Part shown: piece after piece, positions 1 to 64,000 of the stretch | Position numbering within the stretch: the first letter of the stretch is position 1 | Layout: every line of letters starts with the position of its first letter | Source of the DNA: Bacteroidota bacterium | Lineage (GTDB): Bacteria > Bacteroidota > Bacteroidia > JABDFU01 | Direction: 5' to 3' | DNA: 64,000 nt | Assembly: GCA_013286385.1 (NCBI GenBank) | Contig: JABDFU010000004.1 | Span: 3,025-67,024 of the forward strand | Notes under the pieces: generated by a model | The model's input: the letters and a program-made list of their open reading frames with translations, nothing else | The model's database searches: none | Told to the model about the DNA's origin: nothing | Position numbers and translations under genes: made by a program

Positions 1-1211
1 TGTACAATCTGGAACAGGTTTACGCCTATCAGGTACAATCCCAAGCCATAAAAAAAGAATCTCCATTTTTTCTGGTTGACCTGTTCAATGTATGCTGCCA
101 GTGGGAGTGCAAAAACAGGATAGGACTGGGAAAGCGCCCTTGTTGAATAACTTCCGCCGTAGCGCCAGTCAAACCAGGAAATGACAATGTAGATGTTCAA
201 CAGGCAAAACCATAGTACTGATTTTTTAAACGGATAGGATTTCAGGTAAAACATACCGGCAATAAAGAATACGGTAACCGGCGTATAAATAAACCATCCT
301 TTCTGCCATCCGATCAAAACCCTGAAAAATGGATTTAAAAAAGTCCATTTGCTGCCCACATCGTAGATGAAAAATCCGGTAGCGATTTGCCAGTAAATAA
401 GCTGGGGCAAAACGCCTAGAAATGCGAAAAGAAGTGCAAAGTATACATGGTTCTTATGCTTTCTGACAAACGACCACTTCTCTTTTGCAGATTCCTTTGT
501 CTCAGTTCCCCAAAGCAAAGGAATAAACAGCATGATAGCCTCCGTTGGCCTGCTGATGGATGCCAATCCTATTACGTATCCAATCATGGCGGCCAAAAAA
601 AGGCCTGGCTTTTCATGCCATTTAATTGTCAGGTAAATCATCACAACATAAAGCGGGAAAATGTATCCATGACTTTGTGCGCTGTCGATGGCAACATACT
701 GAATGATATTGGTTGCCAGCATGAGCAGCAAAAGGGTAATGGCAACAGTGAGGTCGCTGAAATACCGCAACAGGATACTTCTGAGCAAAAACACCGCCAA
801 CAAACAATAGATCAGCACGCCAAAAGCAAGTGAATATTGATAAGGAGCTGAAAAGCCATCAGCGTCATAATGAAATTTTCGGGCGATTAAATGACCGATC
901 AGAAAAAAGGGCGTTTCCAGCATCGCTACTCCCCCAAGGTATTTGAAGACATATTTATTATCCTTGTAAATATTTGCCTGATAAACATGACCTCCTGAAA
1001 GCCCATATTTTTTGTCTATTTCGGGCAACCATTTAAGGGCCGTAACATCGCGGTAAATAAAAATACCGGGCAGGTACATGTAATAACCAAGGGCATCCCA
1101 GGTGGTAATCTTCAGTTCGTGTTTTGATTCGAGTCCCGAATAGGACAGCCGGTATTGCAGCAGTACAATACTGACAATGCAACAAGCAATTAAAGAATAT
1201 ACGTTTTTCAA
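1..1211 (-). CDS. Polytopic membrane protein, GT-C-like glycosyltransferase (runs off left edge)
   Basis: Manual translation from TTG at 1211 gives MKNVYSLIACCIVSIVLLQYRLSYSG...ITTWDALGYYMYLPGIFIY; DxxGYYxYLP is typical of Bacteroidota membrane GT-C-like proteins. Absent from the ORF track, presumably because the stop lies outside the window. Confidence 0.7.
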   Translation of the reverse strand, partial: MKNVYSLIACCIVSIVLLQYRLSYSGLESKHELKITTWDALGYYMYLPGIFIYRDVTALKWLPEIDKKYGLSGGHVYQANIYKDNKYVFKYLGGVAMLETPFFLIGHLIARKFHYDADGFSAPYQYSLAFGVLIYCLLAVFLLRSILLRYFSDLTVAITLLLLMLATNIIQYVAIDSAQSHGYIFPLYVVMIYLTIKWHEKPGLFLAAMIGYVIGLASISRPTEAIMLFIPLLWGTETKESAKEKWSFVRKHKNHVYFALLFAFLGVLPQLIYWQIATGFFIYDVGSKWTFLNPFFRVLIGWQKGWFIYTPVTVFFIAGMFYLKSYPFKKSVLWFCLLNIYIVISWFDWRYGGSYSTRALSQSYPVFALPLAAYIEQVNQKKWRFFFYGLGLYLIGVNLFQIV

Positions 1212-1217
1212 TTACAG

Positions 1218-4200
1218 CTACCTAAGCAAGGTAATAGTTCCCTTTTCTGATATCTTTTTTCCGTTCAGGAGAGTGGCATTCAGGTAATATACGTAAACCG
1301 CTTCCTCGGCTTTTGCATCGTTGTACATTCCGTCCCAACCCTGATTGGGGTTGGTGGAACGGAAGACGTTTTCACCCCAGCGGTCAAACACCAGAAAGTT
1401 CAGATGAACAATGCACGTCCCCCTTACATACAACACATCATTCTCTCCGTCCCCGTTCGGCGAAAAAGCCCTTGGAACAAAAATATCCCCACAGGATGGC
1501 TCTACTGTGATGGTAACGGAGGCTGTGGAACTGCAGCCCTGGTTATCTGTAACCGTTACTGTAAATGTGGTGGTTTGAGAAATATCAATCGTGGGACTCT
1601 GAATCAGGGAGTCTTTCATAGACTCCCCCGGACTCCAGAAATACTGACTGCCACCCGACGCATTCAGCGATAGCTGGGTTCCTGAAACAATAGTCTGATC
1701 GCTTCCGGCCGAGGCCGCTGGCGGATTGTAAACCGTGATCGTAAGACTTGTTGTGGAAGTGCATCCGCTGGCATCTGTCGCTGTGAGAGTATAGGTAACT
1801 GTAGCCGTTGGATTTGCTAAAACAAAGCTTCCGGTAGCTGAAGATAAACTATTGAATGGCAACCAGTTATAGCTAACAAATCCACTGCTACTCAAAAGTG
1901 TCGAATCACCCTGGCAAAAAGCCGAATCGCTTGCAGTAATAAACACCGGAGTTGCTGAACCTGTGCTTGCAACAACCACACTCGATACCGTACTGCAGCC
2001 CTTCGAATCGGTAACGGTCAGGGAATACGTTCCGGCAGCAAGATTGGACGCCAGAGAATCGGTCGAGCCTCCGGATGACCAGGAATAGGTGTAGGCAGGA
2101 CTTCCTCCTTTAACAATTGCTGAAACAGAACCGTCAGAAGACCCGCAGCTTGTTTTTTGTGCCAAAAGCGTATCACTCAGGCCACCCGTCGTTCCTACAA
2201 ACAGGCTGAGGGATTGCGTACAGGAATTGGCATCGGTTACTGTAACCGAATAATTTGCCGAAATAAGACCCGAAACGATCGAAGATCTTGCTCCATCTGA
2301 CCATGCATAGGAATAACTTCCTGCACCGCCGGCCGCACTGACAGCGGCCTGCCCATTCGCAGAAGAGCAGGAGGATGAAACCGTAGACGGAGTGAGAACT
2401 ATCTGCATTGGCGAACTGACGGTAAAGAAGGTGTCCGCCTTACATCCGACATTATCCGTTAACGTTAAACTGTAAGAACCCGCTGCCAGACCCGAAACAG
2501 TTGCGCTGCTGGCGCCGTTACTCCAGACATAAGTATAAGGGGGATTTCCTCCTGCGGGACTCATAACGATACTTCCTGTATGCTGTCCGAAGCAGTTGTT
2601 TTCAGTTATTGAAACTGATTTCAGACTTAGGCCTGAGGTTCCAGAAACAACCGTATCAGCAGTTGTTGTACAGGATCCACCATCGGTCACAGTGAGGGTG
2701 TAATTACCGGCCGAAATATTGCTTAAGGTCGCGGCAGTTGAGCCACTGGACCATGAATACGTAAATGCCGGCACCCCACCGCTTATAGAAACGGTTATCC
2801 CTCCACCGGAAGCGCAACCGGCGTTGGTTGGAGTAAGGCTGCAGCTAAACGCAGAAGAAACAGTGACCTGCAAAGGCACCCTGAAGAAACCGGGACAGGA
2901 ACCCACATAATACGTTGTGGTTGTGGTTAAGACAGGAGTTGTAAAATCAGGTCCGGTTCCCAGACTGCTGCCACCTGTTAGAGAATCGTACCATAGTAAA
3001 ATTGCTCCTGCAGGAGCAGTTCCGCTAAAACTTGCACTCAGGTTCAGCGAAGCTCCTCCGCATAGTGCGGTATCTCTTGTAACAATATCGTAGGTTGATA
3101 AGCTCTGATTCATCAACCCATTTGCTCCGCTTGTAGCGCCGTTAGGCGGAAACAATTCACCGGCTTTGTTTAACAGGGGGCTGTTTGTTGTTCCATTTGC
3201 TCCCCCGTTTACCTGCTGAGCCATAACTCCCGCACTAAGAGCTATGTACCCTCCGCCACCACCTCCACCAGGACCTTCAGCTTCAGTCGGGGCTCCAAAA
3301 TCCAAAGCACCTTTTACAACATTCTGATTCCCACCGGAACCTCCGTTTGCGAAAGCTTGCAGGGAGCCCGTTACCGTTGAGTTAACCAGTATTGTACCTC
3401 CCGCCCCTGCGCCTCCGGCCGCGTCTATTCCTATGTAATTTGTAGCAGCGGGAGTCCCTGTGGTGTTTCCTCCGTTGAGTCCGTTTGCCAGCAGCTGACC
3501 CGAACCCGATACTGTGCCGTAGCATTGAATGTAAATAAGCCCGCCCCCATTACCACCTCCGCCCTCGTATCCGTTATCCCCCTGACCTGCTCCTCCGCCA
3601 CCTCCCAAATAAATCCTTCCGGTACTATAGTCGAGTGGTCTTCCGCCCAGTCCACCTACATTGCTGCGATAATCGCCTCCCCAGGCGTGATTGCCAGGAG
3701 CAACAGTTAAAGGATTGTTTTGTTTATTCGCCCAGGAATAACCGCCTCTTCCACCGCCGGTGGAAGGTGATAACGGAACCCAAGCCCCTTCGAGAGCCCA
3801 GGCAGCATTGTAGGCCGGATTGGGAACCCCTCTTCCGTTCCAAAGCAAAACACTCGCATTTCCGGCATTTGCACCACCCCCTCCTCCTGCATTCCAGGAA
3901 CAACCTCCACCGCCTGCATTGGCAATAGCACCTCTGCCATATTCTCCTATCCGCAGATTGTAAACAGCCTCAAATCCGGCAATCCCCTCTCCTTTAAATG
4001 CTCCCCAATCCACATTCGATGTCCCGCTGAAATTTTCGTTACCGCTAGTTCCAGGGGTCGTAACCGTATCAGCGCCCCTGAAACCGAGACCTGTAACATT
4101 AATGCTTCCTCCGGAACTGATCAGGGTATTTCCACTGATTTCAATCACACAAACGCCTCCGTCTACTCCGTTCCAGGCCTGCGCAGCAAGTACTCCGCCG

Positions 4201-4694
4201 GCATTGATGGTCAGCGAAGAATAACGGGGAACCCTGACAACCTGCGTGCGTCCCGAATCAGCTAAGTAATTATTCAGGAGCGGACAACTCAGGTCTATAG
4301 TCGTCGAACCCGACACATCTTTTACTTCGGCAAATTCGTAAGTTCCTGTTCCGTTATAGGCCAATATCTGGCCAATGCTGCTGTCGTTCGGAAGAGCAAC
4401 CAACGGTGATCCGCTAGTAAAATCTCCGAGAATCCAGGCGCCCTGCGTCTGATAGATAAACAAAAGATCACCTTCCGCAAGGTTTGAAGGAAATCTCAGG
4501 TTCGTATTCAGCGTATTGGAACTAACCTGTATCGAAGTGTTTCCTGCAGTGATGTTTGCAGTCAGGTCGATGTACTCGTTAACAATTGTGTTGGCCGCGC
4601 TGACTGTAAGGGCTCCACTTTTCCCTCGTTGCGCGAGGGAAAAGAAGGACAAAGAAACCAGGAAACCCAATAAAATAAATCGCTTATCTTTCAT
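1218..4694 (-). CDS. T9SS type-B cargo surface protein (Gly-rich N-terminal region, SprB-like/PKD repeats, gliding-motility-associated C-terminal domain)
   Basis: Signal peptide from MKDKRF; GGxxPYTYxWSxG repeats; C-terminus FVPRAFSPNGDGEND...FDRWGE...WDG...KGTITLLR. Confidence 0.9.
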   Translation of the reverse strand: MKDKRFILLGFLVSLSFFSLAQRGKSGALTVSAANTIVNEYIDLTANITAGNTSIQVSSNTLNTNLRFPSNLAEGDLLFIYQTQGAWILGDFTSGSPLVALPNDSSIGQILAYNGTGTYEFAEVKDVSGSTTIDLSCPLLNNYLADSGRTQVVRVPRYSSLTINAGGVLAAQAWNGVDGGVCVIEISGNTLISSGGSINVTGLGFRGADTVTTPGTSGNENFSGTSNVDWGAFKGEGIAGFEAVYNLRIGEYGRGAIANAGGGGCSWNAGGGGGANAGNASVLLWNGRGVPNPAYNAAWALEGAWVPLSPSTGGGRGGYSWANKQNNPLTVAPGNHAWGGDYRSNVGGLGGRPLDYSTGRIYLGGGGGAGQGDNGYEGGGGNGGGLIYIQCYGTVSGSGQLLANGLNGGNTTGTPAATNYIGIDAAGGAGAGGTILVNSTVTGSLQAFANGGSGGNQNVVKGALDFGAPTEAEGPGGGGGGGYIALSAGVMAQQVNGGANGTTNSPLLNKAGELFPPNGATSGANGLMNQSLSTYDIVTRDTALCGGASLNLSASFSGTAPAGAILLWYDSLTGGSSLGTGPDFTTPVLTTTTTYYVGSCPGFFRVPLQVTVSSAFSCSLTPTNAGCASGGGITVSISGGVPAFTYSWSSGSTAATLSNISAGNYTLTVTDGGSCTTTADTVVSGTSGLSLKSVSITENNCFGQHTGSIVMSPAGGNPPYTYVWSNGASSATVSGLAAGSYSLTLTDNVGCKADTFFTVSSPMQIVLTPSTVSSSCSSANGQAAVSAAGGAGSYSYAWSDGARSSIVSGLISANYSVTVTDANSCTQSLSLFVGTTGGLSDTLLAQKTSCGSSDGSVSAIVKGGSPAYTYSWSSGGSTDSLASNLAAGTYSLTVTDSKGCSTVSSVVVASTGSATPVFITASDSAFCQGDSTLLSSSGFVSYNWLPFNSLSSATGSFVLANPTATVTYTLTATDASGCTSTTSLTITVYNPPAASAGSDQTIVSGTQLSLNASGGSQYFWSPGESMKDSLIQSPTIDISQTTTFTVTVTDNQGCSSTASVTITVEPSCGDIFVPRAFSPNGDGENDVLYVRGTCIVHLNFLVFDRWGENVFRSTNPNQGWDGMYNDAKAEEAVYVYYLNATLLNGKKISEKGTITLLR

Positions 4695-4738
4695 ACGGAC
4701 AACCCTTCCCAGGCCAGAATACAAGATACAAAAAATAC

Positions 4739-6499
4739 CTATTGCACGCCAGGCTTATCCTGCAGCATCAGTTCCCGTATGTATTTTACCGGTGCGCTGC
4801 CATAGCTAAGAAATTTTTCATGAAAAGCTTTCAGGTTAAACTGATCCCCCATTTTCTTTTTAAGCTCCTCCCTGAAATCATAGATTTCGGTGAAACCTGT
4901 AAAATAGCTGCAAAGTTGCACTTGTGTGAGGGAAACCCTTCTCCATTTTCCTTCGGCTTCGGCTTTCTGCTGAAATGCCTCGCTCGTTAATAGCTTCATG
5001 GCGTCCTCCTTTTCCATTCCCAGGGCATGCACGCTATAATCCAGTATCGTATTGCAGACCGTGCGCAAATGCCATTTGTAATACATGAGCCACATCTCAG
5101 GCTCATTGTTTCCGTATCCGCTTTCAATCATCATGCGTTCTGTATAAACGGCCCAGCCCTCTACCATGGCTCCGTTTCCGAACAAAGATTTAATCAGACT
5201 GGGACTCTGGTTGCTGTAGACCAGTTGAGTGTAATGACCGGGAATGGCTTCGTGTATGCACAAAATCTGAAGAATGTAATTGTTATACTCCCTCAGGTAA
5301 CTTTCGGCCCTATCAGGAGCCCAACCGGATAAAGAACCTACGTTGTAATAGGTATTGCCGTTTTTGTCATACGGACCCGGCGCATTAATAGATGCACCGG
5401 CAACTCCCGCCATATAAGCAGGCTCTTTGCGTATAACCAGAGGTTTGGTCGAGTCTATGAAAATCAGGTTTTTCTTTTTAATAAAGTCAACCAGAACAGG
5501 AATCTGCCGCTCAATAGTCACCTGAAAGGAGTCGGCCTTAACATGCTGAAGTGCAATTTTTTCAAGAACACTGCGGGTAATTTCAAGATCCTCAGCAGGC
5601 ATTTTTTCGCTGCCCATGTATTTTTTCCAGAGCGACTTGCTGATTCTGGCCATTTCGGCATGCAACTCATCCTTTCGCTTAAGGGCGCGTTCATAGATTT
5701 CTTCGGAAGTGAAACGGGATTGAATGTCAAATCTGAATTTTGCCTCAAAAAGATCCTTGCCCAGGTGAAAGCTTCTGGGAGTGTCATTTTTCATCGTTTT
5801 CAGCCATTCGGCATAGTCCCTGACCGCCTTTGCCGAATTAACAATACTCGTTTCAAACTCTTTTTTAACGGATTCGCTAAGGCCCGAAATTTTTACCGAA
5901 TCCAGCAGGTCTTTTTCCAGAACCGAAACCGAATTCAGGTTTTGCTCAATTCCCAGCTGGGTATGTTCTTTGGTAGGATTTTTCAGGTATTTCCTGGCCG
6001 ATTCATAATAAGCAGGTGTACTTTTCAGTCGCCCGTATATTCCCATCAAACGTACATCGAGTTTCGCATAATTGCCATTGAGCAATTCGGCAATGCCGCT
6101 TACTACATTGTAATCCGAAGGGTTCCATTCAAAAGACTTATAGGAAGTGTTGTTCCAGATCAATTCATTCAGCTGATTCTCGATCAGGTAATAATCGGTT
6201 TTATTGTTGGAGCTGAGCTTCTGAAGATCATAGGATTTTAACGAATCCAGATTGGCTTTTGCAAATTCATTTTCAAGGGCCCTGCTGGCCTCCGAAGGAA
6301 CAATAAGAATACTGTCGTAATTGTGATAGCCCTGACTGGCAGCCCAAACGGGATATACTTTCCAAAGTTTTTCGATAAAACTGTTTTTATACGAATCGAA
6401 GTGTTGATCACTATTGTCGTTTTGTTGATTGCTATTCTTATTCTGACCGCAGGAAGCGAACAGTACAGATGCTATTGCGAGTAAGGCTATTCTTTTCAT
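4739..6499 (-). CDS. DUF885-family lipoprotein
   Basis: Lipobox FASC; HEAIPGHY and EGWAVYTE motifs; C-terminal FNLKAFHEKFL. Confidence 0.9.
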   Translation of the reverse strand: MKRIALLAIASVLFASCGQNKNSNQQNDNSDQHFDSYKNSFIEKLWKVYPVWAASQGYHNYDSILIVPSEASRALENEFAKANLDSLKSYDLQKLSSNNKTDYYLIENQLNELIWNNTSYKSFEWNPSDYNVVSGIAELLNGNYAKLDVRLMGIYGRLKSTPAYYESARKYLKNPTKEHTQLGIEQNLNSVSVLEKDLLDSVKISGLSESVKKEFETSIVNSAKAVRDYAEWLKTMKNDTPRSFHLGKDLFEAKFRFDIQSRFTSEEIYERALKRKDELHAEMARISKSLWKKYMGSEKMPAEDLEITRSVLEKIALQHVKADSFQVTIERQIPVLVDFIKKKNLIFIDSTKPLVIRKEPAYMAGVAGASINAPGPYDKNGNTYYNVGSLSGWAPDRAESYLREYNNYILQILCIHEAIPGHYTQLVYSNQSPSLIKSLFGNGAMVEGWAVYTERMMIESGYGNNEPEMWLMYYKWHLRTVCNTILDYSVHALGMEKEDAMKLLTSEAFQQKAEAEGKWRRVSLTQVQLCSYFTGFTEIYDFREELKKKMGDQFNLKAFHEKFLSYGSAPVKYIRELMLQDKPGVQ

Positions 6500-6730
6500 A
6501 ATTGTTGTTTATTTGCGGGCAAATGTACCGTATTTCTTCTTAAAATAAGTCTATTTGCCGCATTTAGCTTATCACTTCTTCAATAACAATCCGTTTAAAT
6601 TAAATTTCTAAAAAGACCAGCATTAGCCTGGAAGGTGAGAAAATCCTGTTGATTTTTTGCGTAAATTTGTTGAGCAAAATCAGATTCATTGAGTTTGAAT
6701 TTAATCTTTCTTTCGTTTGAACTTCTCCCG

Positions 6731-6929
6731 GTCGAGTAAGCAAGGGCATTTCAGCCCGAGCTTCTCACAGAACCGTACGTGACAGTTGCCCGTCATACGG
6801 CTCTTGTTATCAAAATCCCTATTTGAATCCAGATTGCCAGTTATAGAACAGTGTCGGGGTTTGGGCTTGTATTGCACGTAATTTTCTGTATGCTCCGCCT
6901 TTGTTGATTTTGTATTTATCCATAATCCA
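6731..6929 (-). mobile_element. 5'-truncated group II intron: last 36 codons of the maturase plus domains V and VI
   Basis: Minus strand 6803-6770 = GAGCCGTATGACGGGCAACTGTCACGTACGGTTC (34-nt domain V), then a DVI stem ending ACTCGAC at 6731. The upstream frame WIMDKYK...PTLFYNWQSGFK* (stop 6821-6819) resembles a maturase C-terminus. Confidence 0.9.
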
Positions 6930-7205
6930 TGGAGTGGTCTTGTATTATTGTATCATTTGTTGCCCAGCGAATGACTGTACAGCCGTATTTATTATTTGGT
7001 AAATCTTTGAATGTGATTGTAGCCATTGGTGGATTAAACCATCCCGTGTTTTCATCCCACCCTTTATTTATTAATTGCCAACAATTTTTTCTTTTATTGC
7101 CATACTCCTACCAAATATTCCGACAACAGCAATAATGAGGATGAGAGCCGCAACAATCGGATGTTTTTTTACCGTAGTCCATATTGTTGTAAATACGTTC
7201 CTCAT
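6930..7205 (-). pseudogene. Probable frameshifted and truncated membrane-anchored protein gene
   Basis: ATG at 7205 abuts the previous stop. MRNVFTTIW...IVAALILIIAVVGIFG...EKIVGN* stops just after an A-run; a protein-like frame (WQLINKGWDENTGWFNPP...) continues up to the intron junction. Confidence 0.4.
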
Positions 7206-7961
7206 CTATTTCGTTCCGAGCTTATCATTAATGGATTTCAAATAATCAGAATTTATAAATCTTTTATCGCTCGCAACTGTTTTATTATAATAGTCCAAAG
7301 CTCTTGAATAATCCCCTGTTTCAAAATACAGATGGGAATATAGATTATTTAATTGCGGAAAGTCAGGCAAAATCTTGGCAGCCTTGTCTAAAATGCTGAA
7401 CGCTGCATCCACAAAGGCTTTATTCTTGGTCTGCATAAATTTATCTATGTATGGATTCGTAGCATCCAGTGAAAGAAAGACAAAATCAGAATCAGAGCGT
7501 GATTTATACAAGGTAAATGCCCTATTATACAATGGAATGGCTTCATCATCCCGATTTTGTTTTGCCATTATATCCCCGAAGCCCCAATAAATCTTATAAT
7601 TCGTTGTGTCAAACAGATATGCCTGATTAAACCGTTTGCTTGCGATTTCATTGTTACCTGAACGGAAAAACGTCCAAGCCTTAAATGCAAAAATATTGCC
7701 TGCCTGCACGCTATCGCACTTGCAATCCTTCAGTACATTTCTTATAAAAACATCATCGCTTAATTTTAGCCTTGCACTTTCATTCTTATGATTGTACAGT
7801 GGGGAAAGATTATGCTGCTGCTTTTCCACTCTTCTGTTATTTTCAATATCAGCCTGTGTTTTAACATTGTTGATATATCCAGTATGCAAGTTAATATCCG
7901 AAGGGTTTCTGCTCGCAATGCAACCAGCCAAACAAATAATAAAACCAAAATACTTTTTCAT
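7206..7961 (-). CDS. Tetratricopeptide-repeat lipoprotein
   Basis: Lipobox LAGC; TPR-like helices (ASKRFNQAYLFD, GDYSRALDYYNK). Confidence 0.75.
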   Translation of the reverse strand: MKKYFGFIICLAGCIASRNPSDINLHTGYINNVKTQADIENNRRVEKQQHNLSPLYNHKNESARLKLSDDVFIRNVLKDCKCDSVQAGNIFAFKAWTFFRSGNNEIASKRFNQAYLFDTTNYKIYWGFGDIMAKQNRDDEAIPLYNRAFTLYKSRSDSDFVFLSLDATNPYIDKFMQTKNKAFVDAAFSILDKAAKILPDFPQLNNLYSHLYFETGDYSRALDYYNKTVASDKRFINSDYLKSINDKLGTK

Positions 7962-7977
7962 TCCTGATGCCCTACAT

Positions 7978-9396
7978 TTAAAACTTTATTCCTACCTCAA
8001 TTTTAAAACCATAATCGCTGGGATAAGTCTGTGAGCTTAAAAGTTGTCCGAATACACTTAATCCCACAACAAGTGCGTTATCAGATTTCGGAACAAAATA
8101 AATCCCTGTGTTTCCGTACATCCCAATTATTAAGTTTGAAGTGGAATTTCCATATTCATAGGTAATCAATTCGCTGCCAATTGGCACTTGTACCCGAAAA
8201 TTGAACATAAAATAATCGCCAATCCTTTTAAATACATTTACTCCAGGCTTGACATAATATATGCTTTCTGTTTGCCCACTGCTGACGGAATTTAACTGAA
8301 TGTATTCAAAGGAGACCACTGCAGGGAAAATCCATTCATCATCAGCCTTTTTTGCCCATTTGTAAAAGGACAAAGAATAGCCTGTTGCGTTGACACCGTA
8401 CGCATAAGAAAATGTAAGTAAATATTCTTTCGGAGTTTTCTTCTCTTTTATGTATGAATTTTCCTGTGATAAATTCGGGGGACGATTATTCTGTTTGTTT
8501 ACAGAGGAAGTGTCATGGGAAATTGGTGTAGCAGGTCTGAACGAATAATATTTGTATAAGGAATCTCTTTCACTTGCTTTGCTGATGGCATAAGATGAAA
8601 CGTCTGAAATAGGTATGGTGTGAATTTTCCCAAATACTTCATACGAAATGCTGTCTGCAGTTACCTCGGCAATGATTATACTGTTGTCAAAGGATTTTCC
8701 TGTGGACTTTAATACAATGTCATCCTCTGATTTAGAATCCTTTTCTTTATTTCCCGATTTTGCGTAGGCATCAGATACATTCTGAAAATGTATGATTCCG
8801 TTATTTGCTAATTCACTGCCATTCATCAGGGAGGAAGCGGAATCTCGATACTGCCGTGCCAACTTAAATTTTGACTTGTTTTTGTAATACACTTCCATGT
8901 CCTGATAGCTGGCTGCTATTCCCTGCTTGTCCCCGACTTCTTTCATTAATTGTAATGCCTTTTTAAGCGATTCCAAGGCTTCAGGATATTTGTATTGGTC
9001 AATGTAAACACCAGCAATATTAATCAGGCATATTCCTGTTTCTTTTTTATCCCCGACTTCCTGTATGGTGTTTAATGCGGAGATATAACTTTCTAAGGCT
9101 CTGGATAGTTCAGATTTATGGATGTAAACACTACCGATGCTTACGTAACAGGCGTATGTTTCCTTTTTAACTCCTCTTTTTTCACTGATTTTCAGAGCTT
9201 CATTATAATAGTCCAAGGCATCCCAATATTTTTCCTTGGCAAAATAGGTATCAGCAATGTTACGTGCGATTTTATATCTGTTGGTATCTGAAACGGATGT
9301 GTTTTTGTAAACAGTCAGCAGCGAATCCATTTTCTTTTTCTGACCGAAAAGAAATGAGCAGTAAAAAATAAATAAAAATGATAGCAGTGGTTTCAT
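7978..9396 (-). CDS. Secreted protein with N-terminal TPR array and C-terminal outer-membrane beta-barrel-like domain
   Basis: Signal peptide; TPR motifs (ALDYYNEALKI, ALESYISAL, ALESLKKAL); C-terminal amphipathic strands ending GFKIEVGIKF. Confidence 0.7.
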   Translation of the reverse strand: MKPLLSFLFIFYCSFLFGQKKKMDSLLTVYKNTSVSDTNRYKIARNIADTYFAKEKYWDALDYYNEALKISEKRGVKKETYACYVSIGSVYIHKSELSRALESYISALNTIQEVGDKKETGICLINIAGVYIDQYKYPEALESLKKALQLMKEVGDKQGIAASYQDMEVYYKNKSKFKLARQYRDSASSLMNGSELANNGIIHFQNVSDAYAKSGNKEKDSKSEDDIVLKSTGKSFDNSIIIAEVTADSISYEVFGKIHTIPISDVSSYAISKASERDSLYKYYSFRPATPISHDTSSVNKQNNRPPNLSQENSYIKEKKTPKEYLLTFSYAYGVNATGYSLSFYKWAKKADDEWIFPAVVSFEYIQLNSVSSGQTESIYYVKPGVNVFKRIGDYFMFNFRVQVPIGSELITYEYGNSTSNLIIGMYGNTGIYFVPKSDNALVVGLSVFGQLLSSQTYPSDYGFKIEVGIKF

Positions 9397-9479
9397 CTAC
9401 CGCAAGTTACAAATGTTTTTCGTCTGGAATAATCAGGTAAAATCCAGCAGTTACTTGAAAAGGATTTTTTAGAACCAAT

Positions 9480-10196
9480 CTAAAATGAAATATTTAAACT
9501 TCCAGTTTTTCCGCTCTTAATGAGCATTGACGCACTGTCAGAGTAAGCAATCTTATTAACTGTAAACTGCCATTTCAAAAACAGGCGCTTATTCGGCATT
9601 ATGTGATAAACAAAGGTTGTATCTAATAGTTTGGAATTACTGTTGAAATTTCCTCCCGCTGAAGTTAAATTATTGAAATTGGAAATCAAACTTAGGGTGC
9701 TGCCTGTTGCTTTTGAAGTGTCTTTTAAATGAATGCTCAGATAAGCTACAGGGACACAGGATATATTTGAATTAAAATAACATTCGTATCCATTGTAAGA
9801 TGCAGCTGGAGCAGGATGGATAAATACTGTTTGACCAACAAAACTGTCATTACAAGCTCTAAAAATGTAATTATTATTTGCTAAGCTGGCAATTGTGCTG
9901 AAGGGCTGAATAAATTCAAAAATACCTTGGTTGTAGCTGCTGGCAGGCATATAGCCATCGTTTGACACTCCGTTGGTAGTGGCAGAATCAGTAAGAAGAT
10001 AAAATATTGTGGAGCCGCAAATGGGCACTTTTGTTACGGAATCACTCACTACCCCTTGAAACATTGCTATTGGCGGAGAATTATGTGCTGCTGTTCCCAA
10101 TGGCTGATTATTGGAGGTATCCTTAGAACAGTCAACAAGGAAAATGGAAATGGCAGAAATAATCAAAATGCTTATCGGAATTCTGCCTTTCTGCAT
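9480..10196 (-). CDS. Hypothetical lipoprotein
   Basis: MQKGRIPISILIISAISIFLVD-C lipobox-like signal; GVVSDSVTKVPI resembles a carboxypeptidase-regulatory-like strand; promoter-like TATCTTAG just upstream. Confidence 0.7.
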   Translation of the reverse strand: MQKGRIPISILIISAISIFLVDCSKDTSNNQPLGTAAHNSPPIAMFQGVVSDSVTKVPICGSTIFYLLTDSATTNGVSNDGYMPASSYNQGIFEFIQPFSTIASLANNNYIFRACNDSFVGQTVFIHPAPAASYNGYECYFNSNISCVPVAYLSIHLKDTSKATGSTLSLISNFNNLTSAGGNFNSNSKLLDTTFVYHIMPNKRLFLKWQFTVNKIAYSDSASMLIKSGKTGSLNISF

Positions 10197-10388
10197 ACAG
10201 CTAAGATATGTCAATAAAAATTCAGAATCCAGCTATTACTGTACACTCCTGCTCCGAAATCCATCCGCCAAATTCCTCATTCCCTTAACCTGAGCCGAGT
10301 TATGCTCCCGAAAAAGTACAATCCTCCCAAATTCCTGCCCCCCTCCCAAATTTCCCCCTCTTTTCCTCCATACTTTCCCAAAAAATCC

Positions 10389-10430
10389 TATTTTTGCTGT
10401 CCCGACCTCAAAATCGGACGTTCTTTGACC
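10389..10430 (+). promoter_or_regulatory. Bacteroidota -7 promoter element, hairpin and boxA-like antitermination motif (also in copies 2 and 3)
   Basis: TATTTTTG (TAnnTTTG, same as before tRNA-Asp at 49857-49864), GTCC(C)GA-CCTCAAAA-TCGGAC stem-loop, GTTCTTTGAC. Confidence 0.6.
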
Positions 10431-10647
10431 CAAACTTTCTTTTAATTTCTTTCAAACCTGCACCCCCATCAGCACAAAACTGGAGTGCTATAGCTGGAGT
10501 GCTGGAGTGCTATAGTCATGTAGCCAAATGCTGCCAAATGTGCCATTTTGCACGAAAACACAGCAACCAGGCTCCGAAGGATTTGAAGAAATCACAGTAC
10601 CAAGAACCTCTGAACGCATTGATTAACAGCAAGTTCAGACAAAATAA

Positions 10648-10690
10648 GCGGAAGTAGCTCAGTTGGTAGAGCGTAACCTTGCCAAGGTTA
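10648..10690 (+). pseudogene. tRNA-Gly(GCC) 5' fragment (43 nt, through the anticodon stem)
   Basis: GCGGAAGTAGCTCAGTTGGTAGAGCGTAACCTTGCCAAGGTTA with D arm and TAACC/GGTTA anticodon stem; no T arm follows. Confidence 0.9.
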
Positions 10691-10848
10691 GTCTCTGGAA
10701 AAGTGGCGTGCTGGGTCAAAGCCAATAAAATCAATAAGTTTACTGAATTAGGGTTAAGGTCGGAAAGGACTGGAGTGCTGTGCTGGCGTGCTGGCGGAGT
10801 GCTGAGGGGGCAGGAGTGGAGTGCTGAGTAATTTAAACAAACTCATAG

Positions 10849-11235
10849 TCATCTTTCGCCATTACCACAAACGGGGTGAGTGGTATGCGGTTCGCTGTTA
10901 ATCTCAACATTTTTGACTGCCTCACCCTCAAGTGCTATTGTTTCTCTTAGAAATGTGCTTTCAGTAATGGAATAGTTCAAAGCAAAATAATATTTCGCAC
11001 CCCAAGAATAATAAACTTTCTTGAATTCCTTTGCCTTCCCATTCCTGACAATGATGTACCGTTCAATCTTTTTGTTTCCTTCAATTGATTTTTCAATCGT
11101 AATTCCTGCAGGGTATTTTTTTGCTAAAGTGTTCAGGTATATGGAGTCTCTGGTGTTTTGCGGTGATGTCTGCCCAAACCCAGCCACCGAAAACCCTACA
11201 AACGCCAATAATATCAGTAGATGCGTAGTTTTCAA
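10849..11235 (-). CDS. Small secreted protein homologous to the C-terminal domain of the 24300-26531 protein
   Basis: Likely TTG start giving signal peptide MKTTHLLILLAFVGFSVAGFG; KYPAGITIEK...WG..YF...ITE motif. Confidence 0.7.
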   Translation of the reverse strand: MKTTHLLILLAFVGFSVAGFGQTSPQNTRDSIYLNTLAKKYPAGITIEKSIEGNKKIERYIIVRNGKAKEFKKVYYSWGAKYYFALNYSITESTFLRETIALEGEAVKNVEINSEPHTTHPVCGNGER

Positions 11236-11249
11236 TATGTAAATCCGTT

Positions 11250-11918
11250 TCAACATCCAAAGAAGATTGGCATCACGTAGTTTATTGAAACGATTAGCAA
11301 TGCAATAATAATTACGCCAGCTATAATTCTGCTTAGAATGATTGAGCACTTGCGAAATATTTTAGTAATCAATAGGCTCAGCAAAATCCAAACGATATAA
11401 AAGATAACGATTAAAATTCCCAAGACAAGTTCCATTGCGGTGTCTTTGGAGTTAAAAGACCTTCCAGTATGGCGATTTAGGACAAGTATCTTTTCTGGTT
11501 GCTCGTTTGTAAAGGCAATCCTAAGTTCAATCTGTTGGTTTGAGTTTATAATGTTCTGTGAAATTGGTTCTATAACCTCAATGTTTCTACTGAAATGTTC
11601 AAGCCCAAAATCTATTGTATCTCTTGTGGACACAAATTTTGCCCTGATTGATTTAATAAATATTTCATTCTTACAGCGAAGTCCGTGGTATTTGTCAAAA
11701 TAATCTCTGTCATTGGTGCTGTCGTGCTGAAGTCCTACTATTGAAAAGTTTCCATGCGAGGGATAATATGAACACCTGAGCATATATCCACAATACCTGT
11801 TAAATCCGTTTGAATTGTTGCTGTTATCCTGATATGTCGTACAAAGAGGAGCAGAAAAATACATAAAAGCTCCAATAATAATAATTAAGGCAACTAATCC
11901 GAGAAGTAGTTTTTTCAT
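11250..11918 (-). CDS. Hypothetical membrane protein (N-terminal anchor, two C-terminal TM helices)
   Basis: MKKLLLGLVALIIIIGAF start; two hydrophobic C-terminal segments. Confidence 0.65.
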   Translation of the reverse strand: MKKLLLGLVALIIIIGAFMYFSAPLCTTYQDNSNNSNGFNRYCGYMLRCSYYPSHGNFSIVGLQHDSTNDRDYFDKYHGLRCKNEIFIKSIRAKFVSTRDTIDFGLEHFSRNIEVIEPISQNIINSNQQIELRIAFTNEQPEKILVLNRHTGRSFNSKDTAMELVLGILIVIFYIVWILLSLLITKIFRKCSIILSRIIAGVIIIALLIVSINYVMPIFFGC

Positions 11919-12069
11919 TAGCCCTAAAGTTAAACCAATTTCAGCGTATTTCAATTGGAATGGAACTGCATCTCATTCCGTGACCGAAAGCAACTCCTGG
12001 CTCAAATCTGGCAGGAAAACGCTGGTAATATTCTTAGACAAGGGGTGTTTGTCGGAGGAAGGGCAGTCA

Positions 12070-13065
12070 CTACTTCTCTTTCCGCTTTATTTCCGCCTCA
12101 ATCAGAGCACGGTCTTTGTTCAACTCTGCTTTCAGTTCCTTTTCGCTTGGCAGATAAAGTTTATACCGAGAAGAAAACATTTGTTTGTTTTCCTTCAATA
12201 CGGAATACTTAATCACGGACTCATTCTGCTCCGAACACAATATTAATCCTATGGTTGGATTATCGCCTGGCTGTTTAAATTTCTCCTCATACATCCGCAC
12301 GTACATATCCATTTGTCCAACGTCTTGATGAGCAAGCTTGCCGACTTTTAAATCAATCAGAACAAAGCATTTCAGGATATAGTTGTAGAATACCAGGTCA
12401 ATGTAATAATGTTCAGTGTCCGCATCAATGTGTTGCTGACGGCTTACAAAGGAAAAGCCTTTGCCCAGCTCCAGCAGGAAGTGTTGTATGTTATTGAGCA
12501 GTGCCTGTTCCAGTTCGCTTTCATATAAATGCTCGCTTGGTTTTATCTGTAGGAATTCTAACACATACGGCTCTTTTATAAAATCGGTAATGTGCGGAGC
12601 AAGAGCCTTCGTTTTTTGTTTGGCTTCTTTTTGAACAGCTTTTTTGTTTTTACTGCTTAAAATTCGTTCGTAATAAAAACTGTTTATCTGCCTTTCTAAG
12701 CCACGTACACCCCAGTTCTGTTCCACGGCTTCTTTAATGTAGTAAGCCCGTGCGTCAGGATTTTCAACACGCATCAGCAATTTATATTGCGACCAGGATA
12801 ATTCTCTCCACACCGTGGAGAGAATTTGAGCTTCCGAATCAGATTTACGGATGCGTGCATTTTTTCCTCTGGTTAAAACAGTCAAATTATCAACGGCTTC
12901 CTTGTTATTGGAAACTCTCCACACTGTAGAGAGAATTGGGAAGGTGTTGTAAAATTGTCGCATATTCCAAAGGCTCTGCACACTATAACCGCCTTTAAAT
13001 TCCTTGTTCAATCTGTCTGATAAGTCCTGCAATACTGCCTTCCCGTATTCTGCCTTCTTTTTGCC
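12070..13065 (-). pseudogene. yhcG: YhcG/DUF1016 PD-(D/E)xK nuclease-domain protein, N-terminus missing
   Basis: LSWSQYKLL, FIKEPYVLEFL, FLLELGKGFSF, IDLVFYN, IDLK, GQMDMYV, PTIGLILC motifs. Homology starts at GKKKAEYGKAVLQDLS with no start codon upstream before an in-frame stop. Confidence 0.8.
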
Positions 13066-13263
13066 AATATTTACTCTCTGGTACGGGAATTCTTTGCATT
13101 TTACCGAGAATTGATTTTTTAAGTCCTAGAGCCTCCAAGCCCAAATCCTTCAGAGGCTCCAGACCCCTTCAGTTGCTTGAATTGGGTTTGGGTATCTTTG
13201 GGGATTTTGTTGGTAGGAGGAATTGGGGATTTTACCTAAATTAGCATATAGGCAGCCTGCACC

Positions 13264-15279
13264 ATGAAAAGGATTTTACTTTCTGTATTTTTGTTTGTTT
13301 CGTGTATGACTGATGCACAATGGGTGCAGACGAGTGGCCCAAGTGGATTGGATGGAACAGCTTACTGCCTTCTCATTGATGGAAGTAATATTTTTGTAGG
13401 AACCCTAAATGGTGGCGTTTTTCTTTCCTCAAATAACGGAAACAGTTGGAATGGTGTCAATTCGGGAATAACAAGTCTTTACGTTAATGCTTTGGCTGTA
13501 AAAGGTGATACTTTGTTTGCAGCCACTGAAGGTGGCGGGGTTTTTATGTCCACCAATAATGGTGTCAAATGGTTGTCCTCAAATTCAGGCTTAACAAATC
13601 CTAATGTATCTGCATTGTTGGTTGACGGGAATAATATTTTTGCTGGAACTATCAATAGTGGTGTTTTTCTCTCAACAAATAACGGTTCAAGCTGGTCTTC
13701 TATCGGATTGGATACGCTTCAAGTCAATGCTATTGCGGTGAATGGTAACAATTTATTTGTGGCTACGGATGAAGTATCTAAAAGGACAGGAGTGTTCAAA
13801 TCAAGCGATAATGGTATAACCTGGATAAATATTGGATTTACCAACACCTCTGTTAACACCCTAGCTATAAGTGGAAGTAGCTTATTTGCAGGAACTGATT
13901 CAGGAGTTTTTGTTTCTACGAATAATGGCTCAAATTGGAATTCGGTTGGGTTAGATACCCTAATAATATGGGATTTAACATTTAACGGTAGTAATTTATT
14001 TGCAGGAACAAAATACGGGGCTTTCTTATCCACAAATAATGGGACGAACTGGACATCTGTTGGTGGTGGACTTCCACATTCATATATTTTTTCAATAGTG
14101 AATAATGGGGCAAATCTATTTGCAGGCGGTGATGAAGGAGTTTTTCAATCAACCAATGGTGGCTTCAACTGGATTCCAACAAATTCAGAACCTGCTAATA
14201 CCACTGTCTTTTCTTTTGCATCTATCGGGAGCAATATATTTGCGGGGGCAGATTATGGCGGGCTTTTTCTCTCCACTGACAATGGCACGAATTGGTTATC
14301 TGCTGGATTAGATACTTTGGTAAGTGGTTCCTTGACAGTTAATGGAAGCACCCTGTTTGCTGGAACAAGTAATGGTGTTTATTATTCTACAAACAATGGT
14401 ACTGCTTGGTTATCCGCTGGATTTGATACTTTGGGGGTTTCTGTTTCAAACATTGGCGATAATCTTTTTGTTGGAACTGATTATGGCATTTATTTGTCAA
14501 CTAATAATGGCTTGAATTGGACTGGAATAAATTCAGGATTACCAATGGGCGGAGCATTTCTTTTCCCAGCATTTGGTGATAGCCTATTCGCAACGGTTGC
14601 TAACGGTCTTTATCTCACTACTAACAATGGTACAAATTGGAACATCATTACAGGTAATCTCTGGGCAAATGGTCAAATTAGTGCAATGGCGATAATAGAT
14701 AGTAATTTGTTTGTTGGGATTATAGGATTAATTGGTGGTGTTTTTCGTACCTCGGATAAGGGTTCGTCCTGGATAGAAATGAACTCAGGACGTTATGGAC
14801 ATGATATTATTAATTCTTTTGCTGTGAGCGGAATAAATTTGTTTGCTGGTACTGAAGCTGGTGGAGTTTTTGTAACGACAAACTATGGTTCCAATTGGAC
14901 AGCTATCAATTCAGGTCTTTTTAATCTGAATGTTACAAAATTGGGAATTAACAGTGGCAATATATTCGCAGGAACAAATGGTGATGGCATATTCATTGCA
15001 CCTGTTTCTTCCTTTTTAACTGGAATTACAGAAATAAAATCCCAGCCTTCCCAATTTACTATCTTCCCAAATCCAACCAATTCCTCCTTCACAATCAAAT
15101 CCTCTTCCACCGAAAAACAGCTCCTTCAGGTATTTGATATTACAGGCAAATTAATTTTCACGGAAACAATTTTCGGAACGGCTACCATTGATGCCAACAA
15201 TTTCGCCCAGGGAGTCTACAATCTTTCCGTTTCAAGCGAACACGGAAATGAGAACAAAAAGTTGGTTATAGTCAGGTAA
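13264..15279 (+). CDS. T9SS type-A cargo, Asp-box/BNR beta-propeller protein
   Basis: Signal peptide; many SxNNGxxW Asp-box repeats; CTD IFPNPTN...FDITGKL...QGVYNL...KKLVIVR. Confidence 0.9.
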   Translation: MKRILLSVFLFVSCMTDAQWVQTSGPSGLDGTAYCLLIDGSNIFVGTLNGGVFLSSNNGNSWNGVNSGITSLYVNALAVKGDTLFAATEGGGVFMSTNNGVKWLSSNSGLTNPNVSALLVDGNNIFAGTINSGVFLSTNNGSSWSSIGLDTLQVNAIAVNGNNLFVATDEVSKRTGVFKSSDNGITWINIGFTNTSVNTLAISGSSLFAGTDSGVFVSTNNGSNWNSVGLDTLIIWDLTFNGSNLFAGTKYGAFLSTNNGTNWTSVGGGLPHSYIFSIVNNGANLFAGGDEGVFQSTNGGFNWIPTNSEPANTTVFSFASIGSNIFAGADYGGLFLSTDNGTNWLSAGLDTLVSGSLTVNGSTLFAGTSNGVYYSTNNGTAWLSAGFDTLGVSVSNIGDNLFVGTDYGIYLSTNNGLNWTGINSGLPMGGAFLFPAFGDSLFATVANGLYLTTNNGTNWNIITGNLWANGQISAMAIIDSNLFVGIIGLIGGVFRTSDKGSSWIEMNSGRYGHDIINSFAVSGINLFAGTEAGGVFVTTNYGSNWTAINSGLFNLNVTKLGINSGNIFAGTNGDGIFIAPVSSFLTGITEIKSQPSQFTIFPNPTNSSFTIKSSSTEKQLLQVFDITGKLIFTETIFGTATIDANNFAQGVYNLSVSSEHGNENKKLVIVR

Positions 15280-15579
15280 AATCCTGAAAATTTCCCGTCT
15301 CAAACTCATTTCCTCAATTTTTTCAATGTTTCCCACCGTCATTTCCCAAAAAATCCTATTTTTGCTGTCCCGACCTCAAAATCGGACGTTCTTTGACCCC
15401 AATTTCTTTCAAACCCACAGCCCGTCAGCACAAAACTGGAGTGCTATAGCTGGAGTGCTATAGCCATGCTGCCAAATGCTGCGAAATGTGCCATTTTGCA
15501 CAAAAACACAGCACTACAGAAACGGTAGAAATTGAAGAAATCACAGTACCAATAACCTCTGAACTGATTGAATAGCGGA
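15274..15579 (+). repeat. Repeat module copy 2 (diverged, tRNA part lost)
   Basis: 57-bp core at 15342-15398; CTGGAGTGCT at 15436 and 15450; TTGAAGAAATCACAGTACCAA...CCTCTGAAC shared; ends in ATAGCGGA, possibly the first tRNA bases. Confidence 0.9.
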
Positions 15580-15726
15580 CTATGCTGCCGTTTTGTGACG
15601 AGCTTTCTTTTTCCTATTAAGTTTATATTCTTTAATCAATTCGCTGATTTCCTTTGCTTCCTTATCTGTCAGACGTGTTGGTTTTACAACGAGGTCTGGT
15701 TCAGTTGATTTTCTTTGCAGTCTCAT
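15580..15726 (-). CDS. Small basic protein (48 aa), putative partner of the upstream GNAT-like gene
   Basis: Manual translation MRLQRKSTEPDLVVKPTRLTDKEAKEISELIKEYKLNRKKKARHKTAA*; starts 4 nt after the upstream stop. Confidence 0.6.
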   Translation of the reverse strand: MRLQRKSTEPDLVVKPTRLTDKEAKEISELIKEYKLNRKKKARHKTAA

Positions 15727-15730
15727 AGCT

Positions 15731-16240
15731 TTACTTTTTAAAATATTGGTTGATTAATTTTAGTGATGTTTTATCGCTGATAACCATTCTTTGTCCACCT
15801 AATGACTCTGCTCCAAGTGCCTTTTGATAATAACCGATGAGTGCTGTCTTGGCTTCAAATACAACAAAACCTTCCAAGCCAGCTTCCAATGAACGCTTAC
15901 AGGCATAGGCAAACAAATTTCCTCCCACTCCTTCATATAGTTTCCCACTTCCACGATTAAATTTCGCATTTTCAACAACGTTAATAAACACAAAACCATT
16001 ATCAAACCTAAAAGAGATAAGCCCCTGAATTATAGTCGGGTTGTCCTTAATGGTCATCTTATACACTTCATTTCTTGCGACAGCTAATTCACTTTGCCAG
16101 TTGAAAATCCAATCCTTTCTTTTTATTTCTTTATTTGAAACCTTTTGGAACTCGATTACAAGGATATCCCCCGAAATAGTATTAACTATTGAGTTTGTTA
16201 ACCTATCAATTTCTATATCAATACCTGCTTTTCTTGCCAT
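15731..16240 (-). CDS. GNAT-fold-like hypothetical protein
   Basis: Acetyl-CoA-binding-like segment YEGVGGNLFAYAC...G.EGFV.FEAKT.LI.YY...LGA; own promoter TAAATTAG at 16257-16250. Confidence 0.6.
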   Translation of the reverse strand: MARKAGIDIEIDRLTNSIVNTISGDILVIEFQKVSNKEIKRKDWIFNWQSELAVARNEVYKMTIKDNPTIIQGLISFRFDNGFVFINVVENAKFNRGSGKLYEGVGGNLFAYACKRSLEAGLEGFVVFEAKTALIGYYQKALGAESLGGQRMVISDKTSLKLINQYFKK

Positions 16241-16288
16241 TTTGCAAGGCTAATTTACGCAAAATAAGCCGTTTTCCCCAGTAGTTTC

Positions 16289-16306
16289 CGTCCGTATATA
16301 CGGACG
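16289..16306. promoter_or_regulatory. Perfect 18-bp palindrome, possible operator
   Basis: CGTCCGTATATACGGACG, upstream of the GNAT-like gene promoter. Confidence 0.45.
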
Positions 16307-16465
16307 TTTTGTTTCAATTCCACGTAACCGACCGTAGTCTGAAGAGAGCCTGCCATTCCGTTTCAGGCACTTCAGTCTTTTTTTGTCTTTTGAAGGTTTT
16401 GGAATGTGGGCTGAAAACCAATTTTCAGCACTCCTGTTTCAAAAGAAACAGTAACAAGGCTCAAT

Positions 16466-16878
16466 TTAAAGAAGTCCTGTTCCCAATCCAATTGCAAGAA
16501 GTGTAATCATCACTGTGACTATCCATTGAACAAAGTCAATTGTGATTTTTTTTAGGAGCTTACTGCCTATGTATGCTCCTGCAAACGCAGAGCCAATTGC
16601 AGCCAATAGGATTTTTAAATTGTCCTGAATATTGATGTTGGACAAACGACTGAAATAAACGGAAAGTCTTGTGAGGTCAACTACACAGGCAATGAATATT
16701 CCTGTTGCGATGAAGCTTTCCTTCGTCAATCCGCAACGGAGAAGAAACATACTTCTCAATGCTCCTTGATTCCCTGATAATCCGCCAAAAAAACCACTGA
16801 TGAGACCACCAGCATATAATTTATTTTCGTCAAACTGAATTTTCTTTAAAGCAGGAACAGTTTCAAATAATGCAAACA
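16466..16878 (-). pseudogene. TauE/SafE (TSUP) transporter, C-terminal half only
   Basis: GGLISGFFGGLSGNQGALRS and FIATG motifs; cut off at the IS-like end at 16879. Confidence 0.75.
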
Positions 16879-16955
16879 CATTAGTGTCCGGTTAAAATAG
16901 TAATAAGTTCTTTGAAAATATTGATAGACAAGGGTTGCAGAGAGTTTTAGCGGTC
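16879..16955 (+). mobile_element. Probable IS terminal remnant (IS4-family-like inverted repeat), no transposase
   Basis: CATTAGTGTCCGGTTAAAATA begins exactly where the TauE gene is cut; resembles IS4-family ends as I recall them (unverified). Confidence 0.45.
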
Positions 16956-17129
16956 AGGAGTGGAGATAATTTTATAAAGTCAGCCAAATTTGAAATAAGT
17001 ATATCTGAAACAGATAAGCCAAAGAAATTATTCAGATGTGTCGCTATTCTTGAAGATAAAGACGGAAAAATCTACAGGAGCAAAATCCACACTGATTCTT
17101 CTTTGGAAAAGAAAATTAAAGTGTTTTGA
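16956..17129 (+). pseudogene. 3' fragment of an unknown gene
   Basis: Open frame ...DNFIKSAKFEISISE...KIKVF* whose stop abuts the next ATG; 5' part replaced by the IS-like sequence. Confidence 0.35.
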
Positions 17130-17291
17130 ATGAAACCCAACGCCCTCTGGCATTCCAAAAACAAAATGCCCAAGAACGCCACTACCCAGCAGCGGATTAA
17201 ATGGCATCTTGCTCATCAGAGGAACTGTGGCTGCAGGGAGATTCCTGAGAAATTGAAAGAGGAGATTAAAAAACGGGAAACAAAGAATTGA
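17130..17291 (+). CDS. Small His/Cys-containing protein (53 aa)
   Basis: Manual translation MKPNALWHSKNKMPKNATTQQRIKWHLAHQRNCGCREIPEKLKEEIKKRETKN*; tightly coupled to both neighbours. Confidence 0.7.
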   Translation: MKPNALWHSKNKMPKNATTQQRIKWHLAHQRNCGCREIPEKLKEEIKKRETKN

Positions 17292-17947
17292 AATTGCAGG
17301 TAAATATGACGTACAGGCTTAGAACAGTATCCGTGGTAAAATTCTTAATTTTCGGAATTGGTGGCTCAATAATTTTAATGGCTGGTACTACCGCTTTTGG
17401 TTATCATCATTTCAGTAGAACTGTAGTTGAATGTCTTACGATGATTGCTTTTGCTTCAGCAATTCTTCTCTCTCACTTCCTTGCCTCAGCCGAGATGGAC
17501 GTTACAATCACTGAAACATCTGTCAGTTGGGATAACAAGACAGTTTTATTTGATGATATTATTGGATATTCTGTAAACAGGAGCATCTTTATAACAGCGT
17601 TTGCAATAAAACTCAAATCAAACAAGGTTGTAAGCATTAACGCCTTTGATTTTGGAAAATTCAAGGAAACCTTTCGGGAATTTACAGATGAATTAATAAG
17701 AGCAATTAAAGCAAAATCAATTAATGCAGAAAAAATGATTTATAGTGAAATGTATAATAGGAATTTGAAGTTCCGCATTAAATGGCATTACTATGTAGAC
17801 ATCCCAATTGTTATCGTTGTTAACTTGGGTTTTCTCTATTTTAAAATAATAAAAAATGTTCCTCTTGAATGGTACAAGCTATTCTTTTTGAACGTTTTAT
17901 TTTTGAGCACTTTTAAATATTTGCAGGTACGGAAGAAGAAGGAATAG
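17288..17947 (+). CDS. Hypothetical 4-TM membrane protein
   Basis: Two N-terminal and two C-terminal hydrophobic helices around a soluble PH-like segment. Confidence 0.65.
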   Translation: MKLQVNMTYRLRTVSVVKFLIFGIGGSIILMAGTTAFGYHHFSRTVVECLTMIAFASAILLSHFLASAEMDVTITETSVSWDNKTVLFDDIIGYSVNRSIFITAFAIKLKSNKVVSINAFDFGKFKETFREFTDELIRAIKAKSINAEKMIYSEMYNRNLKFRIKWHYYVDIPIVIVVNLGFLYFKIIKNVPLEWYKLFFLNVLFLSTFKYLQVRKKKE

Positions 17948-17955
17948 AATTATTG

Positions 17956-18379
17956 AGGTAAAATCCTGCCGACAAAACACACATTCCCTTAACCTGAGCC
18001 GAGTTATGCTCCCGAACATGGTACAATCCACCCCAAATCCCATCCCCTCCCAACTTTTCCCCCATTTTCCTCCATACTTTCCCAAAAAATCCTATTTTTG
18101 CTGTCCCGACCTCAAAATCGGACGTTCTTTGACCATCATTTTCTTCTTTTTTTGAGCACCGCTGTAGTGCTATAGCTGGAGTGCTGTAGTGCTATAGCAA
18201 TGCTGCCAAATGTGCCCAAATGTGCCCTTTTGCACGAAAACACAGCAACCAGGCTCCGAAGGATTTGAAGAAATCACAGTACCAAGAACCTCTGAACGCA
18301 TTGATTAACAGCAAGTTCAGACAAAATAAGCGGAAGTAGCTCAGTTGGTAGAGCGTAACCTTGCCAAGGTTAAGGTCGG
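17956..18379 (+). repeat. Repeat module copy 3
   Basis: Aligns to copy 1 from AAATCC through the tRNA fragment; CTG(G/T)AGTGCT at 18162, 18176 and 18184. Confidence 0.95.
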
Positions 18380-18402
18380 CGGTTCAGGATTCCTCTTTGA
18401 GT
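18330..18402 (+). pseudogene. tRNA-Gly(GCC) pseudogene (intact 5' 49 nt, broken T and acceptor stems)
   Basis: tRNA-like through AAGGTCG; the following GCGGTTCAGGATTCCTCTTTGAG cannot pair properly with GCGGAAG or form a T stem. Confidence 0.8.
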
Positions 18403-18528
18403 CCGGCTGACTTTACAATATCAAAAGAATCCTCCCCCTTCTACCCTCTTCAATATTACAGAAAGTGATTTTACAAAATCAATCCCACTTATTTACTACT
18501 TTTGGGCCTCTTAAAAAAAACAAAAAAC

Positions 18529-22283
<3,755 letters not shown>

Positions 22284-22287
22284 ATCA

Positions 22288-23037
22288 TTGACTCCTTCTG
22301 AATCATCTACTCCTGTGGAAACCCGCCTGAATAAATTCATCAGCGAAACCGGATTCTGCTCCAGAAGAGGGGCGGACAAATTAATCGAGGAAGGAAGGGT
22401 GCTTGTCAACGGGCGACAACCTGAACTGGGTACCAAAGTTACAAGTGCAGACAACATAAGCATTGATGGCAAGCCCTTGATTCAGAAAAAACAGAGGATT
22501 TACCTCGTCTTCAATAAACCTGCCGGTATTACCTGTACGACAGAGCTGCACGTGAAAGACAATATCATCAGCTTTATCAATCATCCCGAACGGATATTTC
22601 CCATCGGCAGACTGGACAAGCCTTCTGAAGGGCTGATTTTCCTGACCAATGACGGAGATATCGTCAACAAAATACTCCGGGCAGGAAACAATCACGAAAA
22701 AGAATACCTGGTTACCGTTGACAAGACAATAGATCAGCACTTTCTGGAACAAATGGCCAGCGGTGTCCGGATACTGGACACGGTTACAAAAAAATGCCGG
22801 ATCACAAAAGAAGGCGATTGCCGTTTCAGAATTATTCTGACCCAGGGTCTGAACCGTCAAATCAGACGGATGTGCGAGGCTTTGGGATATTCTGTTTTAC
22901 GGCTGAAACGAATTCGCATAATGAATATAGACCTTACTGGCATTGCCCCCGGAAGCTGGAGACACTTCCGTGAAGCCGAAATGAGTGAAATGAATGCATT
23001 GATTGCTTCATCGGTTAAAACAGAAGATGCAGGGTAA
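22288..23037 (+). CDS. rluF: 23S rRNA pseudouridine(2604) synthase
   Basis: S4 domain RLNKFISETGFCSRR; catalytic GRLD; GNNHEKEY; LTQGLNRQIRRM. Confidence 0.88.
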   Translation: MTPSESSTPVETRLNKFISETGFCSRRGADKLIEEGRVLVNGRQPELGTKVTSADNISIDGKPLIQKKQRIYLVFNKPAGITCTTELHVKDNIISFINHPERIFPIGRLDKPSEGLIFLTNDGDIVNKILRAGNNHEKEYLVTVDKTIDQHFLEQMASGVRILDTVTKKCRITKEGDCRFRIILTQGLNRQIRRMCEALGYSVLRLKRIRIMNIDLTGIAPGSWRHFREAEMSEMNALIASSVKTEDAG

Positions 23038-23093
23038 CCGTTCTATTTGTGTACCTTTGGTGTTCAGCGATTCGCTTATTTATAAATTAATAG

Positions 23094-24284
23094 TTGCCAA
23101 AATTGACCTTTAACGATTTTCATTTTGAAAAAGATCTGATGGAAGGCCTGGATTCCATGGGCTTCAGCAAGCCGACTCCCATTCAGGAACAAGCCATTCC
23201 GGTTATCATGAATAACCGGGACATTATAGCCTGTGCACAGACCGGAACCGGAAAAACAGCAGCTTATCTGTTACCGATCATCAATAAATTGTCCAAAAAA
23301 CCCTCTGATTTTGTCAATACACTGATCATTGCCCCTACCCGGGAACTGGCTATTCAGATTGATGAAGCCTTGCAGGGTTTCGCTTATTTTGCCCCGGTAA
23401 GCTGCATTGCTATTTACGGGGGAAATGACGGTTTTTCATTTGAACAGGAGAAAAAAGCACTTACCCAGGGAGCGAATATAATTGTTGCAACTCCGGGAAG
23501 ACTTATTTCTCACCTGAATATGGGCTACGTAAAAATGCAACACCTCGAACACCTTATTCTGGATGAAGCAGACCGTATGCTGGACATGGGTTTCAGCCTC
23601 GATATCAATAAAATTATCGGATTTCTTCCCAAACAGCGTCAGACTCTGCTTTTTTCGGCAACAATGCCTCCGAAAATCAGAACGCTGGCCAAACATATTC
23701 TGGTCAGCCCTGAACAGATTAACATTTCTCTTTCAAAACCTGCAGAAGGCGTTTTACAGGGAGCCTATGTCGTTTACAACTCCCAAAAACAAGAGTTGCT
23801 GAAAGGATTACTTAAAGGGAAAGACCTGGCCAGCATTATTGTTTTTTCCTCCACCAAGGACAATGTAAAACAGCTGGAGCGGGAATTGCTGAAACTTAAA
23901 TTTAATGTATCCGCAATACACTCAGACCTCGAACAGGAAAAGCGAAACGAAGTGCTGAGGGATTTTAAAAACAGAAAAATACAAACCCTGGTAGCTACCG
24001 ATATATTATCCAGAGGAATTGATGTAGACTCTATAGGATTGGTTGTCAATTACGACGTACCCGGGGATGCAGAAGATTATATACACCGGGTCGGAAGAAC
24101 TGCCCGCGCTGAATCAACCGGAATCGCGCTTACGTTTATCAACCCTGAAGATCAGCGCAAGTTTAAAAAGATCGAAGAACTAATCGGTTCAGAGGTGAAA
24201 AAATTGCCTTTGCCTGAAGGTATGGGACCGGGACCTGAATACAATCCGGAAAAAAACGAAGGAAAGCCCCGCAAACGCTATTAA
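23094..24284 (+). CDS. DEAD-box RNA helicase
   Basis: Q motif, AQTGTGKT, PTREL, DEAD, SAT, HRVGRTAR. Confidence 0.95.
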   Translation: MPKLTFNDFHFEKDLMEGLDSMGFSKPTPIQEQAIPVIMNNRDIIACAQTGTGKTAAYLLPIINKLSKKPSDFVNTLIIAPTRELAIQIDEALQGFAYFAPVSCIAIYGGNDGFSFEQEKKALTQGANIIVATPGRLISHLNMGYVKMQHLEHLILDEADRMLDMGFSLDINKIIGFLPKQRQTLLFSATMPPKIRTLAKHILVSPEQINISLSKPAEGVLQGAYVVYNSQKQELLKGLLKGKDLASIIVFSSTKDNVKQLERELLKLKFNVSAIHSDLEQEKRNEVLRDFKNRKIQTLVATDILSRGIDVDSIGLVVNYDVPGDAEDYIHRVGRTARAESTGIALTFINPEDQRKFKKIEELIGSEVKKLPLPEGMGPGPEYNPEKNEGKPRKRY

Positions 24285-24299
24285 TTTACCTTCCCGGCG

Positions 24300-26531
24300 T
24301 TATTGAGCTTCTGAATTAAATTCAGCTTCGGTTATTGGCACATCATCTTTGAAATAGAAAATCTGCCCCCAGGCCCATGTACTCTTTCTGTAAATTGCGG
24401 CATTGCTCCCCTTCACTACATAAAGCTTTACAATTTTACAATTTCCCTCCTGAGACTTTTCCTCGGTAACGCCCTGAGGATATTTAGACACGAGGGCATT
24501 GACGTATTGCTTTTTTACCTCCGGATCAGCATCCTTTGCAGGAGCAACAATGGCTGTTGATTTGGTGGCAGGAGTAACCTTAGCCGGGACGACTACAGCA
24601 GGTTTTGTTGCAGCAACAGTTTTTTCTTTGGCCAAGAGATCATTGATAACGGTAATTTTATCCTTTGGGTATTTTTCATCAGGCATAAGCGTCAGAGCTT
24701 CCTGATAAATCGGCTTCGCCGATTTGTATTGTTTTAACAAAAACTGCTTATCAGCATTCTCAATCAAACCTTTGTATTTCTCTTTTTTAGCCATTTCAGC
24801 GTCTCTTGCTGCCTTATCAGCGGCAAGTTTATCCGCCATTTCTTTGTCTTTCGCTGCTTTATCAGCGGCAGCCTGCTCTTCTATTTTTTTTATCTCAGCA
24901 AGCCTGTCTTTCGGTAGTTGTTCGGCTGGTTTTATGCTTAGCGCCTCATTATATCCGGCTTTTGCAGACGGATAGTCTTTTGAATCAAAGAATTTATTTG
25001 CCTTGGTAATAGCCAAAACATATTTGTCGTTAATTTCTTTTTCCCTGGCGGCCTTTTCTGCTTCTGTAGCATTCTTATTTGCAATATCGGTAAGGATTTT
25101 TTCTATTTCAACCAACTTGTTCCTGGGATACGCTTCCTCCGTTTTTATCCCTGCAGCCTCATTGTAGGCTGCTTTTGCTACGAGGTAATCCTTTGCAGCA
25201 AAGCCTTTGTCACCTTTCACAATGGCTGCATTGTATTTATCATTGAGTTCTTTTTCTTTTGCGGCCTTATCAGCTGCAAGTTTATCTGCGGCCGTTTTAT
25301 CGGCAGCAGCTTTTGCTGCTTTATCTGCCGCAAGTTTATCCGCAGCTGTTTTATCCGCAGCAGCCTTTTCTGCTGCAAGTTTATCCGCGGCGGCCTTATC
25401 TGCTGCAAGTTTATCTGCGGCTGCTTTATCGGCAGCAGCTTTTTCAGCTGCAAGTTTATCCGCAGCCGCTTTATCGGCAGCAGCCTTTTCTGCCGCAAGT
25501 TTGTCCGCAGCGGCCTTATCAGCTGCAAGTTTATCTGCGGCCATTTTATCGGCAGCAGCCTTTTCTGCCGCAAGTTTATCCGCGGCGGCCTTATCAGCTG
25601 CAGCTTTTGCTGCTTTCTCTGCCGCAAGTTTGTCCGCAGCGGCCTTATCAGCTGCAAGTTTATCTGCGGCCATTTTATCGGCAGCAGCCTTTTCTGCCGC
25701 AAGTTTATCCGCGGCGGCCTTATCAGCTGCAGCTTTTGCTGCTTTCTCTGCCGCAAGTTTGTCCGCAGCCACTTTATCTGCTGCTGCTTTATCGGCAGCA
25801 GCCTTTTCTGCTGCAAGTTTATCCGCGGCGACCTTATCTGCTGCTGCTTTTGCTGCTTTCTCTGCCGCAAGTTTGTCCGCAGCCGCTTTATCTGCTGCTG
25901 CTTTGTCGGCAGCAGCTTTTGCTGCAGCGGCCTGACTTGCTGCATTCGCATCCGCAGTAGCCTTGTTTTTGTCCTCCTCCAACTTCTTCTTGTCCTCTTC
26001 TTCTGCCTTCTTCTGAACCACTGATAATTTTTCCAGTTTACTTCTCATAGACTGGGTATAACTCTCATCATAATTGAAATCGTTCTCTGAACTCTGATAC
26101 GAAAACTTGGCAATGGGTTGACTCAGAATCGCATTTAATTCATTAACATCGACCCCTTTGGGTATTTCAAATAGGACAATTTCAGAAAGATCAACTCCTC
26201 CGAAGCCTTTTTTTCCTCTCGAATCAGGAACATTTTGGGTATTAAAACTGAAAATTTTGGTAATGTGATTCGCCTTGGTAACAGTAATAGTATAATTCGC
26301 ATTGGGATCCAGAACGAAGTCAAATTTTCCATTACTGGTGGTAATGGTTTGTTTAACCTGAACGCCGTCTTTTATTAAGCTGACAACCGCGCCGTCCATT
26401 TTTTTGCCTCCTTTGGTAACCCTTCCGCTAACCGGAAAGTTCCAGGTCTGGGTTTGGGCCATGACCTGAAATCCCAATAGTAAAATCAGGGGTAATAGAA
26501 TTACCTTACGTATTTGTATCGCTTTTATCAA
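24300..26531 (-). CDS. Secreted TolA-like helical protein: carboxypeptidase-regulatory-like domain, AA(D/E)Kx repeats, TPR-like repeats, conserved C-terminal domain
   Basis: Signal peptide; over 200 aa of AADKL/AAEKA repeats; KDYxxAKxxYxEA repeats. Confidence 0.8.
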   Translation of the reverse strand: MIKAIQIRKVILLPLILLLGFQVMAQTQTWNFPVSGRVTKGGKKMDGAVVSLIKDGVQVKQTITTSNGKFDFVLDPNANYTITVTKANHITKIFSFNTQNVPDSRGKKGFGGVDLSEIVLFEIPKGVDVNELNAILSQPIAKFSYQSSENDFNYDESYTQSMRSKLEKLSVVQKKAEEEDKKKLEEDKNKATADANAASQAAAAKAAADKAAADKAAADKLAAEKAAKAAADKVAADKLAAEKAAADKAAADKVAADKLAAEKAAKAAADKAAADKLAAEKAAADKMAADKLAADKAAADKLAAEKAAKAAADKAAADKLAAEKAAADKMAADKLAADKAAADKLAAEKAAADKAAADKLAAEKAAADKAAADKLAADKAAADKLAAEKAAADKTAADKLAADKAAKAAADKTAADKLAADKAAKEKELNDKYNAAIVKGDKGFAAKDYLVAKAAYNEAAGIKTEEAYPRNKLVEIEKILTDIANKNATEAEKAAREKEINDKYVLAITKANKFFDSKDYPSAKAGYNEALSIKPAEQLPKDRLAEIKKIEEQAAADKAAKDKEMADKLAADKAARDAEMAKKEKYKGLIENADKQFLLKQYKSAKPIYQEALTLMPDEKYPKDKITVINDLLAKEKTVAATKPAVVVPAKVTPATKSTAIVAPAKDADPEVKKQYVNALVSKYPQGVTEEKSQEGNCKIVKLYVVKGSNAAIYRKSTWAWGQIFYFKDDVPITEAEFNSEAQ
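25258..25930 (-). repeat. Coding 15-bp minisatellite containing an exact 129-bp tandem duplication
   Basis: 25489-25617 equals 25618-25746, plus a partial third copy to 25769. Confidence 0.9.
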
Positions 26532-26599
26532 GTAGATCGCTTAATAGACCCTCTTACAAGGCAAATATCGATAAAAACAAAGCACAGTCTTTATACCTG

Positions 26600-27121
26600 C
26601 TAAAAAGTATTGGCAATTTCTTTTTTAATGTAATCAATTGCTAATGAGGTAGGTAAGGACTTAATCCGGGAGGAGGATTCGATGAGTAGTTGGGCCAGCT
26701 CTGATGCCGGGGCAGATTCCGGAATTTTAATGGCCGCAAGATTGACCAACTTTACAATTTCCTCCTTGGCATTTCTGACCATTTCCCAGGCGGCATTACT
26801 CATATATATCTGCTGAGAAAGGTTGTGCTCGAACTCTGAGCGTATGGTTGAAATTAACTCGGCGTGAAGCTGCCTGGAGCTGAGCGTGGGGCGGCTAAGC
26901 CTCAAAACCAGGCCTGAGGGTGAAATCCGTTCAAGAAACAAAACCACCCGTTCATAGGCCTGCAGGCGAATCGGTGTCGTCAATTCTTTAGAAGCTATTT
27001 TAAGATTTACCAGGCGTTTTTTGCTTTCATTGTCCAGGAAATTTTTAATCAGGTAAAAGGCGGTTAAAAAAACAACAATAGAAGGAATAATAATTTTCAG
27101 CAGTTCAATGAATGGATCCAT
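26600..27121 (-). CDS. Conserved Bacteroidota hypothetical membrane-anchored protein
   Basis: N-terminal TM; RLQAYERVVLFLERI and EFEHNLSQQIY motifs. Confidence 0.8.
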   Translation of the reverse strand: MDPFIELLKIIIPSIVVFLTAFYLIKNFLDNESKKRLVNLKIASKELTTPIRLQAYERVVLFLERISPSGLVLRLSRPTLSSRQLHAELISTIRSEFEHNLSQQIYMSNAAWEMVRNAKEEIVKLVNLAAIKIPESAPASELAQLLIESSSRIKSLPTSLAIDYIKKEIANTF

Positions 27122-27128
27122 GTTTTTT

Positions 27129-29219
27129 TTATTTTTCTAAAATTACAAATTCTGTCCTTCGGTTTTTCGAGCGCCCTTCTTCGGTGTCATTACTTGCCAC
27201 CGGCATTGTCTTTCCAAAACCTTTAAATCCCAGCAAGCGATCCTTTGAAATCCCCCTTTGCTGCAGAGCCTCTAAAACGGTGTAGGCGCGATCAGAGGAA
27301 AGAGCCAGATTATTCTGGTCATTGCCCACATTGTCTGTATGTCCACGAATCTCGACTTTGATTCCTGAATTTTCTTTCATGAATTCAACAAACTCTTCAA
27401 TTACGATCATTGATTCTTTTTTCAACTCCGCCGAATTTGTTTCGTAGTATATATTGTTCAGGGTATACGTTTGACCAATTGCAATTTCTTTGGTTTCCAG
27501 ATCAACCTTAACGGGTTTTCTGAATCCCGAATCATTCAGGGATACCAACTGAGAACTGAAAGCATAATCCTCCTTTTTAATCGTTAAAATAACATCTTTG
27601 GTTTTCTTCGTATTGACCATAACCGCATAGGTTCCATTGGAGGAATCCACTACTGCTTCAATACGCTCTTTTGTTGTGGCATCTTTCACTTCAATTTTCC
27701 CTCCCTCAATAGGGTTCCCCGAAGGATCTTTTATCCTCCCAACCAACAGTTCTACATTTTCAGGTCTTGCTTCCTTGTATAAATCAAATGAAAAAATATC
27801 CCATCCTCCGACTCCCCTGCCCTTCACTTTTGCTTTCTGATTGCTTGCAAAATAACCCAGGTTGCCGTCCGTACTGACAAAAAATCCAAGATCATCCCCG
27901 ACATCATTTATCGGATACCCAATGTTTACCGGCTCAGTCCATTCCTTCTTATCATTTTTACGGCTGTAAAAAATATCATATCCACCTAAACCCATGTGTC
28001 CGTCAGACGAAAAATACAAAGTTTCACTGTCGGAGTGCATAAAGGGGGACTTTTCGTTGCCCGACGTATTGATTACTGCACCCAGATTGACCGGAGGACT
28101 CCAATTTCCGGTTTTATCTCTTTCCGTTTTATACAAATCGGCTCCCCCGAATCCACCCTTGCGGTCGCTGGCAAAATAAAGCGTCTTGCCGTCTGCCGCA
28201 ATAGTAGGCTGTGAATCCCAGGCCACCGGGTCGTTTATCCCGGGAACCTTTTGAATGTCGCTCCAATCGTATCCGTTGAAATCTGAATAATAGATGTCGC
28301 AATTGGCCTGCACCCCTCCTTCGTCCTTACAAATGGTAAAATAAACATGCTTATTGTCTATCGAAAGTGAGGCTCCTCCTTCATTTTCACTTTTCTGATT
28401 AAAAGGGCTTTTCATAGGCTGACCCTGATCAAAATCTCCCGCCTTGTTTCTCTTGCTGTAACAGAAATATTCAGCCTCTGCATCGCTTTTCCAAACCCGG
28501 TCTTTTAGTTCCACCGGCATTTTTCGGGTAAACATCATCATCTGATTGTCCGGAGAAATGATCGGCAGGTATTCATCCCTGACCGTACAGATTCCTTTTA
28601 CCGGTATAGGATCGAAGGGCACCGGCTTTTTAAAAATCTCCGAATAAAATTTCGAATACTTGTACATTTCTTTGGCCTGGTAAATAAAGGCATCGTATTT
28701 TTCATTGAACTTATTATCGTCGTCATCACTGAAATCAATGTACTTTTTCAAATACACTTTTGCAGAATCGTAATTCTCTTCTTCGTAATAACTGAATCCG
28801 ACGTAATAGTAGGGATCTGAGTGGTACTTCGGACAAATCGAGATAACCTTCTTGAAATAGGGTACGGCCGGCTTAAACGGTTTATTGTCCAGAATCAGAG
28901 TCTTTATTTTCTCTGCTGCAAACATATAATTGGCCTCCACATAATCGGGCTCAAGGGCAAGGGAAGCTTCCAGAGCCTTCATCCGCTCCTCTTTTTTCAA
29001 CTGTTTTTTATTGCAGCCTTTCTCATATAGCTCCACAGCCTTTTTATCCTCCATCTCCTGGCAGGAAACAAGTTTTACCTCTCCTTTGTTCTTTTTTTTA
29101 GGCGGCGCTGGTGCGGATTGAGCAAAAGCAAATTCACTCAGCAGTCCCGATGCAACACTCAGCAATACCGAAGCAAAAAGAAAAAAAAGGCCCGACTTGA
29201 ATTTATTCACGATTTTCAA
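27129..29219 (-). CDS. OmpA-family protein with TPR and PD40 repeats (PorE-like)
   Basis: LYFASDR and LYFSSDGH.G.GGYDIF PD40 repeats; C-terminal GHTDNVG...NRRTEF. Confidence 0.9.
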   Translation of the reverse strand: MKIVNKFKSGLFFLFASVLLSVASGLLSEFAFAQSAPAPPKKKNKGEVKLVSCQEMEDKKAVELYEKGCNKKQLKKEERMKALEASLALEPDYVEANYMFAAEKIKTLILDNKPFKPAVPYFKKVISICPKYHSDPYYYVGFSYYEEENYDSAKVYLKKYIDFSDDDDNKFNEKYDAFIYQAKEMYKYSKFYSEIFKKPVPFDPIPVKGICTVRDEYLPIISPDNQMMMFTRKMPVELKDRVWKSDAEAEYFCYSKRNKAGDFDQGQPMKSPFNQKSENEGGASLSIDNKHVYFTICKDEGGVQANCDIYYSDFNGYDWSDIQKVPGINDPVAWDSQPTIAADGKTLYFASDRKGGFGGADLYKTERDKTGNWSPPVNLGAVINTSGNEKSPFMHSDSETLYFSSDGHMGLGGYDIFYSRKNDKKEWTEPVNIGYPINDVGDDLGFFVSTDGNLGYFASNQKAKVKGRGVGGWDIFSFDLYKEARPENVELLVGRIKDPSGNPIEGGKIEVKDATTKERIEAVVDSSNGTYAVMVNTKKTKDVILTIKKEDYAFSSQLVSLNDSGFRKPVKVDLETKEIAIGQTYTLNNIYYETNSAELKKESMIVIEEFVEFMKENSGIKVEIRGHTDNVGNDQNNLALSSDRAYTVLEALQQRGISKDRLLGFKGFGKTMPVASNDTEEGRSKNRRTEFVILEK

Positions 29220-29236
29220 TCCTTAATGCATGATGG

Positions 29237-30316
29237 TTACCTGGTATATGATCTGTTCCGCAGCACATGATCTGCCAACACCAGAGCAGCCATTGCTTCA
29301 ACAATCGGAACAGCCCTGGGAAGAACACAGGGATCGTGCCGGCCTTTACCGGCCAGATCGACCATTTTCATTGAAGCATTCAGGGTCTTTTGCTTTTTCA
29401 TAATTGTCGCAACCGGCTTAAAAGCAACTCTGAAATAGATATCCTCTCCATTGCTGATTCCTCCTTGTATGCCGCCTGAATGATTGGTAAGCGTACTTAC
29501 TTTTCCCTTTTTAAGTGTAAAAAGATCGTTGTGCTCTGAACCTTTCATGCTGACACCTTCAAATCCAGATCCGTATTCAAAACCTTTGACCGCATTGATA
29601 CTCAACATAGCCTTTCCAAGGTCGGCGTGCAGCTTGTCAAATACGGGTTCCCCCAGACCCACAGGTGTTCCCCGTATTACACAGGTAATCACTCCGCCTA
29701 TGCTGTCTCCTTCTTTTCGAACCTCTTCTATGTGTTTAATCATGAGACGGGCCGTTTCTGCATCCGGGCAACGAACCGGGTTTGTCTCTGCATCTGAAAG
29801 ACTAAGTTCGCTGTATAGCTTGCTGAGCTTTACAGCTCCAACCTGAGAAGTAAAGGCCTGAATCCGTATTCCTGATTTTTTCAGCAACAGTTTTGCGATA
29901 GCACCCGCCACTACTCTGGAAACAGTCTCCCTGGCTGAAGATCGCCCCCCTCCCCTCCAATCCCTTCGGCCATATTTGGCGTCATAGGTGTAATCGGCAT
30001 GAGAAGGACGGTAAACGTCTTTCAGGTGATCGTAATCTTTTGACTTGGAATCCTCGTTGGGTATGATAAAACCAATGGGCGTACCGGTGGTTTTCCCGTC
30101 CGTAATGCCCGACAAAAACTTAACCACGTCAGACTCCTTACGCTGACTGACCAGTTTTGACTGGCCAGGTCTTCGCCGGTCAAGCTCAGATTGAATAAAA
30201 TCCAGGTCCATCTCAAGGCCCGCAGGACAACCGTCCACTATTCCTCCCATTGCCTGGCCGTGCGACTCTCCAAAAGTGCTCAGACAAAATACGGTTCCAA
30301 AACTATTTCCTGCCAC
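29237..30316 (-). CDS. aroC: Chorismate synthase
   Basis: [30 protein letters not shown]. Confidence 0.97.
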
Positions 30317-30481
30317 GGCATAAAAGTACGGAATTTGAAACTTATACCAATTTCCCCGGCATTAACTGAAACCAAACAGTTTTACATTACTCACCTCTAC
30401 TATTTTGATATAAATGAGTTCATGAATGCTTCGCATTTCGTAAACTTGTCAAGTTTCAGTATATCTTTAGTGAATCGCAGA

Positions 30482-31762
30482 ATGAAGATTCTGATAAAAA
30501 ATATAGGCGTTTTGGTTCAAACGGAAGAGGCTTCAGGCGAAGGCTCTGGCAAGGGTTCTGGAGAAGGCTCAAGGCAAAAGGTCTGCGGAGCCCGGATGAG
30601 CGTACTTCCCTGCCTGAAAGACGCATGGATTGCCCTTGATTCGGGCCTTATAGCCGATTACGGGCCAATGGATAGCTTCCCCGGAATTTCAGACTGGTCG
30701 AACCTGAAGGTAATTGACGCTACTGGTAAGTGCGTTTTTCCAAGCTGGTGCGATTCCCATACCCATTTGGTTTATGCCGGCAGCAGGGAAAATGAATATT
30801 CAGACCGCCTGAAGGGTTTGTCTTATCAGGAAATCGCCATCAGGGGCGGTGGTATACTTAACTCCGCAGCATTGCTAAGAAAAACACCCGAAAAGGAGTT
30901 GTATGACTCAGCCATGCTCAGGATTAAAGAAGTTCTGCTTCAGGGAACAGGTGCCATTGAAATAAAAAGCGGGTACGGTCTCGACCTCGAAAGTGAACTG
31001 AAAATGCTCAGGGTAATAAAAAAAATAAAGGACACGAGTCCCCTGACCGTTAAGTCTACTTTTCTGGGTGCTCATGCCGTTCCTTCAGAGTTTAAAGGGA
31101 ATACTGCCGGATACCTGAATTACCTGATCGCCGAAATGCTTCCTGCCATTGCCTCAGAAGGACTTGCCGATTATTGCGATGTGTTCTGTGAAAAAAACTA
31201 TTTCAGCAAGGAAGAAACGCTGAAGGTTCTGGAGGCCGGTCTCAAACACGGCCTCAGGCCAAAGGTTCATGCCGAGCAATTGAGTCACAGCGGTGGCATT
31301 GAAGCAGGAGTTTGTTGTAATGCGATAAGCGTAGATCACCTTGAATTTGCCAGCGATAGTGATATTGAGTTCCTTAGGAATTCATCCACTATGCCAACTA
31401 TTCTGCCGGGAGCTCAGCTCTTCCTCCAGTTACCATCCGCACCGGTGCGAAAAATGATAGCAGCAGGACTTCCCCTGGCAATTGCCAGCGACTTCAATCC
31501 GGGAAGCTGCCCAAGCGGAAACATGAATTTAATGCTGGGACTGGGCTGCATGCTTTACAAGATGACTCCCGAAGAAGTTATTCATGCCGGCACCCTGAAT
31601 TCAGCCTATGCAATGGACCTTAGCTCCAGCCATGGCAGCATAGCCATCGGCAAAAAAGCAAATCTGTTTATTACCCGTGAAATCCCTGGCTACTCCTTCC
31701 TCCCCTATTCATTCGGAAGCAACCTGGTGGAAACCGTCATTCTCAACGGAGAAATTCAATGA
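30482..31762 (+). CDS. hutI: Imidazolonepropionase
   Basis: DSHTHLV, GGGILNS, EIKSGYGL, FLGAHA, DVFCE, SDFNPGS. Confidence 0.95.
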   Translation: MKILIKNIGVLVQTEEASGEGSGKGSGEGSRQKVCGARMSVLPCLKDAWIALDSGLIADYGPMDSFPGISDWSNLKVIDATGKCVFPSWCDSHTHLVYAGSRENEYSDRLKGLSYQEIAIRGGGILNSAALLRKTPEKELYDSAMLRIKEVLLQGTGAIEIKSGYGLDLESELKMLRVIKKIKDTSPLTVKSTFLGAHAVPSEFKGNTAGYLNYLIAEMLPAIASEGLADYCDVFCEKNYFSKEETLKVLEAGLKHGLRPKVHAEQLSHSGGIEAGVCCNAISVDHLEFASDSDIEFLRNSSTMPTILPGAQLFLQLPSAPVRKMIAAGLPLAIASDFNPGSCPSGNMNLMLGLGCMLYKMTPEEVIHAGTLNSAYAMDLSSSHGSIAIGKKANLFITREIPGYSFLPYSFGSNLVETVILNGEIQ

Positions 31763-33072
31763 GGCCTACCCATCGGTTTTCAGGCGAAATTTTCAAGTCC
31801 TCTGTTTTTTGGATGCTGATTTTTTCCTTTCTGCTCAAAACCTTTTTTCTGTTTTTTTTTTCACCCCCTTTCAGGCTCTGGGAAGATCATACGATCGCAT
31901 TAAATATTTTAAGCACCGGTAATTTTTACATCGACATAGACGGAGCGGTAAACCATAGCTTTCAATTTCCCGTCTACCCAACTATTCTGTCGGTACTTTA
32001 CCTGGTTTTCGGCTGCCATCCCATTGTCGCCTGCCTTTACAACAATTTCATTAATCTGCTTACGGGTTTTGTGCTGGCCGGATTATTAAAAGAATTCCTT
32101 GCCTGCCTGAACCTGTCTTTTCTATCGGAAAAGAAAAGAAAATCAGTTATACGGTTAACTGTTTTTGCCTATATCCTTCACCCCGCAATTAATTTTTACA
32201 CCCTCTGCAATGTTCACCCTTTTATCCAGAACATGTTCTTTTTGCTTCTGGCCACTTCAATGGGCTTGAGGCTTGCAAAGAGAGTGTCTTCACCGCAAAC
32301 TCCGGACAGAAAACACACCCTGGTATTTGGTCTTGTTTTAGGCCTGGCCATTCTTGACCGGGGAACCGCATTGTTTTCAATACTCCCATTTACCCTTGTC
32401 CTTTTTTTCAGAAAGGGGCTAACGAAGACCATTTCTCAACTTGCCCTGATTCTGCCTCTTGCAGTTGCGGTCTGCCTGCCCTGGATCCTTCACAATTATG
32501 CTACCGATAAGATAACCGGGCTTGAATCCGCAGCCGGAAAAGATATGCTTAAGGGGCTCCTGAAGAATTCAGAAGGCAGCAATTATTTATCCGACGGCAG
32601 TTTTTACAGTGAAGCCTTTTCAAAAGCTGAGATGGACCACATTGGGAGGCTCACAGCCGGACAGCAAAACACCTATTACATGCAACGGGTCAGGGATATT
32701 TGGAAAACACATCCTGGATTTGCCATAAAAATGTACCTGATTAAACTCAAAAATTTCTGGTGGTTCAGAACCCGCGCCGGAAATGAACAAAGCCAACGCA
32801 TACAAAAACTTGTTCCGCTTTACAAATCGTTTTACCTCATTGTTTTACTGCTTGTTCTCGCTTCGTTCTATTACTTAAGAGGCAAAGTCCTGATTTTACT
32901 ATCCGTTCCAATGGCGCTTTCGCTGCTTCAGGCAGCTTTTTATGTTGAAACAAGGCATCGCATAATTATTGAACCCCTGTTGATTTTTATTGCGTTGCTC
33001 GCCCTCACTTGCATTTTCTCCAGGACTCGCATGCCTTTTCTCCCGGAAAAGAATAGTAACTTCACAGATTAA
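31759..33072 (+). CDS. Membrane glycosyltransferase-like protein (GT-C/ArnT-like)
   Basis: Multiple TM helices; PVYP, PWILHNY and RHRIIIEP motifs. Confidence 0.6.
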   Translation: MRPTHRFSGEIFKSSVFWMLIFSFLLKTFFLFFFSPPFRLWEDHTIALNILSTGNFYIDIDGAVNHSFQFPVYPTILSVLYLVFGCHPIVACLYNNFINLLTGFVLAGLLKEFLACLNLSFLSEKKRKSVIRLTVFAYILHPAINFYTLCNVHPFIQNMFFLLLATSMGLRLAKRVSSPQTPDRKHTLVFGLVLGLAILDRGTALFSILPFTLVLFFRKGLTKTISQLALILPLAVAVCLPWILHNYATDKITGLESAAGKDMLKGLLKNSEGSNYLSDGSFYSEAFSKAEMDHIGRLTAGQQNTYYMQRVRDIWKTHPGFAIKMYLIKLKNFWWFRTRAGNEQSQRIQKLVPLYKSFYLIVLLLVLASFYYLRGKVLILLSVPMALSLLQAAFYVETRHRIIIEPLLIFIALLALTCIFSRTRMPFLPEKNSNFTD

Positions 33073-33083
33073 ATTTCAGGATC

Positions 33084-34775
33084 ATGGAAAAATTAATTGA
33101 ATGTGTTCCTAATTTCAGCGAAGGAAAGGACTTGCATTTGATCAAACAGATCACCGATGAAATTGAGAAAACAGACGGCGTACGCCTGCTGAATGTTGAT
33201 CCGGGTAAGACCACGAACAGGACTGTCGTTACTTTTGTAGGTACCCCCGAGGCCGTTTGCGAAGCTGCTTTTCAGGCTATCCGAAAAGCAGCTGAACTGA
33301 TAGACATGCGCAAACAGCACGGGGAACATCCCCGGATGGGAGCCACTGATGTATGCCCCCTGATTCCTGTTTCGAATATCAGCATGGAAGAAACGGCCAT
33401 ATGGTCGAAAAAACTTGCCGAAAGGGTCGGAAAAGAACTGAACATTCCGGTCTATTTATATGAAAATTCCCAACCCAATCCTTTACGCAAAAACCTTTCC
33501 CTCATCCGTTCGGGTGAATACGAAGGCTTTTTCAAAAAAATAACCCAACCGCAGTGGAAACCCGATTTCGGCCCTTCGGTTTTCCCTGCAGCCACCGGAG
33601 CAACGGTGATCGGGGCGCGTGGTTTTCTGGTAGCCTACAATATCAATCTGAATACAACTTCTGTCAGACGCGCAAATGCCATAGCTTTTGATGTCAGAGA
33701 AACAGGAAGAGTGAAACGAGAAGGCCATCCTGTTACCGGAAAACCAATAACAGACAGCAAAGGAGAGCCGGTCTATATTCCTGGGACGCTGAAATCGGTA
33801 AAAGCCATAGGCTGGTACATTGAAGAATTTGGCATTGCCCAGATATCTATGAACCTGACCGACATTTCGGTTACTCCGGTACATGCAGCTTTCGAGGAAG
33901 TATCCAAAAAAGCCATGGAAAGGGGCATCCGTGTCACCGGATCTGAATTGGTCGGACTTATTCCTTTAGACGCTTTACTGCAGGCAGGAAGGTATTTTCT
34001 TCACATGCAAAAACGCTCCCTTGGCATCTCTGAAAAAGAGTTGATAAAAATTGCGGTCAAATCATTGGGGCTCGAAGAACTGGGCCCCTTTAAACCTGAC
34101 GAGCGCATAATCGAATATTTACTGGCAGACAAAAGTTCATCAAAACTGGCTAAGCTTTCGCTAAAGGAATTTTCAGAAGAAACGGCTTCTGAAAGCTCTG
34201 CTCCGGGAGGGGGTTCTGTTTCAGCCTACCTGGGATCATTGGGTGCGGCTCTTGGAACCATGGTCGCCAATCTTTCTGCTCACAAACCCGGATGGGACGA
34301 ACACTGGGAGGAATTTTCAAAATGGGCCGAAAAAGGGATGGTTCTGCAAACCCGGCTTCTTGCGCTGGTTGATGAAGACTGCTCTTCGTTTAACAATATA
34401 ATGGCGGCCTTTTCGCTTCCCAAATCCACTGCCGAAGAAAAGAACAGGAGAACTCAGGAAATACAAAGGGCTACTAAAACTGCCACAGAGGTGCCGCTGC
34501 AGGTGATGGAACTCAGTCTGAAGTCCATGGAACTGATTCAGGCTATGGTAGAAAAAGGAAATCCCAATTCTGTTTCGGATGCAGGTGTTGCGGCCTTGTG
34601 TGCCAGAAGTGCGGTAATGGGAGCGTATCTGAATGTCACCATTAACGCCAAAGGCCTTCAGGACAAAACGCTTGCACAGCAACTAATAAGCAAAGGAAAG
34701 GCGCTGCAGGAAAAGGCTGGTGCCCTGGAAACATCAGTGCTATCAGCTGTTAGCGCTAAAATAAACGGAAATTAG
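33084..34775 (+). CDS. ftcd: Glutamate formimidoyltransferase-cyclodeaminase (bifunctional)
   Basis: ECVPNFSEG, GEHPRMGATDVCP; C-terminal APGGGSVSA and GNPNSVSDAGV. Confidence 0.95.
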   Translation: MEKLIECVPNFSEGKDLHLIKQITDEIEKTDGVRLLNVDPGKTTNRTVVTFVGTPEAVCEAAFQAIRKAAELIDMRKQHGEHPRMGATDVCPLIPVSNISMEETAIWSKKLAERVGKELNIPVYLYENSQPNPLRKNLSLIRSGEYEGFFKKITQPQWKPDFGPSVFPAATGATVIGARGFLVAYNINLNTTSVRRANAIAFDVRETGRVKREGHPVTGKPITDSKGEPVYIPGTLKSVKAIGWYIEEFGIAQISMNLTDISVTPVHAAFEEVSKKAMERGIRVTGSELVGLIPLDALLQAGRYFLHMQKRSLGISEKELIKIAVKSLGLEELGPFKPDERIIEYLLADKSSSKLAKLSLKEFSEETASESSAPGGGSVSAYLGSLGAALGTMVANLSAHKPGWDEHWEEFSKWAEKGMVLQTRLLALVDEDCSSFNNIMAAFSLPKSTAEEKNRRTQEIQRATKTATEVPLQVMELSLKSMELIQAMVEKGNPNSVSDAGVAALCARSAVMGAYLNVTINAKGLQDKTLAQQLISKGKALQEKAGALETSVLSAVSAKINGN

Positions 34776-34788
34776 GTACAACCTTCTT

Positions 34789-37050
34789 ATGAACAGGATT
34801 CTGGCGAGGTACGATGTGTTGCGGAGGTTCGTTTTTTCCTTCTCCATTCAGTTGTTGATGGTTCATTTCAAAAAGAACCTCACCATGATGATCTTCTGGC
34901 TGGTTCTGTTCGGTATTGTAAACGGATCCGTCGCTTCAAAATATGGTGTTTCCTTTCTTTTTCTAAGCCCGGAGTATTTTGACCGGGTAAATTTTCTTTC
35001 GTATTTCATCGTGGGATTTGCTGTAGGGGGATTTATAATGGCATTCAACATTTCCAGTTATATCATGAACGGCTACCGATTCCCTTTCATCGCTACGCTC
35101 TACAATCCCTTTTTAAAATATTGTATCAACAATTCCGTTTTGCCGTTTACTTTCGTTGCCACTTACCTGTATAAAGTTTACCAGTTTCAACTGAGCGAAA
35201 AAGTCTTTGCCACTGTTCATATTCTCTTTCTGGAGTCCGGATTTTTAGCCGGACTCATACTTTTTGTTTTTCTCTCGGTGTCCTATTTCTTTACGATCAA
35301 CAAGGACATCTACAAAATGTTCGGTGTAAGGGGTCAGGAAGCGATCAGAGAAAGAGAAAGAATAGGCAAGCAAAGGCTGGAATGGAAAAACCTGAACCTG
35401 ATCAAAGAATCCCGCGACTGGTATGTTGAAACCTACTGGACCCTGCCCTTTGTAAACCGGCTTGTAAGGCCGGTTCGCCATTACAAAAAAGAAATGCTCC
35501 GGAAAGTTTTTAAACAAAATCACCAAAATGCGTTTTTCTTTGTCCTGATTTGTACGGTAACCTTGTTTGTGCTGAGCTTTTTTCAGGACAAACCTTTTTT
35601 CATCATTCCGGCCGGTGCCAGCATACTGCTTTTATTTACCATGTTTATCATGCTGACCAGCGCGCTTTACGTCTGGATAAGGGGTTGGGCAAGCCTGCTG
35701 CTGATTCTGATTTTTCTTACCGTCAACGGACTTTACAAGCTCGACGTGTTTAACAATAGCAATAAAGCGTACGGACTCAATTACGATACCGTGAAAGCTT
35801 CCTTTACCAATTCGGTGCTGGACAAAATGAACTGTGATTCCCTTCAGCGGGAGGCTGACATACGCTATACCATTGAAATCCTCAACAAGTGGAGGCTTAA
35901 AAACATCAGCGCAAACGAAAAAAAACCCAAGCTGGTGCTTATCAATGCTCCCGGAGGTGGATTACGGGCCTCTCTCTGGACCTTTTATTCCCTGCAATAC
36001 GCAGACAGTGTCCTGGGGGGTGAACTGCTCAAACATACCGAACTCATCACGGGGTCCTCAGGCGGAATGATAGGTGCAGCCTATCTAAGGGAACTTTACT
36101 GGAGAAAACAAACCGGACGACTAAACAGCACTCATTTTTCGGAATACGTAAACAATATGGGTAAGGACGTTCTGAATCCGATTGCCTTTAGCCTGGCCGT
36201 AAACGATTTTTTCTTTCCGCTTCAGAAAGTAAAAAAAGGCTCTTTTCAATACAATAAGGACCGGGGCTATGCATTTGAATGGAAGTTAAACCTCAACACA
36301 GACGGCATTCTCAACCGCTCCCTGCACGACTACCTCCAGCCCGAAAAAGAGGCAATCCTTCCCTTGATGATCTTTTCCCCCACTGTGGCTAATGACGGAA
36401 GAAAACTATTTATTTCAGCTCAACCCATATCCTATCTCTGCCAGAATTATTTTACCCAAAATGCTCATGTACAGCCCCTTTACGACGGAATTGAATATTC
36501 CCGCTTTTTTGAACCCCAGGGCGCTCAGAACACCCGGTTCAGCAGCGTACTGAGAATGAGCGCAACCTTCCCTTATGTTTCACCAATCGTTTCGCTTCCG
36601 AGCGAACCCCGCATCGAAGTACTGGATGCAGGAATGAGGGACAATTTCGGATTGGAAACTTCGCTTAAATTTCTTTTTGCTTTCCGTAACTGGATAACCA
36701 GCAATACAAGTGGTGTTGTTATTATTCAGATAAGGGACAAAAAGAAAGAGTCTCCGATTGACGAAAACCCAACCCGGGATATTCTTCAGAATGCAGTTTT
36801 GCCCCTGGGCTTATTGTACAGCAACCTGTTTAACATTCAGGATCTGAATCAAAATCAGCTACTGCAATATGCAAGTCTGTGGTTTGACCAGCAGGTTGAC
36901 ATTATCAACCTTGAAATGAAAAGAACTAAAGTGGATAATATTTCCCTGAGCTGGCACCTTACCAATAACGAGAAAAGCAGGATTCTTGAATCAGTTAACC
37001 TAAAGGAAAATCAACAATCCATTCAGAAACTGAAAGAATTGCTGAATTAA
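34789..37050 (+). CDS. Membrane protein with patatin-like phospholipase domain
   Basis: N-terminal TMs; GGGLRA, GSSGG and DAG motifs. Confidence 0.8.
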   Translation: MNRILARYDVLRRFVFSFSIQLLMVHFKKNLTMMIFWLVLFGIVNGSVASKYGVSFLFLSPEYFDRVNFLSYFIVGFAVGGFIMAFNISSYIMNGYRFPFIATLYNPFLKYCINNSVLPFTFVATYLYKVYQFQLSEKVFATVHILFLESGFLAGLILFVFLSVSYFFTINKDIYKMFGVRGQEAIRERERIGKQRLEWKNLNLIKESRDWYVETYWTLPFVNRLVRPVRHYKKEMLRKVFKQNHQNAFFFVLICTVTLFVLSFFQDKPFFIIPAGASILLLFTMFIMLTSALYVWIRGWASLLLILIFLTVNGLYKLDVFNNSNKAYGLNYDTVKASFTNSVLDKMNCDSLQREADIRYTIEILNKWRLKNISANEKKPKLVLINAPGGGLRASLWTFYSLQYADSVLGGELLKHTELITGSSGGMIGAAYLRELYWRKQTGRLNSTHFSEYVNNMGKDVLNPIAFSLAVNDFFFPLQKVKKGSFQYNKDRGYAFEWKLNLNTDGILNRSLHDYLQPEKEAILPLMIFSPTVANDGRKLFISAQPISYLCQNYFTQNAHVQPLYDGIEYSRFFEPQGAQNTRFSSVLRMSATFPYVSPIVSLPSEPRIEVLDAGMRDNFGLETSLKFLFAFRNWITSNTSGVVIIQIRDKKKESPIDENPTRDILQNAVLPLGLLYSNLFNIQDLNQNQLLQYASLWFDQQVDIINLEMKRTKVDNISLSWHLTNNEKSRILESVNLKENQQSIQKLKELLN

Positions 37051-37247
37051 TTCAAAATTAACTCCAGTTTACCCAACAGGTTGTTATCCCTTATACTCAA
37101 AGCTTTGGAATAGTTAAGTATACTGGCAATAACCAGTTCTGAAGGGTTTCTGTCACCTGAACCTCGGGCCAGGGAATCAGCCCGGGAAACTGATTTGTTT
37201 TTTGAACTTAATTTGAACAGCTGGTTCAGCGTAGTAGTTTTGCTCAT
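37047..37247 (-). CDS. Small hypothetical protein downstream of the sigma factor
   Basis: PS..VI.SILNYSKALS...LILN resembles small proteins that follow this sigma factor in Bacteroidota. Confidence 0.65.
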   Translation of the reverse strand: MSKTTTLNQLFKLSSKNKSVSRADSLARGSGDRNPSELVIASILNYSKALSIRDNNLLGKLELILN

Positions 37248-37338
37248 GCAAATCGGGCTTTTGTTTGTTTACTCACAACAATTTGTTTACGTACAAATAA
37301 CGCGGGTAAAACAGCCTTATTGCATCAACAGAAAAAAA

Positions 37339-37941
37339 TTATGTAGATAAAACCAAGCCCTTTTCGCTAACCATTTTACGCAGGTTAATCAGAGCATACC
37401 TCATCCGGCCAAGGGCCGTATTAATGCTTACATTGGTAGATTCGGCAATCTCTTTAAAGCTCATATCATAATAGTGCCGCATCATCAGAACCTCCCTCTG
37501 ATCCTCGGGAAGCTTGGTTACAAGTTTTCTTAAGTCCTTGTTAATCTGACGTTTAGTAATATCTTCCTCAGCCGTTGGTTCATCGTTCTGAATTAGGTCA
37601 AAAATATCAAACTCCTCTCCGTCTTCATTGGCCCCACCGCTTACTGTAGGCATGCGGCTGTCTTTGCGAAAATGATCAATCATTAGGTTATGAGCTATGC
37701 GCTCAACCCAGGGCAGAAACTTCCCTTCTTCATTGTACTGTCCCCTGCGGAGGGTATTGATGACCTTAAAAAAGGTTTCCTGAAATACGTCATTGGCCAG
37801 ATCCCGGTCACTGGATATAGTCATGATATAGGAAAACAGTCGTCTTTTGTGGCGGTGAACCAAAGTTTCAAGAGCTGACTCTTCGCCCTTCATATACAGA
37901 TTTACAAGCTGATGGTCGTCCATTAACTGCTGCGTACTCAT
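37339..37941 (-). CDS. ECF-type RNA polymerase sigma-70 factor
   Basis: DVFQETFFK, W..RIAHNL.ID, SFKEIA...SINTALGRMRYA. Confidence 0.93.
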   Translation of the reverse strand: MSTQQLMDDHQLVNLYMKGEESALETLVHRHKRRLFSYIMTISSDRDLANDVFQETFFKVINTLRRGQYNEEGKFLPWVERIAHNLMIDHFRKDSRMPTVSGGANEDGEEFDIFDLIQNDEPTAEEDITKRQINKDLRKLVTKLPEDQREVLMMRHYYDMSFKEIAESTNVSINTALGRMRYALINLRKMVSEKGLVLST

Positions 37942-38126
37942 AGGTACCTCCTTTTTTATGTTTAGTTAGCACTAAATAAAAAAGTAGCAGTTGTCTATTA
38001 ATGGATCCGTTTAAGAAGTTAAACGCTGCAATAAACCGAATATTGCATACGCTGTACTAATTTTTACGCTACAAATATGTAACATATCGGGCAGAAAAGC
38101 AAATTAATAAGTATGTATCTTTCGTC

Positions 38127-39038
38127 ATGCAATTACTTAAAAAAATGTGCTCCATTCAGGCTCCCTCGGGGAATGAAAAAGCGATGACGGCATTTGTTCT
38201 GGATTATGTAAAAAAGAACAAATCAAAATGGGTGGTTCAACCCAGAATATACAAAGGGAAAGATTTCCAGGATTGTCTGCTGTTGGTTTTCGGCAAGCCA
38301 CGAACGGCAGTTTTTGCCCACCTCGACGCTATCGGATTCACCGTCCGATACAACAAGGAATTGATAAAAATAGGCGGGCCCCGGACTGAAAACGGTTATG
38401 CTCTGGTAGGCAAGGATAGTATAGGAAAAATTGAATGCCGGCTAAACGTAGCCAAAGACAACAAGCTCAGTTATACGTTTAACCGCGAAATCGACAGAGG
38501 TACTTCCCTGACGTTCAAACCCGATTTCAGGGAATCGGTATCCCATGTCCAATGCTGTTATCTGGACAATCGTTTAGGTGTATGGAATGCACTGAAAGTC
38601 GCTGAAACCCTTAAAAACGGCATTATTGCGTTCTCCTGCTGGGAGGAACAGGGAGGTGGAAGCGTGGAATACCTGGCTCGGTTTATATACAAAAAATTCA
38701 AGGTCAGGCAAGCCCTTATAAGTGATATTACATGGGTAACAGAAGGAATTAAGGCCGGAAAAGGAGTGGCCATTTCTATGCGGGATTCTGGACTTCCGCG
38801 CAGAAGCTATGTCGAAAAAATCATTTCCATTGCCCAAAAAAACAAGCTGACATTTCAGCTCGAAGTCGAAGGAAGCGGAGGAAGTGACGGCAACGCTCTT
38901 CAGCGCTCCCCTTACCCTTTTGACTGGTGTTTTGTAGGCGCGCCCGAAGAACAGGTGCACTCACCAAATGAAAAGGTACACAAAGACGACATTCAAAGCA
39001 TGACCAAAATGTATCAGGTTCTGATGAAGGAATTGTAA
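38127..39038 (+). CDS. M20/M42-family metallopeptidase
   Basis: AHLD, LDNRLG, WEE, SD and HSPNE metal-ligand motifs. Confidence 0.85.
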
Positions 39039-39062
39039 CGCTGATCAGACAGTACCGAAGGC

Positions 39063-39791
39063 TTATTCCTCCACTTTGTGGTGAAGACTTTGTTCAGCGC
39101 TCTGCTTAATAATATGATGGGAGGTTTCCACACCCAGATAGCGATCAATGGCATGATGAACAACATAAATCACCGGCGTCAGTAGAATCGCAATGATCAG
39201 CTTAATGCTGTAATCGGTCAGCGCCGTATTGAAAAAAATGCCGGTACTCATTTTTCCGGGGAGCCAAAAAGCAATTCCCAGCACCACAAAAGTATCCACA
39301 AGCTGCGACACAACGGTAGAACCGGTCGAACGCAGCCACATCATTTTTCCTCCTGTTTTGTCCCGTAACAGCCAGAAAATAAAAACATCCACAAACTGAG
39401 AAGTCAGAAAAGCGATAATACTTCCGACAATGATCCACATGCTTTGCCCGAAAACTGCATTGAATTGGTTGTCGTTTACTGATGCAGAAATAGGTGCAGC
39501 ATGGACGCGGGTTGCAAACAACAACAAAATAAAGGTGTAAGAAATCAGTCCTGCCGTAAGCAGTGAAAGCTTTCGCACGCCTTTGGTACCAAAATATTCA
39601 TTGATAATGTCTGTTGCTATGAATACCACAGGCCACGGAATAATACCGATACTCATAATAAAGGGGCCTTTTCCGAAAAAGGGTCCAAGTGCAATCAGCT
39701 TTGATCCGATCAACTCAGCGACTACCGCGTTTGTTATAAAAAAACCGGCCAGTACGATAAATACAATGTCCTTTCTTGAACTGAAAATCAT
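39063..39791 (-). CDS. VUT-family (YhhQ-like) queuosine-precursor transporter
   Basis: TDIINEYFG, SQFVDV, WLRSTGSTVVSQLVDT motifs. Confidence 0.88.
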   Translation of the reverse strand: MIFSSRKDIVFIVLAGFFITNAVVAELIGSKLIALGPFFGKGPFIMSIGIIPWPVVFIATDIINEYFGTKGVRKLSLLTAGLISYTFILLLFATRVHAAPISASVNDNQFNAVFGQSMWIIVGSIIAFLTSQFVDVFIFWLLRDKTGGKMMWLRSTGSTVVSQLVDTFVVLGIAFWLPGKMSTGIFFNTALTDYSIKLIIAILLTPVIYVVHHAIDRYLGVETSHHIIKQSAEQSLHHKVEE

Positions 39792-39804
39792 GGCATTACT
39801 GGTT

Positions 39805-41085
39805 TTAAAGCGTTGTTAAAAATTCCTCAATCGAAGCATAAATGGATTTTAATTCTGATTCTGAAATGCAATACGGAGGCAACACATAAATAATATTGCC
39901 CAGTGGTCTCATCAGAATACCCTTGCTTATGAAAAACGCATAGGCCCTTTTCCGAAGATCATTGAAATACGAAGTTACTCCCGATGTTTTCAATTGAATC
40001 GCCAGAATTGTCCCTTTGCTTCTGGCCTCGACGACTTTCGGGTTTCCTGTCAATCCGGAAGCGAATTTACTATGCATCCTTGAGATCAGGTCTACCGAGG
40101 CAAATACATCCGTTCTTTCAAATACTTCCAGGCTCCCGATTGCCGCAGCACAGGCAATCGGATTGGCGGTGTACGAATGGCCGTGAAAAAAAGCAGAGGT
40201 CCCGTTTCTTTCAAAACTTTCGTAAATGTCGGCACTGCTGGAGGTAATTCCCATGGCCATTGTTCCACCGGTAAGGCCTTTGGACAGACAAAACAGATCG
40301 GGCTTTTCCTGAATCTGATCACAGGCAAAGAACGTTCCGGTACGTCCGAACCCGGTCATGACCTCATCTGCAATAGTAAGGATAGAATTTTCCCGGCAAA
40401 CGGCAAGCATTTCGCTGAGGATGCCGGGTTCATACATGAGCATCCCGGCGGTACCCAGCACCAGAGGTTCGAAAATAAAGCAGGCGTACGCTGAAGCCAT
40501 TTTGCCCGAACACCTGTTCTTCAACTCCTGTAAGACAGTCGCTTCCTGTCCTTTCAGGGGCACATCAATGTAGTCTACGTCAAACAAAAAACTCCGGAAG
40601 GGTTCGGTGAAAGCACCCCGTTCGCTTACTGACATGGCCCCGAAGGTATCCCCATGATAAGAGTTTTTAAACGCCAGTACTTTTTTCCTGGGCTGGCCTT
40701 TGTTGTATCCGTATTGAATCGCCATTTTAAGGGCAACTTCCACTGCTGTGGATCCGTTGTCCGAGAAAAACAGCTTACTCTGATTGGAGGGAAGTCTGGA
40801 CAGAAGCTTTCCCGCAAGCACAACTGCCGGTTCATGGGTAAAGCCCGAAAAAATAACATGATCAAGTTTCTTCAGCTGATTACCTACGCATTCAGCGATG
40901 TGCGGATGCGAATGCCCGTGAATAGTGGTCCACCAGGATGAAATAGCATCTATGTATTTTTTACCGTTCTGATCAATTATGCAGGAACCCGAAGCGGATG
41001 CGACCGGAACCGGAATCCCGTAAAGGTCCTTATCTGAATAAGGATGCCAGACCGTCTTTCGGTCCCGTTCAATAAGACTGCTCAT
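39805..41085 (-). CDS. bioA: Adenosylmethionine-8-amino-7-oxononanoate transaminase
   Basis: VWHPY, SSWW, YHGDTFG, ADEVMTGFGRTG, SKGLTGG, RPLGN. Confidence 0.95.
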   Translation of the reverse strand: MSSLIERDRKTVWHPYSDKDLYGIPVPVASASGSCIIDQNGKKYIDAISSWWTTIHGHSHPHIAECVGNQLKKLDHVIFSGFTHEPAVVLAGKLLSRLPSNQSKLFFSDNGSTAVEVALKMAIQYGYNKGQPRKKVLAFKNSYHGDTFGAMSVSERGAFTEPFRSFLFDVDYIDVPLKGQEATVLQELKNRCSGKMASAYACFIFEPLVLGTAGMLMYEPGILSEMLAVCRENSILTIADEVMTGFGRTGTFFACDQIQEKPDLFCLSKGLTGGTMAMGITSSSADIYESFERNGTSAFFHGHSYTANPIACAAAIGSLEVFERTDVFASVDLISRMHSKFASGLTGNPKVVEARSKGTILAIQLKTSGVTSYFNDLRKRAYAFFISKGILMRPLGNIIYVLPPYCISESELKSIYASIEEFLTTL

Positions 41086-41696
41086 ATCCCCTGAAATTGA
41101 GTTACGTTTTTAAGAACACTGGTCCTGCCGAATCCCGGTTCAAAAGGGATGTGCCCCAGTTTTTTTAAGCCGCTTTGCTTTAAAATCACCTGTTCGGATG
41201 CGCCGTTGATCTCGCCCGAAAAAATAATTCCCAGAACGGACAGCTTTCGGCGTTTGAGTTCGGCGCAGGTCAACAGGCTGTGATTGATACTGCCCAGGTA
41301 AAAATTGACAACCAGGATCACCCCCGCATTCAGGTGTCCAATCAGATCGGCTACCAGTTCGTTTTCATTTAAAGGAACCAGCAGTCCTCCTGCCCCTTCA
41401 ATAACCAAAGTCTGATTTGCCGATTCGGGTAAAGTAATTTTGCCCAACTCGATACGGATTCCTTCTTTTTCAGCCGCAGCGTGAGGCGATGCGGCTTCCT
41501 TCAGGCAATAGGCTTCCCGATGAATACGGCTTTTCGTATTGCTGATCAACCTTCGTACCGTTTCAGCATCAGTCTCCGGCTCAGTTCCGCACTGCACGGG
41601 TTTCCAGTAATCCGCTTTCAAAGCTTCTGTTATAACAGCAGATGCGATGGTCTTCCCGGTGTCCGTACCAATTCCGGTTATAAAAATTTTTCTCAT
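41082..41696 (-). CDS. bioD: Dethiobiotin synthase
   Basis: TGIGTDTGKT, KPVQ, SPH, EGAGG, LGSINH. Confidence 0.95.
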   Translation of the reverse strand: MRKIFITGIGTDTGKTIASAVITEALKADYWKPVQCGTEPETDAETVRRLISNTKSRIHREAYCLKEAASPHAAAEKEGIRIELGKITLPESANQTLVIEGAGGLLVPLNENELVADLIGHLNAGVILVVNFYLGSINHSLLTCAELKRRKLSVLGIIFSGEINGASEQVILKQSGLKKLGHIPFEPGFGRTSVLKNVTQFQGI

Positions 41697-42823
41697 TTGT
41701 CCGGAGCGTCCAGAACATTATCAATTGCCTTCATCAATCCGTCTATTTGTTCGCTGGTATTAAAACTGTGAATGCAAATCCGTATGCGCTCCTTTCCCTG
41801 AGGAACAGTTGGGCTCGTAATCGGCCTCGCATCATAACCCGAAGCCTGAAGCCCTAAAGCCAGGGCTTTTACCCGCTTGTTTCCACTGACCAACAGGTGC
41901 TGGATAGGACCAGGATTTTTACTTATGGTAATCGCTTGCGTTACTTTTTGGTTAAAATACTGAATCCTGCTGTGCAGTTCTGATTTTGCAAGGGGATGCC
42001 TTTCGAGCATCTCGTAAGCGCATCGTATAGCCTGAAGACTGTACAAAGGTAACGCAGTCGAAAATATAAAAGGCCGTGAAAAATTAACCAAATGATCCCT
42101 CAGACTACTGCTTCCCAAAACAATCGCCCCATGGCAACCCAACGCTTTCCCGAATGTGTGAAGCCGGGCAAACACCGACTTTTGCAATCCCAGTTCACTT
42201 ACCCTTCCTTCCCCTCTGTTGCTATTGCCATAGAGACCGGTGGCATGGGCTTCGTCAACAATCAGGCCCGCCTTGTAAACCCGGCAAAGTTCAGTTAATT
42301 CGGACAACGGAGAAAAGTCCCCGTCCATTGAATACAGCGACTCCACAGCCACGTATAATTGACCGACCGCCTTCGTCAGGAGCTGCTCAAGGTGTTTCAG
42401 GTCATTGTGTCTGAATTTATAGGTATGGGCATGACTCAGTCTTAATCCATCGATCACCGAGGCATGTATCATTTCGTCGTAAAGAATAGTATCTCCCCTG
42501 CCGGCAATACAGGAAAACAAACCCAGATTGGCATCGTATCCCGAGTTAAAAAGCAATCCGCAATCCGCCTGGTGGTATTCGGCAATAAAAGTTTCCAGTG
42601 CTTCGGCTTCCGTTGAATTCCCACTCAGCAGACGTGATCCGGTCGAACCGTTGACTCTTCTGACATCTGTAATCTTCTGCAAGGCAATTAACTTATGCAA
42701 TTCCTCTGAACGCGCCAGGCCCAGGTAATCATTTGAAGTAAAATCAATAAGGTCAGAAGGCAAGACCTGTAATGCCCTTAAATTACCTTCTGAAATCCGC
42801 TTGCTAAGAGAACTACTTTGCAT
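41693..42823 (-). CDS. bioF: 8-amino-7-oxononanoate synthase
   Basis: SNDYLGL, GSRLLSG, HAS, SMDGD, DEAH, TFGKA; bio operon context. Confidence 0.92.
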   Translation of the reverse strand: MQSSSLSKRISEGNLRALQVLPSDLIDFTSNDYLGLARSEELHKLIALQKITDVRRVNGSTGSRLLSGNSTEAEALETFIAEYHQADCGLLFNSGYDANLGLFSCIAGRGDTILYDEMIHASVIDGLRLSHAHTYKFRHNDLKHLEQLLTKAVGQLYVAVESLYSMDGDFSPLSELTELCRVYKAGLIVDEAHATGLYGNSNRGEGRVSELGLQKSVFARLHTFGKALGCHGAIVLGSSSLRDHLVNFSRPFIFSTALPLYSLQAIRCAYEMLERHPLAKSELHSRIQYFNQKVTQAITISKNPGPIQHLLVSGNKRVKALALGLQASGYDARPITSPTVPQGKERIRICIHSFNTSEQIDGLMKAIDNVLDAPDK

Positions 42824-42832
42824 AAAGAACAA

Positions 42833-43567
42833 TCAGTTCCTTGAAATGTCCAGGCGGACACCCGCGATAACACTAAAACTTATGATATTGTGTACGATTT
42901 TAGAATAATCGTAATCCGAACTGTTTTTAAAATACTGGTATTCAACCAATGGATTCAGAAACACATAAAGATGCTGGGTTAATTTATAGTCGGCTATCAG
43001 CCCTGCTCCCGTGTAAAAAGTGCTTGGCAAATCGCTGCCACCGAAAAAACCCTCATGGGCTGTACCACCCGAGTAGCCGTAAAATCCAATATTGCCCTTA
43101 AAATTAAGTGAGTAGAGTTTTTGCTGATCCACAATCAACGGAGCCTCGAAGTGAGCGTACATTTTTTCAAATCCAAAGGTCTGGTCAAAAATTATCTTAC
43201 TTCCGTTTGATCCGTAGGAATTTCCGATAAGGGTCAGCTCATCCAGATAATTGTTTTCGAAACTTATTCCCAATCCCACACGAAATTTAGAAATCGGTGC
43301 CCCCACTTCAAAATTCACACAATTACTGGCATTGCTTGCCCTAAATCGTCCATTTTCAGATGGGATCAGGTTACCATCCCGGTCGTATAAACTGGAACTT
43401 CCGCTGTTTGAAAACCATTGAGAAGCACCGAGTCCATAACCCGCACTGATAAAATATTTTTTGCCCCTTGAGGAGTTGCTGTTTGAATAATAATCTTCAG
43501 TCTGTGCTGAAAGCCCGGCTATACCTATAAAAAACAATACAGTTGAACAGGTAGGTATCTTTTTCAA
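42833..43567 (-). CDS. Outer-membrane beta-barrel protein within the bio operon
   Basis: Signal peptide, alternating aromatic/Gly strands, terminal strand FSVIAGVRL; overlaps the bioB stop. Confidence 0.7.
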
Positions 43568-44556
43568 TCCAATACGGTTTCGTTTACTAGAGTATTTTGT
43601 ACAGTATTCTGTTTGGGTTTAAGTCCAAGGCTATCAAAAAGTCTCCTGTCCTGTTTGAAATCAGGATTCGCGGTCGTCAGCAGCTTGTCTCCTGCAAAAA
43701 TCGAATTGGCACCGGCTAAAAAACAAAAGGCCTGTCCTTCATCCGACATGGCTGTTCGTCCTGCAGAAAGCCTGACCACTGTTTTTGGCATCACAATGCG
43801 CGTAGTCGCAATCATCCGTATCATATCCCAGATTGGCAACAAAGGTTGTTTCTCCAGAGGCGTTCCCGCTACAGGTACCAGTGCGTTTATTGGCACCGAT
43901 TCGGGCTGAGGGTCGAGACGCGACAAAGTCAGCAGAAGCTTCACTCTGTCCTCAGCCGATTCACCCATGCCGATGATGCCGCCCGAACAAACCGTGACAC
44001 CCGCTTTACGCGCGTTTGCAATTGTAGTAAGCCGGTCGTCGTAGGTTCGGGTAGTAATAATGCTTTTGTAATTTTCTTCAGACGTATCCAGGTTGTGGTT
44101 GTAAGCATATAAGCCCGCATCGGCAAGCCGCTGAGCCTGTGATTCGGTAAGCATTCCAAGCGTGCAGCAAACTTCCATATTCAATCCGTTCACGGCCTTC
44201 ACCATTTCCAGAACGCGGTCAAAATCGCTGTTGTCACGAACCTCCCGCCAGGCAGCCCCCATACACAAACGCGAAGCCCCACCTGCCTTTGCTTTTTCAG
44301 CAGCAGAAAGAACCTGTTCGATGGGCATCAGTTTGTGAACATCCACACCCGTATTGTAGCGCGCGGCCTGGGGACAGTAAGAACAGTCCTCCGAACAGCC
44401 GCCTGTTTTAATTGAAATTAACGAGCTGACCTGAACTTCAGAAGAATTGTTGTATTTGCGATGAATTCCGGCAGCTCTATAAACCAATTCAAGCAAAGGG
44501 CTGTTATAAGTGTCCAGAATTTCAGTAAGGGTCCAGTCTGATCTGATATCTTTCAT
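43564..44556 (-). CDS. bioB: Biotin synthase
   Basis: CSEDCSYC radical-SAM motif, [19 protein letters not shown]. Confidence 0.97.
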
Positions 44557-44582
44557 AGATAACGGGAATTAAGCGTTACAAA

Positions 44583-44611
44583 CAAATTTAATCTTTTAAT
44601 TCAATAAATTT
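44583..44611. promoter_or_regulatory. Back-to-back -7 promoter elements for bioB and trmD
   Basis: TAAATTTG on the minus strand (44590-44583) and plus strand (44604-44611) within a 60-bp intergenic region. Confidence 0.55.
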
Positions 44612-44616
44612 GCAGG

Positions 44617-45291
44617 ATGCGGATAGATATTATTACCATTCATGCCGAACTTATCAAAAGTCCGTTTGAGCATTCTATTATAAAAAGAGCCCTTTCCAAG
44701 GGCCTTGCAGAGGTTAATTTTATAAACCTGCGCGATTTTTCAGATACGAAGCACAAATCTGTCGACGATTACCAGTTTGGAGGAGGTGCCGGCATGGTGA
44801 TGATGATTGAACCGCTGTCAAAATGCATTGAAAGCTTAAAAGCCGAGCGTAATTACGATGAAATTATTTACCTGAGCCCGGACGGAGGTCGTTTTGACCA
44901 GAAAACAGCTAATTTTCTGTCTACCTGCTCCAACCTGATGCTGGTATGTGGTCATTACAAAGGGATAGACGAACGGGTCAGGGAACTTTACATTACCAGA
45001 GAAATTTCGATAGGTGATTATGTGATATCCGGGGGAGAATTGGCGGCCGCCATTGTGGCGGATGCCGTAATTCGGCTGATTCCAGGGGTGCTTTCTGATG
45101 AAACTTCTGCCCTGTCAGATTCCTTTCAGGACGGCTTGCTTGCCCCGCCGGTCTATACCCGGCCTGCTGACTTTAAAGGGCTTCAGGTTCCGCAAATTTT
45201 GCTTTCAGGGGATCCCCGGAAGATTGAACAATGGAGAATGGAACAGGCACTTGAGCGCACCCGCAAAAGGAGACCTGACCTGCTAATGTGA
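44617..45291 (+). CDS. trmD: tRNA (guanine37-N1)-methyltransferase
   Basis: [39 protein letters not shown]. Confidence 0.97.
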
Positions 45292-45347
45292 TTTTAGGAA
45301 AAAAACCATTACATTTGGTCTTTAATTGATTCTGCTAATTTAATTCT

Positions 45348-45905
45348 ATGAGTGACGACACAGAGTTTATCGAGCACGCCTATAGTTTAATGTCTGATCA
45401 ACAGATACTTCTGGCGTATCTGGGTGATGTAACTCCTGAATTGATTAATGCCATCCTGAAAGGCGTAAAAAACGATTCCATAGCGTTTCAGGAGGAAGAA
45501 CTGCTCACCAAAAAGAAGGTTTACAATATTATCGTTGAGTCGCTTGAAAACATCAACCGCCATTCGGATGTAGAGGAAAAGCAGCAGCACCTTTCCCTCT
45601 TTATTCTGGGAAAGGCCGGGAAGCATTATTACGTTATTTCCGGAAATTACATCTACAACAATCAGATTGATAAGCTTAAAAAAATGATTGACGAGGTAAA
45701 TGCGCTTGACAAAGACGACATCAAGAAAATCTACCGCAATATTCTGGCTGAGGGAAAACTCTCGGTAAAAGGAGGAGCCGGGCTGGGTATTATTGATATG
45801 GCCATTAAGTCAGGAAACAAACTCGATTACGAGTTCATTCCGACCGGAAACGACATTTCATTTTACATTTTAAAAACCCAGATCAGCGCAGAATTAGCAG
45901 TTTAA
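45348..45905 (+). CDS. SiaB-family protein kinase
   Basis: IVESLENINRH, SGN, GGAGLGIIDMAIKSG GHKL-like motifs. Confidence 0.8.
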   Translation: MSDDTEFIEHAYSLMSDQQILLAYLGDVTPELINAILKGVKNDSIAFQEEELLTKKKVYNIIVESLENINRHSDVEEKQQHLSLFILGKAGKHYYVISGNYIYNNQIDKLKKMIDEVNALDKDDIKKIYRNILAEGKLSVKGGAGLGIIDMAIKSGNKLDYEFIPTGNDISFYILKTQISAELAV

Positions 45906-45927
45906 CACACATTGTAAAGAGATTTAT

Positions 45928-46332
45928 ATGGACGCATTAATCATTGAACAAACAGAGTTTTCGCCAAAAGTAGTATTGGACCCTGTAAACAATAAATTTG
46001 AAATTTCGGGAGAGTCCAGGCCTGAAAACGCAAGCAAATTTTACGAACCCATTGTTAAGTGGCTTGAACAGTATCAGGCCGTCCTCTTTTACCAGAAAGG
46101 ACAAAGCGGAAAAGCCAACAAAGTAGTTTTCGATATTTCCCTTGATTATTTCAACTCTACCTCAGCCAAGCATTTACTCGATATCCTGAAACAATTAGAC
46201 AATTATTACAATGAGGGCCACGAGGCGCTGATTCGCTGGTTCTATTACGAACAGGACGAAGACATGCGCGATTCGGGAGAGGAATTCAGCAAACTAATAA
46301 ACGTACCTATCGAATTCATCGTTAGGGAATAA
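45928..46332 (+). CDS. SiaC-family (DUF1987) phosphoprotein
   Basis: SGESRPEN..KFYEP, YFNSTSAK, W.Y...DEDM...GEEF. Confidence 0.85.
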   Translation: MDALIIEQTEFSPKVVLDPVNNKFEISGESRPENASKFYEPIVKWLEQYQAVLFYQKGQSGKANKVVFDISLDYFNSTSAKHLLDILKQLDNYYNEGHEALIRWFYYEQDEDMRDSGEEFSKLINVPIEFIVRE

Positions 46333-46342
46333 TTTTACCTGT

Positions 46343-47290
46343 ATGAAAAAAATTTTAGCGAACGATGGGATCGATGCCCAGGGAAAAAGCCTGCTCGAAA
46401 AAGCAGGCTTTACTGTAATAACCGAAAAAATTGCACAGGAAGACCTGGCCCAGGCCATTAATAAAAATAACTACGATGGTCTTACTGTAAGAAGTGCAAC
46501 CAAAGTACGTAAAGACATCATTGATGCCTGCCCTAACCTCAAACTGATCGGACGCGGGGGCGTAGGGATGGACAATATTGATGTCGAATACGCCAAAACC
46601 AAAGGCCTTCAAGTGGTGAATACACCTGCCGCCTCCTCCCTGGCTGTCGCAGAATTGGTTTTTGCCCACCTTTTTAATGCGGTTCGCTTTTTGTATGACA
46701 GCAACCGCCAGATGCCGCTGACAGGAAGCACCCAGTTCGATGCCCTTAAGAAAAAGTACGCCAAAGGAACGGAGTTAAAAGGCAAGACCATGGGTATTAT
46801 TGGGTTCGGCAGGATCGGTCAGGCCGTGGCTAAAATCGCGCTTGGCACAGGAATGAAAGTCATTGCCACGGACCCCTTTATACGTGAGGCGAACCTTGAA
46901 ATCGAAATTGCAGGTGCGAATCCGGTCAAGGTCGTTATAAAAACCATTCCAATGGAAGAAGTGCTCAGGAGTGCCGATTTCGTCACCCTGCATGTTCCCT
47001 CCGGAAAAGTGATCACGTCAAAAGAATTTTCGATAATGAAAAAAGGAGTTATCGTGGTGAATGCTTCCCGGGGAGGAGTAATTGATGAGAACGACCTGAT
47101 CGCAGCTCTCAATCAGGGTATAGTCTCCCATGCCTGTCTCGATGTTTTTGAAAACGAACCTACACCAAGTCCGGCTATTTTAACTCATCCTAAAATTTCC
47201 CTTACACCCCATATCGGAGCAGCGACTGAAGAAGCCCAGGAACGTATTGGCATTGAGCTTGCGGAATTGATTATCTCCAGGCTTAAATAA
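46343..47290 (+). CDS. serA: D-3-phosphoglycerate dehydrogenase
   Basis: VRSATKV, GVGMDNID, GFGRIG, NASRG, TPHIGA; adjacent to DUF1015. Confidence 0.85.
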   Translation: MKKILANDGIDAQGKSLLEKAGFTVITEKIAQEDLAQAINKNNYDGLTVRSATKVRKDIIDACPNLKLIGRGGVGMDNIDVEYAKTKGLQVVNTPAASSLAVAELVFAHLFNAVRFLYDSNRQMPLTGSTQFDALKKKYAKGTELKGKTMGIIGFGRIGQAVAKIALGTGMKVIATDPFIREANLEIEIAGANPVKVVIKTIPMEEVLRSADFVTLHVPSGKVITSKEFSIMKKGVIVVNASRGGVIDENDLIAALNQGIVSHACLDVFENEPTPSPAILTHPKISLTPHIGAATEEAQERIGIELAELIISRLK

Positions 47291-47303
47291 TCCGAAGCTG
47301 CTG

Positions 47304-48548
47304 ATGGCGAATATCATCCCCTTTAAGGGAATACGACCGGCCGGCGACAAAGTTCAGTTTGTCGCTTCCAGATCAGTCGACGGGTATACCAGAAACGAAT
47401 TACAGGATAAACTCCGCAGCAACCCCTATTCCTTTCTGCACATTATCAATCCCGATTTTCAGGATGGTATACATACGCAGCCCGGCAGTGTAGAGCGCCT
47501 GAAAAAAATAAAACTCCGTTACCGGCAGTTCAGGGAGAATGGAAACCTGAAACAAGACCAGCAGCTTTCGTACTATGTTTACCGCCAGCAAAAAAATTCT
47601 ACCACCTTTACCGGAATAATCGGATGCAGCAGTATTGACGACTATTTCAGCGGGGTAATCAAAATCCACGAGCAAACCCTAACTGAACGGGAAGAAAAAC
47701 TGAAGGACTACCTGGATATTTGCCAGTTCAACGCTGAACCGGTTCTGTTCAGCTACCCCAATGACAGTGAGATTGACCGGATAACGCAGCGTATCTGCCT
47801 GGAAACTCCGGCCAACGACTTCAGCACAACCGACCAGGTCAGACACCAACTCTGGATGGTGAGTGATCCCGGATACGTTACACTGATCAGGGAACGCTTC
47901 AGACAGATTCAGTCGGTATACATCGCCGACGGACACCATCGATCTGCATCTTCTGCCTTGCTGGGCAAGTCAAGAAGAGCTGAAAATCCCGGATACAAAG
48001 GCGATGAACCTTATAATTATTACCTGGGTATCTTTTTTCCCGAAACCCAGCTTAAAATTTATGATTTCAACCGGGTTGTACACGACTTAAACAAGCTCAG
48101 TACAGCTGAGTTTCTTCAACGGATTTCTGAGAAGTTCGAAATGGAAGAAAAAGGATCAACCGTTTATGCACCGGTTCGGAAACACAACTTCAGTATGTAT
48201 CTGAATTCAAACTGGTATTCGCTGACCGCAAAACCACGGATCATACACGATATTGAACCTGTGGGATCACTCGATGCTTTTATCCTGACCGAACATATCC
48301 TCTCCCCCATTCTTGGCATACACGACTTAAAAACAGACAGCCGGATAAAATTCATTCCAGGTGTAAAAGGAATGCAGGCCCTGCAAACCAAAGTGGACAG
48401 CAGAGATGCCGTAGCCTTCGGACTTTATCCCGTAGCTATGGAACAACTCAAACGCATCGCCGATACGCATTCGATTATGCCGCCCAAAACTACATGGGTG
48501 GAACCGAAGCTGAGAAGCGGGTTGGTAATTTATAGTTTGAGTGATTAG
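47304..48548 (+). CDS. DUF1015 family protein
   Basis: IKIHEQT, YIADGHHRS, MPPKTTWVEPKL. Confidence 0.9.
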   Translation: MANIIPFKGIRPAGDKVQFVASRSVDGYTRNELQDKLRSNPYSFLHIINPDFQDGIHTQPGSVERLKKIKLRYRQFRENGNLKQDQQLSYYVYRQQKNSTTFTGIIGCSSIDDYFSGVIKIHEQTLTEREEKLKDYLDICQFNAEPVLFSYPNDSEIDRITQRICLETPANDFSTTDQVRHQLWMVSDPGYVTLIRERFRQIQSVYIADGHHRSASSALLGKSRRAENPGYKGDEPYNYYLGIFFPETQLKIYDFNRVVHDLNKLSTAEFLQRISEKFEMEEKGSTVYAPVRKHNFSMYLNSNWYSLTAKPRIIHDIEPVGSLDAFILTEHILSPILGIHDLKTDSRIKFIPGVKGMQALQTKVDSRDAVAFGLYPVAMEQLKRIADTHSIMPPKTTWVEPKLRSGLVIYSLSD

Positions 48549-48563
48549 CCAATAGGGATTAAA

Positions 48564-49217
48564 TTGAATATTGCAGAAAATATATTAAAGTTCAAACAAG
48601 AGCTGCCAGAGTCAGTTCTGTTGCTGGCTGTTTCGAAGACGCATTCTGCAGATCTGGTAATGCAGGCCTATAAAGCCGGCCAAAGGGATTTCGGAGAAAA
48701 CAAGGTTCAGGAATTGATTTCAAAGCAGGTCCAGCTTCCTGCCGATATCCGCTGGCACCTGATCGGGCATCTTCAGTCCAACAAAGTCAAATACATCGCT
48801 CCCTTTATCAGCCTTATTCATTCCGTAGACAGCCTTGGCCTGTTGGAAGAAATAAACAAACAGGCGCTTAAAAACAACCGTATCATTGATTGCCTTCTTC
48901 AGATTTATATCGCCGGTGAAGAAACCAAATACGGATTAAGTTTTGAGGAAGCCAGGCAAATTCTGATTTCGGATGCCTTCAGGAATCTCAACAATATCAG
49001 GATAACCGGATTGATGGGAATGGCCTCCAATACTGAAGATCAAAACCTTATCCGGTCTGAATTCAGGGGCTTGCATGATTTTTTTATTCAGCTTTCCCAT
49101 GTAAATTTTAAACCCGAAATCCTCAGCATGGGTATGAGTTCCGATTATAAAATTGCCATAGAGGAAGGCAGTACACTTATTCGGGCCGGCAGCCTTATTT
49201 TCGGCAGCAGAATTTAA
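48564..49217 (+). CDS. yggS: PLP homeostasis protein YggS
   Basis: AVSKT, FGENKVQE, WHLIGHLQSNK, SMGMSSDY. Confidence 0.93.
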   Translation: MNIAENILKFKQELPESVLLLAVSKTHSADLVMQAYKAGQRDFGENKVQELISKQVQLPADIRWHLIGHLQSNKVKYIAPFISLIHSVDSLGLLEEINKQALKNNRIIDCLLQIYIAGEETKYGLSFEEARQILISDAFRNLNNIRITGLMGMASNTEDQNLIRSEFRGLHDFFIQLSHVNFKPEILSMGMSSDYKIAIEEGSTLIRAGSLIFGSRI

Positions 49218-49278
49218 GTGTATAGATTAAAACAGATCTGAAAGATTTCTATTTTTGTCTTCTCAAATTTCGCTTTTC

Positions 49279-49779
49279 ATGAACAAGAATTCTGAAAACA
49301 ACAAAAACTATTTCGACCCCAAGGAGTACAATTCGCTGATTGTTGGAGCCGAAGAAAAAAAGGCAAGCGCCAAAAACAAAGCCAGCCTTATTGCTCTTCT
49401 TACCGACTCCCACAACAGGGACGTGCGGGAAGACGTATTAAAGCTGATCAAGAAAGAGCCCAGATCCCTTGAATTTCTGATTGACGCCATCGAAGACAAG
49501 AAACTAAAAAAATACCGGATTGAGCTCATTTCAGCCTGCTGGGAATCGGGTATCGACTGCAGAAACAAGCTCCTTTATTTCGTTCAGCTGGCCACCAGCT
49601 CGGATTACCTCTGCTGTATAGAAGCTTTCAGCGTCGTTGATGGAATGGACATGCCACTCGATCAGAAAGAACTGCAGAAATCAATTGAGCACCTCAATAC
49701 CTACCTCAGCAGTTCCTCAGACGAAAAAACCACGTTGTTAAAGGAACTGGGGCTTCTTCTGGAATCTTACAAGGAATAA
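49279..49779 (+). CDS. Hypothetical alpha-helical (HEAT-like) protein
   Basis: Long ORF in operon orientation; LISACWESG motif. Confidence 0.7.
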   Translation: MNKNSENNKNYFDPKEYNSLIVGAEEKKASAKNKASLIALLTDSHNRDVREDVLKLIKKEPRSLEFLIDAIEDKKLKKYRIELISACWESGIDCRNKLLYFVQLATSSDYLCCIEAFSVVDGMDMPLDQKELQKSIEHLNTYLSSSSDEKTTLLKELGLLLESYKE

Positions 49780-49881
49780 TTGATTTTTTTGCCCAAAAAG
49801 TCCGGTCCCCCTACCCAGGAATATTAAGTAAATTTTGGCTATTCACTTAAAAAGTATATTTTTGCACTCCTCAAGACCAAA

Positions 49882-49955
49882 GGACTGGTAGTTCAGCTGG
49901 TTAGAATACGTGCCTGTCACGCACGGGGTCGCGGGTTCGAGTCCCGTCCAGTCCG
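49882..49955 (+). tRNA. tRNA-Asp(GTC)
   Basis: Full cloverleaf: GGACTGG/CCAGTCC acceptor stem, CGTGC-CTGTCAC-GCACG anticodon arm, GGTTCGAGTCC T arm; promoter TATTTTTG at 49857. Confidence 0.97.
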
Positions 49956-50238
49956 CTGATGAATCAAATGAACCTCGCCAACGGCGAGGTTTTTTGTTTT
50001 CCGGAAAGTCTGAAAGCTTGCTTTCAGAGACTTGGAGGAAAATAAAAAACAGCCTGAAAGGCTTCACTTGATTGTGACTCCGGGACGCCGAGGGTCCATG
50101 AGCCGACAAAGGAGGCGAATAATTCCGTCCAATCCACGAATGAGTAAAACGAGTCCCGCCCACTTGGGCGGGATTTTTTATTTCCAGAAAAGCCTAAGAG
50201 CTTGCTCTTAAAGGCTTGTAAGGAAATAAAACAGCCTG
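49939..50238 (+). repeat. Diverged tandem repeat (about 182-bp period): tRNA 3'-end mimic, terminator, long hairpin
   Basis: The second unit begins at about 50121 and repeats the same order of hairpins with compensatory changes. Confidence 0.75.
49971..49996 (+). terminator. Intrinsic terminator after tRNA-Asp
   Basis: AACCTCGCC-AAC-GGCGAGGTT followed by a T-run. Confidence 0.8.
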
Positions 50239-50299
50239 CTAAATTTTGGGGGCTAAAGGGAAGGATATAGAGCGCTAAAATGACCTTAAGGCCATAGAA

Positions 50300-50563
50300 G
50301 TGCCCCTATTTGACGAATTTCACAAGCACTTGATTGAAAAAGGACTTACGAGCAGAGAAGCGGACCGTTACAAAAATGATAGCCGAAGCTTCATTGGCTT
50401 TTGTTCCATAAAACTCAACATCAGTAGCCTGGCAGACATATCGCGACCGATGCTTTCGAAGCATTTGGATAAAATGCAAAGGGCAAGCGGGAACAGTGAA
50501 AACCTGAACGAAGAAAAATACAGGAAAAATTGTAAGAATTTCAGATGTACTTATTATCCTTAG
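50300..50563 (+). pseudogene. Possible tyrosine-integrase N-terminal (SAM-like) remnant
   Basis: FDEFHKHL..KG.T......Y......F..F......L.DI....L..HL pattern; located just downstream of a tRNA; no catalytic domain. Confidence 0.4.
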
Positions 50564-51173
50564 CTTCTTTAATTGCATCTTCGCGGGAGTGGACATTTAA
50601 TTTGCTGTATATATTTTTAATATGGGATTTGACCGTTTCCAGATCAATAAACATATCTTTTGCAATCTTATTTCTGCTTTTCCCTTTAGCAACCTGCTCC
50701 AGTATTTCTGTTTCTCTGCGTGTCAAAGGGGAATCCTGATTTTTATGAAATGACTTAATTACAATTTTTGCTATATTCATACTCATTGGCGCACCTCCGT
50801 CTGAAACTTCCTGGATAGCTTCAATAATTTTTTCCGTTGAGCAGTTTTTGGTAAGGTAACCCGAAGCTCCGTTTTTCAGAGCACTGAAAACCAAATCTTC
50901 ATTGTCAAATACGGTGAGCATGATAATGTTACAGGAGGGTAAAGTAGATTTAATTTTGGATATAGAGTCAATTCCCTTTATGCCTGGGAGCTCAATATCA
51001 AGTAAAACTACATGAGGTTGGTCAATGGGTAGACTTTTGAGTGCATCTTCCACATTTGAATAGGAACTGACTACCGTATAATTTACTACTGCATTTATAA
51101 GGTACGAAAACCCTTCTCTGATTGTCTTATCATCTTCAATGATAACAACGCGAATTTGTTTTTCTTTTATCAT
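50541..51173 (-). CDS. NarL/LuxR-family response regulator
   Basis: EDD, LLDIELP, GASGYLTK receiver; LTRRETEIL...TVKSHIKNIYSKL HTH. Confidence 0.93.
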   Translation of the reverse strand: MIKEKQIRVVIIEDDKTIREGFSYLINAVVNYTVVSSYSNVEDALKSLPIDQPHVVLLDIELPGIKGIDSISKIKSTLPSCNIIMLTVFDNEDLVFSALKNGASGYLTKNCSTEKIIEAIQEVSDGGAPMSMNIAKIVIKSFHKNQDSPLTRRETEILEQVAKGKSRNKIAKDMFIDLETVKSHIKNIYSKLNVHSREDAIKEAKDNKYI

Positions 51174-51718
51174 TCCTTTGTTTTGATTGAATTGTTTGGC
51201 AAATCAATTTTTATTTCTGTTCCTTCTCCCGGAACGGAACTGATATTAATTACCCCGTTCATACGAATTACCCGGTTTCGGATATTTTTTAATCCGTTCC
51301 CAGGGTATGAATCTGTTGTTTTAAAACTCTTTCCATTATCTCTAATAAAAAGAGTAATATTCCCAGAATCTGATATACTTATCTTCACGCTGACCTTGGC
51401 AGCATTCGAATGTTTAAGTATATTATTGTAAATTTCCTTGAAAACCATTATCAGGTTTCTGGTAATATCCAGTTTTAACTTTGAGCTTTGTGGATTTACA
51501 TTGTGTTCATATTCAAAATCCATTGAAGTGTATTGAAAAAGTTCTGTTCCAATATCTTTGAGATGCTCTATTGTTTCATAAACATCATCACTCTGATTAT
51601 TCAGAGACCATAGAATATCCCTTGTTCCATTATATAGATTCAAGATGTTTTCCTTTATTTGTTGCAAAATTTTGGCAGATTCAGGGTCTGCTTCTTTTAG
51701 TTTAAGTATATCAGTTAA
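51170..51718 (-). pseudogene. Sensor histidine kinase, C-terminal fragment
   Basis: RDILWSLN, KEIYNNILKHS, DNGKSF, GNGLKN, GEGT boxes; phospho-His box and sensor domain absent. Confidence 0.8.
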
Positions 51719-52592
51719 TCTGACACCCGAACAGGTATTTGAAATGGGAAAAAGCGAAATGAAGAGGATGCAGGGAGAAATAAGAACCATTGAAATGAAA
51801 TTGGGATATAGTAATGATGAAGTTTTTTATAACTATTTACTAAGCGATACGTTTTATTTGAAGAACAAAGAACAGGTTTTAACCCGGTACGCCGAAATAG
51901 ATAAAATCGTTAGAAAAAACATTGGCAAACTATTTCCTAAATATACCATACCTGAAATTGGTGTGATGGAGTGGCCTAATTCTAATGTAAACACACCACC
52001 AGGCATGTATCTGGACAAAAAAAGCAATGCTTACGGAAAGGATATTTTTGAGTTTAACTTTTACGGACAAAAACATAACAAACGAGCAATGGAATGGCTC
52101 TATATGCACGAGGCTATTCCTGGCCATCATTTACAGTTTGAGGCAAGAAAAAACAGCCAGGATAGCTCTTCACTTAAAAATAATATTTTTTATTTTGGTA
52201 ATGCGGAAGGCTGGGCTTGTTATGTAGAGGACTTTGGGAAAGAAATTGGACTTTATAAAAATGACTATTCTTATCTTGGTAAGTGGCAGTGGGATTTGGT
52301 CAGATCAGCACGTCTTGTAATGGAGGTAGGCATACATTATTATGGATGGAGTAGAGAAAGAGCCTTACAATACTGGAAAGACAATATTAAAGGACAGGAT
52401 GAAATTGCAGGCCGGGAAATAACACGCATAACTAACTGGCCAGGACAAGCATTGTGCTACAAAGTAGGAGCTCTTTCTATCAAGAAAATTGTTAATCAAA
52501 GATTAAAACGTGGCGATTCAATAATTGATGCGCACCGCTTTCTCTTAGATCATAGTGATTTTCCTTTACAGATTTTACTGGATAAGAGATAA
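51714..52592 (+). pseudogene. DUF885 protein, C-terminal fragment
   Basis: LTPEQVFEMG, HEAIPGHH, EGWACYVE, PGQALCYKVG motifs; no signal peptide or N-terminal half. Confidence 0.8.
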
Positions 52593-53033
52593 TCTAAAAA
52601 ATGAATTTCGATCTTAAATTGACCCGACAAAAATGGTAAAAGGCTGTGATCAAATACAACCTATGTCGTTGAAGGTAAACGAATATAGCCAGTACGACAG
52701 AGTGATCGCTCACCTCCTATGTACTAAAAGGGATAGGTGCGAAAAAAAAAGATTAACTTACCTTCTGGTTTCTGACGCGGACTTTTTTTCAAGGGTTTCC
52801 TTCACCGACAACTTTTCAATATATTACTCCAAAATTTCCTGCTCGGCTTCGCTTAGTTCTGCCCCCAGAACGCCACCAGATTTTCTTATGCGTTTTTTCA
52901 AATGCCGAATAATGCATCGGTACTTTTTTCTCTCCTAACATTTTGATAAAATACGGCTCGGCGCAGGTACAGTACTTTGGAAGAAGGGGAATTTCAATAA
53001 GGTCTTTTTAATTTTGCTTTATCTTCCACCGAA

Positions 53034-55100
53034 TTATTGAAGAGTTAGCGAATTATTCTCATTCGAACTATGGTCCTTATTACTCTGGAAAAGCACCGGC
53101 TGTATCAGTTTAAACTCAACCCGTCGGTTCACCTCATATTGGTCTTCACTGCATTCGACGTTCTTTACGCAATTATTGAGCGGATGTTCATATCCGTAAC
53201 CTTTGGTTTTAATCCGGAGTCTGCTGACACCCTTGGAGGTAAGATACTTTAAAGACGCTTCTGCCCTCTTTTCAGAAAGAGCAATATTGTACTCAAAGGT
53301 TCCGCGGCAATCGGCATAGCCGCTTATCTCCAGTCTGGGGATAGGATTTAAAAGCATATACTGAGCAACCTGATCAAGTGTACCAAGAGCATCTGGCCGT
53401 ATGTCATAGTTGTCAAAGTCAAAATTGATGTTGGAGAATGAAGTTTGATTTGACAGCGGTTCCTGATTTTTTTCAACCGGTTGACTATTCTCAGCAGATT
53501 GGAACTTTGCTAAAGAATAAGCTCGGTTGATGATAGTATCGTTGATCAGTTTTCCAACACGTAAGGTATCTTCCAGTTCATAATAACCAGAGGCAGAAAC
53601 AGTCAAAAGCCAGTTCGAATTTCCAGGCAGTTTAAACTGGGTCAGTCCTTTTGAAAAAACCAACTGACTGTCTGATTTTGTTGCGATGTTAACATAGGAA
53701 ACGGTGCCACTGTCCAGTGGAAGAGACGACTGAAAATCATAAACAGAAACGTTTACCCTTGCGAATTTGATCGTATCCTGCTGATTGGGTCTGTATCCAA
53801 TAGTATAGATACTCGTTGAGACTGATTTATCCATATTGTCCCGGTCCAAATCAAAATGATAAATGTCATCATTCCCTGTTCCCCCTCCGCGGTTACTGGA
53901 GATGTAACCGCTTCTGCCGTTTTTAAGAAAAGCAATGCCAAAATCATCCGTAACAGAATTAAAAGGGTATTTCATCGGGATTGCTTTGGAGAAGGCTCCG
54001 TTTTTTTGAAGTGACACACAGATGTCAAGTCCCCCGAAACCGGCATATCCGTCGGATGAAAAATAAAGATTACCTGCAGAATCCAAAACAGGATAGATCT
54101 CCCGACCTGAAGTATTTACCGCAGGTCCCAGATTAACCGGACTGCTCCAGCCGTCCTTTTCACGATTGCAAACGTAAATATCCGAGCCGCCAAAGCCACC
54201 AGGCATGTCGGAGGAAAAATATAGTTTTGAACCATCGGAACTGATAAAAGGATAAGCAACAGAATAGTTATTACTGTTCAAAGATAAAGGAGTCATCCCA
54301 CTCCATTTATACTCACCCATTTTAGCCGAATATATTTTTATCCTGTCTGGTGCCTGGTCTTTCCTCAGACTTTTGGGAAGGTCATATCGTGTGCGTGAAA
54401 TGTAAATGCTGTCATAATTTTTTGAAAAAAAAGCGGGGCCGTCATGGAAATGAAGATCGATCATATTTTCTTCCATTACCACAGGCATACCAAATTCACC
54501 GGACACCGTATCCTTTTTTGCGTAATAAATATCCTGGTAATATCCACCTGTCCACCCGTCAATTATTTTGTCAAACATAGGCTCACGCCGGGTAGACGTA
54601 AAAACGATACCATTTTTATAAGGCACTGCACCGAAATCTGAATAGACCGAATTTACTCCTTTCACATCATCCAGCTTAATGGGCAGATCCCATTTATGAT
54701 CTTCCGTAACAATGTCGCAGGAATTCAGGTACATTTTTCCAATCGTATCCGACGGCATGAGGCTGTCGTATTTTTTAAATTCAACTTTTGCCAGATCATA
54801 CCTATTGTTATTTTTCAACAACAAGCCGTAAGTAAGATAAAACCGGGAGTCCGGGAAAGGACCGAAATTATTCACTTCAGTATAACTATTCAGAGCCTCT
54901 TCATAGTTGTTCATTTTTCGGTAACACTCTCCCAGCTTATAAAACAGCTGCTGACTCGGATGTTTATGAGCCGCTTTCTTATAAAGTCTGGCTGCTTCAG
55001 CAAAATCATCATGATTTGCAAGATTATCCGCCCTCTTTTCCTGTGCAAGGAATGGAATCGAAAATATCGCCAGCAGAATTGTCAGTCTAATTTTTTTCAC
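53034..55100 (-). CDS. PorE-like OmpA-family protein (TPR, PD40, OmpA)
   Basis: TPR start; LYFSSD PD40 repeats; INFDFD...GYADCRG...NRRVEF. Confidence 0.9.
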   Translation of the reverse strand: MKKIRLTILLAIFSIPFLAQEKRADNLANHDDFAEAARLYKKAAHKHPSQQLFYKLGECYRKMNNYEEALNSYTEVNNFGPFPDSRFYLTYGLLLKNNNRYDLAKVEFKKYDSLMPSDTIGKMYLNSCDIVTEDHKWDLPIKLDDVKGVNSVYSDFGAVPYKNGIVFTSTRREPMFDKIIDGWTGGYYQDIYYAKKDTVSGEFGMPVVMEENMIDLHFHDGPAFFSKNYDSIYISRTRYDLPKSLRKDQAPDRIKIYSAKMGEYKWSGMTPLSLNSNNYSVAYPFISSDGSKLYFSSDMPGGFGGSDIYVCNREKDGWSSPVNLGPAVNTSGREIYPVLDSAGNLYFSSDGYAGFGGLDICVSLQKNGAFSKAIPMKYPFNSVTDDFGIAFLKNGRSGYISSNRGGGTGNDDIYHFDLDRDNMDKSVSTSIYTIGYRPNQQDTIKFARVNVSVYDFQSSLPLDSGTVSYVNIATKSDSQLVFSKGLTQFKLPGNSNWLLTVSASGYYELEDTLRVGKLINDTIINRAYSLAKFQSAENSQPVEKNQEPLSNQTSFSNINFDFDNYDIRPDALGTLDQVAQYMLLNPIPRLEISGYADCRGTFEYNIALSEKRAEASLKYLTSKGVSRLRIKTKGYGYEHPLNNCVKNVECSEDQYEVNRRVEFKLIQPVLFQSNKDHSSNENNSLTLQ

Positions 55101-55115
55101 GTTTCAGGCTTTAGT

Positions 55116-56078
55116 TTAAAAAAATCTTGGATTTACTATGTTTGTTTTAGAAATATTCAGGTCCCAGCCAAGCATAAGCTCAAATGTTCCGTTATTGTAT
55201 TGCTGCGTAGCATTCAGATAGCTGTCGTAGGAAGCTCCTATGCGAAACCTGGTTCCTACTTCATATTCAATCATCGCTATAAATACATTATCCGTACCCT
55301 CCATGCCAATCCTTGGAGCGGTTCTCATACCAATGCCTGCAAAATATTTCTGATAAAAAATCAACGAGGCATTGTATCCGATATTGACCGGGGCTGCCGG
55401 TACATAGGTAATCTGAATGGATGGACGCAGATCAACAATTTCATTCAGCTTAAATACGATTCCTGAGATTAAATAATAATGCCGGTAGAACATGGCCGGT
55501 TCAGTTATGGCAGCCTCACTCATTAATGTATTATTGTCACCAAACTTAGGCTCCAGTAAATGAGTAGCTGAAGCACCTGCATAAAACCGATTTTTATATA
55601 AATAGATGCCAAAACTGGCGTCAGGTACTAACGAAGAGGCCACTGTGGTCGGAAAAACCGGATCATTCTTATTTTCAAGGACAAGCTGATTACCAAAAAT
55701 TGTCAGATCGTTTAAGGCTCCCTGCAAGCCAAAAGCAAGCTTGTAGCTTCCAACCGGAATGTAATACGAGTAGGTTGCCTGTACCCCGGTATTTCTCATA
55801 GGGCCTTCCTGATCATTATAAATCTGAAGACCTAAACCCACTCTCGAATTCGGTACAGGGCCGTTCATGTTAATTGATTGAGTTTCCGGCGAGCCCTGCA
55901 TACCATACCATTGGGTCCGGTTAATCAGAGTACCTGAAAATGCTTCCCGGCTCCCTGCGTAGGCAGGATTAATTTCAAGCTGGTTGAAAAAATACTGGGA
56001 AAAGCCTGCATCCTGCTGAGCCAGCGAATTCAGAAACAAAAGTCCTCCGGCAAGTAGTGTAAAAGCTTTGGTTTTCAT
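55116..56078 (-). CDS. PorP/SprF-family T9SS membrane protein
   Basis: QQDAGFSQYFFN.L.INPAYAG, R.QW.G..G.P.T, GTFELMLG, C-terminal NPRFF. Confidence 0.93.
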   Translation of the reverse strand: MKTKAFTLLAGGLLFLNSLAQQDAGFSQYFFNQLEINPAYAGSREAFSGTLINRTQWYGMQGSPETQSINMNGPVPNSRVGLGLQIYNDQEGPMRNTGVQATYSYYIPVGSYKLAFGLQGALNDLTIFGNQLVLENKNDPVFPTTVASSLVPDASFGIYLYKNRFYAGASATHLLEPKFGDNNTLMSEAAITEPAMFYRHYYLISGIVFKLNEIVDLRPSIQITYVPAAPVNIGYNASLIFYQKYFAGIGMRTAPRIGMEGTDNVFIAMIEYEVGTRFRIGASYDSYLNATQQYNNGTFELMLGWDLNISKTNIVNPRFF

Positions 56079-56088
56079 TTTTACAGTT

Positions 56089-59000
56089 TTATCGTTTAAT
56101 AAATACCCAACCTTGCTTGGTTTGGCTATCGTAACTGATGGTGTAATAATAGGTGCCGTCCGGCAAATTTTCCCCTTGCATATTTTGCCCTGACCATACA
56201 ACAGTTTTGCTGTCATAATTAATTCCAACCCATACCTCATCTCCCCACCTGTTAAGGATCAGTACTTTATTTTCAGGGTAATCATAAAGCAAAGGAATAT
56301 CCCAGGTATCATTTATACCGTCGCCATTAGGTGAAATAGCATTATAGAATAGATTGGATGCGGTCGCAGTGATCTGAATCACGGTCACTCTGACAGAATT
56401 TGTTTTTGAACATCCAGTTGAAGTATCCGTCTCAGTTAATGTATAGGTTATCGTAGAATCGGGACTTGCTGTTGGCTCAGAAACGCTTGCAGAGCTCAAA
56501 CCCTTGGCAGGCGACCAGCTATAGGTGTTTCCGCGAAGAGCAGCTCCACCGATGGCAACACTTGTGCCCGGATTAATGATTTGATCAGGACCTGTATAAG
56601 CAAGCGGAGAAGGATTTACAGCAATCGTTACGGTACCTGAATTTGAACAGCCGCCGGTTGAAGTTACTGTCAATGTATACGTTGTCGTTGCAGCTGGATC
56701 AGCTGTGGGCTGTGAAACCGAAGCAGAACTCAGACCCGTTGAGGGAGACCAGCTATACGTATACCCGGTGACCGGTGCAGCTCCAATAGAGGTACTTGAT
56801 CCGTTACAGATGGTAGTTCCGGCTCCCGGATTGGCAACCGGGTAAGGATTGACAGTAACGGTAACCGAATCTGATTTTCGACAACCGGTAGCTGAAACAG
56901 TCTCTGTCAGTACATAAATTGTTGTACTGTCCGGGCTGGCCGTAGGTTCTGAAACCGAAGAGGAACTCAATCCGGATGACGGTGACCAGCTGTAGGTATC
57001 ACCCGATACGGCTGCCGCGCCAATAGAAACAATCGCCCCCTTGCACATCGACTGATTTGCCCCGGTATTGGCAACAGGAAGCGGATTGACTGTAACTGTA
57101 ACAGAATTACTTTTTTGACATCCGGTCGCTGAAATGGTCTCCGTTAAAACATATGTTGTAGTGGTGTCCGGACTGGCTATGGGTTCTGAAACAGAAGCCG
57201 AACTCAATCCTGCTGAGGGTGACCAGCTATAGGTATCTCCGAATACTGAGGTCTCGCCAATAGAGACGCCTGATCCCTGGCAAATGGTCTGATTAGACCC
57301 GGCATTAGCTGCAGGAGATGGGTTAACAGCAATGGTAATGGAATCTGATTTTTGACATCCGGTTGCCGAAATCGTTTCAGTTAACAGGTACGTTGTTGTT
57401 GTGTCCGGACTGGCCAATGGCTCAGAAACTGAAGTCGAACTCAGACCCGCTGCAGGTGACCAACTGTAGGTATCGCCCGACACAGGCGTTGCACCGATAG
57501 TAACACCTGATCCCTTGCAAATGGTTTGATTCGGACCGGTATTGGCAGCAGGAAGCGGATTGACCGTAACGGTAACAGAATTACTTTTTTGACATCCGGT
57601 TGCCAAAATGGTCTCCGTTAAAATATATGTTGTAGTGGTGTCCGGACCGGCTGTGGGCTCTGAAACAGAAGTTGAACTCAATCCGGTTGAGGGCGACCAA
57701 CTATAGGTATCCCCTGATACAGGCGCTGCACCTATGGATACCATTGATCCTTTACAGAGTGCCTGATTCGCCCCTGTAGTAGCTGCAGGAGATGGATTAA
57801 CGGTAATGGTAACCGAATCTGATTTTTGACATCCGGTTAGTGAGTTTGTTTCTGTTAAAATATACGTTGTCGTCGTTGCCGGGCTGGCTGTAGGCTCAGA
57901 AACAGAAGTAGAGCTCAAACCCGCCGCAGGCCACCAACTGTAAATTTCATCCGACACCGGCGCTGCTCCAATAGAAACACTCGATCCGTTACAAATGATC
58001 TGATTAGATCCGGCGTTAACTGCAGGAGCCGAATTGATGTTAACAGTAATGGTAACAGAATCCGTTTTCAGGCATCCGGTTGCTGAAACTGTTTCGGTTA
58101 ATGTGTACGTTGTTGTTGTATCAGGGCTGGCAGTAGGCGCTGAAACGGAAGTAGAACTCAAACCAGCCGCGGGCGACCAATTGTAGGTATCACCCGATAC
58201 GGATGCTGCACCAATAGAAACACTTGATCCATTACAAATGGTCTGATTCGGCCCTGTATTAGCTGCAGGAAGCGAATTGACCGTAACGATAACAGAATTG
58301 CTTTTTTGACATCCGGTCGCCGAAATGGTCTCTGTTAAAGTGTACGTTGTAGTACTTACAGGACTGGCCATGGGCTCTGAAACAGAAGCAGAGCTCAAAC
58401 CGGTTGACGGCAACCAGCTGTAGGTGTCACCCGCTACAGGTGCTGTACCAATAGAAACAGCTGATCCATTACAAATGGTCTGATCAGATCCGGCATTAGC
58501 TGCAGGAGAGGTATTCACAGTTACAGTAACAGAATCTGATTTTTGACATCCGGTTGCCGAAACTGTTTCGGTTAATGTGTACGTTGTTGTTGTAATCGGG
58601 CTCGCTGTGGGCTCAGAAACAGAAACAGAACTCAAGCCGGCTGACGGCGACCAACTGTAGGTATCACCCGATACAGGCGCTGCACCGATAGAAGTACCTG
58701 ACCCCTGGCACAGGGTCTGATTCGGTCCGGTATCAGCGGCAGGAGTCGGATTGACTGTAACAGAAACAGAATTGCTTTTTTGACATCCGGTCGCCGAAAT
58801 GGTCTCTGTTAAAGTGTACGTTGTAGTACCTACAGGACTGGCGATGGGCTCTGAAACAGAAGTTGAACTCAAACCGGTTGACGGTGACCAACTGTAGGTA
58901 TCGCCTGATGCAGGCGCTGCACCGATAGAAACACCTGATCCTTGACATATCGTCTGATTCGGCCCTGTATCAGCGGCAGGAAGCGGATTGACCGTAACAA

Positions 59001-60306
59001 TAACAGAATCTGACTTCTGACATCCGGTTGCCGAAATGGTCTCTGTTAAAACATACGTTGTTGTAGTGTCCGGACTGGCTAATGGTTCAGAAACAGAAGT
59101 CGAGCTCAAACCCGCTGCAGGTGACCAACTGTAGGTATCACCCGATACAGGCGCTGCACCGATGGAAACACCTGATCCCTGACACATAGTCTGATTGGCT
59201 CCTGCATTAGCTGCAGGTGCCGGATTTACAGTAATAGTAACCGAAGCTGATTTTTGACATCCGGTCAAAGGAAACGTTGCTGTTACCACGTACGTTGTAG
59301 TAGTGGACGGATCTGCCAGGGGTTGTGGAACAGAAGTTGAACTCAATCCGGTTGACGGTGACCAGCTGTAGGTTTCTCCGGGAACAGGAGAAGTCCCGAG
59401 GGTAACAGTTGCTCCGTTGCAAATTGTCTGATCATGCCCGGCATCAGCTATTGGCAAAGGATTCATACTAACCACTGCGGGAGCCGAATAGCTCGTACAT
59501 CCGTTGGCATACGTTATACCAACTGAATAGTTACCGATTTCAGCTACCACAATACTTTTACTCGTATCTCCATTGGACCAGAGAAATGTTGCACCATTGG
59601 AAGAAGTAAGTGTAACAGAGTCTCCCTGGCAAAAACCCAACGTATCTTCGGGTAATATGTGGGCAGCAGGTACCGGCTTCACTTTAATTGTGAGTGAATC
59701 CGTTGCCTGGCAACCGGTTACTAAATTTGTAACCAATAGGGTATACGTTGTTGTATCATCCGGACTGGCTAATGGAGCTGAAACTGAATAAGAACCCAAT
59801 CCACGATCCGGAGTCCATGAATACGTATAACCAATAACAGGAGGGGATCCTATCGAAATTGTATCCCCGTAACAAACAGTTTGGGGTAGCCCTGGATTGG
59901 CTACAGGTGAAGGATTTACGGTAATTAACACAAGAGCCGTATCACACATGGAAGGACTTGCATCATCACAAACCACGTATACAATTGTATCCTTACCACT
60001 GAAATTTGCAGTTGGAGTGTAATTGATGGAATTCCCATTCAGTGAAGCAATGCCATTTTTGGGTCCTGAATAAATACTCGTGGTCATTCCGTCTCCATTA
60101 GGATCACTGTCATGTTTTTGCACATTGCATACGACCGTCCCTCCATTTTCACACATAATGATTGTGTCATTTGCAGCGACCGGGGGCTGATTTGTCAATA
60201 CACGGAAAGCATGAATCACCCTGTCAGATTCACATTGCCCATTTGTTGCAAATAAAAACAGGAGCGAAATCAGGATTACATATTGCACGGGTACCTTCAT
60301 ATCCAT
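56089..60306 (-). CDS. T9SS type-B cargo adhesin-like protein with Ig-like domain and 14 PKD-like repeats
   Basis: Signal peptide; NQPPVAAND Ig-like domain; 79-aa repeats; CTD NAISPNGDGINDTW...NRWG...LPDGTYYY. Confidence 0.92.
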   Translation of the reverse strand: MDMKVPVQYVILISLLFLFATNGQCESDRVIHAFRVLTNQPPVAANDTIIMCENGGTVVCNVQKHDSDPNGDGMTTSIYSGPKNGIASLNGNSINYTPTANFSGKDTIVYVVCDDASPSMCDTALVLITVNPSPVANPGLPQTVCYGDTISIGSPPVIGYTYSWTPDRGLGSYSVSAPLASPDDTTTYTLLVTNLVTGCQATDSLTIKVKPVPAAHILPEDTLGFCQGDSVTLTSSNGATFLWSNGDTSKSIVVAEIGNYSVGITYANGCTSYSAPAVVSMNPLPIADAGHDQTICNGATVTLGTSPVPGETYSWSPSTGLSSTSVPQPLADPSTTTTYVVTATFPLTGCQKSASVTITVNPAPAANAGANQTMCQGSGVSIGAAPVSGDTYSWSPAAGLSSTSVSEPLASPDTTTTYVLTETISATGCQKSDSVIVTVNPLPAADTGPNQTICQGSGVSIGAAPASGDTYSWSPSTGLSSTSVSEPIASPVGTTTYTLTETISATGCQKSNSVSVTVNPTPAADTGPNQTLCQGSGTSIGAAPVSGDTYSWSPSAGLSSVSVSEPTASPITTTTYTLTETVSATGCQKSDSVTVTVNTSPAANAGSDQTICNGSAVSIGTAPVAGDTYSWLPSTGLSSASVSEPMASPVSTTTYTLTETISATGCQKSNSVIVTVNSLPAANTGPNQTICNGSSVSIGAASVSGDTYNWSPAAGLSSTSVSAPTASPDTTTTYTLTETVSATGCLKTDSVTITVNINSAPAVNAGSNQIICNGSSVSIGAAPVSDEIYSWWPAAGLSSTSVSEPTASPATTTTYILTETNSLTGCQKSDSVTITVNPSPAATTGANQALCKGSMVSIGAAPVSGDTYSWSPSTGLSSTSVSEPTAGPDTTTTYILTETILATGCQKSNSVTVTVNPLPAANTGPNQTICKGSGVTIGATPVSGDTYSWSPAAGLSSTSVSEPLASPDTTTTYLLTETISATGCQKSDSITIAVNPSPAANAGSNQTICQGSGVSIGETSVFGDTYSWSPSAGLSSASVSEPIASPDTTTTYVLTETISATGCQKSNSVTVTVNPLPVANTGANQSMCKGAIVSIGAAAVSGDTYSWSPSSGLSSSSVSEPTASPDSTTIYVLTETVSATGCRKSDSVTVTVNPYPVANPGAGTTICNGSSTSIGAAPVTGYTYSWSPSTGLSSASVSQPTADPAATTTYTLTVTSTGGCSNSGTVTIAVNPSPLAYTGPDQIINPGTSVAIGGAALRGNTYSWSPAKGLSSASVSEPTASPDSTITYTLTETDTSTGCSKTNSVRVTVIQITATASNLFYNAISPNGDGINDTWDIPLLYDYPENKVLILNRWGDEVWVGINYDSKTVVWSGQNMQGENLPDGTYYYTISYDSQTKQGWVFIKR
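56380..59465 (-). repeat. Coding tandem repeat, about 237-bp unit, 13 contiguous copies
   Basis: For example TGACATCCGG at 58544 and 58781; the unit encodes P.A..G..Q..C.G...YSWSP..GLSS.SV..P.A.P..TTTY.LT......GC. Confidence 0.9.
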
Positions 60307-60487
60307 TTTATTTTTTATCAAATGTATTCCACAGGTCAAGTCACAAATTTATTTTGTGATACTTGGTATTTAAAATAAGATAACTCGCTATTCGGAAAAG
60401 ACGGTTGAAGTCAGAGATGTCGAAATCTTATACTAGGTATTTTAACCAATCTTTACTTTCCTGACTAAATCTAGCTTAGCGCATCCA

Positions 60488-62707
60488 ATGTACTTCCAAC
60501 ATTACAAACAAACGGATGAAATGGATTGCGGTCCAACCTGCCTGCGAATGATCGCAAAACATTACGGGCAAAGTTTCAAACTCCAGGAGTTACGGCAATT
60601 GTCAGGCACTACACGTGCAGGAAGCGGCTTGCTGGGAATCAGTGAAGCTGCGGAAAAAATAGGATTCAGGACCATTGGCGTAAAGCTGAATTTTGAGAGG
60701 CTTCTCGTTGACGTTCCTTTACCATGCATAGCACATTGGAACCAAAATCATTTCGTGGTCATCTATAAAATCAAAAACAACACGGTATGGATTGCGGATC
60801 CGGCCCATGGCTTATTAAAATACAGCAAAGCAGATTTTCTAACCTTTTGGAAAAGTGATGCCAGCGATGGCATTTTACTTTTGCTGGAGCCAACTCCCGG
60901 ATTTAACGGAAATAGGGAAACTGCCGATTCATCTTCCTTACTCCAGAAGGAAAGAGTACAGGGTTTCGCGTTCCTGTACAGTTACCTCCATCGCTACAAA
61001 AAAATGCTTGCTCAGTTAATCATAGGATTGTTTGCAGGCAGCCTGTTGCAATTGGTTTTCCCTTTTTTAACTCAGAGTATTGTAGACATTGGAGTTGAGC
61101 ACAATGATATTCATTTTGTATACCTCATCCTCTTTGCTCAGTTAATGCTGTTTGCCGGCAAGGCTGTCATAGACGTACTACGGAGTTGGATTCTGCTGCA
61201 CATCAGCAGCAGAATCAACATTTCATTGATTTCAGATTTTTTCGTTAAACTGATGAAACTTCCGATTTCATTTTTCGACATAAAAATGACCGGAGATATC
61301 CTGCAACGAATCAATGACCACCATCGAATAGAGAACTTCCTGACCTCGACAAGTTTGAATGTATTGTTCTCGGCAATGAACCTGATCGTATTCAGTTTCG
61401 TATTAGCCTATTACAATGGTTCCGTTTTCCTAATTTTTCTCATCGGCAGTTCGCTCTATTTTTTGTGGATTTCATTTTTTCTTAAAAGGCGGGCTGAAAT
61501 TGACTTCAAAAGTTTCACGCAGAATTCAAAGAACCAAAGCAAGGTAATGGAACTCATTACCGGCATGCAGGAAATCAAGCTTCAAAATGCCGAACGTCAA
61601 AAACGCTGGCAATGGGAAAATATACAGGTTCGATTGTTCAAAATAAGCAGTAAGGGCCTGGTTCTGGAGCAAATTCAAAATACAGGTTCAGCTTTAATCA
61701 ATGAGTTAAAGAACAGTTGCATCACCATTGTATCCGCTAAACTTGTTATTGATGGTCAAATTTCCTTAGGCATGATGCTTTCAATAAGTTATATAATCGG
61801 ACAACTCAACAGCCCGGTCATTCAGCTGGTCAGCTTTACGCAAAGCTTACAGGATGCCCGTCTGAGTCTCGAACGGCTGTCCGAAATACACAGCAGGCCG
61901 AATGAAGAAACAGTGTTCAATGAATGCGCAACAGAAATCGGGCAAGTCGCTTCCATTGAAACGAGAAAACTTTGTTTCCGATATGCAGGATCGACCCAAA
62001 ATTGGGTTCTTAAGGATCTGAACCTGGTTATTCCGGCAAGAAAAGTCACAGCTATCGTCGGTTCAAGCGGAAGCGGCAAAACAACCCTTTTGAAAATCCT
62101 GCTTAAATTCTACGATCCGACTTCCGGAGAAATTCTGTTAAACTCCGCCTTATCCCCTGGCAACAGAATAAAACTCAACTCCGTTTCTTCAAAAGTCTGG
62201 CGAAATTCTTTTGGGGTCGTTATGCAGGAGGGGTTTATTTTTTCAGACAGCATTGCACACAATATTACGGTAGGCGCTGAAGATATTGACACAATCAAAC
62301 TTAGACAAGCGGTAAAAATTGCAAACATCGGTGAATTTATTGAGTCTCTGCCTCTGGGCTACAATACAAAAATAGGCATGGAAGGAACAGGAATAAGTAC
62401 AGGGCAAAAACAGCGTATTTTAATTGCCCGTGCCGTTTATAAAAATCCCGATTATTTGTTTTTTGATGAGGCCACAAGCGCCCTCGATGCGACCAATGAA
62501 AAAATAATAATGAATAATCTCGGGCATTTTTTTAAAGGGAAAACCGTAGTCATTATAGCACATCGCCTTAGCACGGTAAAAAATGCAGATCAGATAATCG
62601 TTTTGGAAAAGGGCAAAATTGCAGAGCAGGGTAATCACGCATGCCTGGCTTCCAGAAAAGGAACGTATTATAATTTGGTTAAAAATCAACTGGAACTTGG
62701 CAATTAA
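60488..62707 (+). CDS. Peptidase C39-containing ABC transporter (bacteriocin/RiPP exporter)
   Basis: QTDEMDCGPTCL and HW...HFVV C39 motifs, TM domain, GSSGSGKT, STGQKQR, DEATSALD. Confidence 0.95.
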   Translation: MYFQHYKQTDEMDCGPTCLRMIAKHYGQSFKLQELRQLSGTTRAGSGLLGISEAAEKIGFRTIGVKLNFERLLVDVPLPCIAHWNQNHFVVIYKIKNNTVWIADPAHGLLKYSKADFLTFWKSDASDGILLLLEPTPGFNGNRETADSSSLLQKERVQGFAFLYSYLHRYKKMLAQLIIGLFAGSLLQLVFPFLTQSIVDIGVEHNDIHFVYLILFAQLMLFAGKAVIDVLRSWILLHISSRINISLISDFFVKLMKLPISFFDIKMTGDILQRINDHHRIENFLTSTSLNVLFSAMNLIVFSFVLAYYNGSVFLIFLIGSSLYFLWISFFLKRRAEIDFKSFTQNSKNQSKVMELITGMQEIKLQNAERQKRWQWENIQVRLFKISSKGLVLEQIQNTGSALINELKNSCITIVSAKLVIDGQISLGMMLSISYIIGQLNSPVIQLVSFTQSLQDARLSLERLSEIHSRPNEETVFNECATEIGQVASIETRKLCFRYAGSTQNWVLKDLNLVIPARKVTAIVGSSGSGKTTLLKILLKFYDPTSGEILLNSALSPGNRIKLNSVSSKVWRNSFGVVMQEGFIFSDSIAHNITVGAEDIDTIKLRQAVKIANIGEFIESLPLGYNTKIGMEGTGISTGQKQRILIARAVYKNPDYLFFDEATSALDATNEKIIMNNLGHFFKGKTVVIIAHRLSTVKNADQIIVLEKGKIAEQGNHACLASRKGTYYNLVKNQLELGN

Positions 62708-62708
62708 A

Positions 62709-63980
62709 ATGACGGAAGAAAAAGAAATTGAACGAAGGACTGATGAGGTAAATGAACTGCTTTCAACAGTACCGGCCTGGATTGTGCGATGGGGCATTGC
62801 CGTTGTATTTTGTCTGATACTTACAGAATTTTTACTATCCTTTCTTATCCGCTCTCCCGATCTTCTTTCAGCCAAAACCACCGTAACGACAATTCACCCT
62901 CCGGTGACCCTTGTTGCTAAAGCGAGTGGCAAAATCATCGCGTTAAATTATTCAAACAATGAAGCAGTAAAAAAAGGTGCCACAGTACTGGTTGTAGAAA
63001 ATACAGCAAATTACAAGGACGTCTTAAAAATTTCTGATATGCTGGATTCCCTGAAGTCCTGTTTAAGGCGTAAACATGCACTCCCCGAAATTGCTTCGAT
63101 CGACTCGTTTCAACTCGGTGAACTGACACCTGCCCTTATTTTGTTTTTTAACAGCTACAACGAATTCAAATTGCAACTAGAAACCAATCCTCAATTAAAG
63201 GAAATTGCCATCATTGACAATCAACTCACAGCCTGCCAGTTTCTGCAAAACAATTACCAGGACCAGGCCAATACAAATAAGGAAGAGCTTTCACTCGCAG
63301 AAAAGGATTTTGAAAGGGATCACAACCTATTCCGGAACCAGGCCATCAGTGCCAGAGAATACGAAGACAAAAAAAGAGAGTACCTGGCAGCCCGATGCAA
63401 CTATGAGGGATTGAAGATAAACTGCCTAAACAATACAATTACTGTAAATAATCTGAAAAGAAACAGATTGCAACTGCAAATGCAGGCCATCAGGGATGCC
63501 GATCTGTATAATCAGAATCTGACGCATGCCATTCAAAGTCTGGAGTCGCAAATTGAAGCCTGGAAACAGACCTGGTTGCTGACTTCTCCTGTCGACGGGA
63601 GAATTTCGCTATTTAATTTCTGGAGCGTGCATCAGAATCTGAAACAGGGAGAAGAGGTATTGACCATTATCCCCAATGAGAAACAGGAAGCTATTGCCAG
63701 ACTGCTTTTACCTGTTCGGAATTCAGGCAAGCTGAAATCGGGGCAAAAGGTGAACATTCGATTGGACAATTACCCCTCTCCTGAATACGGAGTGTTGAAT
63801 GGATTTGTCAAAAGCATCTCTGAAATACCTGAAAACAATCTCTTTTCCGTTGAAGTATCACTTCCTGATCAACTCGTCACCAGCTATAAAAAGAAGCTGA
63901 AATACAAAGAAGAAATGCAGGGTACCGCTGAAATAGTAACCGAAGAATTAAGCGTATTTGAACGGGTGTTTTATCATTAG
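62709..63980 (+). CDS. HlyD-family secretion adaptor
   Basis: PAWIVRWG plus TM, coiled coil, SPVDG, YP..EYG.L.G.V, G.AEIVTE. Confidence 0.92.
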   Translation: MTEEKEIERRTDEVNELLSTVPAWIVRWGIAVVFCLILTEFLLSFLIRSPDLLSAKTTVTTIHPPVTLVAKASGKIIALNYSNNEAVKKGATVLVVENTANYKDVLKISDMLDSLKSCLRRKHALPEIASIDSFQLGELTPALILFFNSYNEFKLQLETNPQLKEIAIIDNQLTACQFLQNNYQDQANTNKEELSLAEKDFERDHNLFRNQAISAREYEDKKREYLAARCNYEGLKINCLNNTITVNNLKRNRLQLQMQAIRDADLYNQNLTHAIQSLESQIEAWKQTWLLTSPVDGRISLFNFWSVHQNLKQGEEVLTIIPNEKQEAIARLLLPVRNSGKLKSGQKVNIRLDNYPSPEYGVLNGFVKSISEIPENNLFSVEVSLPDQLVTSYKKKLKYKEEMQGTAEIVTEELSVFERVFYH

Positions 63981-64000
63981 TCCTGGGTTAGTTCATTATC

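Follow-up and report, generated by a model that had tools for sequence, protein, structure and literature searches.

Repeated modules and tRNA-Gly(GCC) fronts in a low-GC insertion of an uncultured Bacteroidota lineage, possibly relics of decayed islands

Introduction

How did a non-coding module, running in two of three copies into the front of tRNA-Gly(GCC), come to be repeated between unrelated genes of a Bacteroidota genome? The locus lies in the window, the whole stretch of 64,000 nucleotides analysed here, on contig C4. An earlier note had read it as an undescribed system, in which repeated trans-mobilised insertions rebuild the tRNA from the front and leave an integron-like cargo array. 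We followed up this proposal by analysing the copies, the DNA between them and their counterparts in the same genome, in relatives and in other metagenomes.

Results

Module copies and tRNA remnants

Repeat families and alignments place the module in three direct copies (10257-10690, about 15280-15574 and 17956-18385), reproducing the three non-coding copies, the shared core and the run into the tRNA front that had been described from the sequence alone. The 57-bp core is identical in all three copies (Table 1), and the longest run common to copies 1 and 3 comprises 145 identical bp (10546-10690 = 18228-18372), terminating in positions 1-43 of tRNA-Gly(GCC). All copies point in the same direction, with low-GC cargo upstream of each. 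Sequence affinities among the copies switch at the core, which has an inverted-repeat layout of 7+8+6, and the boundaries of similarity vary in every pairwise comparison. The 8-bp repeat of the module is restricted to these loci: GGAGTGCTATAG occurs six times (0.3 expected), always on C4, the window contig, or on contig C55, and clusters of at least three 8-bp repeats lie only on these two contigs. A transposon, IS or MITE reading was rejected, as the varying boundaries leave no fixed ends and no inverted repeat pairing the module ends was found.

The tRNA remnants look scarred, not cleanly cut. In copy 1, positions 1-43 are followed by a 61-nt insert and then by positions 40-51, and both copies 1 and 3 carry G50, a base expected to mispair in the T stem. 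Rfam tRNA bit scores are 33 for copy 3 and 24.3 for copy 1, at a gathering score of 29, and an ARAGORN search of the window yields no tRNA-Gly. A functional tRNA gene at the fragments was rejected since no complete cloverleaf with the acceptor 3′ strand exists; the window contig contains no tRNA-Gly 3′ fragment, and no intact tRNA terminates the array. After the copy-3 remnant, about 32 bp lead into the prolyl-oligopeptidase upstream region. In copy 1, repeat clusters flank the tRNA part on both sides; the order and spacing of the downstream cluster resemble those of the upstream cluster, so that it could be a partial copy of the module instead of a second arm.

Table 1. Features of the inserted block and its borders (window positions; empty cells, nothing given)
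Feature	Position	Strand	Remarks
DUF885 gene	4739-6499	-	last core gene left of block
Inserted low-GC block	6534-18417		ends approximate; absent from DUF885/prolyl-oligopeptidase intergenic site in congeners G004 and G001
Group II intron domain V/VI remnant	6731-6805	-	block left edge; RF00029, 65.7 bits
Two TPR-repeat protein genes, 251 and 472 aa	7206-9396	-	close homologue absent from G004
244-aa orphan	9480-10214	-	lipoprotein-like N-terminus; no family (Pfam; PHROGs/NCBIfam)
Module 1	10257-10647	+	distal block 10257-10373; leader until 10647
Module 1 core	10374-10430	+	TATTTTTG at 10389-10396; inverted repeat 10399-10419
Module 1 repeats GGAGTGCT	10482, 10496, 10504	+	
tRNA-Gly(GCC) positions 1-43	10648-10690	+	ends at 3′ end of anticodon stem
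Post-break segment	10691-10838	+	conserved with L018; 61-nt insert 10691-10751; tRNA 40-51 remnant GGTTAAGGTCGG 10752-10763
Second cluster of G(G/C)(A/C)GTGCT repeats	10772, 10785, 10796, 10818	+	within post-break segment
Island 1 cargo	10849-15279		
Island 1: 166-aa and 234-aa secreted or membrane orphans	within 10849-15279	-	
Island 1: YhcG/DUF1016 PD-(D/E)XK nuclease	12070-13032	-	about 50 N-terminal profile positions missing
Island 1: 671-aa BNR/sortilin-repeat protein	13264-15279	+	T9SS sorting domain
Module 2	15280-15574	+	core 15342-15398; lacks distal block, last ~70 bp of leader and tRNA part
Island 2 cargo	15580-17947		
Island 2: gene pair, 48 and 169 aa	within 15580-17947	-	
Island 2: TauE C-terminal fragment	16466-16879	-	
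Island 2: 295-bp segment	16961-17255		95.6% identical to C55 3785-4079
Island 2: 219-aa membrane orphan	17288-17947	+	
Module 3	17956-18329	+	core 18078-18134; copy-1-like distally and in final 145 bp, C55-like between
tRNA-Gly(GCC) positions 1-56	18330-18385	+	position 50 is G, not C
Prolyl oligopeptidase gene	18502-20655	+	first core gene right of block

The inserted block and its cargo

The copies lie in a block that is absent from two congeners (G004 and G001), in which the flanking genes are direct neighbours separated by about 100-150 bp. Its GC content is 35-41%, compared with 42-54% in the flanks and a genome mean of 44.6%, bearing out the view that AT-rich genes separate the copies. 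ARAGORN reports no tRNA around this site in G004 (20 kb), and the intergenic region has none in either congener; the array therefore does not sit at a tRNA attB. Cargo is wholly different from one inter-module interval to the next, lies on both strands and includes several gene fragments. Orphans, a small gene pair, a nuclease, T9SS surface proteins and gene fragments are typical island freight; the 169-aa member of the gene pair is present in 57 of 301 class genomes. The group II intron remnant is accompanied by neither a reverse-transcriptase ORF nor other intron domains, its neighbouring ORF being DUF885.

No integrase or recombinase domain was detected in the 10 ORFs of 7.2-18 kb searched against Pfam, a subset of which was also compared with PHROGs and NCBIfam; 6.5-6.7 kb holds no ORF of at least 50 aa, and ORFs of 50-68 aa at 6.7-7.2 kb lay outside the scan. 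These profile scans agree with the earlier note, which had recognised no integrase between 6.5 and 18.5 kb. PF00589 has four matches in the genome (C91, C14, C7 and C66), one of which adjoins a tRNA-Lys.

A fourth copy and counterparts in other genomes

A fourth module copy, on C55, precedes the only intact tRNA-Gly(GCC) of the assembly. It carries a different inverted repeat at the place equivalent to the core repeat, and the DNA upstream of the tRNA is low in GC (35-40%) and shares the collinear 295-bp segment with island 2. The DUF1697/glutaminyl-cyclase locus, which follows the tRNA on C55, has neither tRNA nor module in genome G003. An integrase-linked copy at an intact tRNA-Gly had been proposed as a check: the intact gene with its module is there, but an integrase stands beside none of the copies, neither in the 6.4 kb upstream of the C55 tRNA, where the contig ends, nor on the two contigs described next (L018, 2.8 kb; G005).

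The metagenome contig L018 holds the whole copy-1 unit, with the core (57/57), tRNA positions 1-43 (43/43) and the post-break segment, including repeat clusters on both sides of the tRNA part. Its context differs, with an unrelated left neighbour and three additional genes on the right. A 90-bp module remnant in G005 occupies a third context. A congener's tRNA-Gly(GCC), of which 77 bp are identical to the C55 gene and the first 47 bases match the copy-1 fragment (100% over 47 bp), has an ordinary promoter-like box close by, TACATTTG, and no module; within the genus, the module is thus not the ancestral state upstream of this gene. Absence of the block from two congeners, its low GC and the unit on L018 together uphold the idea that a module with a tRNA front travels with foreign DNA. 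The array itself was seen in one genome only, and no cassette in two contexts with matching boundaries, in a thin comparison set (six genomes in the order; the MAG analysed here is 66% complete, in 94 contigs).

Discussion

Decayed islands upstream of tRNA-Gly

We tentatively read the locus as relics of islands that lay upstream of tRNA-Gly and brought their own promoter and tRNA front, two or three of which, now decayed, would form the 11.9-kb pile. Each island would have stood upstream of a tRNA-Gly(GCC) sequence and ended in its own tRNA-proximal module, in which a predicted -7 promoter box of the Bacteroidota type, about 250 nt upstream, is joined by an inverted repeat where the transcript is predicted to start, the 8-bp repeat clusters as putative binding sites, a leader and the tRNA 5′ part. 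In the active element the module would be an arm of the attachment site: a tyrosine integrase inserting into tRNA-Gly would push the resident promoter and 5′ part aside, so that the gene is rebuilt from island DNA, and in repeated rounds each integrating island would leave a module behind. The recombinase would since have been lost or be located elsewhere, redundant tRNA parts would have decayed and cargo genes become truncated, while homologous recombination between modules could have produced the mosaic copies. C55 would represent a working copy of the arrangement, its module presumably driving the only intact tRNA-Gly(GCC). That integration rebuilds the tRNA from the front, as the earlier note had supposed, is in keeping with a tRNA-front module that moves with foreign DNA and with the C55 copy at the intact tRNA, yet the missing integrase leaves this claim only partly sustained.

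If the island reading is true, the locus is a clear natural case, in an uncultured Bacteroidota lineage, of the less common kind of island, which restores a tRNA gene from its front end. Such an island must supply the promoter, and the sole tRNA-Gly(GCC) in the assembly apparently relies on island-borne control ~250 nt upstream. This would bear on how island finders handle 5′ fragments and integrase-less arrays, and on how expression of an essential tRNA can come to depend on mobile DNA.

Alternative readings

The copies could also have arisen by duplication and decay without site-specific integration, a long-leader unit of module plus tRNA-Gly being copied several times by homologous or illegitimate recombination in a plastic, horizontally acquired region; redundant tRNA copies would have decayed, and the repeats would act as regulatory sites around the tRNA promoter. 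We judge this possible but rather unlikely. Homologous exchange predicts block-identity switches at identical stretches, and such switches occur at the 57-bp core and the repeat block; the internal insert and the common G50 change in the tRNA remnants, the fragments in island 2 copied from the C55 locus, the partial-module look of the downstream repeat cluster and the failure to find a recombinase near any copy point the same way. However, cargo differs entirely between copies, which argues against simple segmental duplication, and the truncated copy-1 unit stands in another organism with other flanks, so some kind of mobility is needed. Congeners, moreover, lack both the module at tRNA-Gly and the whole block.

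An assembly artefact appears improbable; on this reading the copies are real, but tangled repeats of co-existing haplotypes would have been joined into a chimeric array of three modules, each true molecule carrying fewer. Contigs of X1, the one public run with the locus, do break within each module (10403/10480, 15371/15430 and 17995/18349), and the genome is a fragmented MAG. X1 depths differ three-fold (left flank 260, island 1 180, island 2 104 and 78, right flank 89.5; 283 for a 206-bp piece common to copies 1 and 3), but these are per-contig means, and uneven amplification could explain them. A contig covers every unique/module junction, so that X1 backs the copies and these junctions, not the copy order in one molecule. 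Both islands start and finish in module parts and must therefore lie between modules somewhere; the outer flanks adjoin in two congeners, supporting the contig ends, and the variable module parts are unique and short enough for paired-read bridging.

Highly improbable, in our view, is an integron-like platform, a Bacteroidota integron counterpart in which a trans-acting recombinase inserts cassettes of cargo plus promoter/tRNA-front module, with the 57-bp core as crossover site; the GGAGTGCT clusters would then be putative accessory binding sites. Copies 1-3 and L018 have the core in common at 100% identity, amid neighbouring blocks of 26-89% identity; affinities switch at the core, its inverted repeat has a substitute on C55, and the G005 remnant starts exactly at the repeat. 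Homologous recombination, however, also yields identity switches at identical stretches, no copy is linked to a recombinase gene, and no cassette recurs with the same boundaries outside this single array. The likeness to integrons lies in unrelated genes separated by a repeated non-coding site with an inverted repeat and predicted promoter. Integron membership was rejected, as the ORFs scanned in the block include no IntI-type integrase, the genes, several of them fragments, are not co-oriented, and the module folds no better than shuffles; the repeat unit is also much longer than attC and contains tRNA sequence. Together with the boundary differences from copy to copy, these features leave the trans-mobilised, integron-like array of the earlier note with nothing to show for it.

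A structured non-coding RNA or regulatory leader serving neighbouring genes is scarcely credible: a -7-like box is conserved together with a hairpin at the 5′ end predicted for the transcript, and the hairpin has a compensatory replacement on C55, but folding does not exceed that of shuffles (z = -1.8 for leader and tRNA of C55, -0.1 to +0.5 for four sub-regions), Rfam matches are limited to the tRNA, and modules 1 and 2 are each followed directly by genes on the opposite strand.

Comparison with known systems

NBU1 and CTnDOT, two Bacteroidota integrative elements, rely on arm-type integrase sites, with the integrase gene adjoining the site; NBU1 targets the 3′ end of tRNA-Leu. The host phylum is the same, and short direct repeats around a tRNA-overlapping core would fit arm-type sites. 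Unlike these elements, the array has no integrase beside the site and involves the front of tRNA-Gly.

Closer is the 5′-fragment class of Islander, in which a 5′ tDNA fragment is displaced in 159 of 3919 islands (PMC4383910 Table 1); the same table lists 125 tandem arrays with at least two islands and 4 with at least three. Since both 5′-fragment islands and tandem arrays are already catalogued there, "undescribed system" was too strong a term. The array is most likely a pile of now immobile islands of a rare but known type. Common to both are foreign DNA upstream of a tRNA sequence, direct 5′ fragments, islands in a row and the need for the element side to provide promoter and 5′ part. In contrast to that class, the copies have no integrase within or beside them, the array in the window ends without an intact tRNA, the congener empty site is tRNA-less, the repeated unit (about 300-430 bp) far exceeds the usual identity block, and the tRNA remnants are scarred. 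Set against Islander-type criteria, the array is absent at the same site in relatives and foreign in composition, and it lacks an intact tDNA on its replicon, a tyrosine integrase among its 10 scanned ORFs and a tRNA gene at the empty site; the intact tRNA-Gly is not on C4 but on C55, and the C4 fragments are 5′ ends in direct orientation.

Mobile-element insertion can also leave partial tRNA copies; the examples in PMC9897764, termed attR sites, stand next to a complete gene on the other side of an island. The C4 fragments resemble these examples as partial tRNAs, half-recognised by tRNA finders, that would stem from insertion of mobile DNA; they are themselves 5′ parts with about 380 bp of common upstream sequence.

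Results

A repeat search and alignment recovered three direct copies of a non-coding module in the window. The earlier note had reported such copies with a common 57-bp core and a 145-bp run shared by the first and third, and this observation is real and well drawn: the longest run identical across all three copies is 57 bp, and the longest between copies 1 and 3 is 145 bp (10546-10690 = 18228-18372). In order, the aligned module comprises a distal block (copies 1 and 3 only), the core, a variable stretch, a block of GGAGTGCT(ATAG) and GCCAAATG repeats, a leader, and the front of a tRNA-Gly(GCC), which among the window copies is found in copies 1 and 3; copy 2 ends ~70 bp before the expected tRNA start. 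Rfam scored the tRNA fragments of copies 3 and 1 at 33 and 24.3 bits, respectively, against a gathering score of 29. ARAGORN called only a tRNA-Asp and no tRNA-Gly in the window, and no 3' tRNA fragments were found on contig C4, to which the window belongs.

Block-by-block comparison shows that the modules are mosaics. The core is identical at 57/57 positions in copies 1-3 and in L018, a 2.8-kb metagenome contig with a copy-1 unit. In the variable stretch, copy 3 is identical to the module on C55, another contig of the same genome, at 25/25 positions, compared with 12/47 against copy 1, whereas the final 81 bp of the leader are identical between copies 1 and 3 (81/81) and 66-74% identical to copy 2 and C55. 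Which copies resemble each other thus shifts at the core and a second time at the repeat block. In the C55 module, the inverted repeat of the core (GTCCCGA-8 nt-TCGGAC) gives way to an unlike inverted repeat in the same position. The tRNA remnant of copy 1 contains an internal 61-nt insert flanked by GGTTA, and the repeat cluster downstream of the tRNA part may be a partial module duplicate, as its order and spacing mirror the upstream cluster.

The DUF885 and prolyl oligopeptidase genes flanking the array are divergent neighbors ~100-150 bp apart in the congeners G004 (97% complete) and G001, with no tRNA between them in either. This adjacency holds in both congeners with an assembled oligopeptidase locus, the protein not being found in G002, G003, and G005 (56-72% complete). 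Judged by eye, homology with the unoccupied locus returns at about 6534 on the left side and at about 18418 on the right, delimiting a block of ~11.9 kb, whose right end therefore lies ~32 bp past the copy-3 tRNA remnant. GC content is 35-41% in the block, 42-54% in the flanks, and 44.6% genome-wide. As judged from these sequence comparisons, the whole region is an insertion.

Features of the inserted block and its flanks (window coordinates)
Feature	Position	Strand	Remarks
DUF885 gene	4739-6499		left flank
Group II intron domain V/VI remnant	6731-6805	-	RF00029, 65.7 bits; left edge of block
Module copy 1	10257-10690		
tRNA part of copy 1	10648-10690		tRNA positions 1-43
Island 1 (cargo)	10849-15279		
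BNR-repeat T9SS protein, 671 aa	13264-15279	+	secreted; T9SS sorting domain; Sortilin/BNR-type Pfam matches
Module copy 2	~15280-15574		
Island 2 (cargo)	15580-17947		
169-aa and 48-aa gene pair	15580-16240	-	48-aa ORF lysine-rich, after 169-aa gene
Module copy 3	17956-18385		
tRNA part of copy 3	18330-18385		tRNA positions 1-56
Prolyl oligopeptidase gene	18502-20655		right flank
Two TPR proteins	in block		
Secreted or membrane orphans	in block		
YhcG nuclease	in block		short at N-terminus
TauE C-terminal half	in block		
Truncated copy of a C55 gene	in block		

No reverse-transcriptase ORF accompanies the group II intron remnant, and 6400-10300 yielded no further intron domains. A repeat search resolved the 671-aa protein into ~12 diverged repeats of 111-132 nt, and a 423-aa relative (28% identity) adjoins the C55 module. 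The 169-aa protein matches no family in Pfam, PHROGs, or NCBIfam; homologs were found in 57 of the 301 genomes in the class (43 of 167 genera), and are often multicopy, located at contig ends or interrupted by in-frame stops. With its 48-aa partner it resembles a mobile accessory or toxin-antitoxin-like pair. One homolog, in genome G030, lies 0.9 kb from a tRNA and was rejected as a lead, this being a tRNA-Gly(CCC) in an ordinary context.

That the array genes include no integrase, as had been claimed, holds for the scanned block ORFs between 7.2 and 18 kb, in which Pfam, PHROGs, and NCBIfam identified no recombinase domains. Neither the neighbors of the L018 unit nor those of the C55 module include a recombinase, and no integrase was found near any module copy, including the remnant in congener G005. 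The tyrosine integrase profile PF00589 has four matches in the genome under study (G000), all away from modules, and those of G000, G004, and G005 are likewise near no module. Two overlapping ORFs of 166 and 234 aa beside module copy 1 were considered as a broken integrase and rejected; their sequences are those of secreted or membrane proteins. One of the four G000 matches lies on contig C66, where the contig end truncates a tyrosine integrase gene that comes after a tRNA-Lys(TTT) (9913-11231); this is the usual layout of an island starting on the 3' side of a tRNA and has no connection with the modules.

G000 is a metagenome-assembled genome of 2.37 Mb in 94 contigs, 66% complete. BLAST of the modules against it yielded one further copy, on C55, where ~210-270 bp of module run into an intact tRNA-Gly(GCC), the only one among the 24 ARAGORN tRNAs of the genome, followed by a terminator hairpin. 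The predicted fourth copy at an intact tRNA-Gly was thus found, but not the tyrosine integrase expected beside it, which is missing at C55, the block, L018, and G005 alike. Position 50 is C in the C55 gene and G in copies 1 and 3; G50 would oppose G64 in the T stem, which makes the window fragments look like pseudogene remnants. The Bacteroidota -7 box has the consensus TAnnTTTG, and TATTTTTG in the core is its sole match in the 250 bp that precede the C55 tRNA. In G004, a tRNA-Gly(GCC) identical to the C55 gene over 77 bp has TACATTTG ~36 nt upstream and no upstream module; the two loci share no synteny.

Upstream of the C55 tRNA, the 6.4 kb that remain before the contig end have a GC content of 35-40% and encode orphans and a BNR/T9SS protein, with no integrase. 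A 295-bp segment of this DNA is also present in island 2, at 95.6% identity and in matching order with respect to the module, and the C55 locus appears to be a sister of the islands in the block. Downstream of the C55 tRNA lie genes for a DUF1697 protein, a 162-aa ORF, and a glutaminyl cyclase. In G003 the same genes are directly preceded by another gene, and the 9.4-kb contig contains no module and no tRNA called by ARAGORN; this empty locus lends the sister-island view weak support, being a single comparison in a poorly syntenic genus.

Pattern scans located the module in only two other places, G005 and L018. Of 40 relatives, G005 alone matched beyond the tRNA part, with a 39-bp piece; within the order (six genomes) two match, G000 itself included. 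The genome-contig scan returned one match, counted as the G005:C7 locus. In metagenome contigs, pattern one had no matches and pattern two retrieved the G005:C7 contig and L018; three patterns had none in viral contigs, and plasmid and phage collections contained no module match. The G005 remnant comprises 90 bp after a ParE-like ORF. This ORF (~2280-2780 of G005:C7) reads into the remnant, and its C-terminus is encoded by module sequence. Positions 607-1085 of L018 are 82% identical to copy 1. Included in this match are the core, the three GGAGTGCT repeats, tRNA positions 1-43, the 61-nt insert known from copy 1, a GGTTAAGGTCGG remnant corresponding to tRNA 40-51, and a further cluster of the 8-bp repeat. 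The left neighbor in L018 is unrelated, and on the right three extra small genes precede a homolog of the 166-aa ORF; the L018 flanks had no match in any of the genus's six genomes. The truncated unit is thus conserved as an entity while its surroundings differ. GGAGTGCTATAG occurs six times versus 0.3 expected, always on C4 or C55, and clusters of at least three degenerate repeats are confined to copy 1, the region just after it, and C55, a count that misses copy 3 because it bears GTAGTGCT variants. The repeat is specific to module loci.

Discussion

We tentatively favor the reading that these are islands on the 5' side of tRNA-Gly, with an attachment region carrying the promoter and tRNA front. 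It draws on the low-GC cargo, which in every case lies upstream of a module directed into the front of a tRNA, the sister arrangement at the intact C55 gene, the congener tRNA-Gly without module, the conserved unit recurring in other contexts, and the locus-specific repeat on both sides of the tRNA part. The reading falls short of proof: the block does not sit at a tRNA site, no copy has a linked recombinase, and the tRNA remnants bear scars, namely the 61-nt insert and the shared G50. The Islander paper (PMC4383910) records this configuration, islands with a 5' tRNA fragment, in 159 of 3919 islands, along with 125 tandem arrays of at least two islands. The suggestion of an undescribed system is accordingly too strong: on present evidence this is no new kind of system, and what was found is best read as an island array, decayed and without an integrase, whose type is uncommon but already catalogued and whose lineage has been poorly sampled.

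Duplication of a module-tRNA unit within acquired DNA, followed by decay, is possible but rather unlikely as an explanation of the same copies. An array created by a chimeric assembly path is improbable. A single public DNA run (X1, as contigs), probably the source, contains 96% of sampled words. Among its best 8 of 21 contigs, each unique/module junction is covered, and ends fall inside every module; mean depths in these eight are 259.9 for the left flank (a 13.6-kb contig), 179.5 for island 1, 104.3 to 77.9 for island 2, and 89.5 for the right flank. The piece common to copies 1 and 3 has a depth of 282.6 (same eight), which 179.5 plus about 100 fits. Since contigs end inside modules and depths are uneven, island order rests on the assembler of the genome, whereas placement of the outer flanks rests also on synteny with G004 and G001. 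The three-fold left-to-right fall in depth reflects either mixed haplotypes at the locus or uneven amplification. An X1 variant contig at depth 32 carries 12 substitutions within 17136-17221, a stretch common to C55; together with the depth steps (260 to 90 over window 9000-19500), it points to more than one haplotype or a paralogue in the sample. Two X1 joints (13186 to 18124 and 13188 to 16961), with sides of only 30-33 letters, were treated as repeat noise.

Integron-like capture, as proposed in the earlier note, is very improbable; all that still speaks for it is the 57-bp core, which is invariant and contains an inverted repeat. A structured RNA or leader function of the module is scarcely credible and was rejected, as neither folding (z = -1.8 for the C55 leader plus tRNA; -0.1 to +0.5 for four sub-regions) nor Rfam, which at E up to 1 matched the tRNA only, lends support.

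The noteworthy features are the invariant core and the predicted reliance of the sole tRNA-Gly(GCC) in the assembly on a distant promoter within the module. Outside the block, the window also encodes, at 24300-26531 on the minus strand, a 743-aa protein in which a CarboxypepD_reg domain is followed by a long, low-complexity, histone-H1/HC2-like middle region rich in lysine, alanine, and proline.
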